NCBI GenBank assembly: GCA_032718475.1
Contig: JAUCBJ010001154.1
Location: forward strand, 62,001-126,000
Length of the DNA stretch: 64,000 bases
From: Nemertoderma westbladi
Taxonomy: Eukaryota; Animalia; Xenacoelomorpha
Direction of reading: 5' to 3'
The notes below the pieces were generated by a model. The model did no database searches. It was not told the origin of the DNA and worked only from the letters and a program-made list of their open reading frames with translations. The position numbers and the translations under genes were made by a program. Positions 1-64,000 of this stretch are shown piece by piece. Within the stretch, counting starts at the first letter, position 1. Each line of letters begins with the position of its first letter.

Positions 1-3000
1 TACCAGCAGTTAGTGACACAATCTACACACCCAGCAGTTAGTGACACAATCACACGTACCCAACAGTTAGTGACACAATCACACGTACCCAATAGTTAAT
101 TACACAATCTACACACCCAGCAGTTAGTGACATAATCACAAGTACCCAACAGTTAATGACATAATCTACACACCCAGCAGTTAGTGACACAATTACAAGT
201 ACCAGCAGTTAGTGACACAATCTACACACCCAGCAGTTAGTGACACAATCACACGTACCCAACAGTTAGTGACACAATCACACGTACCCAATAGTTAATG
301 ACATAATCTACACACCCATCAGTTAGTGACACAATCACAAGTACCCAATAGTTAGTGACACAATTACACGTACCCAATAGTTAGTGACACAATCACAAGT
401 ACCCAGCAGTTAGTGGCACAATTACACGTACCCAATAGTTAGTGACACAATCACAAGTACCAACAGTTAGTGACACAATCACACGTACCCAACAGTTAGT
501 GACACAATCACAAGTACCCAGCAGTTAGTGGCACAATTACACGTACCCAATAGTTAGTGACACAATCACAAGTACCAACAGTTAGTGACACAATCACACG
601 TACCCAACAGTTAGTGACACAATCACAAGTACCCAGCAGTTAGTGACACAATTACACGTACCCAATAGTTAGTGACACAATCACAAGTACCAACAGTTAG
701 TGACACAATCACACGTACCCAATAGTTAGTGACACAATCACAAGTACCCAACAGTTAGTGACACAATCACAAGTACCCAGCAGTTAGTGACACAATTACA
801 CGTACCCAATTGTTAGTGACACAATCACAAGTACCAACAGTTAGTGACACAATCACACGTACCCAACAGTTAGTGACACAATCACACGTACCCAATAGTT
901 AATGACACAATCTACACACCCATCAGTTAGTGCCACAATCACAAGTACCCAGCAGTTAGTGACACAATTACACGTACCCAATAGTTAGTGACACAATCAC
1001 AAGTACCAACAGTTAGTGACACAATCACACGTACCCAACAGTTAGTGACACAATCACACGTACCCAACAGTTAATGACATAATCTACACACCCATCAGTT
1101 AGTGACACAATCACACGTACCCAATAGTTAGTGACACAATAACAAGTACCAACAGTTAGTGACACAATCACACGTACCCAACAGTTAATGACATAATCTA
1201 CACACCCATCAGTTAGTGACACAATCACACGTACCCAATAGTTAGTGACACAATAACAAGTACCAACAGTTAGTGATACAATCACACGTATCCAACAGTT
1301 AGTGACACAATCACACGTACCCAGCAGTTAGTGACACAATCACACGTACCAGCAGTTAGTGACACAATCACACGTACCCAACAGTTAATGACATAATCTA
1401 CACACCCATCAGTTAGTGACACAATCACAAGTACCCAACAGTTAATGACATAATCTACACACCCATCAGTTAGTGACACAATCACAAGTTCCAACAGTTA
1501 GTGACACAATCACACGTACCCAACAGTTAGTGACACAATCACACGTACGCAGCAGTTAGTGACACAATCACACGTACCAGCAGTTAGTGACACAATCACA
1601 CGTACCCAACAGTTAATGACATAATCTACACACCCATCAGTTAGTGACACAATCACACGTACCCAATAGTTAGTGACACAATCACAAGTACCAACAGTTA
1701 GTGACACAATCACACGTACCCAACAGTTAGTGACACAATCACACGTACCCAGCCGTTAGTGACACAATCACACGTACCAACAGTTAGTGACACAATCACA
1801 CGTACCCAGCAGTTAGTGACACAATCACACGTACCAGCAGTTAGTGACACAATCACACGTACCCAACAGTTAATGACATAATCTACACACCCATCAGTTA
1901 GTGACACAATCACACGTACCCAATAGTTAGTGACACAATCACAAGTACCAACAGTTAGTGACACAATCACACGTACCCAACAGTTAGTGACGCAATCACA
2001 CGTACCCAGAAGTTGGTGACACAATCACACGTACCCAATAGTTAATGACACAATCACACATTTCCAGCAGTTAGTGACACAATCACACATTTCCAGCAGT
2101 TAGTTACTCAATCACAAGTACCAATCAGTTAGTGACACAATCACAAGTACCAACAGTTAGTGACACAATCACAAGTACCAACAGTTAGTGACACAATCAC
2201 ACATTTCCAGCAGTTAGTGACACAATCACACGTACCAGCAGTTAGTGACACAATCACACGTACCCAACAGTTAGTGACACAATTACACGTACCCAACAGT
2301 TAGAGACACAATCACACGTACCCAACAGTTAGTGACACAATCACACGTACCCAATAGTTAGTGACACAATCACACGTACCCAACAGTTAGTGACACAATC
2401 GCACGTACCCAATAGTTAGTGACACAATCACACGTACCCAATAGTTAATGACACAATCTACACACCCATCAGTTAGTGACACAATCACAAGTACCCAGCA
2501 GTTAGTGACACAATTACACGTACCCAATAGTTAGTGACACAATCACAAGTACCAACAGTTAGTGACACAATCACACGTACCCAACAGTTAGTGACACAAT
2601 CACACGTACCCAATAGTTAATGACACAATCACACGTACCCAACAGTTAATGACATAATCTACACACCCAGCAGTTAGTGACACAATCACAAGTACCCAAC
2701 AGTTAGTGACACAATCACACGTACCCAATAGTTAGTGACACAATCAAAAGTACCAACAGTTAGTGACACAATTACACGTACCCAACAGTTAGTGACACAA
2801 TTACAAGTACCAATCAGTTAGTGACACAATCACAAGTACCAACAGTTAGTGACACAATCACACGTACCCAACAGTTAGTGACACAATCACACGTACCCAA
2901 TAGTTAATGACACAATCTACACACCCATCAGTTAGTGACACAATCACAAGTACCCAGCAGTTAGTGACACAATTACACGTACCCAATAGTTAGTGACACA

Positions 3001-5345
3001 ATCACAAGTACCAACAGTTAGTGACACAATCACACGTACCCAACAGTTAGTGACACAATCACACGTACCCAACAGTTAATGACATAATCTACACACCCAT
3101 CAGTTAGTGACACAATCACACGTACCCAATAGTTAATTACACAATCTACACACCCATCAGTTAGTGACACAATCACAAGTACCCAACAGTTAGTGACACA
3201 ATCACACGTACCCAATAGTTAGTGACACAATCAAAAGTACCAACAGTTAGTGACACAATTACACGTACCCAACAGTTAGTGACACAATTACAAGTACCAA
3301 TCAGTTAGTGACACAATCACAAGTACCAACAGTTAGTGACACAATCACACGTACCCAACAGTTAGTGACACAATCACACGTACCCAATAGTTAATGACAC
3401 AATCTACACACCCATCAGTTAGTGACACAATCACAAGTACCCAGCAGTTAGTGACACAATTACACGTACCCAATAGTTAGTGACACAATCACAAGTACCA
3501 ACAGTTAGTGACACAATCACACGTACCCAACAGTTAGTGACACAATCACACGTACCCAACAGTTAATGACATAATCTACACACCCATCAGTTAGTGACAC
3601 AATCACACGTACCCAATAGTTAGTGACACAATAACAAGTACCAACAGTTAGTGACACAATCACACGTATCCAACAGTTAGTGACACAATCACACGTACCC
3701 AGCAGTTAGTGACACAATCACACGTACCAGCAGTTAGTGACACAATCACACGTACCCAACAGTTAATGACATAATCTACACACCCATCAGTTAGTGACAC
3801 AATCACAAGTACCCAACAGTTAATGACATAATCTACACACCCATCAGTTAGTGACACAATCACAAGTTCCAACAGTTAGTGACACAATCACACGTACCCA
3901 ACAGTTAGTGACACAATCACACTTACGCAGCAGTTAGTGACACAATCACACGTACCAGCAGTTAGTGACACAATCACACGTACCCAACAGTTAATGACAT
4001 AATCTACACACCCATCAGTTAGTGACACAATCACACGTACCCAATAGTTAGTGACACAATCACAAGTACCAACAGTTAGTGACACAATCACACGTACCCA
4101 ACAGTTAGTGACACAATCACACGTACCCAGCCGTTAGTGACACAATCACACGTACCAACAGTTAGTGACACAATCACACGTACCCAACAGTTAGTGACAC
4201 AATCACACGTACCCAGCAGTTAGTGACACAATCACACGTACCAGCAGTTAGTGACACAATCACACGTACCCAACAGTTAATGACATAATCTACACACCCA
4301 TCAGTTAGTGACACAATCACACGTACCCAATAGTTAGTGACACAATCACAAGTACCAACAGTTAGTGACACAATCACACGTACCCAACAGTTAGTGACAC
4401 AATCACACGTACCCAGCAGTTGGTGACACAATCACACGTACCAGCAGTTAGTGACACAATCACACGTACCCAACAGTTAATGACATAATCTACACACCCA
4501 GCAGTTAGTGACACAATCACAAGTACCCAACAGTTAATGACATAATCTACACACCCAGCAGTTAGTGACACAATTACACGTACCCAACAGTTAGTGACAC
4601 AATCTACACACCCATCAGTTAGTGACATAATCACAAGTACCCAGCAGGTAGTGACACAATCACAAGTACCCAACAGTTAATGACATAATCTACACACCCA
4701 GCAGTTAGTGACACAATCACAAGTACCCAACAGTTAATGACATAATCTACACACCCATCAGTTAGTGACACAATCACAAGTACCCAGCAGTTAGTGACAC
4801 AATCACAAGTACCCAACAGTTAATGACATAATCTACACACCCAGCAGTTAGTGACACAATCACAAGTACCCAACAGTTAATGACATAATCTACACACCCA
4901 GCAGTTAGTGACACAATTACACGTACCCAACAGTTAGTGACACAATCACACGTACCCAGCAGTTAGTGACACAATTACACGTACCCAATAGTTAGTGACA
5001 CAATCACAAGTACCAACAGTTAGTGACACAATCACACGTACCCAATAGTTAGTGACACAATTACACGTACCCAATAGTTAATGACACAATCTACACACCC
5101 ATCAGTTAGTGACATAATCACAAGTACCAACAGTTAGTGACACAATCACAAGTACCCAGCAGTTAGTGGCACAATTACACGTACCCAATAGTTAGTGACA
5201 CAATCACAAGTACCAACAGTTAGTGACACAATCTACACACCCAGCAGTTAATGACACAATCTACACACCCATCAGTTAGTGACATAATCACAAGTACCCA
5301 GCAGTTAGTGACAAAATCACAAGTATCGAGCACTTAGTAACACAA
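1..5345. repeat. Satellite array of 28-29 bp units (consensus CAGTTAGTGACACAATCACACGTACCCAA), runs off the left edge
   Basis: Continuous tandem units with several recurring variants; the overlapping ORFs are repeat translations. Confidence 0.97.
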
Positions 5346-5414
5346 TATTCCGTATCAACCACCCTGACCAGAATCAGAATTTTGTTGCGAAACTTTATCT
5401 AATCTATCTTCCAG

Positions 5415-5737
5415 ATCGGAGTCCTATAGAACTGTTTTCCCGCCGTTACGATGTTCCCACCCAACGCAACTCGTCTACGCTCCCTCAGTCCCAGAGTTGT
5501 CTACTCCCCAGCACGTCTAACAACAACCCCATAGTGTTCGTCGGCGACAATCGATTCCGCTCGCTCTCCCCACCGATACAATCCGTGCGACACGGCGACC
5601 CCAACCGAACTCGGAAGTTGGTACAGTATAGGAATCAGCAGTCGGCGAGTCCGTTAACTTACTACCAGGGACTGCTGACGACTCCCGCTGCAGTCGCTGC
5701 TCCTAGGAGCAGTAGGGAAAATGATTCCACCGTGTGA
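5415..5737 (+). CDS. Probable terminal coding exon of a gene starting left of the window; ends ...RENDSTV*
   Basis: Acceptor TCTATCTTCCAG ending at 5414, then about 107 open codons, GC-richer than the flanks, with a class I PDZ-binding-type C-terminus. No family recognised. Confidence 0.5.
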
Positions 5738-5934
5738 TATTATCATTCAGTTCCCATATGTGGTGCTTTTACTCCAAGAGTTACTCCAAGACTGTGGTTG
5801 GAGTGCCATTAATTTCCTGGCGTTCTTGAAGACAACATAAGATGCCGCCCTGTCTATCATTAATTTTGCGGCAATTAATGTATTGCTGTGCCCTAATGAT
5901 TAACGGTAAATAGATACCGGAGTACATTCAATAA

Positions 5935-6320
5935 TAAGGCAACGATTTTGAATATTTCGTCGGCGAAATTTGCGAACTTCCCTTGTATGTGGCTGCCATT
6001 TTTGTACTAGAGTAGCTTGTTTTACAGTAAATATGAGTTTCGTGTTCACCTTACCCAATCTCCTTACCTTACCTTACCTAACCTTAATTCACCTTACCAA
6101 GTCTCGATTTTCGCGAACGTTTTTGTGGTTATATATCCTAAATTAATACAAGGCGTTGTAGTTATAGAACGCATTGATGCAATATACATTTTTGTTCGCA
6201 AAACTAAAAACTTTTTTTAATTCAAAATAGTTAACACAATCTAGAACATCTAAAAAATATTTTTCAATCATTATCTGATATCGCGAATTTCGTCGAAGAA
6301 ATTTCAAAATGGTTGCCTTA
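5935..6320. mobile_element. MITE with about 40-bp imperfect TIRs
   Basis: TAAGGCAACGATTTTGAATATTTCGTCGGCGAAATTTGCGA at left; near reverse complement ending ...CAAAATGGTTGCCTTA at right. Confidence 0.75.
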
Positions 6321-6770
6321 CTCTAGAAGTACTGTAGTAGTGTACCGTAGTAGCAATACCGGGATAAAGATTAGTGGTTGGCACTTTCTACCACTAAAAA
6401 CTAAAATATTCCCTATCCCAAAGTGATAAAACCCGTGAACGGCTGAAGTCATAGTGAACTGATTTTGTGGAAACTGGATTGTTATTTATTGTTGTTATTA
6501 ATTATTATTATTTACAAATTATTTGTTGTTCTAGAATATGTGGCGTTCAATATATCAAACTTTCTTAATGTTTTTATCATAATATAATGTATACAGTATA
6601 ATTTATCATTTATACGCTGATGACACTCGGATATATATATAATTTTCAAAAGTAACGAAATATCAAATGAGGTGGAAAGTGTCTCGCTGATATCCGCATC
6701 TGGGTGACTGTATACTTTCTGAAAGGAAATAACGACAAGACTTATATCCTACTGCTCAAAATCGGGTCAA

Positions 6771-8691
6771 TGTGAAATCAACCCAGATCGGCAACGACAA
6801 TATTGCATGTAGTTTCTCTGTGAAATCAACCCAGATCGGCAACGACAATATTGCATGTAGTTTCTCTGTGAAATCAACCCAGATCGGCAACGACAATATT
6901 GCATGTAGTTTCTCTGTGAAATCAACCCCGATCGGCAACGACAATATTGCATGTAGTTTCTCTGTGAAATCAACCCAGATCGGCAACGACAATATTGCAT
7001 GTAGTTTCTCTGTGAAATCAACCCCGATCGGCAACGACAATATTGCATGTAGTTTCTCTGTGAACTCAACCCAGATCGGCAACGACAATATTGCATGTAG
7101 TTTCTCTGTGAAATCAACCCCGATCGGCAACGACAATATTGCATGTAGTTTCTCTGTGAAATCAACCCAGATCGGCAACGACAATATTGCATGTAGTTTC
7201 TCTGTGAAATCAACCCCGATCGGCAACGACAATATTGCATGTAGTTTCTCTGTGAAATCAACCCAGATCGGCAACGACAATATTGCATGTAGTTTCTCTG
7301 TGAAATCAACCCAGATCGGCAACGACAATATTGCATGTAGTTTCTCTGTGAAATCAACCCAGATCGGCAACGACAATATTGCATGTAGTTTCTCTGTGAA
7401 ATCAACCCAGATCGGCAACGACAATATTGCATGTAGTTTCTCTGTGAAATCAACCCCGATCGGCAACGACAATATTGCATGTAGTTTCTCTGTGAAATCA
7501 ACCCAGATCGGCAACGACAATATTGCATGTAGTTTCTCTGTGAAATCAACCCAGATCGGCAACGACAATATTGCATGTAGTTTCTCTGTGAAATCAACCC
7601 AGATCGGCAACGACAATATTGCATGTAGTTTCTCTGTGAAATCAACCCAGATCGGCAACGACAATATTGCATGTAGTTTCTCTGTGAAATCAACCCAGAT
7701 CGGCAACGACAATATTGCATGTAGTTTCTCTGTGAAATCAACCCAGATCGGCAACGACAATATTGCATGTAGTTTCTCTGTGAAATCAACCCAGATCGGC
7801 AACGACAATATTGCATGTAGTTTCTCTGTGAACTCAACCCAGATCGGCAACGACAATATTGCATGTAGTTTCTCTGTGAAATCAACCCAGATCGGCAACG
7901 ACAATATTGCATGTAGTTTCTCTGTGAAATCAACCCAGATCGGCAACGACAATATTGCATGTAGTTTCTCTGTGAACTCAACCCAGATCGGCAACGACAA
8001 TATTGCATGTGTTTCTCTGTGAAATCAACCCCGATCGGCAACGACAATATTGCATGTAGTTTCTCTGTGAACTCAACCCAGATCGGCAACGACAATATTG
8101 CATGTAGTTTCTCTGTGAAATCAACCCCGATCGGCAACGACAATATTGCATGTAGTTTCTCTGTGAAATCAACCCCGATCGGCAACGACAATATTGCATG
8201 TAGTTTCTCTGTGAAATCAACCCAGATCGGCAACGACAATATTGCATGTAGTTTCTCTGTGAAATCAACCCCGATCGGCAACGACAATATTGCATGTAGT
8301 TTCTCTGTGAAATCAACCCAGATCGGCAACGACAATATTGCATGTAGTTTCTCTGTGAAATCAACCCCGATCGGCAACGACAATATTGCATGTAGTTTCT
8401 CTGTGAACTCAACCCAGATCGGCAACGACAATATTGCATGTAGTTTCTCTGTGAAATCAACCCCGATCGGCAACGACAATATTGCATGTAGTTTCTCTGT
8501 GAACTCAACCCAGATCGGCAACGACAATATTGCATGTAGTTTCTCTGTGAAATCAACCCCGATCGGCAACGACAATATTGCATGTAGTTTCTCTGTGAAC
8601 TCAACCCAGATCGGCAACGACAATATTGCATGTAGTTTCTCTGTGAAATCAACCCCGATCGGCAACGACAATATTGCATGTAGTTTCTCTG
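6771..8691. repeat. 48-bp minisatellite, about 40 near-identical copies
   Basis: Unit TGTGAAATCAACCCAGATCGGCAACGACAATATTGCATGTAGTTTCTC; two recurring SNPs and one 1-bp deletion near 8011. Confidence 0.98.
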
Positions 8692-9297
8692 CAAAGAATA
8701 TCCGATTAATTATGTATGGATTCTTGAAAATCTTAAAAAACTGTTTGGTTGTTAGAGAATCTTTCTTCGAAGCACTTATAAAACGTTACCTAAGCAAAGA
8801 TTCACTTCAGATATTAATACATTGCTTTATTATAAACAATCTAGATATGACAAGAAATGAGCCTAGCGGCCCGTCAAAGAACCGCCTGATCAAACAAGAT
8901 CAACTAAAATACAGTTAGTTATCGGTTTAGGTTATTTTATTTGCATTCTAGAACCACAGGCCAAAATAAAACTAGCTAGACTAGCCCCACCTACCTTTAT
9001 TAAAAATTATTACAAATTGTTATGAATATTTGGCGGTCTTTTTACAGCCCTCGCTATGTTTTAGTACTCATTAAACAGAAAATGATCAAAGCCTATGGCG
9101 CAATTGGAGCCCTAAAACATTTCCACTTGCTTTCAGTCTAAACCGGTTTAAATATATTTAAAATTCAAATAGCTCCATAATTAATTACTCACATACTACC
9201 TGTAATTGGCCTTTTCCTAAGTTAAAAGAAATTGACAAAGTAAAATCTATATTTATTAAACGCATGCTGGGTTATAGATAGGCTACTTCATCCACCG

Positions 9298-9705
9298 CAC
9301 TACTAGGATCGGCATGCTGCATTTTTAAGAATGCTGTGCCGGCTTGTCGACAAAATTGCGCCGCCACAACTCCCTATCACCCATGACATTTGATAGATCA
9401 TCCGCATCTTCAAGGCCAGTGTTCTTTAAGATGCGTCTCAAGAAAGTCATGGGTTGTCCACCATGCTTATTCACTCCATGAGGCTGCCAAAGTACAAGAT
9501 TATGCACTGGCTGGTCCTCACGGCGAAAGCAATGTCCTGCAAAGCGGAGGCGACTTTGTTCTAGTGTCAAGCTTGCGGGAACCAATGAGACACCTCCAAT
9601 GTTATATAGTGTCTGGTTGGAGATATGTGCATTGAACTTGACACAATGAACCCGGCGTAGCATTCTTGTGAATGTGCCATCCAAAGATTTGGTGTCCTCA
9701 GCAGT
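9298..9705 (-). mobile_element. 5'-truncated LINE (RTE-like) 3' fragment, family A
   Basis: Translation LDGTFTRMLRRV...RLRFAGHCFR...LWQP resembles an RTE-type ORF C-terminus; near-identical to copies at 24.7, 58.1 and 63.2 kb. Confidence 0.85.
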
Positions 9706-10126
9706 TAGTTAGTTAGTTATTGAATTTAATTGAATTGGGATTGAATTGTCATACGGTATATTTCACTGTATTGTTTGTTTAGATTTTGAGTGATCCACAT
9801 ATTTTTGTTTTTTTAAGTATATTTTTTTTATGAATTCCTCGTTATGTTGTTCTATCATTGCAATGAAAGATGTTAAAACAATGCGGGCTAATATAACAAC
9901 TAAGTTATTAAATTTCTGAATTATCACTGCGGAAATTCGTTCTCCATTTAATCTGAGAACCCATTGAATAACGATGTCATGACGCAAGTTGGTGTTTTCT
10001 GGCTACCAAATCTTAATTGTAAAACTTCTTAATAGTCTCTCCTGTACACACGCTAGAATGACAAACCATCCACCATCTGACAAGCCACCCTAGTCGAGCG
10101 TGGCGTTGCGTGGTGGGGGTGGGGGA

Positions 10127-11653
10127 CTACGTTTCAACTAAGTTCCATTGCATAAGCACTGCATCAGGGCCGCCTACGGTAATGAGCTTGGAACCCCGAA
10201 GGAAACGAACATTAGTAACGTTCCCGCTGGTGAGTTTAGTTTCGAAGAACTGAGCGCGCCGACTGGCGCACGGGTAGCGGTAGATCCGTAGGTATCCCTG
10301 CGTGTCCCCAACCGTTAGCACGTCCCGCTGCGGCTCGGCCCTATCGCAGCAGTTCACGTCGACGCCCAGCTGCAGTCCGGGCCATATCCCCGCGACGTGG
10401 TAGCCCAGTATGCAGGTGTGCGAGGCCCAATCAACGTCACGTGACTCTACCCCCCTCGCGATCTGTCGCAACTGCGCGGCGTCCCAGTAGTAAATCCTGT
10501 AGTCCCCGGTCACAGTCTGCATGTAGGAGTTGTTACCAGACCAGTCGATGTGCGTTACAAACGTGCTATGTCCGGTCAGCTGTCCGCTTTTACGGTACGA
10601 CGACCCGGCATCCTGCACCTCGAACAAATAAACATTGCAGTCGTGGCTGCTCGCAGCTAAAGCTCGCCCATCAGGACGGAAGGAAAGGCAGTCCAGTTGC
10701 TCTATTCCGATCTGGTAGCTTGCCATGTGGATGCCAGAGACGGCGTTGAGAACGATAATTCGTCCCACGGTCGTTCCCAAAGCAATGCTTTTACCTTGTG
10801 GATGAAATGACGCTGTTAGACACGGCTTCTCCACCATTGCTTTCCAGATAGGTTTGCGTGAGTCGAAATCCCACAAGATAGCCTGCAGATCATACCCGGC
10901 CGTCATAAACTTGGCCTCTGTGGGATGCACGCACAAAGCCCACACATCCTGCGTGTGTCCTTGCACCGTGTATCGAAACTTTGTTTGCATAGATCCCTCT
11001 AGAATGGCGTTATGAGTCGTCCCGATGTATATTGAACCATCGAGACCGCCGTCTCGACCCGCCACGATCGTTCGAATCCCTCCGGCGGTCTCCGGCAATG
11101 TCCGACCCGACATGGCGCTGGTGAAACCACCCGTGGAGTCCCACGCTATAATCCGCCTGTCGTAACCGCCCCCCGATAGCAGGGTGCCGTCGTCCAACAC
11201 ACATAGAGAGTATAGAGCCTGCTCGTGAGCGTGTTGGATGCGGTGTTTAACTCGGTAGGCGTTGATGTTATCGCAGGACCACACTGTAATAGATCCTGAC
11301 GAGTCCCCCGTTATTAAACTCTCGTCTGCGGTGAACGCTATGCTCGTTATGTAATCGGGAACATCTGTCCCGAATATGCCGCTCTTTTTATCTCGTAAAA
11401 GTTTGCCATCGAGGAGTTTCCAGAAGTATAAATGTTGTTTCCCTGCAGTAATTATTGTTCTCTCGTCGTACGGCTGGAAAGCCCCAAGAACCACCGTCTC
11501 TGGGTGAGTTTTCGACCGCGCTAACAATCGTTCTTCGTCCCAACTCCATAGTAACAATGAGTGGTCGCCCTCCCCATCAATAGCTAGTAGCCAATCACCG
11601 CGGTTGGATTGTTTCGAGAACATTGCTACTGCGACATCTCCTGTAAACATGTC
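10127..11653 (-). CDS. DCX-EMAP-like protein, exon 3 (WD40 repeats of the EML TAPE domain, stop codon)
   Basis: Acceptor TTTTATCCGCAG, phase 0, joining ILGM|DMFTGDV; EML motifs GHSTFVTHIDWS, YRYPC, VTNVRF. Confidence 0.93.
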   Translation of the reverse strand, partial: DMFTGDVAVAMFSKQSNRGDWLLAIDGEGDHSLLLWSWDEERLLARSKTHPETVVLGAFQPYDERTIITAGKQHLYFWKLLDGKLLRDKKSGIFGTDVPDYITSIAFTADESLITGDSSGSITVWSCDNINAYRVKHRIQHAHEQALYSLCVLDDGTLLSGGGYDRRIIAWDSTGGFTSAMSGRTLPETAGGIRTIVAGRDGGLDGSIYIGTTHNAILEGSMQTKFRYTVQGHTQDVWALCVHPTEAKFMTAGYDLQAILWDFDSRKPIWKAMVEKPCLTASFHPQGKSIALGTTVGRIIVLNAVSGIHMASYQIGIEQLDCLSFRPDGRALAASSHDCNVYLFEVQDAGSSYRKSGQLTGHSTFVTHIDWSGNNSYMQTVTGDYRIYYWDAAQLRQIARGVESRDVDWASHTCILGYHVAGIWPGLQLGVDVNCCDRAEPQRDVLTVGDTQGYLRIYRYPCASRRAQFFETKLTSGNVTNVRFLRGSKLITVGGPDAVLMQWNLVET

Positions 11654-11873
11654 CTGCGGATAAAAGAACAATTATTTTAAACAATTAAACTACCATTTTA
11701 ATATACCCACCCACCTTTACACTGTATTGTATTTCAATTTCTTGTCTTCTTTCCGATTGATCTTTTGCATATTTTTTTAATTAGTCAAATTTCAATATTA
11801 TTCTTATCTATTGTATAATATAATTGTATAATAAGTTGTATCCACACTTATTTCATTTAGGCCATAAAATAGT

Positions 11874-11975
11874 TGTGGGGCGAGCCACGAAGTTGGCGGA
11901 GCCTTAGCGAATTGACACTGTTAGAGGGTGGGTCAATTTATGCAAATAGTTGTCGTCGTCGTCGTCGTCGTCGTT

Positions 11976-12014
<39 letters not shown>

Positions 12015-12884
12015 GTCGTCGTTACGATTTTGACATGCTAATAACTTTGTCGGATTTAAAGCTGCCAAGTTGAAAATTTGTAGGTATCAATATGAGCAAA
12101 AGTTGAGATTTTTGAGAGACTTTCAGACACCATCAGTGCAATGGTCTCCCGCTAGAGGGCCACATGTCTAAACATTAAATGCCCTCCCATTTCTTTGCTT
12201 TTAATCCGTTTAAGCTGAAACTTGGCAGATATGTATTAGACCATTAGCTGTGACTTTCAAAGGAGGCGAATCCATCTGCAGTTCTCCAGTCTGCCGCTAG
12301 AGGGCCAAATGTCTGAAAGTGAAATCGTTGTCGTCGTTATGATATTGACATGCTTATAACTTTGTCGAATTTAAAGCTGCCAAGTTGAAAATTTGTTTTG
12401 TTGAAAATCAGTTCAACAGTCACCCGCTATAGGACTACTTTATGCCTGAAAGTGAATAGATTCTCCCGTCTCATTGATTTTAATCAGTTTAAGCTGAATC
12501 TTGCCATATATTCTGGACCACATGCTGCGTCTTTGTGGGGGGGGGGGGGGGGGGGGGGGAGAGATTTAATCGGTCTGCCGCTATACGACGAAATTTCTGA
12601 AAGTGAGATCCGTCTCTCATTTCGTTATCCGTTATTCAAGATGAAACTTGGCCGATGTACGTATGTACTATTCATCCATAGGCTGTGTCTTTGTGGGGCT
12701 GGAGACCCTAATCCATCTTCAGTTCTCACTATACCGCTAGAGTCAGAAATGTCTGAATAGAAATGAAAGAGGTAAAAAGTGATTAGGCGAAATCTGCTTA
12801 AAATTTGCTAATACAGTAATACTTTCGAATTAGTACTTAAATTAAATTTAAGTCACGTGCTGCGCGAAGGCCCCACTTCGTGTA
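11874..12884 (+). mobile_element. Non-autonomous DINE-1/Helentron-like element in DCX-EMAP intron 2
   Basis: Starts TGTGGGGCGAGCCACG, has a (CGT)n microsatellite and diverged internal repeats (CCGCTAGAGGGC...), and ends CGTGCTGCGCGAAGGCCCCAC..CGTGT; termini shared with 21081-21719. Confidence 0.6.
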
Positions 12885-13799
12885 ACTTATACAGGTAAAT
12901 CAAATCTTTCAGTTTGCCTCTACCAACCATACATCATTCATTACTTTACCGGGACTTTTCTATTGTTAATGTTATCTTATTTTTAATAAGATTATTAGTT
13001 ATTAAAAGAATTACACGCACAAATGTAACAAACTTTATTGCTCGCGAACTCTGTCATCTATATTACCGGTAATTCAAATTTGAAAGAGATTTTCACTAAA
13101 TTAATGTCAAAATTACTAAAAATAATCACTCACACTAAATAATTTATTAATCATTAAAAAACATTGTAAATCCACTAAAATTAATGATTTATCACTAAAG
13201 ACAATCATTTATTCACTAAATATAATCATTATTATTTATTAAATAAAATATTTACAATCACTACATCATCACACCAAATACCATCATATTGTTAGGCCCG
13301 CTACTTGAATTGTCTTGGTTGTTTCATTGTGTCACGATAAGTTCCTTGGGGTAGTACGACCTGCCGCTCAGGTTCCACCGCGATATGTCACCAGGGGCGA
13401 AAGGTTCCTGCTGAAGTATTAGATTCCTTAGAAGAAAGGATCACGTTTGTAGAGGAGCAGGATACAGAGGCAGCGATAGGGGAACCAAACCAATAAACGA
13501 AAGTTAACGTGCAGGTTAGTAAAGAGTTACAATTAGGAAAAGATTTAACTAGGTTTAAAAAGGTTAAAAAAAAAAGGTTTAACTTTAAAGGGTAGAAATT
13601 ACGTCCGTTAGGTTCTGCAGCGTTAGTTCCTTCGATTTTCAGGGAAAGGAACAGATTACAGTGACATGTTATTCTAACAAAACAATAAATGAAAGTCATT
13701 AAATCGTTTTCTAGAATTCAGTTGTAAATCAGTTGTAAATAAAAATACAACATGCTACAAAATATTTATAATACAAATACACGCAGGACCTAATGGGAG

Positions 13800-14398
13800 C
13801 AGAGATGGGGGCCGGTTTTTCACGACCCGGGCCCGTGCCCGTTAATTTTAATTTTCTAAAAATTACAGCATAAAATAAAATTTTAACTTTTATGATCAAT
13901 TTGTATACACTGATTCAAATTACAATATCACTTTGTCATCGTGAGCCACTGATCTGGTAGTTTGTGGATTAGACGATACACACGTTGTGTAGGTCTGCCA
14001 TGTTTACATTTACTGTATGTTTGTTGTTTAAAATGAAATAATGTGCGTGCCTCATCGTTTTAGTTTCGATTACTAACTACTATCAGTCTGTGTCAGACAG
14101 TATCTCAATTTCGATTCAATTGTTTATTTATAACAAAATTAAACAAAAACGCAACAAAAATAAAACAGTAACAAAGTTAAACAAAGACAAAAATAAATGA
14201 TAAAACAACCCTAGTTATAATAAAATAAAATATACATGATAAAAAAATACATCATTTTGTGATAAAAAAAAGTGTAACAAAAATTTTCATATTTTTGTGT
14301 TTTGTTAACTGGATAATATAATTATTCAACAATAGCGGGCTTTCCAATAATTAGAATGTGGCCCAAACCCGGCCTGGCCCGGCCCGTGTCCATCTCTG
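13800..14398. mobile_element. hAT-like MITE
   Basis: TIR CAGAGATGG/CCATCTCTG, subterminal GGCCC repeats, 8-bp TSD AATGGGAG/AATGGGAA. Confidence 0.8.
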
Positions 14399-14887
14399 AA
14401 TGGGAATGACCAAAGGACCCAATGACGTGACCATTTAAAGCTGCAGTGGGACCTAATGCGAAATGGAAGGTGATTATTTTTAGAGAAAAATGATTAAAAT
14501 TTGTGGAATGTGAATAAATTTAGTGGAAAGTAATTAACTTTTAAATTAATTTAAGTGCAATATCATTATATTTAGTGGATAAATAATTAATATTGGAGCA
14601 ATCTGGTCTCAGGGAGATGATAATGTTACAGTAACACGCTATTCTAACCAAAACAATAAAATAAATTCAATAGCACAGGTTATAGTATATTTTTAAATCA
14701 GTAGTAATTTGTAATCAGCTGTTATTTGCGTCGATATTCCCCTGTAGAGGGATGAAATTTGAATGTATCAGGTGCGCCCCTTAGCGGCCCCCTACAGTAG
14801 TTGATGTACACACAACGGGGTATTGCTCGCTACAATTTCAGCCCTGTTGGATATTATTTCAATAATTAATTAATTAATTATATTTAC

Positions 14888-15335
14888 CATTCCCAATATT
14901 ACGAGTGTCGATAGAGTAGCACTGCTCCATATGCGTATCGGCGCCACGTTGGGATTCCCCGATAGACTCGCTTGTTGCCCAGTAACCACAGTCTCCTGGT
15001 CTGGATGGACGTCTAGACAGGAAATATCCTCTGTGTGGCCGAAGTAGTGTCTCTGTTTGTCCAGATCCTGGTTGTATATCACGGCTACGGTACCCACGTG
15101 GTACACAATCTCAGAGGAACCCAAAGTGTGTAAGTTATTCCGGGTATCGTAACCACGGTAACCGTATACCCAATCGAGAACCGGCTTGCGATCGGGCGGG
15201 AGGCCTTTCTCTTCCCATTGGGAAAGTTTGTCAGTTGAGGGAACGTAGAAGGACCTCTCCATCCCGTGAATGTTCACTGTTATCGTTTCTTCTAGATCAT
15301 CAGCTGTGTCATCTCTATCAACCATTGCGTCGTAA
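14888..15335 (-). CDS. DCX-EMAP-like protein, exon 2 (HELP motif and first WD40)
   Basis: LDWVYGYRGYDTRNNLH HELP motif and QRHYFGHTEDISCL; acceptor ..AATAATAG (phase 2), donor ATG|GTAAAT (phase 0). Confidence 0.93.
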
Positions 15336-15788
15336 CTATTATTGCGAAAACAAGAAATTTAGTAAATTTAGGAACTTTATTATTTTAGACAATAAATATT
15401 TAAGTTTATTTTGTGGTAATTCGTAGGATCGTACAATACTGTATATTCCACATTCGATAATAAAACGTAACGGAAAACACTCTTTTCCACTCATTTTCTT
15501 TAGCGAAATTCACAGATATTCCGCCCTAGTGTATTGAGTTTTTGTTGAGTTTGGTATTCTAGTAAACTCCTGTAAAACTCAAGCGCTCGAACAGAATAGT
15601 TGAATTTGGCTAATCTGAAAATGAGTGAAAAAATCGGTGTACTCCGCTTACTTTTTATAAGTTTAGTCCATTCCGTTCCGATGGCCTTAATCTTTCTCTC
15701 CAATGGTCCACATATATTTTACTCATATATATCTGCACTCAGTTTACCAATTCGGTTGTTGAACTGATATATCACTAACTGCACTCAC

Positions 15789-17674
15789 CTTACTAACGCA
15801 TCCTGCGATATTGTACTCATCTCCCTTGAAGAGGATCCAAACAACTTCTGCCTTTCCGTGGCCCCGTCCGTGGTGGAAGCTTGGTACCCCGCTCCTCCGG
15901 TGTCTGTCTGCACTGTATCCGGTTTCCGGGACAACGAGTAGCTACCGCCGTATCCGTTGCGATGCTGGTCTTTATTTCGAGCGCTCCGCCCTTGATAATA
16001 ATTAGACACTGGTTTGTCCACAGGGATCTCGTTTTGTATATGTGTTACATCTCGCAGCGCTTCGTGGCCACAACAAATGAATTTATCATTTTTCGCGCTG
16101 TCGCTTAGTAGTTGAGAGACGCTGGTGATCCTCCCGCCCGTCTGCATCGAGTACAGCCTACGAATCGGGGGGCTAGCCATGTGAATTGTAGAGCCCATCG
16201 AGTTTAGTATTTGTTCAAAAGTTTGTTTAGTTTTCGGGTGTATTAACACTCTGCCTTGACTTTGTCTGTGGGTGTTACTTACGACATTTATATACCGCGG
16301 CTTTGAAGTGTGAAACACAGGTTTCGGTGATCCATTGCCATCTTGCGACGATGATAATGAATTAGAATGATCGCTTATCTCACGTCCTTTGTAAAGTAAC
16401 GTGTCCGTCTGTCGTCTGCCCCCTCCCGGCTGGAGATTGACCCAATGATTCTCTTTGGAATCTCCATAGCGACAACCAATCACAAAGCTCCCGCTCGCAC
16501 AAACGTATGATTTCTCGTGTTGTAGTTCTATGACCTCGTTCACTGGCTCTCCGTTCATTTTGTATAGGTACCTCACCCCGCAAGGCAAAGATATCTTTTC
16601 ACTTAGATAAACTAAAAGTGTCTCTAGAATTGGGAATTTTTTAAGGGAAATCGCCGTGGAGTAGCCGCGGAACTGAGAGTCCCCGTTGCGATAGAAATGG
16701 CACATATTGGCGCGATGGTGCACTATAAGTGGTAGACGCCTTTGTCTTACCTCGAAATTCCTCGGTAGAGGAATTTCGACGTCCAAATCTCCGCTGTTTG
16801 GGCTTTCCAGCTCAACATCCTGTCGATTCAAATGTTTTTTCGTGTTCCTGTTTTCGCCTCTTTGAAGCCTGGGGATTTGGCTCCGAGAACGATCTCTTTG
16901 TGAGCGATTTGTTTGGTCAATAATGCTCCTCTTATTATCAAGTTCACCGTCGTAAACAATAACTGGTATATTGTTTGCATCATTCATTGCTGTCCTCGAC
17001 ACATTGCGATTATGTGCGGGTTTCCTTGGTGATAGAACTTTCGCAGGGCTCCTGCGTATCGCGTAACTATCCCCCGCGATATCATCGGGTATTTCCTTGC
17101 GACCGAGTAGCGCCTGCGCGCGATACACTGCCGATTGTCGGGCCGGCAGATCCTCGATATTTAGGTTGGTTCCCGACTTGGGCCGATCGCTTCGCAGCCC
17201 CGAACGCTCGCTGACGGCAGACCCGTACCGCGAACGCGGCCGGTCCCCTTGCGAGCCGATCACGTGGAGCGTCGAGGGATTTTGATCCCTGGGGACGGTG
17301 ACCGAGATGGGGATCCTCACATCTTCGTTGTCGTCGACACCACGCGAACCATCGACGAAATCCCACAGAGCTTCAACGTTAATATCAACGTCCTTTTGAG
17401 TGATGTCCTCTACAACGTTGATAACGTCATGTTTATTGGTCCTCGCTTCCAACAGCTGTCTGCCCTCAATATTGTAGTAATCGTTACCGATATTAATAGT
17501 TATTGTTTTCAAACCGCTGGTCCGTTCCTCTTGTAACGAATGTATCATGTATCCAGGAAGGCTAATATGGACAGGAATTGTTGTTGCATGGTTATCGGTG
17601 ATCACTCTACTATCTTTATCTTGAGAGAACCGCTGATCACCCACATATACATCAACATTGTCTGTCTGACTCAT
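15789..17674 (-). CDS. DCX-EMAP-like protein, exon 1 (N-terminal region plus two doublecortin domains)
   Basis: DCX1 FYRNGDSQFRG...GVRYLY...SYVCAS; DCX2 PRYINVVSN...TFEQIL...IRRLYS...FICCGHE; donor AG|GTGAGT phase 2. The three exons total 3861 nt (1286 aa plus stop). Confidence 0.9.
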
Positions 17675-18029
17675 CTTAACATTAACTAGAATACTTCACT
17701 GTATTAATATTATTATACTACTACTGTTTTTAAATGAATAGTTAGAGGAAAAGTGAGAATGGAAACGACTACAGTAATTTTATAAAGTGCTTTACTCCAC
17801 TAATAATCGAAACCTCAGTGCAAGATATAATAGCACTAAACTAATAAAACTTAAAAACGTTTTGATATTTACTTTATATCATCTTATATCGAAACGGTAG
17901 GATATGACATTTTGAATTGGTTATGTTATTGCCGTTGTGATATAATTTGTTCTGAAGTTTCGATTCCCAACTGGAACAACAACAACAGCAAGTTCAGTAA
18001 TAGTGTTGAGGCTGCAAAAAAATATATTT

Positions 18030-19440
18030 CTCACATGATTAAATCAGGTAGAAGAACAATGTACTTTGAGGAAGCTTCAGATCGTACGAAACGCAGACGA
18101 GTAGAGGAAATAACATCGGAATTTAAAACTCCTGCTCTTGTCGTAGGAACTACAGCTTCCTTGAAACCTGAAGGTAGAAAACGTACATCTGAAATCATCA
18201 AGCATGTTTCTACCGAGCCCGAATCATCTTCAATGTATATATTATGATGATGAAGCTCTTTGCACTAATGTTTGACGGAAAATTAAATAAATCTGTGTAC
18301 CAGATAATCAGAAATAAAGCATGTTCTAAGGGTGTCAACATCTACCCAGCATACAATCATGTCCGGGAAGCCAAGAATAGGTGTTACCCATTAGGAATAA
18401 ATCCCCAGGGTTATCAGGCATCTGTCCCATTGCAAAACCTGCTTGACCAAACCCACACACGTATTTGTGACACTACAGTAGTAGTGAAGTAATTCACCCA
18501 ATCATCACAAATATGAACGATATTTGCCGAATGGTTTTGCGAAGCAAGGTGGGTTTTGATGGGAGTAATGGACAGTCCTCCTCATACAAACAGCTTCCAA
18601 GTTCTGGATCTAACTTTGCTTTGCTGAGGACTCATCCATATTCATTACATGCTTGGTTCCACTGTTGTATGTCGAAACCACAATCCGTCATCTACCTTAT
18701 ACTGTAGAACAATTAGCTTTCCGCGAATCACCGATGAGCAAGAGAGACTATTTAAAGAGATAGCTGATGTAAAATCAAGCTGTCTGTAGTAATATCATCC
18801 CAGGTGATACCTACCTCTCTATCTAAGCTCGCGGTAATGCACATAATTGATGTAATAATGGTTTATGGCAAGGTACACACCGCACTGTATGATAGGACTT
18901 TCAGCAGCCAAAGTTGTTCTTTGTGTGGTGCCACAATTTCACAGATGAATCATACTGCATTGACCACCCGTCGAAGAGAAAAGTCACAGAAAAGAACTCC
19001 ATGTATCACCATGGTCTCTTCTGGAATGCTTGCTGCATATACTGTAGCCTACATAAGAACACGTAAAGTGTGGTCTGTTAGGGGTAAAACAGCAAAGCAG
19101 ATTATGAAAACGGAGAAGGCACTGAACCAAAACCAATTTCATACTGAACTTGGGTTGTCATCATAGATCAACCTAAATCTTGTGGCTCTGGTACGTCCGT
19201 ACGTCCAATGATAGAAATACGGCAAGAAGGGTATTCCAAAATGCTGAGGTCTCTCCAGAATACTTGGCATTGATAAACCATTCCTAGATTGACTGCACAA
19301 CATCCTAATTGCCCTTTGTTGTGGCTTCGATGTTGATACCGACAAATTTCAAGAATGAGAAACAGCTAGACGTTATGTAACCCTTTTTCCATAGTACTAC
19401 ATTCCACAAGCAATGCATAAGGTTCTAATCCATTGGTTTT
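18030..19440 (+). pseudogene. Decayed Transib (RAG1-core-like) transposase
   Basis: Ordered motifs across broken frames: YPAY..V..AK..CYP, VPLQNLLD.T, KVGFDGSNGQSSYKQ, MVYGKV, CSLCGAT, MHKVLIH; many stops and frameshifts. Confidence 0.85.
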
Positions 19441-20344
19441 TGGCTTCCAGCATTAGGTCTAAAACAAAAGTCAATGGCACATTTAGTATGCCACTTGGCA
19501 TATGGGATCAAATAAGACTTAAACTTTCTGGTTTTCGGCTTCCAGCATTAGGTCTAACAAAAAGTCAAACTCTGTCTCCCTACAATACGTTGACGTCGTG
19601 GCAAAGCTTAAATGCCGAAATCTGCGCCATTCTGTCTGTGTTAATTGTGTTTGCCAAATATGCAAATTTTGGCACGTACCAGAAATGGCTCAAAGGCACC
19701 CATTGAGAATTTGAGACCATCTCAGAAGATTCGCTGCTATCGAAAACTTCGAAATAATGAATTTTGATTGCAAAACAGGGTTGCTGGGCCACTGTGGTGT
19801 GGCGGGAAATTTAAAGATTCAACCAGATTTAATGTCTGCAGTCTGCCTGTTGCACCGGCCATGCATGCATCGTAAGATGTACCTCTCTGGTATCTGGCAC
19901 CGTGCTCTCACTTTTCTTAACGGTAATGATGGTGTGTATCAGCGTATGTGTTTACCGTATCATGTGTCAGGGGGGTGTACATTAATAATAATTAACATAC
20001 CGGCAGACCGGTATCCCTATCACTATTGTAACGCGCGTATGCCTTACTGAACAGAACACTGCCGCCTCTATATAGAGGCACTATACTGTATCGTCTGTAT
20101 GTGATCTGATATGGAGGATTGGATTAGGCTAAAAGATAGAGCTTGTAACAACGAAGGGAAGGTAAGGAAGGTGGTCAGATTAAGTACCGGTGATGTGGTT
20201 TAGAGTGTATTACGAAATTAATAATTAATATTATGTTAATCTTAATCTAGGCAGAAGCATTTTGTTGAACCGTGAGATTTATGGCTATCCCTCCCTATCT
20301 GTAGACATTAATAATTGAGCTGAGGTTTTTGTCAGACTTTCAGT

Positions 20345-20762
20345 GAGACCACAAACATAGACTTCCGCTAGAGGGCCAAATCTCTATAAACATTAAATCA
20401 ATTTCGAAATTGAAATAATTTCTTTGTTTTTATTCCGTTCAAGCTGAAACCCTCGGCAGATAGGTTAGACAACTGGCTGCATCTTTTTGGGGACGGTTAT
20501 CCATCTGCCTGCAGTTCTCTAGTCTGCTGCCAAACGGTTAAATGTCTGATAATCGTTCTCCTATTTATTTATTTATATTCCGTTTATATTAATATTTATT
20601 TATTAACAATTCACTTCATAGGTAAATAATAAGTTAATATCAAGGGCTGGGTCGGTCTGTCGCTTGAGGGCACCTTCGGCCAGGGGAAATGTTTGCATAT
20701 TTTATTTATAATTTTGTGTTGAAACTTAATGTTAATTTATACTTGCTGAGCGAAGGCCCCAG
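20345..20762 (+). mobile_element. Partial DINE-like element (same internal repeat as 11874-12884)
   Basis: CCGCTAGAGGGCCAAA and TCCGTTCAAGCTGAAAC motifs; end motif TGCTGAGCGAAGGCCCC. Confidence 0.5.
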
Positions 20763-20778
20763 TGCCACCACGCTACGC

Positions 20779-21163
20779 TACTACTACTACTACTCTACTA
20801 GGTCGAGCGAACTCGGACAGTGGAAATGAGATCCTTCCAGGCTTCCCGATTCTCCATAAGTTGTCGCAATTTCGTTTTTCCCAAGTTCAGTATCCCTTTC
20901 AAGTTGATCTATATATGTTATGGCCGGTCGTCCACGACTACGCTTTCCATGAGTTGGTTGCCAGAAAAGTAGATCTGGTATGACCTCGTCTTTACTTCGC
21001 CAGCAGTGCCCACTGAATCTTAATCTGCGTTCACGGAGGGTGGTTGATACAGGTGGTATTGTACCATAAAGCGCGGCGTTTGTGGGGCGAGACACGTAGT
21101 CGGCGAGCCTTTGCATACGGTTCATATAGGGCAAATGGGGCATGTCCGTCTGTCTGTCCGTCT

Positions 21164-21196
<33 letters not shown>

Positions 21197-21965
21197 GTAA
21201 ATGTTTGAACGCGAATTTCTCGGCATCGCTCGTTCGGAATTGAACCAAACTTAGTAGGTAAGTAGTAGAGAGAAAGTTTAGAAATTTTGTAAAGTTTGGT
21301 GAAAAATCATGCAGTCTGACGTCAGCTACGACAGATTATGTGGTTTTTAGAAAATGTTAAATTTCTCGGGAAGGCCTCATTTTCCTGAGCTGAAATTTTG
21401 ATGGCCTGTAGAGAATCATGAAGTCTATCTTTTACGAAATTGAAAAGTTAAGACATTTAATTGGGGATCCGCTAGAGACTCAGAAGTAATGACATAGGCC
21501 TACCGGTACGGTACTGCTGTACAGTGGTGCACTGGTAAGTACGAAATTGCAGAATAACAATTTGACACCACCTAGCGGATTAACATATGATTGTATATCG
21601 AATGAATACATTTATAGCATGGGATATGGGGTCCAAACTAGACATGCCCCATTTGCTCTATATGAACCGTATGCCAAGGCTTGCCGACTACGTGCTGCGC
21701 GAAGTCCCCACGAACGTGTCATGTGTTGTCTCCAGCTGATATTTAGGGCTGCCCTTAGTAGTCTTGTGTAGTCCATCTATTCGTTGTTCAAGTGATTTAG
21801 TCAGTGTCCAGGTATAAGAATACAAAGAACTTAGTCTTCAGGTACCTGCAGAGATCTGATTTCCAGATGGTATCCATTTTTGATAGAGCTACCCAAGCCT
21901 TTGCTTTCCTAACTTCTATGTCCTTTTTGCTACTCTCTATCCATGATCCTAGGTACTGGAAGTCG
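20779..21965 (-). mobile_element. RTE-like LINE 3' fragment (family B), interrupted by the insertion at 21081-21719
   Basis: DFQYLGSWI..KDIEVRKAKAW (about 21.9 kb), RLLRAALNISWRQHMT|NAALYG..RRLRFSGHCWR..LFWQPTHGKRSRGRP; (TAG)n tail near 20780-20798. Confidence 0.85.
21081..21719 (+). mobile_element. DINE-1/Helentron-like non-autonomous element with about 53-bp subterminal inverted repeats and a (GTCY)n microsatellite
   Basis: About 21094-21146 is the near reverse complement of 21641-21694; GTCC/GTCT run at about 21144-21195; splits the LINE reading frame. Confidence 0.75.
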
Positions 21966-22109
21966 GTAGTAGTCGGTAGGCAGTTATGTTAATATTATCG
22001 ATACAGTGTACTAAACGTAAATGATATATGTTTTGTACTGCCGGCTAAGTATTTACCGTTGAAGGTAAATTTACTACCAGTTTATTATTATAATTATTAT
22101 TACTGTGGA

Positions 22110-22773
22110 TCTCAAATTCTCAATGGGTGCCTTTGAGCCATTTCTGGTACGTGCCAAAATTTGCATATTTGGCAAACATAATAAACACAGACAGAATGGC
22201 GCAGATTTCGGTTCCACGAGGTATAGCAGGGTGCTGTGCCGAAGCGTTAACAAATGGTTTCAAATTCTCTAGCAGCACAGAATTGCCACTTTTTAGCATG
22301 TGGACATGGCACTTTTGTTTGGCCTGGCACAAAATATCAAAATCGCTAAAGCTTCATTGAAATGTGGCATTTTCGGCATTTACAGGTTTTCAAAGCTATT
22401 TGATGCGATTATCTCTGATATGTTCCATAAGTGGCACAATTTCCTGTAACCTTAGTAAACTGAAGTAAGTTTTAAGCATTTAAGCTTTGCCACGACGTCA
22501 ACGTATTGTAGGGAGACAGAGTTTGACTTTTTGTTAGACCTAACGCTGGAAGCCGAAAACCAGAAAGTTTAAGTCTATTTGATCCCATATGCCAAGTGGC
22601 ATACTAAATGTGCGATTGACTTTTGTTTTAGACCTAATGCTGGAAGCCAAAAACCAATGGATTAGAACCTTATGCATTGCTTGTGGAATGTAGTAGAGTA
22701 GTACTATGGAAAAGGGGTTACATAACGTCTAGCTGTTTCTCATTCTTGAAATTTGTCGGCATCAACATCGAAG
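22110..22773 (-). repeat. Inverted duplicate of about 19326-19717 (Transib end plus adjacent sequence)
   Basis: Near-identical reverse complement, with about 265 extra internal bases (about 22212-22476) that the left copy lacks. Confidence 0.9.
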
Positions 22774-24449
22774 ATCTTATAAAATGTTATTGTTATTATT
22801 ACTTTTATACAGTACATCAATAATAATTGTCTCCTAGCTTCCCAATATTGGTTTCCAGTGTTCACTGTTCAGCCCTTCGGTGGTTACTGGTTAGACCTCC
22901 CGAAGTTGAATGAAACCATTTACTTCCGGCAGACACCCGCAGACTTCCCGATATTGTCTCAACGTCAATAATACAAGTGAGTTATTTTATAAGTCTACTG
23001 TATACAATATTTACTAAATTGAGTTTCTTGTATTTGTTTTATTCTGATGTAATACTGAGTTATAAATTATCTCAAATACAATTTTAATACAGTAATAGTA
23101 CCAGTAGGCCTACAATAAAAAATATGGTAAAATTATATTTTGAGAATTTATTGTCATTTTTTAAATTAAAATGTGTTATTTTAAAATGGCCATGGAAAAT
23201 CTCTAAAAGTTTTAAATTAATAAATTAAAAAAATATTTTTGAAACAAAAAAATATACGAAAACAGAGAAAATTATGATTTTTTAAATTTTCGAGACACTT
23301 TGAGGAGAAATTGTTCTATGTAGCCTTTATATTAAAATCTCCACATTATCTTTTGTTGGATATTAACCTCCGTCCCAACCATAGTATACTGCAATTATAC
23401 AACTTTAAGGTCGTCTTATGTAGTTTGCCACTATAACTTAATGGCAATCTCAGTTAAACACTAACTAAGCCGACCGGTTTGGTACTAATGGGTGTAGGTA
23501 GATAAACAAATAGGATCGAGGCATTTAGTTACGTGTACAGCTATCGATTTAGATTCTTAGTTAATATAAATATTACAAAATAGTAAAACAGCCACTAAAT
23601 AGTAATATAAACACAGTTTGTGTATTCTAACACGATACTTTATAGCACTTGAGCAATTAATAGACTTTCATTATCATTTTATAGCCCACACCCATAACTA
23701 TAATGGTATCTAAGCAACGAAGCCAAATACGCGATTGGCCTTTTAAGTATGATGGATATTTGGCACTTACTACACGGAACTGTTAGTAATACCTCGCCTC
23801 CTCCCATTACAGTATCATATTGTACCCTAAGTGGGTGGTGAGGAGGAGGAGGGGGGGGGGGGGGGATTTATAAAAGGAAAACAGTCGATGCCCATGACGA
23901 ATATTGACGCGTGGTTGATAACTGAAGTTTTTAATTGTGTCGACAAAGTCGACGTGTAGTGCAGTGGTGAATAGGTCTGTAATAGTGAGCGGGTTTGTTG
24001 GAGATATTGCTTTTGTAGGTTTACTTTTAATGCATTGCTCTGTGAGGGAACCTGAATTTTGAACCTGAAATCCTCCTCTTACGTTATTTATATGGACATA
24101 CAAAATGCTTTTGATACTGTTAACCACGTTTAATAATATTTCGTCCATTGTAATCTCCGCAGCCCATTAAAAATTACGAATAAAAGTTAAAGATTACGAA
24201 TCGGTAACAATTTACATCATTCATAATTCAATGCGGGATTACCCAGGGATACTAAACCTAAACATAGGTCTAGGTCTAATCATTTTATTATTATTTGTGA
24301 TTATTTTAATAAGGGTTATTTGAGGTGGTCGTTTATTACAGAGAAGCGAGTAACTTATGCGAGTAAATAGTGTCATCAAATCATTGATAAGCTCATTTAT
24401 TGGAGTTGCGAATAATGTCCGCTTGGTGGCGTTTATTACTCAAGTTTCC

Positions 24450-24697
24450 AGATAGGGGGGTGGGGGACTGGACGCAATTAAAATTAATCCCTCTCCAGGG
24501 CCAGGGGAAATTGGACGCAAATAACAGCTGATTACTCTCAAAAATAAAACTGTAACCTGTTATATTGTGTTTTGTTTATTGTTTTGGTTAAAATAACGTG
24601 GCACTGTAACCTGCTCCTTTCCCTAAATTGAGAATTGAACATTGAGGCAGGATATTCATTCGCCAAGATGGGATTTGCGTCCAGTCTCCCCCTATCT
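24450..24697. mobile_element. About 240-bp MITE with GGGG..CTGGACGCAA / TTGCGTCCAG..CCCC TIRs
   Basis: TIR pair visible; homologous copies at 27432-27677 and about 43808-44014, with fragments elsewhere. Confidence 0.75.
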
Positions 24698-24744
24698 CAA
24701 ATGTTGTTTGGAAGTCACATAGAATTCATCGGAATCTTAGGTCC

Positions 24745-25251
24745 GATTATTTAGAGCAGCAGTAGTTCCCGTACTCCTCTATGGGAGTCCATTCTGGGCT
24801 CTAACTGCTGAGGACACAAAATCTCTGGATGGCACATTCACAAGAATGCTACGCCGGGTTCATTGTGTCAAGTACAATGCACACATCTCCAACCAGACAC
24901 TATATAACATTGGAGGTGTCTCATTGGTTCCCCCAAGCTCGACACTAGAACAAAGCCGCCTCCGCTTTGCAGGACATTGCTTTCGCCGTGAGGACCAGCC
25001 AGTGCATAATTTTGTGCTTTGGTGGCCTCATGGAGTGAATAAGCATGGTGGACAGCATATGACTTTCTTGAGACGCATCTTAAAGGACACTGGCCTTGAA
25101 GATGCGAATGATCTAGCAAATGTCATTGGTGATAGGGAGTTGTGGCGGCGCAATTTATTCGACAAGCCGGCACAGTATTATTAATATATATGTAATGTAT
25201 ATATATAATGGAGCTGCAATGCAGCATGCCGATCCTAGTAGTAGTAGTAGA
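24745..25251 (+). mobile_element. RTE-like LINE 3' fragment, family A
   Basis: LFRAAVVPVLLYGS..W.LT....SLDGTFTRML..RLRFAGHCFR; ends in (TAG)n. Confidence 0.85.
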
Positions 25252-25654
25252 GTAAATGTTTCGTACCTGTCACCATACCCGAACTGGTGCACTGCACATG
25301 TACCTTTATCAAAAGCGATAATAGCTAATCCAAGTGTCTAAATAAACTCATCCAAGGTGAATTCAGGAGGTTAAACAGTACTACATTATATCTCTCTCAA
25401 TGATTTTAATTATTGATAGTAACAATGTGTTGGCAAGCTGTATTTTTCGAGGTGTTTGTTATTATACATTTATTATAGGAAGGGATCTAGGGGTCTTTAC
25501 CTCGAATGATAAGTTTATTTTACCGAAAATAACTTATCTTTTATTGGCGCAATTGTAGGACTAATCCCATCACATGCGTACTTTTTAACCGGGTAGTGTA
25601 CAAATTTAAGAATCGCGTAATTTTTCTTGAAATTAATATCTCATATCTCTCCAA

Positions 25655-25697
25655 ACCACGTACGCGTTTCGACCTTACTGGGTCTCATCAGCGTGGT
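25655..25697 (-). ncRNA. Type I hammerhead ribozyme
   Basis: Minus strand reads ACCACG CUGAUGA GACC-CAGUAA-GGUC GAAAC GC GUA CGUGGU: intact core, stems I and II, short palindromic stem III. Confidence 0.9.
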
Positions 25698-26067
25698 GTC
25701 GGATTCGAACCTGGGACCTCGAGGTGGAAGCCGAGACTACAACCACTAGGCCACAGGTTCTTGAGATATGGAGTATTAATTTCAAAGCCAGCTGCCATTT
25801 TATTAGCCCCTGAGTTTTTTGATTATTGATAGTAACAATGTGTTGGCAAGCTGTATTTTTCGAGGTGTTTGTTATTATACATTTATTATAGGAAGGGATC
25901 TAGGGGTCTTTACCTCGAATGATAAGTTTATTTTACCGAAAATAACTTATCTTTTATTGGCGCAATTGTAGGACTAATCCCATCACATGCGTACTTTTTA
26001 ACCGGGTAGTGTACAAATTTAAGAATCGCGTAATTTTTCTTGAAATTAATATATCATATCTCTCCAA

Positions 26068-26110
26068 ACCATGTACGCGTTTCGACCTTACTGGGTCTCA
26101 TCAGCGTGGT
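26068..26110 (-). ncRNA. Type I hammerhead ribozyme, second tandem copy
   Basis: Same core; one substitution in the stem I 3' strand (CAUGGU). Confidence 0.85.
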
Positions 26111-26177
26111 GTCGGATTCGAACTCTCGAATATCTCTCTCAATGATTTTAATACGATGTTAAGATTTGATGATAAAT

Positions 26178-26509
26178 TGGGGAGGTGGGAGAGGAAGGGG
26201 CATGTGTGACAAGGAATAAAGACGGGGGAGGTGGGAGAGGAAGGGGCGTGTGTGACAAGGAATAAAGACGGGGGAGGTGGGAGAGGAAGGGGCGTGTGTG
26301 ACAAGGAATAAAGACGGGGGAGGTGGGAGAGGAAGGGGCGTGTTTGACAAGAAATAAAGACGGGGGGGGGGGGGGGGGGGTGGGAGAGGAAGGGGCGTGT
26401 GTGACAAGGAATAAAGACGGGGGGTGGGAGAGGAAGGGGCGTGTGTGACAAGGAATAAAGACAGGGGAGGTGGGAGTGGAAGGGGTGTGTGTGACAAGGA
26501 ATAAAGACG
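26178..26509. repeat. G-rich 46-bp minisatellite, about 7 copies
   Basis: Unit GGGGGAGGTGGGAGAGGAAGGGGCGTGTGTGACAAGGAATAAAGAC. Confidence 0.93.
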
Positions 26510-27431
26510 CGATATTCTAGGATGCATTACGATGATGCTGATATGTAGAAGTATTTGATTTGATTTTTAGCAATAATTGGTACTTTTTTATTATGATTTT
26601 GCGATTAAAACAATGTTTTTTTTGGTGTAGTCATGGTAACTACTGTAGTTGTTAACTAACTAGTTATCTATTTATTTATTTTATGTACGTTTTTGAGACT
26701 CTCTTAATTAAATAAAAGGAATTTAGTATCTTAAATTCAATAATGGTGGTTATGATTTTCATGATGTGTCGTTTTGTTTCGCGATTTTATCTATTGTAAG
26801 CGTTTCCTTCCTGATATGTTCTACCGATATTTGAAACTTGAATTGTGTTGAGATTTCATTTCAATAAAAACGAAAACCAAAGATATCGGAATCAATATGC
26901 GTCGACGGCTATCCAATACTTTGAGCTAGAACCTTAGCGTCTCAGTATAAATGTTGTACATTCCATATTTTTAGTCTGCAATGTTTATATTCACTATTCA
27001 TACTCAGCTATGATTTATTTTATTTACTCGGAGGATAAAAAGAATCTCGGGTCGCAACATACAATCCCGCCTTTATTTAAAAATAACCACAGAGGAATAC
27101 ATTATCTTAGTATTATTATATGGATGTTATGTTATATTATTAATATCTGGAAGTTTGGAGTGGAGATTGTACTCTGACACGCTACTAGTTCGACATCTCG
27201 ACACCCCTGACCAAATTGTTTACTACATTTTTTTTATTTGAAGTGGAAATACTAGCCAGTATTGATGTCAGTTCAATCTCAGTAATTTCAGGTAGCTGGT
27301 GTTTTTCCTAGCTAGAAAATATATAATTGTGTAGTAAAAAATTTTATTAAAATTTAATATAAGAACAACATGATATAACCTACATCCTTGTAATTTTAAT
27401 TGGTTTACACACTTTAGTGATTATGTATTGT

Positions 27432-27677
27432 GGGGGAAACTGGACGCAATAAAAATTCATCCCTCTCCATGGGAAATTCGACGGAAATAACGGATGATTA
27501 CTCTCAAAAATAAAACTGTAACTTGTTCTAATGTGTTTAGTTTATTGTTTTGGTTAAAATAACGTGCCACTGTAACCTGCTCCTTTCCCTAAATTGAGAA
27601 TTTAACATTCAGGCGGGATATTAATTCGCCAAGGCGGGTTTTGCGTCCAGTTCCCCCCCCCCCCCCCCCCCTGTCTC
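27432..27677. mobile_element. Copy of the about 240-bp MITE
   Basis: GGGGGAAACTGGACGCAA ... TTGCGTCCAGTTCCCCC; interior homologous to 24450-24697. Confidence 0.75.
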
Positions 27678-28922
27678 ACGTAGCTAGTGTTTTTTTTATG
27701 ACAGATAATAATCAGTAATATTTCATAAAACCAAAATAACTATTTACATCATTGTGTACAAAGTAGCACTTTGCAGCGTATGATCCGAGTTTATTTATGT
27801 ACCGAGCGAGCGCAGCTAGGGAGGTTTACATAAATAAACAAGGGTCTTTAACGTTGAAAAGTGACCTTTGCACACAATGATGTATGTAATTTTGTTACAT
27901 TATGTCAACTTATGGGATGCTCAATTAAACATTTTAATCATGTACTTATTTGGAATATAAGTGAAATTTATTTACATTTATATCTAATTAAAGTTTATTG
28001 TTGTTATCTCCTGTATGGATGTGATAAATCATTAATCCATCTTGAATATAGTCGACTGAAGCAAACTTAGTCACCGTTTGTGTCCGTTCAGTTTTACTGA
28101 ACACTGTCGCCATTTTCTTTACTCATTTTCTCTAAAGTGTCTTCTATTGGACGTTTGCCATAATGGATTACACTACATGTTAAACAATTATTTACATACA
28201 GTAGCTAGTCCCGTCACTACATACTGGATAGGACAATAAAGCAGCACGCATTAATATAAATGGAAATAATACATTCTGGAATACGGTAATATGAAGTTGT
28301 TTCCAGGTCATTGATTACTTTGCAGCGTTCCGTCCTATACGCCGCAACGCTGCAAAGTGGTACCTTGCAGCGTTACGAGTAATTCATCAGAACGCTGATA
28401 AGTTGATAATGTAACAAAATATTATTTTATGACGAACAGTAGCTTCTTTTATATGGTACCGCACATTTCTAATGTTTTTTTATTGTTGTTAGCTTTTTTG
28501 GTTGTGTTGAAAATGAATTTAGCTAAATTGAAATGGAAAAAAATAGTTTAGAATAAGCAGAAAATGAAAATAAAATAAAAAAAATATTTTTTAATAATAT
28601 TTTCTAAATAACTAGTCTTTTAAAAAATAGTACCTAGCTTGGACAATAGTATGTTGATGGATTGTAGACCATATGTTCGAGAACATAAAATATATAAAAA
28701 TCATGGAAACTTTAGTTAGTGGAAAACAATTTGATGGAGGTGTGTCTACATGACGAAGTAGTACCCATTGACACACACATATCAGGGGGTGTCTACATGA
28801 CGAAGTAGTACCATTGGCACACACATATGAATGGGGCGGAGTGTTTTAGTAATTTACATCATTAAAATTAAAATTAAAAACACATCATTATATTTTACTA
28901 CTCTGTGTTTATTGTCCTAATA

Positions 28923-29228
28923 ATGGGGAACTGCTTGGGTGGAGAAGGGCAGTTTGTAGTCAATGATGATGGCAGTGTTTCGAAGCGAAAGGGACTTTGT
29001 TGCAGCTGGAAGAGAACATTGAAATACGAAAATTACGATGGAGATATGGATGGTGGAGTTGGGCCCTACTCCCTGTATCCCAACAATAAAGCATCGGATT
29101 TCTGTCGCTGTCCGTACAAGGTTCCAATAAAGAGATGTACCTGCATCCCTCATGGCTATCACCAAGGAATAGCGGGTCATTACAATTACCCAACCCCGCA
29201 GTATTATCCTATGCATTACAGTAATTAA
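28923..29228 (+). CDS. Small (101 aa) Cys/Tyr/Gly-rich hypothetical protein with an MGNC N-terminus
   Basis: Non-repetitive, GC-richer ORF between AT-rich flanks; MGNCLG fits a myristoylation plus palmitoylation signal. No homolog recognised. Confidence 0.55.
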   Translation: MGNCLGGEGQFVVNDDGSVSKRKGLCCSWKRTLKYENYDGDMDGGVGPYSLYPNNKASDFCRCPYKVPIKRCTCIPHGYHQGIAGHYNYPTPQYYPMHYSN

Positions 29229-31425
29229 TCTTATGATCACGATAAAACTATTTAAATTTACATTCAAAAAATCATTACGCTGAAGCTTATTTATAGGCTA
29301 TATATTTTTTACTAATACGTCATATACGACATGACCCACTCCAGGTCATGACCAATTGTTATTGAAGTCCGACAAGCACTTTCTCTGGATTTAGGTCCAG
29401 TTCTGGTATAAACACTAATATCTGGAATCTAAGAGCTCTCTAATTTCAGACAGTTTTCATTCTAGGCACATGGATTTTCATAAAATATAAGTTTGGGAAA
29501 TTCTACTTTTTATTTTTAAACTGCTGAACAGAATAAAAATAGTGGTTTAGATTTCATAAGCAATAATTTTTCAAATTTTGATTTTCGTCATACTCATAAC
29601 CATGGCAACGGGATTGTAAACAAATTCAAATAATATTTTGATAGACTTTTATATGGGCTGTCCTTTACTCACCTGCTGTACTTATTAAGATAAGAATAGA
29701 ACTTACGTAGTCTTCAATAGGCGCGTAAATCCTGAACTTTGCACCTGGGTTACCTTTGCAGCAACAATCTAAAAATTCTAGAAACACATTTAAATATATT
29801 TCTACTGAACCTTAGCTTTTATATCCAACTCACAAATTTGTATCCCCGAAGTGACGAATACAATTTTATTAAAATAGTGTCGAAAATACTGAATAACCAC
29901 CCTTCCCTAGGCCAGAGATATTTTATTACATCTCGGCATAATTTCTTGTTTCGACCCTATCGTAAAGTCCAATTCAACGTGGGAATGTTGCAATACCGAC
30001 TCGTTTTTAATCAAGCCTGACTCCAGAGCGCACGGAAAACGGAACGGCTAGGTGTTTAATCAGAACCGAATCTTTAATTAAGGGTATGAATGCCCTTTCT
30101 GTTTGTTGTTACGTGTGATTAGTTGTGCAGTAGAGCATAATATTTCCTTATGTATGTTACCGGTTACCGCAGTAATCAGCAATTTTAATCTCCGACGGCT
30201 GATCAGTTCCGTGGCAGGAAATGACAAAAACCTTGCGATTCGTAAAATAGAAAGTTAGTTTATATGTTATAGGTAAGGACAACACTTTACTGTAGTAATA
30301 GAGTTGTTCTTGGTAATAACAGAAATATATTACAGCAATATTATTTGTTATTTAAATTTAAAGCACTTTAAGTATCATTCTTAAGAATCTGTGTCAGATA
30401 TAAAACTTCGTAGACCTTTGATGATAAGTTTGTAATACTTTGTATGTCCCAGATTAGTCTTTGTCTCTCAGAAAAGGTTGATATGAGATATGATTCTCGG
30501 AAAAATTCCACTCACCTGATATTTAATGCCATTACAGTATTATATACTTGAGTTGCAAGCTATTAGGATATAGGACATGTGATTACTTCAGGGCCACCTA
30601 TCGATATTTCATGTAATCCATGGGACTTCATAGTATTACTGTACTTGATATTTTCTATTTTACTTGAGAATTAATGTTTCTGTATTTCTATTTTTTACTA
30701 TAGTATTATTTGGTATTTTCAGTTTTTACATTCAGGTTTCGAGTTCGTGCTATTACTTTCAGATCTCATGCGTTTACTATGTACTATTGTTATAGTTTCT
30801 GTACTAGTACTAGTACTAGTATTATGCAGCTAAGTTGCTGTTGTTGGTATTATGCTGCACATGGTTCTTTCCATTTTGGTCTTCACCATTATTTCATATT
30901 TAAGAAATGCACTGAGGTATCCCGAATGGGTAGCACATGCTGTATGGCTGTCAGCTCCGGTCAGGATTCTGCTGTAAGAGCCATCTGCGATCTGAGATTT
31001 TTGCTAATTAAACTGGGACCTGGCAGTATTGTACTGTACCAGGTTATCCGCGCTGTACTGTATATTGGCAGTATATCTGATACATTAGCGCGACCCGTTT
31101 AAGCACTCTGACTGCATATAAGCTTTGGTGATGGGGGAATGAAAGAGCCGCTACCTCTCCACTTACATTAACTCAGTTTCTCCACTTAACAGTCACCGTG
31201 ATATCATAACGGCTTGAAATGTATATAACCTTCCCTTTTTTGATAAAGTTTTATTCCAAATATTCCACCTCTCATTCAGCATCGATAATTTTAGTCATTT
31301 ATGTCTTAATATACCAAATATAAGTAAATAATAATAACAACTATTTTTTTAGAACATCATCAATATCCGCGCATTATATGAAAGAATACATTTTTGTATG
31401 AATTTTTAATAGAAAACACTTTAAA

Positions 31426-31564
31426 AATGGTCTAAGATAGGGAGGGGTGCACCGGAAATGGTCTAAGATAGGGGTGCACCGGAAATGGTCTAAGATAGGG
31501 GTGCACCGAAAATGGTCTAAGATAGGGGTGCACCGGAAATGGTCTAAGATAGGGGTGCACAGGA
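31426..31564. repeat. 27-bp tandem repeat (5 copies) of the TSD-TIR junction
   Basis: Unit AATGGTCTAAGATAGGGGTGCACCGGA. Confidence 0.9.
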
Positions 31565-32291
31565 TATCCCGCGGATTTTGGGCAAAATCTTCTATCCGGT
31601 AATCCGGCCCGATAAATGCGGAATCTGCCGTATAATTTGTATAGTCAATTATTTGTATAACTTTTATTATTAATACTCACGCTTTCTTTTAAGTAATTTT
31701 AATTTAATACTCAGCTGACAAAAATATGTTCATGACAAGTTTACTGCATGTTCTAAAATAAATATATTCTTTAAATATTATAATATTATCAAGATCAACT
31801 CAATCAACCAATATATAATATATGAAATCAACTCAAATCAACATATCATATCAAATCAACTCAAACTCATATCAATTGAAATTAATTTCAAACTTTATCA
31901 AGTTATGGTAAATAAAGACGAGCTCTTCACCCCCTCTTGGGAAGAAGACGACTCCTCTTCTCATCTAGAATGTCTCCATATACTCGGAGAGCATTGCCTC
32001 CGAGAAGATACGTGATCCTGAAGTTAGGTGGCGCCAATCCCAATGTACCGATACTTTATACAAATATTTGAGAAGCAAAGCTTCGATTTATCTTCCATTG
32101 GCAATGATTAAGCCTACAGAATTAGGGCACAAACAGCTATCGCAATGCAGCTTAGTCACTTAAGCTCTGGTGACAAGGCAATAAAGGCTCTATAAATAAG
32201 TCAATGAGTAGAACCTGGACTATCCGGCCGGATATCCTCAACTCATAATTCTACCGGATATCCATCCGAAGTGCTATCCGGTGCTCCCCTA
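31550..32291. mobile_element. hAT-like MITE
   Basis: TIR TAGGGGTGCAC(C/A)GGATA / TATCCGGTGCTCCCCTA; perfect 8-bp TSD GTCTAAGA. Confidence 0.85.
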
Positions 32292-33102
32292 GTCTAAGAC
32301 ATGTTCTTTGCTTAATGCGCTATTAATTGAAATCTACTCAACCCCCTGTGGTATTGAAATAGTTTTGTATGCGACTTAATGTGATTAATGTGATTATTAA
32401 GGTGTCCTTACGAGATACCTCCACCTCCTAGTCTTATGGTGTAATTAAATATCGTAATTGTGATAATATTATTTCAAACAAGTTGTACCTTTTTAATTGA
32501 GTGATAATATTACCCTATTTTCTCCTGCGAGATGTACACCCAGAGATACGAATGTGGGCCTGTCATAATCTATTGGCGGATGGCGACTTACCATAACACA
32601 GCGCTCCTACCTACAAACGCTATCCCATGGGTGCACTTGGAACGACCGAGAGATTTCCCTGAGGACTTCTGTATACTCAGTGTGGCTAAAGGTGGAAGGC
32701 CTCACGTACAACGCAAGGACGTTCTAGGGCATCTATTAGCGAGCAATGACAATAGAACAATAGCAAACTGAAACATCGAACTTCACCTTGGCTTTAATAA
32801 TTGATTAAGTAACTCCAAAATTTACGTTCTTGTTTGAAATGGATGCCGGGATGAAAAGGACAGAACCCAACGATATGTGGGATTTACTAAATTAATATTT
32901 CCATCGCGTGGTTGTTTTAATTCGCAAGGTTTGCAAAGCGGTTTTATATTTCAATCCACCTATATTTTTAGGTGGAGTGTACATCTGAATCTCAAAAATA
33001 TCATATACCACAATACCAGACCCAATAAAAATCCTTCTAACCATATTTCACTAAATCGTGAGGCTTGTAATGGCAGGAGCTGCAGGGGCATCGTAGGAAC
33101 GA

Positions 33103-33203
33103 GGTGGTGCCATACAGTGGATGGTGCCATACAGAGTGGATGGTGCCATACAGTGGATGGTGCCATACAGTGGATGGTGCCTTACAGTGGATGGTGCCAT
33201 ACA
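33103..33203. repeat. 17-bp tandem repeat, about 6 copies
   Basis: Unit TGGATGGTGCCATACAG. Confidence 0.9.
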
Positions 33204-33299
33204 GCATACATAATCTTGCGTCTCGTCTGAGAGTAAATATGATTGTAAACTAGATCGGCGTAGGGACGACCAGGTTGATAAGGTTCATTAGTTGGCTGG

Positions 33300-34157
33300 A
33301 ATCCATGCGGAACTCATACTAAGAGATCCATGTGGAACTCATACTAAGGGATCCATGTGGAACTCATATTAAGAGATCCATGTGGAACTCATACTAAGAG
33401 ATCCATGTGGAACTCATACTAAGGGATCCATGTAGGACTCATTCTAAGAGATCCATGTGGAACTCATACTAAGGGATCCATGTTGAACTCATACTAAGGG
33501 ATCCATGTGGAACTCATACTAAGGGATCCATGTGGAACTCATACTAAGGGATCCATGTGGAACTCATACAAAGGGATCCTTATGGAACTCATACTAAGGG
33601 ATCCATGTTGAACTCATACTAAGGGATCCATGTGGAACTCATACTAAGGGATCCATGTGGAACTCATACTAAGGGATCCATGTGGAACTCATACTAAGGG
33701 ATCCTTATGGAACTCATACTAAGGGATCCATGTGGAACTCATACTAAGGGATCCATGTTGAACTCATACTAAGGGATCCATGTGGAAGTCATACTAAGGG
33801 ATCCGTGTGGAACTCATACTAAGGGATCCATGTTGAACTCATACTAAGGATCCATGTGGAACTCATACTAAGGGATCCTTATGGAACTCATACTAAGGGA
33901 TCCATGTGGAACTCATACTAAGGGATCCATGTTGAACTCATACTAAGGGATCCATGTGGAACTCATACTAAGGGATCCTTATGGAACTCATACTAAGGGA
34001 TCCATGTGGAACTCATACTAAGGGATCCATGTTGAACTCATAATAAGGGATCCATGTGGAAGTCATACTAAGGGATCCATGTGGAACTCATACTAAGGGA
34101 TCCATGTGGGACTCATACTAAGGGATCCTTATGCAACTCATACTAAGGGATCCATGT
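33300..34157. repeat. 25-bp minisatellite, about 34 copies
   Basis: Unit GGGATCCATGTGGAACTCATACTAA. Confidence 0.96.
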
Positions 34158-34415
34158 CATTACGGGTGTCACTACGGGCACCACTACGGGTGTCACTACG
34201 GCTACCTACTACGGGTACCGATTTCAGACTTTTGACAGACTACATGTGTACCATGATTATTGATAGTAACAATGTGTTGGCAAGCTGTATTTTTCGAGGT
34301 GTTTGTTATTATACATTTATTATAAGAAGGGATCTAGACTATCAATAATCAAAAATCAGGGGCTAATAAAATGGCAGCTGTCTTTGAAATTAATACTCCA
34401 TATCTCAAGAACCTG

Positions 34416-34468
34416 TGGCCTAGTGGTTGTAGTCTCGGCTTCCGCCTCGAGGTCCCAGGTTCGAATCC
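34416..34468 (+). promoter_or_regulatory. tRNA-derived internal Pol III promoter (A box and B box)
   Basis: A box TGGCCTAGTGG 34416-34426; B box GGTTCGAATCC 34458-34468; anticodon-arm-like hairpin with CTTCC loop between them; no proper acceptor stem. Confidence 0.8.
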
Positions 34469-34471
34469 GAC

Positions 34472-34514
34472 ACCACGCTGATGAGACCCAGTAAGGTCGA
34501 AACGCGTACGTGGT
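34472..34514 (+). ncRNA. Type I hammerhead ribozyme (predicted cleavage after GUA, 34508)
   Basis: ACCACG/CGTGGT stem I, CTGATGA, GACC/GGTC stem II, GAAAC, ACGCGT palindromic stem III. Confidence 0.9.
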
Positions 34515-36303
34515 TTGGAGAGATATGAGATATTAATTTCAAGAAAAAATTACGCGATTCCTAAATTTGTACACTACCCGGTTAAAAAGTACGCATGTGA
34601 TGGGATTAGTCCTACAATTGCGCACAAAAGATAAGTTATTTTCGGTAAACTAAACTTATCATTCGAGGTTAAGACCCCTAGATCCCTTCTTATAATAACA
34701 TGTGTACCAAGTTCGGTTTATTTACGTGGACGGACTGACGGACAGACAGACTGATAGACCGCTCGACGAACAATGTTAGAAACATCGGACCCCGCATTCA
34801 TAGATTACCACGGTATATAAGTCTTGGATGTGTCTATGATTGGCCCCTATAGGGATCCATAAATGTTTTTTCTTTATGAAATAATGAAACTTTTTCCGAA
34901 ATGTAAAAAAGTTACCTTTTTTTAATAATATGTACTAATAAATAACTTTGTATAACTAACACACATTGGTATATTATAAATTATTTAAATATATTATACA
35001 ACACAGTTGCTCTTAGTCATAAATACTGCAGCAAAATGATTATCATCTTATTATTACTATGGTAACTATACTCTGAGCCAAAAGTAAACGTACTACTTAT
35101 TAGCTCTGTTGATTAATTAAAGGAAAGGACCAGGTTACAGCGGCACGTTATTTTAACCAAAACAATAATGGACGTGATACTACGTAAACTTTTGGCTCAT
35201 AATAATATTGAATATAATATATACTGTAGTGTTAATTTAATATATTATGCACTAATATGCTTCGAGAATATAGTTTTACATTGTACAGTAGTTGTGTAAC
35301 TTCGAAACAATTAGACAAAGCAATTAGTTGTTTTTGAACAATCTGCTAGCAGCAACGTTTTTTTATAAATATCACTATACACATTTTAATAGCTGACATT
35401 ATAATATTATATATGGGAAAAAACACTAAATTCAGATAGACAACCGCTTAGCTCGACATTAAATAATAAATTGCACATACTATATCATACCAAGCTACTC
35501 TACAGAGATTGTCGAAGCCAACTTCATAAGAAAACAAATACGTAAACATTCATTACCATTTAGTTTATCTGTCGTTTGTTTTTGATGGATGAAACACAAA
35601 ATATGAAAAAATAACTATGTTTTTAGACCACTTTTATTAAAACTACCAACAACTGCACCTACATCGCGACGACGACGATATGGTTGGTTTTATTAACAAT
35701 CTTGTAACAATATGCAAATAGCATTTTACTGGGGGGTCGGGTAGCGCCCCCAAATACAACTTTTCATTGTGACGTTTCCGCAGCCTAAAATTGAGTGAAA
35801 ATTGAAGTTAGTGCTACCAAATATCGTCTGGGGAGTTTAGGAATGGCCAAACCAATTTTTGTTGGGAGCCTTTTTGCTGGGCCTTATTCAAATGAAAATA
35901 TCGTGCTGCTCGAAGGCTTGTCAAAAAACAGAATAGCTTTTACGTTTTAACCAATAACTCTATAGTTTCAGAAATAGATATAGATAATAGATATGAGAAA
36001 TATGCTTGCAGATTTGAAATCGGCATTACATTCGGCACAGGATAGGATCATATTCAAAAATACGGGGTCGCTACCCCCCCCCCCCCCCCCCCCCTTAATT
36101 AAAGATTTTTCACTTTACAAATAGAGTCATCACATCAACTTCTAATTTTGTATTGCGCAACTTGTTTACTTACCGTAAAATAAAATAATATTCGTATAAT
36201 AACTGAACTACTGCACCTATTACATTACTTACACGTTGTAAGTAACAATCACTACTGCTTGTAATGTTGTTACTGTAGACTTACTGTATGAGTATACGTA
36301 GTA

Positions 36304-36767
36304 TCAATAGGCACAGGGTGTGTTGTGTTCCAGTTCGCCAGTCATCCAACCCAATTCTCCGTAAGTGTAACCGTGGTCTGGTCTCATTCCCGGCGCATTC
36401 ATTCCCCCAGGGGGCCCCAGTCGAGGGCCTTCCCCTATGCTGATGGGCCCACCCGGTAGACACGGCACTGTTGAGAGGTTCGGGTGAAGGTAGGGGGGCG
36501 CGTTCTGATTGGCTAATAGTTGTGGAGGAAGTACAGGGGAAAATCCCAAGGGGAAACAATTGGAGGGGGCGCTAGCCATTCGGTTGCAGAAGTACTGATC
36601 GGGGGAGGGGAATATTGCGTCCACTGGGACGGCGTTAGTGGTGGAAGGCGACACATTGTGATGGCCAATAGTTGATACCGATAAGTCGGCGCTAGGAGGC
36701 GTACTACATTCGGATGGCGACATATTGTGTTGTAACTTGTTGCCATTATTGTTGTTTTCCATTGAAG
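36304..36767 (-). CDS. LHX3: LIM/homeobox Lhx3/4, last exon (Pro/Ser-rich C-terminus)
   Basis: Acceptor TTTTATTTTCAG phase 1, in frame with the 152-aa ORF, ends W..ELEH..CAY*. Confidence 0.8.
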
Positions 36768-36831
36768 CTGAAAATAAAAAGAAAAAAAATGAATCATTCG
36801 TGGTACAAACCAGAATTATATTTTACAAGAG

Positions 36832-36966
36832 TAATGGTAAACTGTAATGGTAATGGTAAACTGTAATGGTAATGGTTAACTGTAATGCCGTAATGGTAAT
36901 GGTAAACTGTAATGGTAATGGTAAACTATAATGGTAATGGTAAGCTGTAATGGTAATGGTAAACTG
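36832..36966. repeat. (GTAATG)n/GTAAACT low-complexity repeat in an Lhx3/4 intron
   Basis: Directly visible tandem motifs. Confidence 0.85.
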
Positions 36967-37016
36967 TCTGCTTTCAATTTATACATTCAATGAGTTTATT
37001 TATATGATTTACTTAC

Positions 37017-37151
37017 AGTCAAACTCTCCGGAGAAACAACTCAACGGAGATGATGGCGGCGAATCCATATTGTCGAGAATATCGCTTCGGTTCATTATTC
37101 TAGAACGCTTAGATGGGCGGGAAATACCGTGGTGCGTAAATGAATTAGCGC
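37017..37151 (-). CDS. LHX3: Lhx3/4, post-homeodomain exon
   Basis: 135-nt open exon between TTTAAG and GTAAGT, phase 1-1, compatible with both neighbours. Confidence 0.75.
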
Positions 37152-37268
37152 CTTAAATAAATATTAATGTTTTGGTTGTATTTGTAGATATAGATGATAT
37201 ACGTAATATAATGAAAATAAAAAAACAATTACTTATTGATGGATTAAATGTAAATTGTAATTAATTTA

Positions 37269-37610
<342 letters not shown>

Positions 37611-37696
37611 TTAGTAAACTTATTGTTGCAAAGCATGGATTTATAATTCTAATAAATCAATGATCCGTATGTATATGTAAGCAGCTGGTTTATTAC

Positions 37697-37899
37697 CTCT
37701 TTGCCTCGCCAATTCGTAGTCAGCTTTGCACATTAGTTTATTATCCTCCATTAGGTAGAACTCGTCCCCAGTTGCCAACTCGCGTCGACACAGCACGCAC
37801 ACGAAACAGTCGAGATGGTAGGTCTTATCCTGAGCCCGTCGGACTATCTCCGTAGATGGGATCCCTTTATCGCAACCGGCGCAACGCGTACCAAACCGA
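37697..37899 (-). CDS. LHX3: Lhx3/4, LIM2 exon (missing from the ORF track)
   Basis: Hand translation RFGTRCAGCDKGIPSTEIVRRAQDKTYHLDCFVCVLCRRELATGDEFYLMEDNKLMCKADYELARQR; AG/GT boundaries, phase 2-1. Confidence 0.96.
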
Positions 37900-40284
37900 C
37901 TAAATAAATTAACGATTTATAATGTTTAACGTTTGTTTGCACACCATCCACTCAAAAAGCGACAGATTTAACAAACAGTAATATATTTATTTCAAATTTA
38001 CTTTAATCGTTATTCCAGTATTTCAGGAATAACTATTTGAATATTCCTACGAATAAATTTATGGAAATGAAACCGAGGGATCTTATTTTCTTTAAAATGG
38101 CGATTTTCACCTTCAAATTTGTCTTAAACAAAAACAATAAAATAACGGATGTTCTAGTACCGCGATATAACATTGCTGTAACATCTGCTATCTGTATCAT
38201 CAGTAACCGTTATTTATTTTCATTTATAGTATTTAGGGGGTCTGGTATTGTCAGACACACCACATATCCATCGTCTACAGGTACTACATGGGAGCCAAGT
38301 GTGAATGAATCCGGGATGCTTTACAAGTACTACGTTGCGGAGCGTTGGTCCACTGTGGGCGAGGGAAGGTGAAACAGTAATATTGTCTATTGTGGAATTT
38401 ATAATAACGTTTTACATGAAAATTAAATAGCTTTATTTCCCGCATCATCCATTGATATATAATTATCCGGTTGACCGATATCGCTCGGCAAATTATAAAT
38501 CTCGGGGATTTCGGGAAAAAATAATCATAATAATAGTGATTTCCATCTCATCATAATTTAAATTGGAATTTAATTTATTTTTAAAGTTAGCAATCGTCGG
38601 GCAAAAATTAGGCAAATTGTCCTTGTGCATATCAGTTACCACGGGTTTCGTTATAGTTAAGTTGACCTTGTTCACTGCTCGACGAGGCGGGTTTGTCCTT
38701 GTGGAGGCGGCGTTCGATTAGGAGCGGTTACTATCGGAGTTATTGCTCCATTTGTCATCTTTTAGTTGATTCGGACCAACACCTACTGCCCGAAACCCAT
38801 TAACAGATTGTGCTACAAACCTGACCCACGCTCCGCGCTCTCGCGGCCTTTAATCATGGCCAAGCGCATTTGTATATCGCGAGTCGGTCAATGATTGTAT
38901 GGCGCTGGGCCAAGCGGATCAAGCGGGCCTTTAACATGGGGGCTATGTGTCGCGTGGCGAGGTTTACCTGAGAGAAAGTTGGCCTAATCCGTCGCGTGCG
39001 GTTTCACGGCCAAGCCATAATCAATCCCCACTGATGCCGGAATATTCTCAGGGTGAATGGGGCGGGATCGCGCGCGAATCTAGGCGTTATGTTTTCATTG
39101 TGTATAATCATACAGAGGCCATAGTGCGTTAGCGGCATCTCTATCTCTACCCACCCGGCACAACTTAATGAGCTTTGGGAACCCAGCCTACACATTATAC
39201 ATCGAGTTAAGTTCGTAAAACTTTTCTAAACTTAATCTCTACAAGGACAAAAGACGGAGATTTACTCTAAGCTCTTTCCAGAATTTTCTTAATTCCCGAA
39301 GCATTGGTTATATAGGAACTGCGTTCGGCTTTATTTATTGTACGACCGGTTGTATTGCTTCACTCTCAAGACAGATTTGTGAGTTGGCTTTCAGGCAGGC
39401 TCAAAGTTTATTTCGATGCGTAGGTTTAAAGGCATCAATGGGAGGTTGAGTTTAGGCAAGCCAAGGTTGCCCTTGTCAGGATGTCACTGTGAGTAAATTG
39501 ATTAGTTCGGTACCTTCGGAAGGTAATCCCTAAGCATAATTCGTGGTGGAGTTACTGGAGTTGGAGAGATTTATAGGAGACAAGGTTGGCATAATACTAA
39601 CTCGACGCGTCCAGCTTTCCCTTAGGAATAAAAATGCTAAAGAAAATAAACACACCACAAAGGCCAATTTTTGCCGAGTCAAGAGAAGAGACTACATCAC
39701 ATAGAGTCTTCCGTACTCTTCTCCACAATAAAAAAAAGTTAATAAAATCAATGTGATCCACTAAACGCGAACTACATAATTACGATCTCCGCGATATCGT
39801 TTATTTATTGATGCTGTTTTGTTTACTTCAAATAAGTCATTTCATTGTAGGTCAAGTAACATGGTTTCAACAATGGTTTATTGAAATTAGTGTCTTTTGA
39901 CTTACGGGTTTTTACTATTTGCAGAAAAGGCGCGAAATTTTCAAATTGAAATTTCACCAAGTGACTTGCGGCTTTTGTCATCATATGGCTGTATCCTACG
40001 GAATTAAAGCAGAATTTAATGAGGATTTCAAATCTGAACATGACTTGGCGAGATCTGTTTCTATGCATTTTCATTAATCACCTGAAGAAGCCCTCCTGAT
40101 GGGAGAAATCTAGTAATCTAACTGTTGTTACTAATTCCATTAGTCATCTGAGGTCAACCCGCCCTACCTTAACTGTTTAGTATAATTCCTTCTTAAGTGC
40201 TTTAAGCGAAACGAGATCGCTTTTAGATTTCGAGTTATCACTGTTTCTCCATGTCCGCCGGTCTGACCGTCAACATGTAAGTTT

Positions 40285-40609
40285 AGACAGACAGCCAGAG
40301 CCAGACCAATAGTCAGACAGATTGTACCAGAGCCAGACAAATAGTCAGACAGACAGCCAGAGCCAGACCAATAGTCTGGCAGATTGTACCAGAGCCAGAC
40401 AAATAGTCAGACAGACAGCCAGAGCCAGACCAATAGTCAGACAGATTGTACCAGAGCCAGACAAATAGTCAGACAGACAGCCAGAGCCAGACCAATAGTC
40501 TGACAGATTGTACCAGAGCCAGACCAATAGTCAGACAGATTGTACCAGAGCCAGACCAATAGTCAGACAGATTGTACCAGAGCCAAACCAATAGTCAGAC
40601 AGATTGTAC
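40285..40609. repeat. Minisatellite of 28- and 32-bp units
   Basis: CAGACAGATTGTACCAGAGCCAGACCAATAGT and a shorter variant, alternating in the first part of the array. Confidence 0.9.
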
Positions 40610-42977
40610 AGAACATAAAAATTGTCATTGGAAATTAAATCGCGGACTTCGAAAACCACCGTAATGAAAATTATAGCTCTGTGGTGTGTTTCCTTCATGC
40701 CAGACATTATTAACCAACCAGAATCCAGACAGACAGTTTTGAGCGGGAAGATTTAAACTTTGAAGACAATTTTCTCAGAAAGAGATTTTTCCCCGCAAAC
40801 AAACACTCCTCTGCCAATTCTTAACCCGTTTTATTGTAATTTTCGCTCCATATGATAGGTAATTTCATAAGTTTCGATAACTTTCATGCAGTTTTTTTCT
40901 ACTTCATAATATTTCCCCGTTCCCACCAAAGCTTTTTGTTTATGCAACCTCTTTCGAGTTATTTACAAATTAAGGGGGGGGGGGGTTGCCCCCCCCCCCC
41001 CTTAATGAGTGCATTAAATAGTATACAAAGCAAAAACACCGCAACTGACAGACTTGCGGTGTTTTGTCATTGCGACATTTGTTTTTGCATTGCATCGAAT
41101 GTATTTGCATGCAGGTTGTACAATTCAAAAACACCGTAAATACAAAAAAATTCCTGAAGTCGAAATATTAATGGAAAGTGAAAAATAATTACGTAGAAAA
41201 ATTTCCCACCCCAAATTGCGAAGGGTTATAAAAAATTAGTAATTTACGGACATTTTAAACCATCAATCTGAAGGAAAACAGGAACTTGCGAATTTTTTTA
41301 CTGGAAATGACTTTTGTGACCTGCGGTCTTTTCACATTGCGCGGCAGTATTAGCTGTCTCCAAATCACTGAAGGTTGTCCAGAATTAGAATTCAGAGAGC
41401 TGATCTATCAGATACTATGCTTTATCTTGGAATAATACGTGAATGATACTTTGTGGGTCTGCCTTTTACATTTTGATGGTTTACCCTACAATGATGAACA
41501 AAATATTATTTATGCCAAACCGAATTCTTTCGTATTTTAATATGCACCTGTAATTAAAAAAAATATCGAATAATTTGCAGGCCACCTCTTTTGCCGCAGT
41601 TGGCTATCGGGATGAATGGCTAGATCGACGGAGTTCCCATGATGGGTCACTACATACTTGTTCCATTCTTGTATCAACATATTTGCACTCAACGGCTACA
41701 TACATATCCATTCACAGTACAAGGATGTAATTTAAGGCCGGTCCCACAACGTAACATCTCCACAGTTCGCGATCAGCGTAAATCCCGAATTCATCTACAT
41801 TACCAAGACCTGTCAATGGCTGACCAGACCACCAGGAATGTCAATGGCTGACCAGACCACCATCTCCAGCCAGCTGCCCTGAACACGGTCGCGTAGGGCT
41901 GCTCAGTTCTACAAGGGCAGCCTCTGGCAAATTTCATTCATTGTGTCTATCTGTAGGGTGGTGCTGTGTTTTGGCCATTCTTTTTTACCATCTAGATTCT
42001 ACAATGCCTCATTTGTTAACTAAGTCTTGTATTTTATGTTATGATCAAACCATCAAGTATCCTGGTGTACGGATGTGCTACCTTCGAGCGTATTAGATGA
42101 TTTACTAGTTTGATCTGATCCTGACTAGGTTAAAGGTATTGAGCTCAGCAAAATAAAATGGTAAATATTCCCTCTTATTACCTACATTACTGCTCGTCGA
42201 CCAGAGATGTAGCTCACTAGCAGACTGGTGATATAATATGCCGTAGATCAAAGAAGAAATGGGGCCGAGGGAGGGCCCCTTTGCATGACACTAATTAGGT
42301 TTTGCGCTTTACATGTTACATAGGCGGCCTAGTGATGTAAACGACAAGGTAGCCGTTGTCTAATTAGGGTATCCCGCTGTAATCGACATGTAACCAGCTT
42401 CTACTTGTATCGTGGGAGGTTGCCAGTCGTTCAGTATTGGAGGCTAATCCTTTAACATGGCCATATTTTCGGACTCACGCTCGCCAGACTTAAACGGATG
42501 GATGGGTGCATTAAAGGACACGCGTTCATCGTAAGAAATAATCTCGGTTCTGTCATTAACATATACAATATACCTATTACGCGAAATTGCGAACAATCCT
42601 AATCCTGCTGCATTTAAACGATAAACATACTGACCTGGATAAGGCACACGATATGTTTTATTGCATTGTAAGTGGATAGATATCGCACCCGCGCCAACCC
42701 CGAGATTCCCAAGATATTTTATTCAAATTAATTGAAATATTGAAATAATTAATTGAAATATTTAATTCCTCCGCATGTTTCAAAATCGGGAAGTTATCTT
42801 ATACTTTTTATCACGCTCTCACAATGTCCGAAGAGCTTGGGGGTGAGGCTGGACGGCTGGACGCCATATTGTATTCATTGTATATTAAACGCAATTATTA
42901 CCAACGAATCCGAAACGTATTATTATTTTTATTATTTTTAAATGTTATTTTATTATATATAGTATTATTTTTATTCA

Positions 42978-43236
42978 GCGCAGCTTGGTCTAGTGGTGAC
43001 ATTCCTGGGCTTCCAATTAGGGAGCCCTGGTTCGATCCCTAGATGGGGCAGCACTATTTGGGCACAGTGCTTTAAATGCTGCAGCCTAGCCCAACCCCGG
43101 CTTTCATCCTTCAGTGGTCGATAAATGGGAACCAAGGCAACTTGGGAAACAGAGTGGAGGGGTTTACTGTGGAAGATCACCCATGGTGGTGAAGAGGCAT
43201 TCCTTGGCTTAACGAGCCTAAAATATTCTCCCAATA
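42978..43236 (+). mobile_element. tRNA-derived SINE, apparently full length
   Basis: A box TGGTCTAGTGG, B box GGTTCGATCCC, central GCTTTCATCCTTCAGTGGTCGATAAATG block; truncated copy at 45568-45785. Confidence 0.8.
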
Positions 43237-44195
43237 TTATTTTTGAAATTTAATAGATATTATATTCTTGATTACTCCAAACTTTACTGTAGAAGGTCCA
43301 ACGCAATATCTGTCTGACTAATATTATAGTGCATAAATATTTGAGAGTCATCAACACTTATAAATTGTATTTTTCGTTCAAACTATATTGTAACACTTTA
43401 CACGCAATTGCTACAACGGCGTTCAAACTATTTACAATGGCATGGCGCATCCGCCCAGCTATAATGTTTATGAAATAGTAAAGTTTAACTTTAAAGACGA
43501 CTTTATTTAATATAACATTTACAGAAAATGTGACAAATACAACCTAATAAATTAAAAAAATTTATCTGATAAATAACATGATGTTTTCGGTTTAAATTAT
43601 AAAAAAAAATTTAAATGAATAATTATCCCATCTCTGCGAATTAATATCTCGTCTGGGCGAGATCGTCTTTGTAAAATATCAATCAAGGGGAAGGATCATG
43701 TTATAGGGGCACGTTATTCTAACCAAAACAATAAACTAAAGTCAATAGTACGGATTACAGTTTTATTTTTAACAGAAAGATTTTTGACAGAAGAATTATT
43801 CCCTCCCCAGGGGAAAATAGACGCAAATAACAGCTGATTACTCCTAAAAAATAAGGCTGTGAGCTGGTCTATAGACTTTCGTTTATTGTTTTGGTTAAAA
43901 TAACGTGCCGCTGTAACCTGCTCTTTTCCCTAAATTAGTAATTTAACATTGGGACGAAATATTATTACGCTGAGATGGGATTTGCGTCAAGCCCCCCCCC
44001 CCCCCCCCCCGTCTCGAATAAAGACTGCGATGTAACCAATGCAATAGCAATGGAGATATTTTTTCAAATACTTGTGGAACATTTTTTTGAAAGCAAAAAT
44101 GACATCCACTTAGGTCAAACTATCTCTAAAGTAAATCTTTCAATAAGAGTTTTAGCTTTTTTGCCCTGCCACTCTGAAATATTCCTAGACAAGGT

Positions 44196-44664
44196 GTACT
44201 GCATTGCATACAGCACTTCTCATACATGGCGAACCTCCCGAAGGAACTTACCCAAAAAAGTCGTCTCTACAGAACAGCTTCCCGCTTCGTACAAAGCATT
44301 TATCGTTTAGTACTGCATTGCATACAGCACTTCTCATACATGGAGAACCTCCCGAAGGAACTTACCCAAAAAAGTCGTCTCTACAGAACAGCTTCCCGCT
44401 TCGTACAAAGCATTTATCGTTTAGTACTGCATTGCATACAGCACTTCTCATACATGGAGAACCTCCCGAAGGAACTTACCCAAAAAAGTCGTCTCTACAG
44501 AACAGCTTCCCGCTTCGTACAAAGCATTTATCGTTTAGTACTGCATTGCATACAGCACTTCTCATACATGGAGAACCTCCCGAAGGAACTTACCCAAAAA
44601 AGTCGTCTCTACAGAACAGCTTCCCGCTTCGTACAAAACATTTATCGTTTAGTAGTGCATTGCA
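44196..44664. repeat. 114-bp tandem repeat (4 units) spanning the LIM1 exon 3' end and its splice donor
   Basis: CTTACC recurs at 44247, 44361, 44475 and 44589. Confidence 0.95.
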
Positions 44665-44771
44665 GTCGCAGCAGCGCAGACATTCGCTGTGCCAACATTT
44701 ATCTAACACTTTGAGAATAAATCTATCCGCAATGGGCTGTACGCAACTGCAGCAGTTGGGTAGCTGACCTC
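44594..44771 (-). CDS. LHX3: Lhx3/4, LIM1 exon (missing from the ORF track)
   Basis: Hand translation GQLPNCCSCVQPIADRFILKVLDKCWHSECLRCCDCNALLNDKCFVRSGKLFCRDDFF; acceptor TTATTCACAG, donor GG|GTAAGT, phase 1-2. Confidence 0.95.
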
Positions 44772-45151
44772 CTGTGAATAAAATTAATATTATTAATTAA
44801 TATCGGCTATATTGTTCGTATCGCTTTAATTAAAAATTAGCGATAATACGCAAGGCAAAGTCCAGCTATTCATTTATTTTATTTATTAATTTATTTTATT
44901 TGGTTTGAATAAGGCCTGTGGCCGAAATATAACCTTACACCACATTTTTTACGTCACTGCACCTCTGCACGGGCAGATCCACCCTTTGTATTACAATGCT
45001 TGCAACAGTGACAGGGGCACACACATACTTAGTTATATTATATTATTTTTTATTTTCAAGTTGACGTCAAACATTCCGTGAAAATTAAATGGGATTTAGT
45101 TATATTCAGTGACGGATGTAGAGCGAAGCGAGTGGAAATTATAGATTAGAG

Positions 45152-45541
45152 GTTATTATATTAGCTATAGTTATTATATTAGCTATAGTTATTATATTAG
45201 CTATAGTTATTATATTAGCTATAGTTATTATATTAGCTATAGTTATTATATTAGCTATAGTTATTATATTAGCTATAGTTATTATATTAGCTATAGTTAT
45301 TATATTAGCTATAGTTATTATATTAGCTATAGTTATTATATTAGCTATAGTTATTATATTAGCTATAGTTATCATATTAGCTATAGTTATTATATTAGCT
45401 ATAGTTATTATATTAGCTATAGTTATTATATTAGCTATAGTTATTATATTAGCTATAGTTATTATATTAGCTATAGTTATTATATTAGCTATAGTTATTA
45501 TATTAGCTATAGTTATTATATTAGCTATAGTTATTATATTA
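45152..45541. repeat. 18-bp AT-rich minisatellite, about 21 copies
   Basis: Unit GTTATTATATTAGCTATA. Confidence 0.96.
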
Positions 45542-45567
45542 TAATTTTTTATATTATAATTTTTTTT

Positions 45568-45785
45568 TGCAGCCTAGCCCAACCCCGGCTTTCATCCTTC
45601 AGTGGTCGATAAATGGGAACCAAGGCAACTTGGGAAACAGAGTGGAAGGGTTTACTGTGGAAGATCACCCATGGTGGTGAACAGGCATTCCTTTAGGAAA
45701 CAGAGTGGAATGGTTTACTGTGGTAGATCACCCATGGTGGTGAACAGGCATTCCTTGGTTTAACGAGCCTAAAAGATTCTCCCAT
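45568..45785 (+). mobile_element. 5'-truncated copy of the 42978 SINE with an internal duplication of about 60 bp
   Basis: Near identity to about 43080-43233. Confidence 0.85.
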
Positions 45786-48700
45786 TCATTATAATTTTTT
45801 CGGTTGTGTTTTAAGCTTGATTTCTTATTAAATTTATCTGTCCAACTCCACCGAGCATGAAATACAATGCAATTTTTTTTTCGTTCAAACACCACCACTG
45901 CAACCTGCCCTTTTCCCTTAACTTTTAAATTACACTGAACACACGATCCTGGTATTTGTGACAATTTTGCACAGATATCTCCGTTACACAGATCGTGAAG
46001 AACATTTAGGCTCCCATGTGACTAAATACCAGGTTTTCAGTATGAATAATTTATATTTAAAATTTCACCTTAGCGCTTATTTCTATCTTATAACTTTTAC
46101 AGATACTTATTCGTTTATTGTTTTGGTTCGATCCAGCCCTTCTGTAACTTGTGTTTATAGTGAAAAACTGGTATTCTTCAAATGGGGGTAAACTGCAAAG
46201 TGAAATGTAACAGCAGAAAGTTTGGTATACCTCAAATTAGGTTGCATGATGACAGGCATAACGGCAATAAAATGTTCAAGTTAAGTTATCGGTGAACGTG
46301 AAACAACTTCACCCCGCACCCACCACCCAATCACAAGCCTGGTTTCCATATCACGGGGCACTGGGCAGCTGGCGAGCGAACCCCAGTTTCGAAATTTCAT
46401 CAGGTTCTTACTGGTACCTGGTACCTCCCAGCTATCGCAATTATGCTTCGTATCCTTTACAGTATATTGAACTTCAAATTATAATCGCAATATTTTGGCA
46501 CCGGGACCAGCATCAGTTGGGGTATTACAGTATATTAAATTGTCCTAATCTTTGCTAATGATATTCTTACTATTCAGTTAGGCGTAGGTCCGACTGAAGT
46601 GACCAAATCAATCATTATAGGTATTTAGTATCAGTTTGGTGTACCGGTAGAGGACTTAACCAGAATTCAGTATAGGTAGGTACTTTTTGACGTACTACTT
46701 AAAATTAGGTGTGCACCAAATAACGGTTTAGTATCGGTATTATGAACTTACCCAAATCATTAGGCAGGTACTTAGTATCTGTTTGTCCTATGTGGTTGTT
46801 TAATGCCCCCTCTCGTATCGGCATCATACCGACTTCCAGGCAGTGATGCATAAGCTTATTATTTATAAATTAAAGATTGGTTTGAGAATGATTAATAAAT
46901 CCAATACTTTTCACCAACATAAATAAGGCTGTTAGGAATACGAATTCTTCGCGATCCGTATATTACACGTTGCTGATTCCAGTTAATTTGATATAGTGTG
47001 ATAATTGATAATAATTTAGGAAATTAATTTTTTAACAATAACTGAATTATTTTGAGTGGTTGGTATTACAGTAACGACTACTACGGAAATTATTTATTAT
47101 CACTATAAGATAAAATGTTGTATCAAGGACTTTTTTTTATGTTTACTATATGAAGTTGTGCGTAATAAGAGTGAGTGTGGACTCTCTGCCTAAGCTCCAC
47201 CTTTATATTCTCTCTCACGAAACCTTTGAAAGTATCCTCATACTTTCCACCAACTACAGCCTGCTATTGGCTGAGTGCGGGCCCTTTACCGTATAAGTGC
47301 CAATGAGAATGCATGCCATTTGCCTAGCTTGCTGTAGCACAGGTAAAACCGGTATGCTTCGGGGAAGCTTATAGAATCTCGTTCACAGCCGCAGCCCAAC
47401 TAACAATGTGCGTGCGACTGTATGGTACTAAACTCTACTGTGCAATATTACTGTAGATAAGGTAAATACAGTAGGTATATCGCTTTATGGATATGCGTCC
47501 GTTGGCTGGTCTTTGTTTTTTCCTCTGAGTTCAACCCACTTCTTGTATGATGTAGGTTTTCTTTGCTGGCGGCCGCGCCACCCAACCCCATCCGATTGCC
47601 TTTGGCAAGCTCTTCTATGGGATCCTCACTGCAGCAGTTCTAAGACTTCCCAATATCTACCAACTTCCTATACCATAAGTAAGAGAGGAGAAGTCAGCCC
47701 AACAACATACTTAGCGGCCATCAATTATTGCCGTTGCTATAAATAAACCTTATTTAGCCAAAATTACCTACACAATGGGGTACATTTGCTTTCCTAATCT
47801 CATAAACAATTAAGTGTTTAAAGATGGAACGTCATTGACTATAATGACTTTGAAATATGAAAAAATATATTTTCACCCCATAAAAGGGAAAAGCTCGAAA
47901 ATCACCATGGTAAACACAATACATTATTTTTCATTGTTCTTCCTAAACAATTTATTCTTTAATGGAACGTTTTTTTATCCGCGGATCCCAAATTGCTTTG
48001 TTAATTAATTATTAATTATTAATCATTGGAAAAATTTTGATGTCGATCGTTATATCGGTCTGTGGTGAAGAGATCCTCATGCAGTTCCTCGGACACGGTC
48101 ACCGTCCATGGTTCCGAAGGTGAAGACTTTGAAAAAAAAACATTTTTAATGAATACCTGTTTTTGATGAAAACTTTTAATTGAAAAACGAAATAGAAATG
48201 AGAAGGCCCATCCACTAGGTAGTTGGGAATCAAAACTTCCCCTTATAAATTATAATAAGCGTAAATAATAAATTGGGCTATCGCGCTATTTATTGCAAGA
48301 ATAATATTGCAAGAGAAGCTAGCAGTAGTGTGTTATCTTGCGGCTTTTCTTAAAACAATAAATTAATCACATGAGATACCATAACCCTACATACAGCACA
48401 ATTAATTAGCACCGGTATAACCGTCACCGTTCTTTGGACTAACAACTTAACACAATCAAAATACAACCTTCTACGGAGAAAAATCAACGCAAATAACAGT
48501 TGATTGCGAGCAAAATTTAAACTGTATGTATGCTATTAACTTAGTTAATTGGTTTGGTTAGAGTAACATGTTATTGTAATATATCATTTCCATGACAGTA
48601 ATTAATTTATTATTGAAATTTTTAATTCATCTGGACAAATATTAATTTACAAAGATGGAAAAAGAAAGTCATCAAAGATTGAAGTATTGTTTATCCCTGT

Positions 48701-50528
48701 CCATTGCCTAGCAATACGTGTATCTTAATTATCTAATTAATCTTCTTTGTGCTAGAGTGTCTGTAGTTAGGTCTGTACTGTGCAATAATTGTAAGGTTAT
48801 TGTTTCATGTACGATAATAATAATAATAATAATTATTATTATTATTATGGTAAATATTTCCGTTTGCGAGTTCGAACCAAATGGTATGTAGTCCCCCCCC
48901 CCCCCCCCTCCCCTGCAACAGTATTCATTGATTATGAATCGCAAAATATGAAACTCAAGTAAGCGCTAAGTTCTTGAATTTTCTATTTCTTTTTGTTTTT
49001 TGTTATGAACGTAATACATTAGGCTGACGACACGTTTTGTTTTTATTTTAGCAAAAGAAGAGCGAGACTACGACGGCAAATAAACTGTGGGAATCCATGA
49101 CCTGGGGCGCTCTCTCGGCCGATCCTTAATGTGTTTTCTTTGATTTAATATCGTTCCACAAATCGGCAAGAGGTGCATTACTAAAGTGAGAACTTTTCCA
49201 CATTCAAAGCAATTATTTTCTTTGGGGGCCTCTCAAGGAGGGGCACATGTACCGCTCCAATGAACAGCTAATGGACATCCTGATCAGCTTGTAAACACGG
49301 CCAGTCGCGTCTCTGATGTTTCAATAACAAGGTGGGTTCACCCAACACCACAGTCAGTCAGTATCTACCGTAAATGTCGCTTTCTATGTGGGGCGTTACC
49401 GATTAGCATTTGGCACTGCAGCTTAATTTTTGTCTGGATCGGTAACTAAATGTCTAATTGAATTGAAGAGCAAAACTTTCAAATCACAAAATTTTCCAAT
49501 ATGAATGAATAGAATAGAATGTATCGAAAGAATCTTCTACCTACATCTGTTGCACTTCGTACCTACCAAACTGAAAGCTTCGAACGTGTCATGTGCGATT
49601 TGTATTTTGAATATCAGCGCTAGACCTGACGTATTTCACTCCTTGAAGCTCATCATAAGTTTATGATATTTATTAAATATATTTAATATTTATTTAATAT
49701 TATCTTCTCAACTAATCATTGCTGTGTGTTAGGGTGTTGTTACTGCGGTTTGGACTTTGCTTCTAATATCTGTCATATCGTATTATATTTGTTCATTATG
49801 ATTTAGGATTATGTTTGCTTTTTATGTTTTTAATTCCATTTAATTTCATTGGGTTGATGATGTCACCAGTTTCTCCTTAGATGATACGTTTATAGTAATA
49901 GTTGCCAACCATATATCTGCTTGGTGATTTCTTTATTGGAAATTTTTGTTAAAGTCTGGAAGATAATTTATATATATCGGTGCAATTAATGATGAATATA
50001 ATTTGGTTCGTCGGTCGTAGAATCTTTTAGATTTCAATTACATGCATAGCAACTAGACAGAGTTCATCTAATAATGTATATGTGCTGAAATCTACTACAG
50101 TACAGTAATATTATAGTGTTCGTAAACGTAAGTTTAGCAAATTGTAAATCGCATCCAATATGTATCTAATATATAGAATGAAAGATCGTTTCATTTGGAG
50201 AGCGCATAGAAAGCTGGAGGTTGTGCATCAGAGCATGTGAGTTCTTCATGTAGCCTCGTGTGGGAAGTAGTTTTATTATTTGAAACTGTGATTAGTTGAG
50301 TTTTCGTTTGACACTGGCCAAGTAGCTATGGAGAGCTTAACATTATTCTTCAGATGGACGAGTGTATATAAGGGAACAGGGCGTTGGATTGACTTTCCGC
50401 TTTGAGTACCCCTAGCTTGCCAGGGATTATAGCGCAGCAAGAAGTCCTCATCCTGGCCTCCAGCCATTCCATTAATTAATTGGGGGTCAATTCACATTGA
50501 GTTGTGGTAAAGCTCCAGGCCCATTTAC

Positions 50529-50583
50529 CTCCAGCGTGCAATGCCCACTTGTACTTTAAGGGCAGGGAGGCGCATCCATCCAT
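50529..50583 (-). CDS. LHX3: Candidate first coding exon of Lhx3/4 (MDGCASLPLKYKWALHAG)
   Basis: ATG, 55 nt, then GAG|GTAAAT donor in phase 1 as the LIM1 exon requires; TATA-like sequence about 200 bp upstream. No homology support. Confidence 0.35.
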
Positions 50584-51188
50584 CCTCGCAGAGAAGTAAT
50601 TAACGAAACTTTGTCACTAGTAGAACTCGCCACAACTCACACGCGACTCACTGGTATATCCCACGCGGTCCCTACCAGTAGTCCTGGCCTCAGGATCTCT
50701 GAATCGACCCCATGTTGCGATAAATCGTCTTTCTCAATCGCTTTGTGTTTGTTTGTCGGTTGGTCGTCTTCAGTCCCGGTATATAATATGTTTACGGACC
50801 ACTTATCTTACACTCGCCGGACTGATAGAGGCGCCCCTCTCAAGAAACATTATTAATGATATTTTGTAGCGTTCATCCTGTGAAGTTAATTAAATGCGAT
50901 TTTGAAGGCGGTTAAGCTACAGGTATTAATCTTCATTTGAAAAGACTTGAAAAGACACTTTTTTATAGTCATGTGTCATTGCTTCATGCTTAGTCCAATG
51001 CATCATGTTATCAATAAATCAACCCCAATCCATTATCAGTCACCCCACCCCATTTTCATTGTATTGACTAGACTAGAGTGACCTGTTTCCTATATTCGGT
51101 AGCTGTTTTTAGCAGAATTACAATTTCCCAGCTAGCTGCTGGAGTGGTCTACCTTTACTTATAGCTCGGTGGTCCCGGTTTCGATATA

Positions 51189-52952
51189 TGGGTCAATGCC
51201 AACCATATTGACCAATGTCCCGTACGTGATTTTTGAAAGCATTTGTCATAGTGATGGTTAGAAAGAGCGATAATTTCTGCATATGAAACCAGAAAGTGCC
51301 CCAAAAATTTCTTGGCCGTTATTGAGAGAAACGTTCCGGAATGCAAAAATTGAGAAAAACTTTTTGTCACATATGGGAGATTTATAAATATTTTTTTCGT
51401 ACTTTATGTCCATATTCTTGAAAATTTTAAGTAACAGTCGTTTAATGGTGGTATTGAGGTGTCCGGCAAGAGATATCAGATCGAAGTGGAAAGTTTCCTG
51501 GTGAGAAAAAATTTAAAAATTCTGTCGCTAAAAATAATTTTTTTATAGAATGACAACACAAAGTTTCACTTTCTGGGAAACTCTGCCGTGAAAAGTGGAA
51601 CTAATTGTTTTTTTCCTGTTAATAACAATGTGATACACAAAACTGTTGCATATGGTCAACTGAAAACCGTTATTTTATATCAAAAAATTAATTTGAAAAT
51701 GTAAATAGACAGTTTTTTTGATGTCATGTATGGAACATATTGATATGGTATAGGAAGGAATTTACATGGAAACGATTATTATAAATTTTGAATCCAGTTT
51801 ATGGTCCTTCCCACTGCCAACTCCTGTTCCATTCCCAATTTCCACCCCACTCTCAACTACTGTCCCAATCTCAAAACCCTTTCCACAAACAGTTAATTTG
51901 GTAATAAATTAATTTGGTCTGTTGTCAATTAGGGGGAAGGAGTAGGTTTACAGTTTATCTGTGACTGGTAAGCCCCCAGCCATTAATTAAATGTAAGTAA
52001 TTAGTTGTTTAGACCATGATTAACTTTTCCCCCAACACAATGTCAAGTATGGGACATCCTGTCACGTTATGGGACATGGTAGTTTTTTCAACCTGGCCAA
52101 ATAAATGTTTACGTAGTGTCTTTCTGATACAACCCATACATGGAAAAACTATCTGAGAAATGATGTGAAGTGATGATCTAAATCTTGTGTTCTTGTGTCG
52201 TGGTCGTGTGTTCTAAATCTTGTGTTGAGTTCTCGTTTTCTGATAAAAAATCTCCGTTAAGTATGGGACACTTTTTTGGACCATTTTGGAGATGCTCACG
52301 GAAGATATTCATATAAACTGCTAAGTCACCAAAAATTGCCAATCTAACTGATTCAAATGGAAGAATATGAGTGGAAGTGTTAACACATCGGGTTATTGGC
52401 TCACATTTGACAATTTATATGCCATTGAATTAATAATTACCGAGTGCCACATTTGTGACAACGTGTGTCGTATTTCCCGTATGTCACGTACGGACCAAGT
52501 GAATGTTTTTGTATTTCTGATATCTCAAATTCACTTCGAAGATAAGATACGTTTATTTGTTCACAGGAATTATACTCAGCAGGGATATTAATCGTTTGGC
52601 ACCCGAATTGTAATATTAATGGCCAAAATGAGCCCATCATAAAATTTGAAAAATGTCCCGTACGTGACGATTTTTTTTAAATTCGTTGTAGCCCTTTCTA
52701 TAACAAACTGTGGTTGGAGTGTATCACAGCAGGAGGTGACCGATTATTGTGTATTCGTTGGAGTGAATCACAACAGGAGGGGACCGATTATTGTGTATTC
52801 GTTGGAGTGTATCACAGCAGGAGGTGACCGATTATAGTGTATTCGGCAATCAAATTATCAAAGCCACCCGACCATTCATTCTCAAATGATTTACATTTTT
52901 GTATATTTTTTGTCCCGTACGTGACTTGGTCAATATGGTTGGCATTGACCCA
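51189..52952. mobile_element. Non-autonomous DNA transposon of about 1.76 kb with perfect 27-bp TIRs
   Basis: TGGGTCAATGCCAACCATATTGACCAA / TTGGTCAATATGGTTGGCATTGACCCA, flanked by TATA on both sides; recurring internal TGTCCCGTACGTGA motif; no transposase ORF. Confidence 0.88.
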
Positions 52953-53097
52953 TATAAAGTGTTCACTGTTCAACTTTGCGAGTTAGTTTGACGCTCCTCT
53001 CTCTACCTTACAGGAAACAGCCAAGAGAGAGGAGCCAACGGATTGCCACCGATGTTGATGATGATGTTGATGTATAAAACAGAGATCGGAATTAAAT

Positions 53098-53706
53098 AAA
53101 AAAGTAAACTTATAATTCAGATACTGTTACATAGTATTAAGTAAAAAAAGTAAACTTATAATTCAGATACTGTTACATAGTCTTAAGTAAAAAAAGTAAA
53201 CTTATAATTCAGATACTGTTACATAGTATTAAGTAAAAAAAGTAAACTTATAATTCAGATACTGTTACATAGTCTTAAGTAAAAAAAGTAAACTTGTAAT
53301 TCAGATACTGTTACATAGTCTTAAGTAAAAAAAGTAAACTTATAATTCAGATACTGTTACATAGTCTTAAGTAAAAAAAGTAAACTTATAATTCAGATAC
53401 TGTTACATAGTATTAAGTAAAAAAAGTAAACTTATAATTCAGATACTGTTACATAGTCTTAAGTAAAAAAAGTAAACTTGTAATTCAGATACTGTTACAT
53501 AGTCTTAAGTAAAAAAAGTAAACTTATAATTCAGATACTGTTACATAGTATTAAGTAAAAAAAGTAAACTTATAATTCAGATACTGTTACATAGTATTAA
53601 GTAAAACAAGTAAACTTATAATTCAGATACTGTTACATAGTCTTAAGTAAAAAAAGTAAACTTATAATTCAGATACTGTTACATAGTATTAATTAAAAAA
53701 AAGTAA
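53098..53706. repeat. 46-bp AT-rich minisatellite, about 13 copies
   Basis: Unit AAAAAAGTAAACTTATAATTCAGATACTGTTACATAGT(A/C)TTAAGTA. Confidence 0.96.
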
Positions 53707-53724
53707 CAATATTCATTCTATAGA

Positions 53725-54123
53725 ACTGTGGGCTACCTGACTAAACATTAAATATCCTATCATTATTTACTTGCCTTTAATCCGTTCAAGCTGAAACTGG
53801 GCAGATATGTAATAGTAGACCATCAATGGTGTCTATCAATGGGTGCTAAGCCGCCTGCAGTTCTCCAGTCTGCCGCTACAGGGCGAAATGCTGATAGTGA
53901 AATCGTTCTCTCATTTCTTGATTTATGATCCGTTCAAGCTCAAACTTGTGGGATGTGTTCTAGAACTCAGTTTGCGTCTTTGTGGGGACGGTAATTGGTC
54001 TTCAATTTCTCCAGTCTGCCGCTAGTGGGCGAAATGTCTGAAGGTTTTCGTATATCTAAGTGAGATTAGTACCATTTCTTATAATGGCTCTCGTGCTGTG
54101 CGAAGGCCCCACGTACAACGTGT
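53725..54123 (+). mobile_element. 3' part of a DINE-like element (family of 11874-12884)
   Basis: Shared internal repeats and end motif CGTGCTGTGCGAAGGCCCCAC...CGTGT. Confidence 0.6.
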
Positions 54124-57100
54124 ATATTAATACAAAAGGCTATTATTATCTGTTCAAATCCATTGAGATAGGTTTGGGTCTAACGAATGAAGAGCAACAT
54201 TGTACCGCTCATAATTGAATTAAGCAGAGTTGCAGATTATCTTGCATTGTGTTTGTTTTTCACATTTTCTTTGTTGGTGTCTCTGTTGTCGGAGATGGAT
54301 CTGAGTAAATGTCGCCATATGTTGTCGGAATTCGCCATCCAGTTTACTGTAACATTCTCTGTATGATGAGCCGCATTCTTTGTACATGTAGAGCGGGATC
54401 GAGGTTGTTTACAGCTGTCGGATGATAGCCAAACTGAATTTATTGATGACTACCATCAGTTTCGTGAGATAAGTTTTTGTGTATCTAATGTAAAAGCGAC
54501 ATGCCGAGCAAAAGGGTGATACCTGTAAAAGAGCGTCTCGCTTTAAAATGTTGTACATTTATATTAGTTATGTAATTTGGATTAATTTGGTTCTATTGTC
54601 TTAAGTTTTCACCACCAATTAACATGTACAATATAATAGCTATAATATAGACTATACGGAGTCCCTATGATGTATTTTGTATAACAAATGATGTTAGTGC
54701 GAGAAGTGAAAATGGACAGTATAGTTATTAACGCGTCATTTGCGACTTGTTATTGAGTTAGGGACGTTTTTGATAAGTCGTTTGGGTTCATTCAATGTAT
54801 AGGCTAGTGTATTTATGATAAATAATTAATTGAGCGTACTAATTACTTCATAAATGATATCCATCTAGTTTTATTATTCATTTGCACATTTTTGGCGTCG
54901 AATTGTCGTGAAATTTATTACTTTCAATGAGATACGCCAATGCCAACATGTATCCCTGAGTGCACGTATATAAAGTAACGATATTCGGTTGATTTACTAA
55001 ACTATGTTAAAAATCTTCTAAATTATTTAAAATCATGTCCGTTAGAGTATGTGTTTGTGTACGAGTATCCGTTAGAGGCTCAAGTATTCATAATTTACTC
55101 GAGGATATTCTTTGTGTATCAGGTGGAAACCATGACAACCCGAATGTACTGAAACTAACTCATCTTGAAGCTGCGTTCGAGGGAGTTTTCGGTTCATGAT
55201 AGTGGATTGTGCCGGATAAAATGTATCTATTGGATTATTATTGTTAGTATATTTTAGAGTTATTTTCAGTATTTTGTAGATTATTGTGCGATGTTACAAG
55301 TATAATAGCTTCTCGAGTTTTTCTTGAACATTTCCTCAAAGAATTATGAATTGTAAAATGTTTTAAATTTAAAAACAATTCAAATTCTTTCCTAATATTT
55401 TTTACACTGTTGTGATTATATTTTGTGCCCCACAATGTGGTGTTTATGTGTTCGAATGTTACCTAGTAACATAAACGACGACCATCAGACGGGTGGAATC
55501 AAAACCTTAAATAAATAAAATAATAATAATTACATAATTACATAACTACACAATAAATTATTTACTACCTAATAACTTTCAGAAGTTCACCTCTACTTAT
55601 GTTTACAATCCATACGCTAGTGAGATTAATTTCTGACTTAAAGGAATGTTGATGATTGTCTTTTTTATTTCATACACAAGCAGGAAGTATCTTAAGGAAC
55701 ACTTACACTCTCAAATCTCAACACCCTTGCGAATAGAATCTAAATCTCACTTCCGCATCCACCGGGTACTCCATCACTCCCCATCACCAAACTACCCAGA
55801 TTCACTCTAATATCTTGCCAGAAGCTTCTCTTTGGGTAGTGGTACATCTTGAAACTGGAAATCAACATCTTATCTATAATTTGATCTGGTGATGACTCTG
55901 TGTGCGATCAACTTGGCAACATCTGCAACTTTATGATGGTGACAATAAATGTAATCCAGTTGAATTAATACACTATGCATCGCATCAATGGCAAGGTCAC
56001 CTAATGTTTGGGGATTTCGAGAAAAATAACAATTATTTATTGAACTGGAATGGAATTAACACCCCCAATATACCCTGTTTGACATCCAAGATTGCGCAAC
56101 TGGTCAAGCGTGCCATGTTTATGTATATGGATCAGTGAGTAGGGTACAGTATACACACACTTCACCTGAAGAAAACCTGGCCCATAAAATATACCTAGAA
56201 GGCCCCGAAGGCTAACAGATTGCCTCTACGGGAAGCTATGAAGGTAGATCTACCTGCATTAAAAGGACTGACAGTTTGTAGTCAGGAATGGAATGAGCCC
56301 TGCATTGCACTCAATGTAGCTTATACAACTGCCATTGTAAAAAATCGACAGTGCCCTTACCAATCTGCCACTCTGATCCTCTGTTATGCTTGCATTTCTT
56401 GCACCAGAAGGCAGATATGACGGCTACGCCACACAGCAAACTTTCATTAATTAATCATAATGACGACAATAGAGTGTGCAGAGCATAGTATGAGTTAGAA
56501 AGCCAAACTAATTTTCATGCCAGGAAAAATGAAATAGCTCCCCAGTGATGTCTCTAGCATATTGGACATATTTTATGAAATCCCCAATGTGTTGTGTCCA
56601 ATAGGTTTACTATGGTTAGTTCAGTGCTCTGTTGCTGACCTCAATAATTTCGAAATTTTACAACCAGTTCGTACGAAAGTTCTAATGAGTCATGGATCTG
56701 AAACGGAATTGAATCATCTCTATTTGAGATATTTTTATGTTTCTGTATAAACAATTGGCTCTATACCGCCACCCGATTTATGTGTACTCTTAGGGTTGCT
56801 TGTATATCTGTCGCAGATCTACATTACATACAGTGGCCTACTGCCACTCTTAGCTGTATCCAGCAGGGCCATGTCGGGTGCAATTGATGATCTGGAGGCG
56901 GCCAGAATAACAGGAGTGCTGCGGTAAAAAATAACAAGTAGGTTATTATCGCAGAATTTATGATGGAATCCATGGCATGTACCGCATTTAGTGGTGATTC
57001 CTCTATGATGCTGCAGACCTTCTGAACCGGTCGTTTTATCGTAAAGATGCAACGTTCGCATTTCGTTTACCAAGATATTCCCTGTATTTGTCTAAATAGT

Positions 57101-58089
57101 TTTAATACCAAATCGAGACGGGTGGAGGATGACTAAATATCTCAACTTTCGAACAAAGTGATCAAAATTTCACAAAACGTAGTAAGATTATTCACATACG
57201 TTCTAAATAAATTTGCATCCAAATGACAATTTCCGCTGATAGTTAGTCAAAATTATTGTCAAATATAAGAAAAGCACCCAAAAAAGTGTAGAATTCAAAT
57301 TTATTATAAAACGACAAACAGTAAAGTTTTGATGAGATTTTGGGGCGAGCCACGAAGGTATGTATGCTGTGGTATGCTAATGGTGAAGTCGATATGGACA
57401 AATCGTTTATAAAATTAGACGTAATAGTTGCAAAGAAATTAATTTACTTTATTTCCTGTCACTTCTTTATTTCTCGGGATTTGAATTAGCATCGTACTGC
57501 ATGACAGGAAGATAGGGAACTGCATGACAACTACATGTAGGGTCGTTCACAGTCAGCGGTGTATCGCTGGCCCAGCGGTACACCGCGGGGTGTAGCGTTC
57601 CGTTGGATGTGAACGGGCCTTAACGCACATCCCGGTTCTGGATTAATTGTATTTTGATATTTACAGTGATTGAAAGTAGCCAAAACGATTCACTACTTTC
57701 TAATTTTGTTTTTATTTTTCTAAAAAATTTTTTCTTGAATTTCAACCTTGGTTGGTATTCATGAAACATTGGTAACATTGACTACAAGTAGGCCCCCTAT
57801 AGGTATGCAGGTACTTTTTAACTTAAATTTTCACTTTTTAAATTCCTTCCCCTCCATCCTCGTATCCTCTGAAAGTCAGCTGTTTCCAACCACCTGTGGT
57901 TTATATAAATTTCATCCCCGTATGATATGCGAAAATGAATGGTACAACCTCCTGCTGGCTCAATAAGTAGAGGGAATCCAGTACCTTATTAATCTAGAAC
58001 TTTAGTAGTACTGAAGAATCACTAGAGGGAGCCCAAAGGCGCTTCGGCTCATTGGAGCAGGTTGCTTCTAGTGTTAGTCTTTCTGTAAT

Positions 58090-58430
58090 GACTTGTGCTA
58101 CTTTGGATCATGGATCCGGAAGTCAAGTTATGGCCTTCCTATACGTATGGGAAAAGCATGGGCAGCATTGAATAGTCTGAATGTCAAGGTTCGATTATTT
58201 AGGGTTGCAGTAGAACGAGTACTGAAATATGGGAGTCCATGTTGGTCTCTAACTGCTGAGTACACCAAATCTCTGGATGGCACTTATGGAAGAATGCTAC
58301 GCCTGGTTCATTGTGCCGAGTACAATGAACACATCTACATTTCTAATCAGAACTATACAACATTGGATTTGTCTCATCAGTCCCCCCAAGCTTGACACTT
58401 GGACGGTGCCGCCTCCGCTTTGTTGGACAT
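58090..58430 (+). mobile_element. Diverged RTE-like LINE fragment related to family A
   Basis: YFGSWI..RMGKAWAAL..RLFRVAVERVLKYGS..WSLT...SLDGTYGRML. Confidence 0.8.
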
Positions 58431-59141
58431 AGTACAACAACATATTTAAGTGGTGTGCTATAGTACGAAGTAGTAATTACAGTAATGGTTGCTTAATAGA
58501 TACGGTAAGTAAGGTACGGTACGGTTCGAATTCTGATTCGGTTGGACTCAACGAACATTTATTAAAGCAAGTATAATAGATGCTACATGAGCCAGACTCT
58601 TCAGGTAACCATAGCGGATAGGATTGCTAGCAATGGATATGGATAAGGCGAGGAATCGGTTTAGTACTGTCACATGCCTCGCAAGTGCAATATAGACAGG
58701 TTTAATTAATGTAGGTTGGGTGAAGCTGGGGTGTCACTAAGACTCTCTGATAAATATCCGGATAAAAGTCGCTTACAAACACCAAAATATATAATTAATG
58801 TCGCAAGAAAAATTTGGATAAAAAAGTCTCGCCCAAAACAATTTTCCAGCTAAAACCAATTTTCCAGACAAAAATAAATATTAATTACCGCAGAATAACT
58901 ACATAATTTCCTCCGATATTTGGTCATGGCCGGCCGCCAAGCAATAATTTTGGAAAACGTTTTATATTTACCAACTAAGGAAAAGGAGCAGGATGCAGAG
59001 ACAGTATTTTCTAACCAAAACAATAAACGATATCATTAGAAATTAATATAAAAGAGCAGGTTACAGTACCTTGATTGATACTACATTACATTTCAGTTAT
59101 ACATATTTATGTAATAATAAATAATGAATAAACATTTAAAG

Positions 59142-59281
<140 letters not shown>

Positions 59282-61308
59282 ATTTCGTTGAATTTCATTC
59301 ATTTTTGACAAAGTTATTATTGAACAAAGATAAATGGTATTATCTAAAATATCGGGAAGGTTTGAATTGTTACTTAAACTTTATATACCTATATCTTACC
59401 TTTCTTCATGAGAAAGGACTATTTCTCCCCCCATTTTTTACTGAAATTTGGTACAATACCATTGTCAATACATTTTTTGCTAAAAATGCCCTCGGGGACT
59501 TTTTGAAACAAAATGGCCACAAAAAGGCCGTTTTGTGGCGTATTAGTTGAAAATTGACTCCAAGTCTATTTTTAGTTAAAAGAGTTCAGAATAATTGAAT
59601 GCTGGGGCCTGCTGAATCATTATTCCAAATTTCGACCTATTTTTTTTTAAAACAAGGTACAAAAGCTTTTATTTCTTTTAAATTGTTAAAATTTAGTTAA
59701 TATAAATATACTGGCTGAACTATAAATTAAAATTACTAAATAAAATTATTGCGATATATAAACAGTTAGTGGTTTTTTGTTGGTTAGCAAGGCCTGCTAT
59801 GGAGGGACATAAAGCGCAGTTGAGATCGTTGATTTCGACTTATTCGAACCGATATTGGTGGAGCAATAGCCTTTTATGCAAAATGCACGGTTTGTGCCAT
59901 TTTAGAGACAATTTATATAATATTTTGTTTCACCATTTTCTTTAGCACAAAAAATAACAATTTTTACCTTGTTGAAAATAAATTCCTGGTATATATATAA
60001 TTATTTTTGTAGTGAAAAATATTTAAATTGGGGGATATAAATTTGATGCCACCGAAAACTATATTTAGTGCTAAATAATTTAATTTGTGTTAAATTATCT
60101 AATTTGGTGTGGCATTCCATTAGTGACGATATAATTAATCTATGTTTTAATCCACATTTCTGCTTGGCAGCAAAGGGGTGTGCGAATTAGCCACCCTTGG
60201 CTAAGATCTAAGTGACAGAATAAGCTGTATGATACAATGTTAAGTACAATATTATAATATATTAATTTCTATATTTATATGCCAACAATAATTAATATCA
60301 TATTGATAATAACATACTCTTTACATTGCTCGCCGTTGTTATTGCAATCAATTTGTCTATGCAGTAATATTATTTTGACTATGCATAGATTTAATAAATG
60401 AAAAAATATAAAACTTACATTTTATTTTAAATGTTAAAAATTTTAAGTATTTAAAGATTATGAAGCGTTATTTATAGCTGATTATATAATATTATAGTGT
60501 CATTCCGTATATATTTGTATTAATAAAGTTATTTATGGATCCACAAACACGTATTGTCTAGTAAACATTTCAACGAACCAAGGCGTTCTAGAACGCCTTG
60601 CAATGAACAAATCAACTTTTGTATTTGATTAGTGAAGCACGCATTCCTTCATTTCTTACAATAACGTTTTATAAACCTCAGTTACTATGGAGTTGTCAAA
60701 TGATAAGCAGAAGGAGAAAGACCAATCGCTAAAAAAGTAAGATACATCTTGAAAGGTCTAATATTATGTAGTAATAATAATGTGTACAGTATTACTTATG
60801 TGTGGTTTGTTACATCAATGAACTTATTGAGTGACAGTGCAAATAGTGACAAGGATCAGACAAGTATGCCAATGTATAATGTTGTTGGGTTATCGTAATG
60901 TAACATTCGTTTCGGTGGCATTTCTCAAATTTAATAATAATTGATCGCGATATTGAAGTATGAAATGTTTGCAGTTTATTTTAAATATTTCACCAACATT
61001 ATTATTCCAAAGTTATTGTACTTGTACTTGTAGTTATTTGGTCCAGGTATTAAACCTAAGAATATGGTTATTTAATATTGTTATTTAATATTTAGATTTT
61101 TTAAAATTGAACAAAGAATAATAATATATGTCATTTTAATTGTTAAGAGTTCGCACAAGCAAGCTTAACAAACAATTCAAATTAATTTTTAAATTATTTA
61201 CAGTTACAGCCGGTTTTTTTAAATTACATATTTAAACAATGTCCTTCACCAAATTATAAGCTCAATTAATTTGGCAAACCTTCATAGATAAAGCTCACCA
61301 TCATTATC

Positions 61309-62592
61309 TTACTCACCAACACGGCCACAAGCGCAAAGGGCCATTAAAGCAAACAAAAAAGGCAGAATGGTCAAACTAAGCAATGAAGCTGCCATTTGGA
61401 ATCCGCAATCATCAATTAGAATCCCACCAAATAGCGCACCTAGTAAAAAACCAACAGAATATGAGATTCTAAGAGCTTGTTGAAGAACAGCCCTGGTATC
61501 AATGTTGTCGGGGTGACCGCATACTCTAACAGCCAGACGAGTTTGTGTTTCAAATGCAGGAATCGACATTAACCCGGCTCCCAATCCATATATAGCCAAG
61601 GAGCTTAAAGATATGTTTAAGGAGTAAGGTATTCCCAATATCTCAGTTGGCCCTACGAGTTGCATTGTGCCAAACATTATTGTTCCACCAATAAAAGTTG
61701 GGTATATTGTATTGAAATTGAACTTCTTAATCAAAACCGTTATTATGAGAGCGATACAAGTCTCGCTCACTGGTTGAATCGTATATGCTAAACCAATATT
61801 ATATTGGTTAACATAATAGTAGCTGTGAATATAAGAAGCATAATAAGCCACTGTGAAATATAACATCATTGTATTGTAGAAGTGGAATATATAGATTATT
61901 GTGATTGCTGGGTTCTTCAGCAATCCGAGATATGTTGGTCGTCCCTCATTAGATTCATCTCTATCGTAAAGGTAAGGAGGAGCCTCGAGCCAGCAGTAAA
62001 GAACACCAATGAGAAACATCAAACTCGATATGATAAATGGATATTCAAAACCCATTGAAGCAAAAACGGCTGATCCGAAAACTGGAGCGATAGCATAGCT
62101 GACCGCGGAAAGAACAATTGATATACCAGCTAAGAAACTTCTGTGGTTTGGCATCAATTCCATTAATAAATTGTAGGAGTAAATGTAACTGATGTTGAGA
62201 CCTATTCCTTGTATCAGGCGCAGCAAAAAGCATGTGAATATGTGTCCTCCGTTGTTAGGAATGTATTCTACAAATCCAAAGAGTAACTGGCCGATCGTTC
62301 CAATCACACCGGATATTCCTAAGGAACTTCGCGTTCCCCAGTTGGTGATGGAATGCGGGAAACCAATGTAAATAATGATCTGTACGAGGGGATAGATAGC
62401 AAACAGGGAACCAATGAGGGTCTTAGACCAACCACGCTTTTCCACAACGATAGGGAAAAATGTTTCTAGCAGAGTCATGGCCCATCCGGGTATTAACTGG
62501 AATACCATCAGTAAAGAAACCAACACAGTAAGTCTCCATCCATGAGGTTTATTTGTTGGAGTTTGGTTAAGAGAAAGTGTTTCATCCAACAT
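61309..62592 (-). CDS. MFS transporter, SLC18B1/vesicular amine transporter-like, single exon, about 427 aa
   Basis: About 12 hydrophobic segments; FFP....RG...IG.LFAIY, LRLIQGIG, APVFGS....GFEYPF, LVGP, FLLGALFGG.L....GF motifs. First ATG at 62592 (the track starts at a TTG). Confidence 0.88.
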   Translation of the reverse strand: MLDETLSLNQTPTNKPHGWRLTVLVSLLMVFQLIPGWAMTLLETFFPIVVEKRGWSKTLIGSLFAIYPLVQIIIYIGFPHSITNWGTRSSLGISGVIGTIGQLLFGFVEYIPNNGGHIFTCFLLRLIQGIGLNISYIYSYNLLMELMPNHRSFLAGISIVLSAVSYAIAPVFGSAVFASMGFEYPFIISSLMFLIGVLYCWLEAPPYLYDRDESNEGRPTYLGLLKNPAITIIYIFHFYNTMMLYFTVAYYASYIHSYYYVNQYNIGLAYTIQPVSETCIALIITVLIKKFNFNTIYPTFIGGTIMFGTMQLVGPTEILGIPYSLNISLSSLAIYGLGAGLMSIPAFETQTRLAVRVCGHPDNIDTRAVLQQALRISYSVGFLLGALFGGILIDDCGFQMAASLLSLTILPFLFALMALCACGRVGE

Positions 62593-63174
62593 TATGAATA
62601 TCAAATAATTTTAATTTTGATTTGAATACAAAACTGTTCTAATGTTTATTGTGTTTATTTGTTTTATCTCACAAGGCTTATTATAAGCGGTATAATTCCT
62701 AGAAGGTTATTGCTGATTCTCCACTTGTCTCTTAAACTAAACATTTATTATAAAAGGTCATAAAAATAATTTCATCAGCTGCTGAAAAATTGGTTGGTGG
62801 ATTAGGTACAATGAGTGGGTGGTGCCGTAGGGTTGCAACAGTTGTTAGTTGATAGAGGCATATAACGAACAATACCAACAATTATTGGGAAATAATCCCT
62901 CTGTTTTACTTGTATTGTTTTTATTGGTTACAACAGCCGGTCTGATATTGGTTTTATTGAAATTGGAAATTACTACTTTAGGTTGAGCCACATCAGATCT
63001 CTTATGTGTAGGTTGGAAGAAAAGGTTGGAGACGTTAGGCATCGTGACGTTTTCGGTTTGTCATGGTATGCCACAGTCGTAGACATGTACTGTACACCGA
63101 TCACACATTCGTTGGGCCGTCGCGTACTACTCACCTACTAAAGTTTGATTTAATTCCGAACCAGCGATGCTGAG

Positions 63175-63638
63175 TATGGGAGTCCATGCTGGGCTCTAAC
63201 TGCAGGGGATACCAAATCTCTGGATGGCACTGTCACAAGAATGCGGCGCCGGGTTCATTGTGTTAAATACAATGAACACATCTCAAATTAGAGTCTATAC
63301 AACATTAGAGGTGTTCCATTAATCTCCCCTTGCTTGACACTTGAACACCGCCTCCGCTTTGCAGGACATTGCATTCGCCGTGAGGACCAGCCAGTGCATG
63401 ATCTTGTGCTTTGGCGCCCTCATGGAGCGAATAAGCATAGTGGACAGCCCATGACTTTCTTGAGACGCATCTTAAACGACACTGGCCTTGAGAATGCGGA
63501 TGATCTAGCAAATGTCATGGGTGATAGGGAGTTGTGGCGGTGCAATTTAGCCGACAAGCCGCCGCAGCATTCTTAATATATATGTAATATATATATATAA
63601 TGAGGCTGCAATGCAGGATGCCGATTGTAGTAGTAGTA
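63175..63638 (+). mobile_element. RTE-like LINE 3' fragment, family A
   Basis: Homologous to 24781-25251; (TAG)n tail; probable TSD AGCGATGC(T/C)GAG on both sides. Confidence 0.85.
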
Positions 63639-64000
63639 GCGATGCCGAGAAATTAGCGTTCAAACATTTACCAGACAGACAGGCAGGCAGACAGAGAGAC
63701 AGACAAAGGCTCGCCGACTACGTGGCTCGCCCCACCCACGCACATTACGGAATCTAATGGAAGGTAAGAATGAAGCTGATGAGGTGATCTCATCATCGTG
63801 TTTACAGGTTCACCAGGATTCATTGTATATGAAACCCTCTGCAGTATCGGCAATGATAAAGCTAAACTATCTGCGCCTTTATTTTCAATATCAATATATT
63901 ACATTATTGCATTCTAGCGATAATAAACAACCAGATAATGCCAGGGAAATTAATTAATTACGCCTGTATTCGGTCTAAGTTATTAACCCCTATTGTTTCT

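What the first reader, a model, noticed from the sequence alone, without database searches (positions are those of the whole stretch)
25388..26152. Head-to-tail 1.7-mer inside a single TSD pair implies a circular or multimeric RNA template
Seen: two hammerheads exactly 413 bp apart between one 23-bp TSD pair. The 3' end (25411) is not at the ribozyme cut site and differs by about 65 nt from the 3' end of the 34-kb copy. Inference: permuted ends and greater-than-unit length fit rolling reverse transcription of a circular RNA, and cleavage at both ribozymes would release a 413-nt monomer. The palindromic stem III (ACGCGU) is the type known to favour dimeric hammerheads.
Basis: partly seen in the sequence, partly recalled or inferred. 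Interest (0 to 1): 0.8.

Follow-up and report, generated by a model that had tools for sequence, protein, structure and literature searches.

The report
tRNA-headed retrozyme with Penelope-type ends
A 719-base insertion in an animal genome holds 1.7 head-to-tail copies of an abundant non-coding repeat with a predicted self-cutting RNA behind a tRNA-like promoter motif; it was likely pasted in one step from an RNA longer than one unit (a circle or an uncut multimer), a known kind of element whose copy ends cluster at two internal sites like those of Penelope transposons.

Summary
In detail: a 23-bp TSD encloses 719 bp (1.74 units of 413 bp) with two type I hammerhead cores 413 bp apart and an ACGCGU stem III. 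In two DNA runs the family is very abundant and continuous head to tail, so a local DNA duplication is unlikely. But 3' ends are not freely permuted. They pile up at 25822-25823, with a weaker group at 25877-25886: the two sites used by the window's copies. This resembles the two internal start sites ('tail') of Penelope-like elements, and needs no circle. An RNA template longer than one unit is well supported; circle versus uncut linear multimer is not resolved. One closed 411-nt contig in a run only guessed to be RNA is a weak hint. At this locus the upstream ribozyme has a stem I mismatch and no A box. Verdict: new member of a known kind (animal non-LTR retrozyme of Sm-alpha design). The scan already noted 411-412-bp elements of this design elsewhere in this genome.

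The parts
25388..25410 (.). Target-site duplication, copy at the element's 3' end (23 bp)
26130..26152 (.). Target-site duplication, copy at the element's 5' end (23 bp)
25411..26129 (-). Inserted element, 719 bp = 1.74 units of 413 bp; 5' end truncated inside the tRNA-like head, last 6 nt (26124-26129) rearranged
25411..25710 (-). Downstream repeat (B-box end, ribozyme, body); differs from 25824-26123 at 2 of 300 positions
25824..26123 (-). Upstream repeat; carries both private changes (26053, 26072)
   Evidence: the 34-kb copy agrees with the downstream repeat at both
25655..25697 (-). Type I hammerhead, intact: stem I 6 bp, stem II 4 bp, stem III ACGCGU; predicted cut between 25661 and 25660
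26068..26110 (-). Type I hammerhead with a stem I mismatch at 26072; predicted cut between 26074 and 26073
25701..25757 (-). tRNA-like head: A box 25753-25743, B box 25711-25701 (predicted internal Pol III promoter)
   Evidence: ARAGORN only at a relaxed, unspecific threshold
26114..26124 (-). B-box remnant of the truncated upstream head (no A box)
25763..25785 (-). Arm of a 23-nt inverted repeat that pairs with 25627-25649 (or 26040-26062) and is predicted to extend stem I and bring the monomer's ends together
25661..26073 (-). Predicted 413-nt monomer between the two cut sites
25820..25824 (-). Main 3'-end (inferred RT start) site of the family, in an A-rich predicted loop; equals 25407-25411 one unit down
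25877..25886 (-). Second, weaker 3'-end site; equals 25464-25473 one unit down
34242..34253 (.). 12-bp TSD of the second insertion, left copy
34254..34337 (-). Inverted 5' arm of the second insertion (84 nt, = 25820-25903, 1 mismatch); its 3' end lies at the main site
34338..34697 (+). Main block of the second insertion (= 25833 to 25471): linker, head 34416-34468, hammerhead core 34478-34508, body; 3' end at the second site
34698..34709 (.). 12-bp TSD of the second insertion, right copy

Best explanation
This is one insertion of an abundant 413-bp non-coding repeat (an animal non-LTR retrozyme with a tRNA-like head) that was likely written in a single step by a Penelope-type reverse transcriptase, which likely started at a preferred internal A-rich site of an RNA circle and read 1.74 times round it. 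Shown: the anatomy, the head-to-tail continuity of the family, the clustering of 3' ends, and the inverted arm with a one-sided extension in the 34-kb copy. Inferred: Pol III starts at the head of one unit of a tandem source locus and reads into the next unit; two hammerheads pair through ACGCGU and cut out a 413-nt monomer; a host ligase closes it; the endonuclease of an autonomous element nicks an AT-rich target 23 bp apart on the two strands; the enzyme primes at the loop near 25822 (sometimes at a second site about 60 nt upstream in the RNA); priming from the second strand gives inverted arms. Odds by step: retrozyme class and one-step insertion from a template longer than one unit about 0.9; Penelope-type enzyme about 0.75; circle rather than linear multimer about 0.55.
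For: One TSD pair round 1.74 units. Both copies in the window cross the ribozyme cut site and the start of the head, so neither a cut linear monomer nor a single head-initiated monomer can be the template. The two repeats differ at 2 of 300 positions and share all other differences from the 34-kb copy, among them two minority states of the family (majority letter differs at 25609 in 94% and 96% of summed depth, at 25911 in 83% and 89%): one template or one homogeneous source. All 30 bins of the unit are covered in X1 and X2, the linker (25763-25790) about as deeply as the body. 3' ends with unlike flanks: 25822 (16 contigs in X1, 20 in X2), 25823 (10 in X2), 25877 (6 in X2), 25886 (5 in X1), out of 275 and 294 partly laid contigs; far above a uniform null. 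The 34-kb copy uses both sites, has an inverted 5' arm overlapping the main block by 14 nt and a 63-64-nt one-sided extension; Penelope copies show the same layout with a 15-bp overlap and a 31-bp tail (PMC3846280; PMC8557442), and the tail is the stretch between two internal RT start sites (PMC11167929). The inverted arm has no primer homology. The circular monomer folds at z = -4.3 (0 of 60 shuffles as stable) with stems I and II formed and both start sites mostly unpaired. Known retrozymes accumulate largely as circles (PMC7229834). Weak hint: run X4 holds the unit as a single closed 411-nt contig and nothing of the neighbouring high-copy repeat.
Against: In the one Penelope-like element tested in vitro, ribozyme cleavage was not needed and unprocessed RNA was the main substrate (PMC11167929). 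One contig in X2 shows a copy that begins at 25757, the start of the head (record 12), as expected from a linear Pol III transcript, and this copy's own 5' end stops about 45 nt short of that point. The extension here is 55-64 nt, not the 30-40 nt of known tails; the 23-bp TSD is longer than the 8-10 bp in the rotifer examples. The 25-kb 3' junction has 6 of 7 matching bases with the internal A tract, which suits LINE-type priming. Only 12 of 348 loose-end rows were shown, the main cluster holds 6-10% of partly laid contigs, the second cluster lies 9 nt apart in the two runs, and the two runs share loci. X4 is RNA only by guess, bears another organism label, and a closed contig also arises from tandem DNA or multimeric RNA. 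No autonomous partner could be sought (no genome held).
Confidence: 0.5

Rival explanations
1. Same element and same enzyme, but the template was a linear, uncut Pol III read-through transcript of a tandem source locus. The enzyme started internally in the second unit and stopped about 45 nt short of the transcript's 5' end. Circles may exist but are not the substrate.
For: Unprocessed RNA is the main substrate of the anole Penelope-like element in vitro (PMC11167929). A 1-bp stem III ribozyme cuts poorly alone (PMC7229834; PMC4209133), so uncut multimers should persist. The 5' end lies inside the upstream head; one X2 copy starts at 25757. The unit has one T4 run and none of T5 or longer on the sense strand.
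Against: The scarcity of T runs is no more than composition predicts (P = 0.57 for T4, 0.68 for T5). The 34-kb main block and its inverted arm end at 25833 and 25903, upstream of any head start, so they need a longer multimer. The few other 5' ends seen are spread (25654, 25693, 25737, 25774). Unchecked notes describe insertions of four or five identical units in one TSD (e1-10596620, e1-10596982), which a circle explains more simply.
Confidence: 0.3
2. A LINE enzyme, not a Penelope-type one, copied the RNA, priming on the internal A tract with a T-rich target end; the 34-kb inversion is ordinary twin priming on one long template.
For: 6 of 7 primer bases match the A tract at the 25-kb junction; consensus flanks at 25822-25823 end T-rich; TSD of 23 bp; the 34-kb arms nearly abut (14-nt overlap; 433 nt in all, longer than one unit); an unchecked note reports a 412-bp array joined to a LINE tail (e1-10596620).
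Against: The inverted arm has no primer homology, which twin priming needs (own knowledge). Both ends of the 34-kb copy fall on the two family-wide sites. There is no poly(A) or simple-repeat tail. The hammerhead type and partial tandems are Penelope features.
Confidence: 0.15
3. The enzyme copied ribozyme-cut linear monomers and jumped from the 5' end of one to the 3' end of the next, twice, at the cut site.
For: Template jumps are invoked for Penelope elements. One locus has a 5' end 5-6 nt from the cut site (25654 in X1; 26068 in X2).
Against: All three cut-site junctions in the window are free of added or lost bases. Depth shows no step at the cut site.
Confidence: 0.07
4. A monomer was inserted, and a later local DNA duplication (or a DNA-level move of a satellite piece) made the 1.7-mer.
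For: The two repeats share private variants, as a local duplication would also give. An empty or one-unit allele was not tested.
Against: The period equals the family unit exactly. The 113-nt stretch between the repeats is family sequence joined the same way in the 34-kb copy and in contigs of X1, X2 and X4, so there is no locus-specific junction. The 3' end sits on the family's main end site. A 23-bp TSD bounds the whole.
Confidence: 0.03

Closest known systems
Animal non-LTR retrozymes (Cervera and de la Pena 2020, PMC7229834; Li, Clavereau and Pollet, bioRxiv 10.64898/2026.07.22.740005)
   Same: Type I hammerhead in each 150-450-bp tandem unit, GC under 50% (39% here), TSD longer than 4 bp, 1-bp stem III with palindromic tetraloop as in the axolotl HHR_Amex1, self-paired predicted circle. 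Tandem cDNA from a circle and mobilisation by Penelope-like elements are already proposed there.
   Different: The parts of these papers that I read describe no tRNA-like promoter, no mapped 3'-end sites and no inverted arms (supplements not seen). Cleavage and circles were shown there by experiment, here only predicted.
Schistosoma Sm-alpha / Sj-alpha SINE-like hammerhead retroposons (seen through PMC6765202, PMC2770079, PMC8490949; the original papers were not read)
   Same: tRNA-derived Pol III promoter directly followed by a type I hammerhead, in tandem units; the promoter ends up at the 3' end of the cut monomer, so that at least a dimer is needed to propagate.
   Different: Unit of 413 bp against about 335 bp. 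Sequence homology to Sm-alpha was not tested. Penelope-type ends are not described for it in the passages read.
Endonuclease-positive Penelope-like elements (PMC3846280, PMC8557442, PMC11167929, PMC4209133)
   Same: Partial tandem with a 5'-truncated upstream copy, inverted 5' arm overlapping the direct copy by about 15 bp, optional extension on one arm, two internal start sites in A/C-rich loops, dimer-type hammerhead.
   Different: No coding capacity. Extension 55-64 nt instead of 30-40. TSD 12 and 23 bp against 8-10 in the rotifer examples. tRNA-like head. No autonomous partner identified.
Plant LTR retrozymes (described in PMC6765202 and PMC7229834)
   Same: Two hammerheads in direct repeats of about 300 bp round a short middle part; predicted circular monomer.
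   Different: Type I, not type III ribozyme; TSD 23 bp, not 4; ends differ between copies, so the repeats are not LTRs.

Membership tests
Animal non-LTR retrozyme | Type I hammerhead with full catalytic core | tested here: met
   stem I pairs are kept through changes on both sides in L001 and L002
Animal non-LTR retrozyme | Head-to-tail units of 150-450 bp, each with a ribozyme | tested here: met
   413-bp period; continuity in other copies; the upstream ribozyme has one stem I mismatch
Animal non-LTR retrozyme | Non-coding, GC under 50%, TSD longer than 4 bp | tested here: met
   no ORF of 120 aa or more inside the element (three on the minus strand come from the flanking minisatellite, one overlapping by 29 nt); GC 39%; TSD 23 and 12 bp
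Animal non-LTR retrozyme | Self-cleavage and accumulation as linear and circular monomers | not testable with these tools
   only contigs were available; X4's closed contig is a weak hint
Animal non-LTR retrozyme | No primer-binding site or polypurine tract | not tested
   not searched for
Sm-alpha / Sj-alpha type | A box and B box at tRNA spacing directly before the hammerhead | tested here: met
   2 matches in the window, both in the element; 0 in 100 shuffles
Sm-alpha / Sj-alpha type | Head derived from a tRNA gene | tested here: inconclusive
   ARAGORN default: none; relaxed threshold calls it but also 36 places in the window; Rfam tRNA not hit at E 10
Sm-alpha / Sj-alpha type | Transcription by Pol III | not testable with these tools
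   motif only
Sm-alpha / Sj-alpha type | Sequence homology to the schistosome family | not tested
   no Sm-alpha sequence at hand; filed as the same design, not as a member
Mobilised by a Penelope-like element | Partial tandem and inverted 5'-truncated arm | tested here: met
   3 of the 15 joints shown (of 26) join opposite strands, one of them at the edge of the reference
Mobilised by a Penelope-like element | Two internal start sites with an optional tail between them | tested here: inconclusive
   two clusters seen, but 55-64 nt apart rather than 30-40; second cluster weak; 12 of 348 rows shown
Mobilised by a Penelope-like element | Initiation without homology to the cut DNA | tested here: inconclusive
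   none at the 34-kb inverted arm, 1 nt ungapped at the main block, 6 of 7 at the 25-kb junction
Mobilised by a Penelope-like element | An autonomous partner with a related terminal repeat | not testable with these tools
   no genome held; no RT or GIY-YIG family among the 16 of 34 long frames scanned in the window
Plant LTR retrozyme | Type III hammerhead, 4-bp TSD, fixed LTR ends | tested here: not met

The most novel reading that the evidence does not exclude
Sm-alpha-type tRNA-headed hammerhead repeats are the 'SINEs of Penelope': self-promoting RNA circles that carry two fixed landing loops about 60 nt apart for a Penelope-type reverse transcriptase, which starts there and rolls round the circle. 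The thousands of young genomic copies would then be a natural record that settles whether ribozyme-made circles are true retrotransposition intermediates.
Probability: 0.35. Interest if true: 0.6.

Novelty: new member of a known kind. Interest (0 to 1): 0.35.

Why it matters
The circle-to-tandem-cDNA cycle of retrozymes and their dependence on Penelope-like elements are proposed in print but, in the papers read, rest on co-occurrence and sequence similarity. This young, abundant family shows the Penelope insertion marks directly (two preferred internal 3' ends, inverted arm, one-sided extension) and also carries a Pol III-type head. It is therefore a good test system for the open question of whether the circle or the uncut multimer is copied. 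The locus itself is ordinary for its class and probably cannot start its own monomer.

Tried and rejected
No genome is held, so copies could not be tabulated directly and no partner element could be sought. No RNA holder listed. Rfam at gathering level: no hit. ARAGORN default: none; at relaxed threshold it is unspecific (36 hits) and is not used as evidence. Scarcity of T runs as a sign of Pol III read-through: not significant, dropped. B-box plus hammerhead pattern: 0 in viral contigs and 0 in metagenome contigs; a core-only pattern gave 2 loci, neither of this family. Look-up of earlier findings by sequence: none. Summed contig depth as a copy number: not valid by the tool's own note, used only qualitatively. 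Empty-site test: no joint skipping the insert among the 15 of 70 joints shown, and X2, X4 and X5 do not cover the unique flank 25280-25387: no information. High-depth X5 contigs sharing the head and ribozyme were considered as an autonomous partner and rejected, because the listed changes hit the catalytic core. LTR or TRIM reading rejected (TSD length, variable ends). Ferbeyre 1998 is not held; the supplement of PMC7229834 could not be read and may show TSD-flanked or inverted copies; bioRxiv supplements are closed.

Full report
Observation. The window is animal DNA: the best homologues of its EML-type protein are from amphioxus, sea cucumber and a brachiopod at 41-48% identity. A 23-nt exact repeat lies at 25388-25410 and 26130-26152 and nowhere else in the window. 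Between its copies lie 719 bp, 1.74 units of a 413-bp repeat. Complete type I hammerhead cores lie on the minus strand at 26104-26074 and 25691-25661, and a third on the plus strand at 34478-34508. The pattern has 3 matches and none in 100 shuffles; Rfam HH9 matches below its gathering score. The predicted cut follows 25661, 250 nt from the 3' end at 25411. Stem III is ACGCGU: one base pair and a palindromic tetraloop, the form described as weak alone and efficient as a dimer (PMC7229834; PMC4209133). Co-folding two copies of the intact ribozyme pairs these six bases and gains 8.3 kcal/mol over two monomers.

(a) An A box (25753-25743) and a B box (25711-25701) at tRNA spacing lie just upstream of the ribozyme; the pattern has 2 matches in the window, both in this element, and none in 100 shuffles. 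A tRNA origin is likely but not shown. This is the design of schistosome Sm-alpha (PMC6765202; PMC2770079). It recurs in an unrelated metagenome contig, L001: A and B boxes at 890-943, the same core at 969, and a direct repeat of about 1,012-bp period. (b) The 34-kb copy has its own 12-bp TSD (34242-34253 / 34698-34709), a main block (34338-34697 = 25833 to 25471) and an inverted 84-nt arm (34254-34337 = 25820-25903). Both outer ends are 3' ends, 63-64 nt apart on the unit, and the arms overlap by 14 nt. (c) The upstream ribozyme of the 25-kb copy has a C-A mismatch in stem I (26072) and only a B-box remnant, so this locus probably cannot make its own monomer without outside transcription.

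The family. No genome is held, so I used contigs of public runs. Of 12 runs listed, 7 hold part of the stretch and none is on record as RNA. On one unit (25553-25965), 3,645 contigs of X1 and 1,418 of X2 were laid. Summed depth is four orders of magnitude above the unique flank in X1; this is no copy number, but the family is very abundant. All 30 bins are covered, and the linker upstream of the head is about as deep as the body, with dips at the variable T run (25805-25832) and, in X2, inside the head. Head-to-tail continuity is thus the family's normal state, and there is no locus-specific junction in the 1.7-mer. The two repeats differ at 2 of 300 positions and share two minority states of the family. 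That shows one template or one homogeneous source; it does not choose between them. X1 matches the unique flank exactly and may be the window's own sample; X1 and X2 share loci, so they are not fully independent.

Ends. Of 348 loose-end rows, 12 were shown. 3' ends with unlike flanks lie at 25822 (16 contigs in X1, 20 in X2), 25823 (10 in X2), 25877 (6 in X2) and 25886 (5 in X1), out of 275 and 294 partly laid contigs. A further row (25816, 10 contigs in X1, median 16 nt, agreement 0.63) looks like a linker variant and was not counted. One search adds 25408 (6 in X2) and 25409 (1 in X5), the same site one unit down. Against a uniform null, corrected for 826 site-sides and computed after seeing the data, p is below 1e-18 for the main site and 0.002 and 0.02 for the second. 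The window's three 3' ends (25411 = 25824, 25820, 25470/1 = 25883/4) fall on these two sites. Both lie in predicted A-rich unpaired regions (0.95-0.98 and 0.71-0.87 unpaired, against a mean of 0.43). The few 5' ends seen are spread: 25654, 25693, 25737, 25757, 25774, and in the window 26123, 25833, 25903. So the ends are not freely permuted. Penelope-like elements start reverse transcription at two internal sites in an A/C-rich loop, and the stretch between is the optional tail (PMC11167929). Their insertions show partial tandems, an inverted 5' arm overlapping the direct copy by 15 bp and a tail on one arm (PMC3846280; PMC8557442; PMC8969392). The 34-kb copy fits this closely. Against it: the extension is 55-64 nt, not 30-40; the 23-bp TSD is long; the 25-kb junction has 6 of 7 bases of homology with the A tract, although the inverted arm has none; and most loose-end rows were not shown.

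Circle or multimer. Both copies cross the cut site and the head start, so the template was a circle, an uncut multimer, or cut monomers joined by jumps. For the circle: the monomer folds at z = -4.3 with a long stem that extends stem I and would hold the cut ends together (linear fold z = -2.8); studied retrozymes are largely circular; the three cut-site junctions are clean. Run X4 holds the unit as its only laid contig, 441 nt with a 30-nt self-overlap, that is a closed 411-nt loop, and has no cover on the neighbouring repeat that is deeper than the element in three DNA runs. X4 is RNA only by guess, bears a different organism label, and tandem DNA gives such loops too, so this is a weak hint. 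For the linear multimer: unprocessed RNA was the main substrate in vitro for the anole element; one X2 copy starts at the head start, 25757; and this copy stops about 45 nt short of it. I put the circle at about 0.55.

Comparison and novelty. The class (PMC7229834), the promoter-plus-ribozyme design (Sm-alpha), more-than-unit copying of a circle (PMC4209133) and the Penelope link (bioRxiv 10.64898/2026.07.22.740005) are all in print. I found no mapping of two preferred 3'-end sites for a retrozyme or for Sm-alpha in the listings or in the texts read; supplements were not seen and subscription papers are not held. Papers seen: bioRxiv 2026.07.22.740005 parts 1-3 of 5; PMC7229834 parts 2-4 of 6; PMC11167929 passages and the second half of the main text; passages only of PMC8557442, PMC2770079, PMC3846280, PMC6765202, PMC8969392, PMC4209133, PMC8490949; Ferbeyre 1998, Laha 2000 and Lunse 2017 only as cited there. 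The A-box and B-box consensus, hammerhead numbering and the twin-priming rule are from my own knowledge. Earlier notes of this scan describe 411-412-bp tRNA-headed hammerhead insertions on other pieces of this genome; they are probably the same family, I could not check them, and my reading was set down before I saw them.

Verdict. A real, young insertion of a non-LTR retrozyme of Sm-alpha design, made in one step from an RNA longer than one unit and most likely by a Penelope-type enzyme. New member of a known kind; interest 0.35.

Noticed in passing
run X5, record 21, laid on window 25418-25542: A 600-nt contig at depth 511.7 has 11 other letters; the 9 listed are all changes to G on the + strand (8 A>G, and one T>G where the family majority is A). 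This looks like A-to-I hyper-editing of an antisense copy, either in RNA (the run is DNA only by guess) or fixed after retrotransposition.
   Followed up: no
run X5, record 24, laid on window 25628-25736: A 1,831-nt contig at depth 401 carries a decayed head and hammerhead (changes in the catalytic core) joined to about 1.7 kb of other sequence.
   Followed up: partly
window 24741-25250: 3' end of another very high-copy repeat: a 147-aa frame followed by a (TAG)n tail, with sharp 3' ends at 25243-25250 in X1 and X2. It resembles a LINE C-terminus (recalled; no Pfam hit). It lies about 140 bp from the insertion.
   Followed up: partly
window 42983-43050 (+): Another tRNA-like sequence with A-box and B-box motifs, sharing three 7-8-nt words with the retrozyme head but without a hammerhead: possibly a related SINE or a tRNA-Gly pseudogene.
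   Followed up: partly
L001:890-1005: Unrelated GC-rich metagenome contig with A and B boxes, a hammerhead with the same ACGCGU stem III, and a diverged direct repeat of about 1,012-bp period: the same design in another organism.
   Followed up: partly
L002:261-303: Type I hammerhead with a near-identical core but no B box nearby and no tandem unit within the locus.
   Followed up: partly
runs X1 and X2 on window 25595-25761: Single contigs skip the head and ribozyme (25645 to 25761 in X1; 25595 to 25756 in both runs; letters between not known): possibly ribozyme-less variants.
   Followed up: no
window 10127-17695 (-): Pieces of an EML-type gene with doublecortin, HELP and two beta-propeller domains; both propellers lie mostly in one 514-aa frame.
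   Followed up: partly
window 61309-62610 (-): 433-aa frame of a major facilitator superfamily transporter.
   Followed up: no
window 3-5346, 6771-8691, 26179-26509, 33301-34157, 44196-44664, 53091-53706: Many unrelated tandem arrays (periods 29, 48, 46, 25, 114, 46). Both retrozyme insertions lie within about 90 bp of a minisatellite.
   Followed up: no

What the first reader, a model, noticed from the sequence alone, without database searches (positions are those of the whole stretch)
34338..34697. tRNA-like Pol III promoter fused directly to a hammerhead ribozyme in a 413-nt mobile unit (SINE-retrozyme hybrid)
Seen: A box (34416-34426), B box (34458-34468) and, 3 nt later, a complete type I hammerhead (34472-34514) that replaces the tRNA 3' acceptor strand. 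The module occurs at two loci (three ribozyme copies), each with a TSD and no coding capacity. Established: tandem non-coding hammerhead repeats (non-LTR retrozymes, newt satellite 2, schistosome SM-alpha) make self-cleaved and circular RNAs; SM-alpha is a precedent for a Pol III link. Inference: this is a self-transcribing, self-processing, non-autonomous retroelement family that may be undescribed in this lineage.
Basis: partly seen in the sequence, partly recalled or inferred. Interest (0 to 1): 0.9.

Follow-up and report, generated by a model that had tools for sequence, protein, structure and literature searches.

The report
tRNA-promoter hammerhead retrozyme, Sm-alpha style
This is one copy of a young, abundant, non-coding 410-413-base jumping repeat of an animal, in which a tRNA-like promoter sequence sits directly before a hammerhead ribozyme motif, so it likely transcribes itself, likely cuts and closes its RNA into circles and is likely pasted back by a borrowed retrotransposon enzyme, a design already known from blood flukes.

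Summary
The A box, B box and type I hammerhead are at the stated coordinates, and neither pattern arose in 100 shuffles. There are two insertions, with target-site duplications of 12 and 23 bp.

Corrections: the locus runs 34254-34697 and includes an 84-nt inverted piece carrying the element's real 3' end. The unit is 413 nt at the second locus and 410 nt here. The tRNA-like head is degenerate; it is predicted to fold as a hairpin inserted in a long stem I, not as a cloverleaf.

New evidence from public runs: the family is high-copy, and 3' ends pile up at one site (20 of 368 and 33 of 379 partly matching contigs). A diverged relative keeps B box plus hammerhead nearly unchanged (1 difference in 80 nt). 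The two pieces here cover the unit exactly once, as twin priming on a circle would give.

The design (Pol III promoter, then hammerhead, in tandem) is that of schistosome Sm-alpha, so this is a new member of a known kind. The scan noted a similar family in another genome (e1-9924037). Cleavage, Pol III use, circles and the partner enzyme are unshown.

The parts
34242..34253 (.). Left target-site duplication of locus 1 (12 bp)
34254..34337 (-). Primary (first-primed) piece of the insertion: last 84 nt of the unit on the minus strand, ending 2 nt past the family's common 3' end
34338..34697 (+). Inverted upstream piece (360 nt): leader, tRNA-like head, hammerhead, body; overlaps the primary piece by 14 and 20 nt at its two ends
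34384..34406 (+). 5' arm of the long extension of stem I; pairs with 34520-34542
34409..34468 (+). Degenerate tRNA-like head; 34409-34462 predicted to fold as a hairpin inserted in the 5' strand of stem I
34416..34426 (+). Pol III type-2 A box
34458..34468 (+). Pol III B box; its last 3 bases also start extended stem I
34466..34519 (+). Type I hammerhead with extended stem I; core 34478-34484 and 34499-34502, stem II 34485-34498, palindromic helix III 34502-34507, predicted cut after 34508
34520..34542 (+). 3' arm of the long extension of stem I
34639..34642 (+). Only T4 run on the sense strand of the unit; a possible leaky Pol III terminator
34698..34709 (.). Right target-site duplication of locus 1
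25409..26123 (-). Locus 2: 5'-truncated head-to-tail insertion of about 1.7 units, period 413 nt, two hammerheads (cores at 26104 and 25691), one complete head (A box 25753-25743)
25388..25410 (-). 3'-side TSD of locus 2 (23 bp, overlapping the element end by 2 nt)
26130..26152 (-). 5'-side TSD of locus 2 (23 bp)

Best explanation
This is an insertion of a young, high-copy, non-coding tandem repeat of 410-413 nt carrying A and B boxes directly before a type I hammerhead, which is likely transcribed by Pol III from its own internal promoter, is predicted to self-cleave (probably as a dimer) into unit-length RNAs that would be ligated into circles, and is likely copied back into the genome by a borrowed reverse transcriptase, probably a Penelope-like one. 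Steps. (1) Inferred: in a tandem array, Pol III starts near 34409, just upstream of the A box, and reads through the single T4 into the next unit. (2) Predicted: in the RNA the head folds back as a 54-nt hairpin that hangs off a stem I of about 33 bp, so it does not disturb the ribozyme. (3) Predicted: two neighbouring hammerheads pair through their palindromic helix III and cut after GUA. The released monomer begins after the cut and ends with leader, head and the 5' half of the ribozyme, so the promoter lies at its 3' end. (4) Inferred from other retrozymes: a host ligase closes the monomer into a circle. (5) Shown as a DNA pattern, inferred as a mechanism: reverse transcription starts at a fixed site 252 nt downstream of the cut, beside an A-run, primed by nicked target DNA. 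It runs round the template for a variable distance, giving permuted, 5'-truncated, head-to-tail insertions with 12-23 bp TSDs. At this locus a second priming event made an inversion. Only insertions holding a complete head followed by two hammerheads could be new sources of the circle. Neither locus in the window qualifies unless read through from a host promoter.
For: Boxes and hammerhead exceed chance: 0 hits in 100 shuffles. Fold of 34380-34546: z -5.73, 0 of 200 shuffles as stable. Circular monomer: z -4.1, 0 of 200. Pairing probabilities in a 126-nt precursor: stem I 0.76-0.97, extension 0.87-0.99, stem II 0.99-1.0. Helix III is a 6-nt palindrome and all 36 pairs of a dimer model are standard; this matches the canonical metazoan type I described in PMC4209133 (passages). 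TSDs and two independent insertions, 96% identical (359 of 373). Summed contig depth is about 2e5-7e5 over the unit against 37-42 on the flank in run X1. 3' ends with unrelated flanks at 25408-25410: 20 of 368 partly laid contigs in X1 and 33 of 379 in X2, against about 1.3 expected if uniform; both window insertions end within 2 nt of that site. Tail-to-leader joints occur in X1, X2 and X5. A diverged relative in X7 has 1 difference in 80 nt over hammerhead plus B box, against 13 in 96 over head and leader in a second contig (Fisher p=0.0035) and 5 in 41 in the tail of the same contig (p=0.017); the body between did not align at 80%. The two pieces of locus 1 cover the unit once, with overlaps of 14 and 20 nt, and the second junction shows target-to-unit microhomology. 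The same design is described for Sm-alpha.
Against: No cleavage, Pol III or circular-RNA data. No listed holder is on record as RNA. The Rfam score is below gathering. A T4 lies 231 nt after the predicted start and could end many transcripts before the second hammerhead. Scarcity of T-runs is not significant (P 0.58 for at most one T4, 0.69 for no T5). Within the species, 0 of 11 variant places at 1% or more fall in boxes or hammerhead, which is not significant (p 0.14). The relative rests on 3 contigs of depth 3-10 from one metagenome; 3-4 differences per head contig are not listed by position, and one contig has changes that break two pairs of the head hairpin. The circle is 56% paired, below the 'above 70%' stated for retrozyme RNAs. 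The loose-end table shows 20 of 526 rows, and the uniform null ignores AT richness. No partner enzyme was identified: 0 RT or GIY-YIG hits among 89 ORFs scanned in the window. In a preprint, 8 of 9 predicted Xenopus retrozyme dimers did not cleave in vitro.
Confidence: 0.72

Rival explanations
1. Same retrozyme, but the tRNA-like head is a passenger or purely structural piece; transcription comes from read-through by host promoters, as proposed for retrozymes in general.
For: PMC7761336 states that retrozymes do not seem to harbour promoters and may rely on read-through (passages). The head is predicted to be tied up in a hairpin and is not a cloverleaf. The B box may be conserved because it overlaps stem I. 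There is an internal T4.
Against: Both boxes match the recalled Pol III consensus at tRNA-like spacing. In the relative, the three listed A-box changes all fall at degenerate consensus positions (G>A, C>T, T>A), while 7 of 31 positions between the boxes changed in one contig. The first 8 B-box bases lie outside stem I yet are kept.
Confidence: 0.13
2. The template for integration is a linear uncleaved multimer, not a circle; the hammerhead cuts poorly or serves only to trim transcripts.
For: Head-to-tail and permuted insertions also follow from multimeric RNA (PMC6765202 passage on PLEs). Helix III cannot close as a monomer. Circles were not observed.
Against: The inverted piece stops within 14 nt of one full turn; my rough estimate is under 10% by chance on a linear multimer, from one locus only. 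A fixed internal 3' start that is not at a terminator fits either model.
Confidence: 0.08
3. The unit is the pseudo-LTR of an autonomous Penelope-like element, and these loci are its 5'-truncated tandem or inverted copies.
For: PLE insertions are 5'-truncated partial tandems, often with an inverted truncated copy, and pLTRs carry hammerheads (PMC8557442 passages). Xenopus retrozymes match pLTRs (preprint).
Against: The unit's tail joins directly to its own leader in the window and in three public runs, and depth is even across the unit. No RT or GIY-YIG ORF was found in the window. The pLTR promoters described are intron-associated with H3K4me3, not A/B boxes.
Confidence: 0.05
4. An ordinary tRNA-derived SINE with an incidental hammerhead-like sequence, amplified in tandem by DNA-level recombination.
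For: A/B boxes, TSDs and a fixed 3' end are SINE traits. SINE-derived satellites exist (PMC10702118, search listing only).
Against: The head is internal: 69 nt of unit sequence lie between the 3' end site and the next A box, and Pol III could copy them only by read-through or from a circle. The hammerhead is the best-conserved part in the relative.
Confidence: 0.02

Closest known systems
Sm-alpha / Sj-alpha SINE-like hammerhead retroposons of Schistosoma (PMC6765202, PMC2770079, PMC4918200: passages read; Ferbeyre 1998 not held)
   Same: tRNA-related Pol III promoter followed by a type I hammerhead; tandem and dispersed copies; promoter ends up at the 3' end of the cleaved monomer, so single copies cannot propagate; high copy number.
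   Different: The schistosome repeat carries a full tRNA-Gln (Glu in that paper's figure legend) that tRNAscan detects; here the head is too degenerate for ARAGORN default or Rfam and is predicted to refold as a hairpin inside stem I. Unit 410-413 nt. The host does not look like a schistosome: none of the named rows among 13 hits for a neighbouring gene was a flatworm, and the best were amphioxus and sea cucumber at 46-48%. Sequence homology to Sm-alpha was not tested.
Metazoan non-LTR retrozymes (Cervera and de la Pena 2020, PMC7229834: passages and Discussion read; Li et al. preprint 10.64898/2026.07.22.740005: parts 1-3 of 5 read)
   Same: Type I hammerhead in each 150-450 bp tandem unit, GC below 50% (38.7%), no LTR, long TSDs, non-coding, stable predicted circle.
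   Different: Carries internal A and B boxes, whereas PMC7761336 says retrozymes do not seem to harbour promoters. Shows a defined 3' priming site, which the passages read do not describe. Slightly longer than the reported 170-400 nt RNAs.
Penelope-like element pseudo-LTRs and their non-autonomous derivatives (PMC8557442, PMC4209133: passages read)
   Same: 5'-truncated partial tandems, an inverted truncated copy, hammerhead with a short palindromic helix III.
   Different: No RT or GIY-YIG ORF; canonical-size helices I and II rather than a minimal hammerhead; no 30-40 bp tail seen (14-nt overlap only).
L1 twin-priming insertions (PMC2837659: passages read)
   Same: Two oppositely oriented fragments of one element between TSDs, with microhomology at the second priming site.
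   Different: L1 cases usually lose internal sequence and have a poly(A) tail. Here nothing is lost, both junctions are duplicated (14 and 20 nt), and there is no poly(A).

Membership tests
Metazoan non-LTR retrozymes | Type I hammerhead in each repeat unit | tested here: met
   3 cores in 3 units; Rfam HH9 E 2.1e-4 but below gathering; one copy has a stem I mismatch
Metazoan non-LTR retrozymes | Tandem repeats of 150-450 bp, GC below 50% | tested here: met
   Period 413 nt, GC 38.7%; tail-to-leader joints in X1, X2, X5
Metazoan non-LTR retrozymes | Non-coding | tested here: met
   Longest ATG ORFs 52 and 36 aa; the 2 longer stop-to-stop frames over locus 2 had no Pfam hit
Metazoan non-LTR retrozymes | TSDs longer than 4 bp | tested here: met
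   12 and 23 bp
Metazoan non-LTR retrozymes | Stable self-paired monomer | tested here: met
   Circular fold z -4.1, 0 of 200 shuffles; only 56% paired
Metazoan non-LTR retrozymes | No PBS or PPT | not tested
   No LTR arrangement is seen; PBS and PPT were not searched for
Metazoan non-LTR retrozymes | Expressed as linear and circular unit-length RNA | tested here: inconclusive
   One run guessed to be RNA (X4) holds a single 441-nt contig that closes on itself; tandem DNA would give the same
Metazoan non-LTR retrozymes | Self-cleavage | not testable with these tools
   Needs in vitro transcription
Sm-alpha / Sj-alpha family | Pol III promoter followed by hammerhead, in tandem units | tested here: met
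   against the description
Sm-alpha / Sj-alpha family | Full, recognisable tRNA-Gln-derived head | tested here: not met
   No tRNA by ARAGORN default or Rfam E<=10; relaxed ARAGORN draws an anticodon loop read as Gly|Arg. It works like Sm-alpha but is not filed in that family
Sm-alpha / Sj-alpha family | Sequence homology to Sm-alpha or Sj-alpha | not testable with these tools
   No tool returned those sequences
Sm-alpha / Sj-alpha family | Transcription by Pol III | not testable with these tools
   Needs inhibitor, ChIP or mutation tests
Classical tRNA-derived SINE | tRNA-derived head at the 5' end of the element | tested here: not met
   The head is internal, 69 nt after the unit boundary set by the common 3' end
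Classical tRNA-derived SINE | Internal A and B boxes | tested here: met
   also the best non-self match, among 1704 windows, to a second tRNA-like head at 42983
Classical tRNA-derived SINE | Poly(A) or simple-repeat tail shared with a partner LINE | tested here: inconclusive
   Fixed 3' end beside an internal A-run, no poly(A) at either locus; no LINE partner was available to compare
Autonomous Penelope-like element | ORF with RT and GIY-YIG domains between pseudo-LTRs | tested here: not met
   0 RT or GIY-YIG hits in 17 + 72 ORFs of the window; the rest of the genome was not available
Autonomous Penelope-like element | Partial tandem and inverted 5'-truncated insertions | tested here: met
   Locus 2 partial tandem, locus 1 inversion; shared with LINE twin priming, so not diagnostic

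The most novel reading that the evidence does not exclude
An animal lineage unrelated to schistosomes independently captured a tRNA-derived Pol III promoter inside stem I of a retrozyme hammerhead, making a self-transcribing RNA circle with a defined reverse-transcriptase entry site. Locus 34254-34697 is the footprint of two reverse transcriptases meeting on one circle. If such Pol III retrozymes are widespread in invertebrates, they answer how retrozymes reach high expression without a known promoter, and they give a direct genomic test of the circle-template model.
Probability: 0.35. Interest if true: 0.65.

Novelty: new member of a known kind. Interest (0 to 1): 0.45.

Why it matters
How animal retrozymes are transcribed and which enzyme mobilises them are open questions in the papers read. 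In those papers the schistosome repeats are the only case with an embedded tRNA. A young, high-copy family outside schistosomes, with clear A/B boxes, a fixed 3' priming site and clean TSDs, is a good system for testing three things: Pol III transcription, circle-templated target-primed reverse transcription, and the partner element. The design itself is not new.

Tried and rejected
Whole-genome copy survey: no genome is held.

Rfam and ARAGORN: the gathering scan found 0 matches; the Rfam tRNA model gave no match at E<=10 on 96 bases. Relaxed ARAGORN (-ps80) calls the head but also 34 other places in the window (36 in all), so it is not evidence. The slipped acceptor stem it draws has pairing probability 0, so I rejected a cloverleaf/hammerhead switch.

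Selection tests: T-run avoidance as a sign of Pol III read-through was not significant. Within-species depletion of variants in boxes and hammerhead was not significant (p 0.14).

RNA evidence: no RNA holder listed. X4 (organism B, RNA only by guess) holds one 441-nt contig at depth 13.8 whose first and last 30 nt are the same unit positions, that is a closed 411-nt cycle. Tandem DNA carried over at low level would look the same. X8 and X10, guessed RNA runs of that study, hold next to none of the words, and I laid no silent-stretch control, so I do not count X4 as expression.

Relatives elsewhere: a B-box-plus-hammerhead pattern gave 1 locus in viral contigs and 12 in metagenome contigs. None of the 13 aligns with the unit at E<=0.01. 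The three that looked tRNA-linked do not form stem II; they are chance matches.

Host identity: a second protein search gave nothing at E<=1e-60 or 1e-15, and the Atlas gave only generic doublecortin clusters, so the lineage is unresolved. Empty-site alleles were not seen; X2 and X5 do not cover the 3' flank of locus 2.

Literature: 10 searches. No paper I opened describes a tRNA-headed hammerhead repeat outside Schistosoma, and searches returned 0 papers. Subscription journals, Repbase and Dfam are not covered, two papers were not held, and no supplements were read; the retrozyme sequence tables of PMC7229834 and of the preprint could bear on novelty.

Full report
OBSERVATION. The sequence shows an A box at 34416-34426, a B box at 34458-34468 and a type I hammerhead at 34472-34514. 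Stem I is ACCACG/CGTGGT, the core is CTGATGA ... GAAA, stem II has 4 bp with a 6-nt loop, and the triplet GUA ends at 34508. Rfam aligns 34462-34529 to Hammerhead_HH9 at E 2.1e-4, 26.6 bits, below the gathering score of 52; the gathering scan of the whole window found nothing. My pattern for A plus B boxes (a recalled consensus) hit 3 places in the window and my type I hammerhead pattern hit 2; both gave 0 hits in 100 dinucleotide shuffles. The third core at 26104(-) failed the pattern because a G>A at 26072 breaks one stem I pair. The feature is real.

TWO INSERTIONS. Locus 2 (26123 to 25409, minus strand) is a head-to-tail array of about 1.7 units with period 413 nt. It is truncated at the B box of the first unit and lies between 23-bp TSDs. 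Locus 1 is larger than reported. Between 12-bp TSDs (34242-34253, 34698-34709) lie an 84-nt piece on the minus strand (34254-34337) and a 360-nt piece on the plus strand (34338-34697). Together they cover the unit exactly once, with overlaps of 14 and 20 nt, implying a 410-nt unit. The minus piece ends 2 nt past the 3' end of locus 2, so it is the first-primed piece and the reported interval is the inverted one. At the far end of the plus piece, the TSD resembles the unit's continuation. Two inverted fragments between TSDs, with microhomology at the second priming site, is the twin-priming pattern (PMC2837659 passages). PLEs also make inverted truncated copies (PMC8557442 passages). Both insertions are permuted relative to the cleavage site, so the template was a circle or an uncleaved multimer, not a linear cleaved monomer (inference). 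That the second piece stops 14 nt past one full turn favours a circle, on one locus only.

FAMILY IN PUBLIC RUNS. No genome is held. Of 12 runs listed, 7 hold the stretch or part of it, in 5 studies; X1 may be the window's own source. In X1, summed contig depth is about 2e5-7e5 across the unit and 37-42 on the flank. The tool warns that this is not a copy number. Dividing by up to 31 for overlapping contigs gives, as my rough estimate, at least several hundred and probably of order a thousand units. Contigs that leave the unit into unrelated flanks pile up at 25408-25410: 20 of 368 partly laid contigs in X1, 33 of 379 in X2 and 2 of 39 in X5. About 1.3 would be expected in X1 or X2 if ends were uniform. 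On the longer reference, X2 also showed 8 such contigs at 25822, the same unit position inside the array, so this is not an edge effect. No pile of 5' ends into unrelated flanks appears among the 20 rows shown of 526. A second 3' cluster in X2 (7 contigs at 25464) lies 7 nt from the second priming site of locus 1. Tail-to-leader joints occur in X1, X2 and X5. A fixed 3' start with variable 5' ends is what target-primed reverse transcription from a recognised RNA site gives (established for LINE, SINE and PLE insertion; applied here by inference). The site lies 252 nt downstream of the cut and 69 nt upstream of the next A box.

SELECTION. A sediment metagenome (X7) holds 3 contigs of a diverged relative. 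One matches hammerhead plus B box with 1 difference in 80 nt and the tail with 5 in 41, while the stretch between does not align at 80%. Two cover head and leader with 13 and 12 differences in 96 nt. The 11 listed changes in the head lie between the boxes (8) or at degenerate A-box positions (3). Fisher tests give p=0.0035 and 0.017 for the hammerhead region against head and tail. These are few, shallow contigs, and 3-4 differences per head contig are not listed by position. Within the species, the same test is not significant: 0 of 11 places, p 0.14.

RNA ANATOMY. Folding 34380-34546 gives z -5.73, 0 of 200 shuffles. Stem I continues through 34466-34470/34515-34519 and then through arms 34384-34406/34520-34542. 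The tRNA-like head (34409-34462) is a side hairpin in its 5' strand, in which the would-be 5' acceptor strand pairs with the B-box strand (probability 0.99-1.0). So the head looks like an insert in a long stem I, and B box and ribozyme overlap by 3 nt. Helix III is 2 bp around a 2-nt loop and is a palindrome. A dimer model closes with 36 standard pairs, as described for canonical metazoan type I motifs (PMC4209133 passages). The 413-nt monomer folds as a circle with z -4.1 but is only 56% paired. The head is tRNA-like by its boxes and by being the best non-self match, among 1704 windows, to another tRNA-like head at 42983 (score 42, 99th percentile 29). It is not a callable tRNA. Its anticodon position reads TCC here and TTC in the relative; a tRNA-Glu origin is a recalled resemblance and untested. 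One T4 lies 231 nt after the predicted start, so read-through is needed for multimers, and T-run scarcity is not significant.

HOST. The window holds a doublecortin/EML gene, a LIM-homeodomain gene and an MFS gene. The EML part's best hits are amphioxus (46%), sea cucumber (48%) and Lingula (41%), with no flatworm among the named rows of 13 hits. The host is an animal, probably an invertebrate without close annotated relatives; I could not place it further. No RT or GIY-YIG domain was found in 89 ORFs scanned (17 of the 34 ORFs of 120 aa or more, those judged not to be repeat-derived or alternative frames, and 72 of 75-119 aa).

MECHANISM. Shown in DNA: boxes, ribozyme motif, tandem and inverted insertions, TSDs, high copy number, fixed 3' end, conservation in a relative. 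Predicted: hairpin folding of the head and dimeric cleavage. Inferred from related systems: Pol III transcription, ligation into circles (RtcB-type ligase for other retrozymes; PMC7229834), and mobilisation by a PLE, with a LINE not excluded. I put the whole model at 0.72.

COMPARISON. The element meets the sequence-level features of non-LTR retrozymes that I tested. Its design equals that of Sm-alpha/Sj-alpha: promoter followed by hammerhead, tandem copies, promoter left at the 3' end of the cleaved monomer (PMC6765202 passages). It fails the 'full tRNA-Gln' feature and seems to be in another lineage, so it works like Sm-alpha but is not filed in that family. Reviews say retrozymes seem to lack promoters and name schistosomes as the one case with an embedded tRNA. 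Earlier unchecked notes of this scan report a similar family in a probable mollusc and ribozyme-free tRNA-headed tandems. I did not verify them, and they are not counted as support. No paper I opened in 10 searches describes this design outside Schistosoma; Dfam, Repbase, subscription journals and supplements were not seen.

VERDICT. A real, well-formed, young retroelement family and a new member of a known kind. The added value is the likely second origin of a Pol III-driven retrozyme, the nesting of the promoter inside stem I, and insertion footprints that make the circle-template model testable. Interest 0.45.

Noticed in passing
window 42983-43200 (+), partial copies 45568-45792: A second tRNA-like head with A and B boxes and a TCC anticodon position, followed by a body partly repeated at 45568-45792; probably a separate resident SINE family. 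Its core recalls the Deu/Nin SINE domain (recalled, untested).
   Followed up: partly
window 9325-9708, 24801-25184, 63175-63639, 58187-58430: A dispersed repeat family of about 400-470 bp, four copies at 80-94% identity in both orientations. One copy has a CTGATGA...GAAA-like string at 58380(-) that failed the hammerhead pattern.
   Followed up: partly
window 10127-17695 (-): A doublecortin-domain plus EML beta-propeller gene with very long exons (636 and 514 aa open frames), only 46-48% identical to its best database hits.
   Followed up: partly
window 36300-37916 (-): LIM and homeodomain exons of a LIM-homeobox gene, about 2.5 kb from locus 1.
   Followed up: no
window 34200-34253 and 34698-34800: Locus 1 appears to have inserted into another repeat: the flanks join across the TSD into a sequence with (GACA/GACG)n runs like those at 21143-21196, which recalls Helentron-associated elements (recalled, untested).
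   Followed up: partly
window 26124-26129 (-): Six bases between the TSD and the truncated 5' end of locus 2 resemble unit sequence just upstream of the B box with a short deletion; possibly a template jump at the end of reverse transcription.
   Followed up: no
run X5, record 22: A degenerate piece of the head and hammerhead (core mutated) embedded in a 1831-nt contig of depth 401, that is inside another repeat; older copies of the family exist.
   Followed up: no
L005 1001-1110, L010 934-1056: Prokaryotic tRNA genes followed by a hammerhead-core-like string; stem II does not form, so these are chance matches.
   Followed up: yes
window 3-5346, 6771-8691, 33301-34157, 53091-53706: Several unrelated satellites (29, 48, 25 and 46 bp units).
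   Followed up: no
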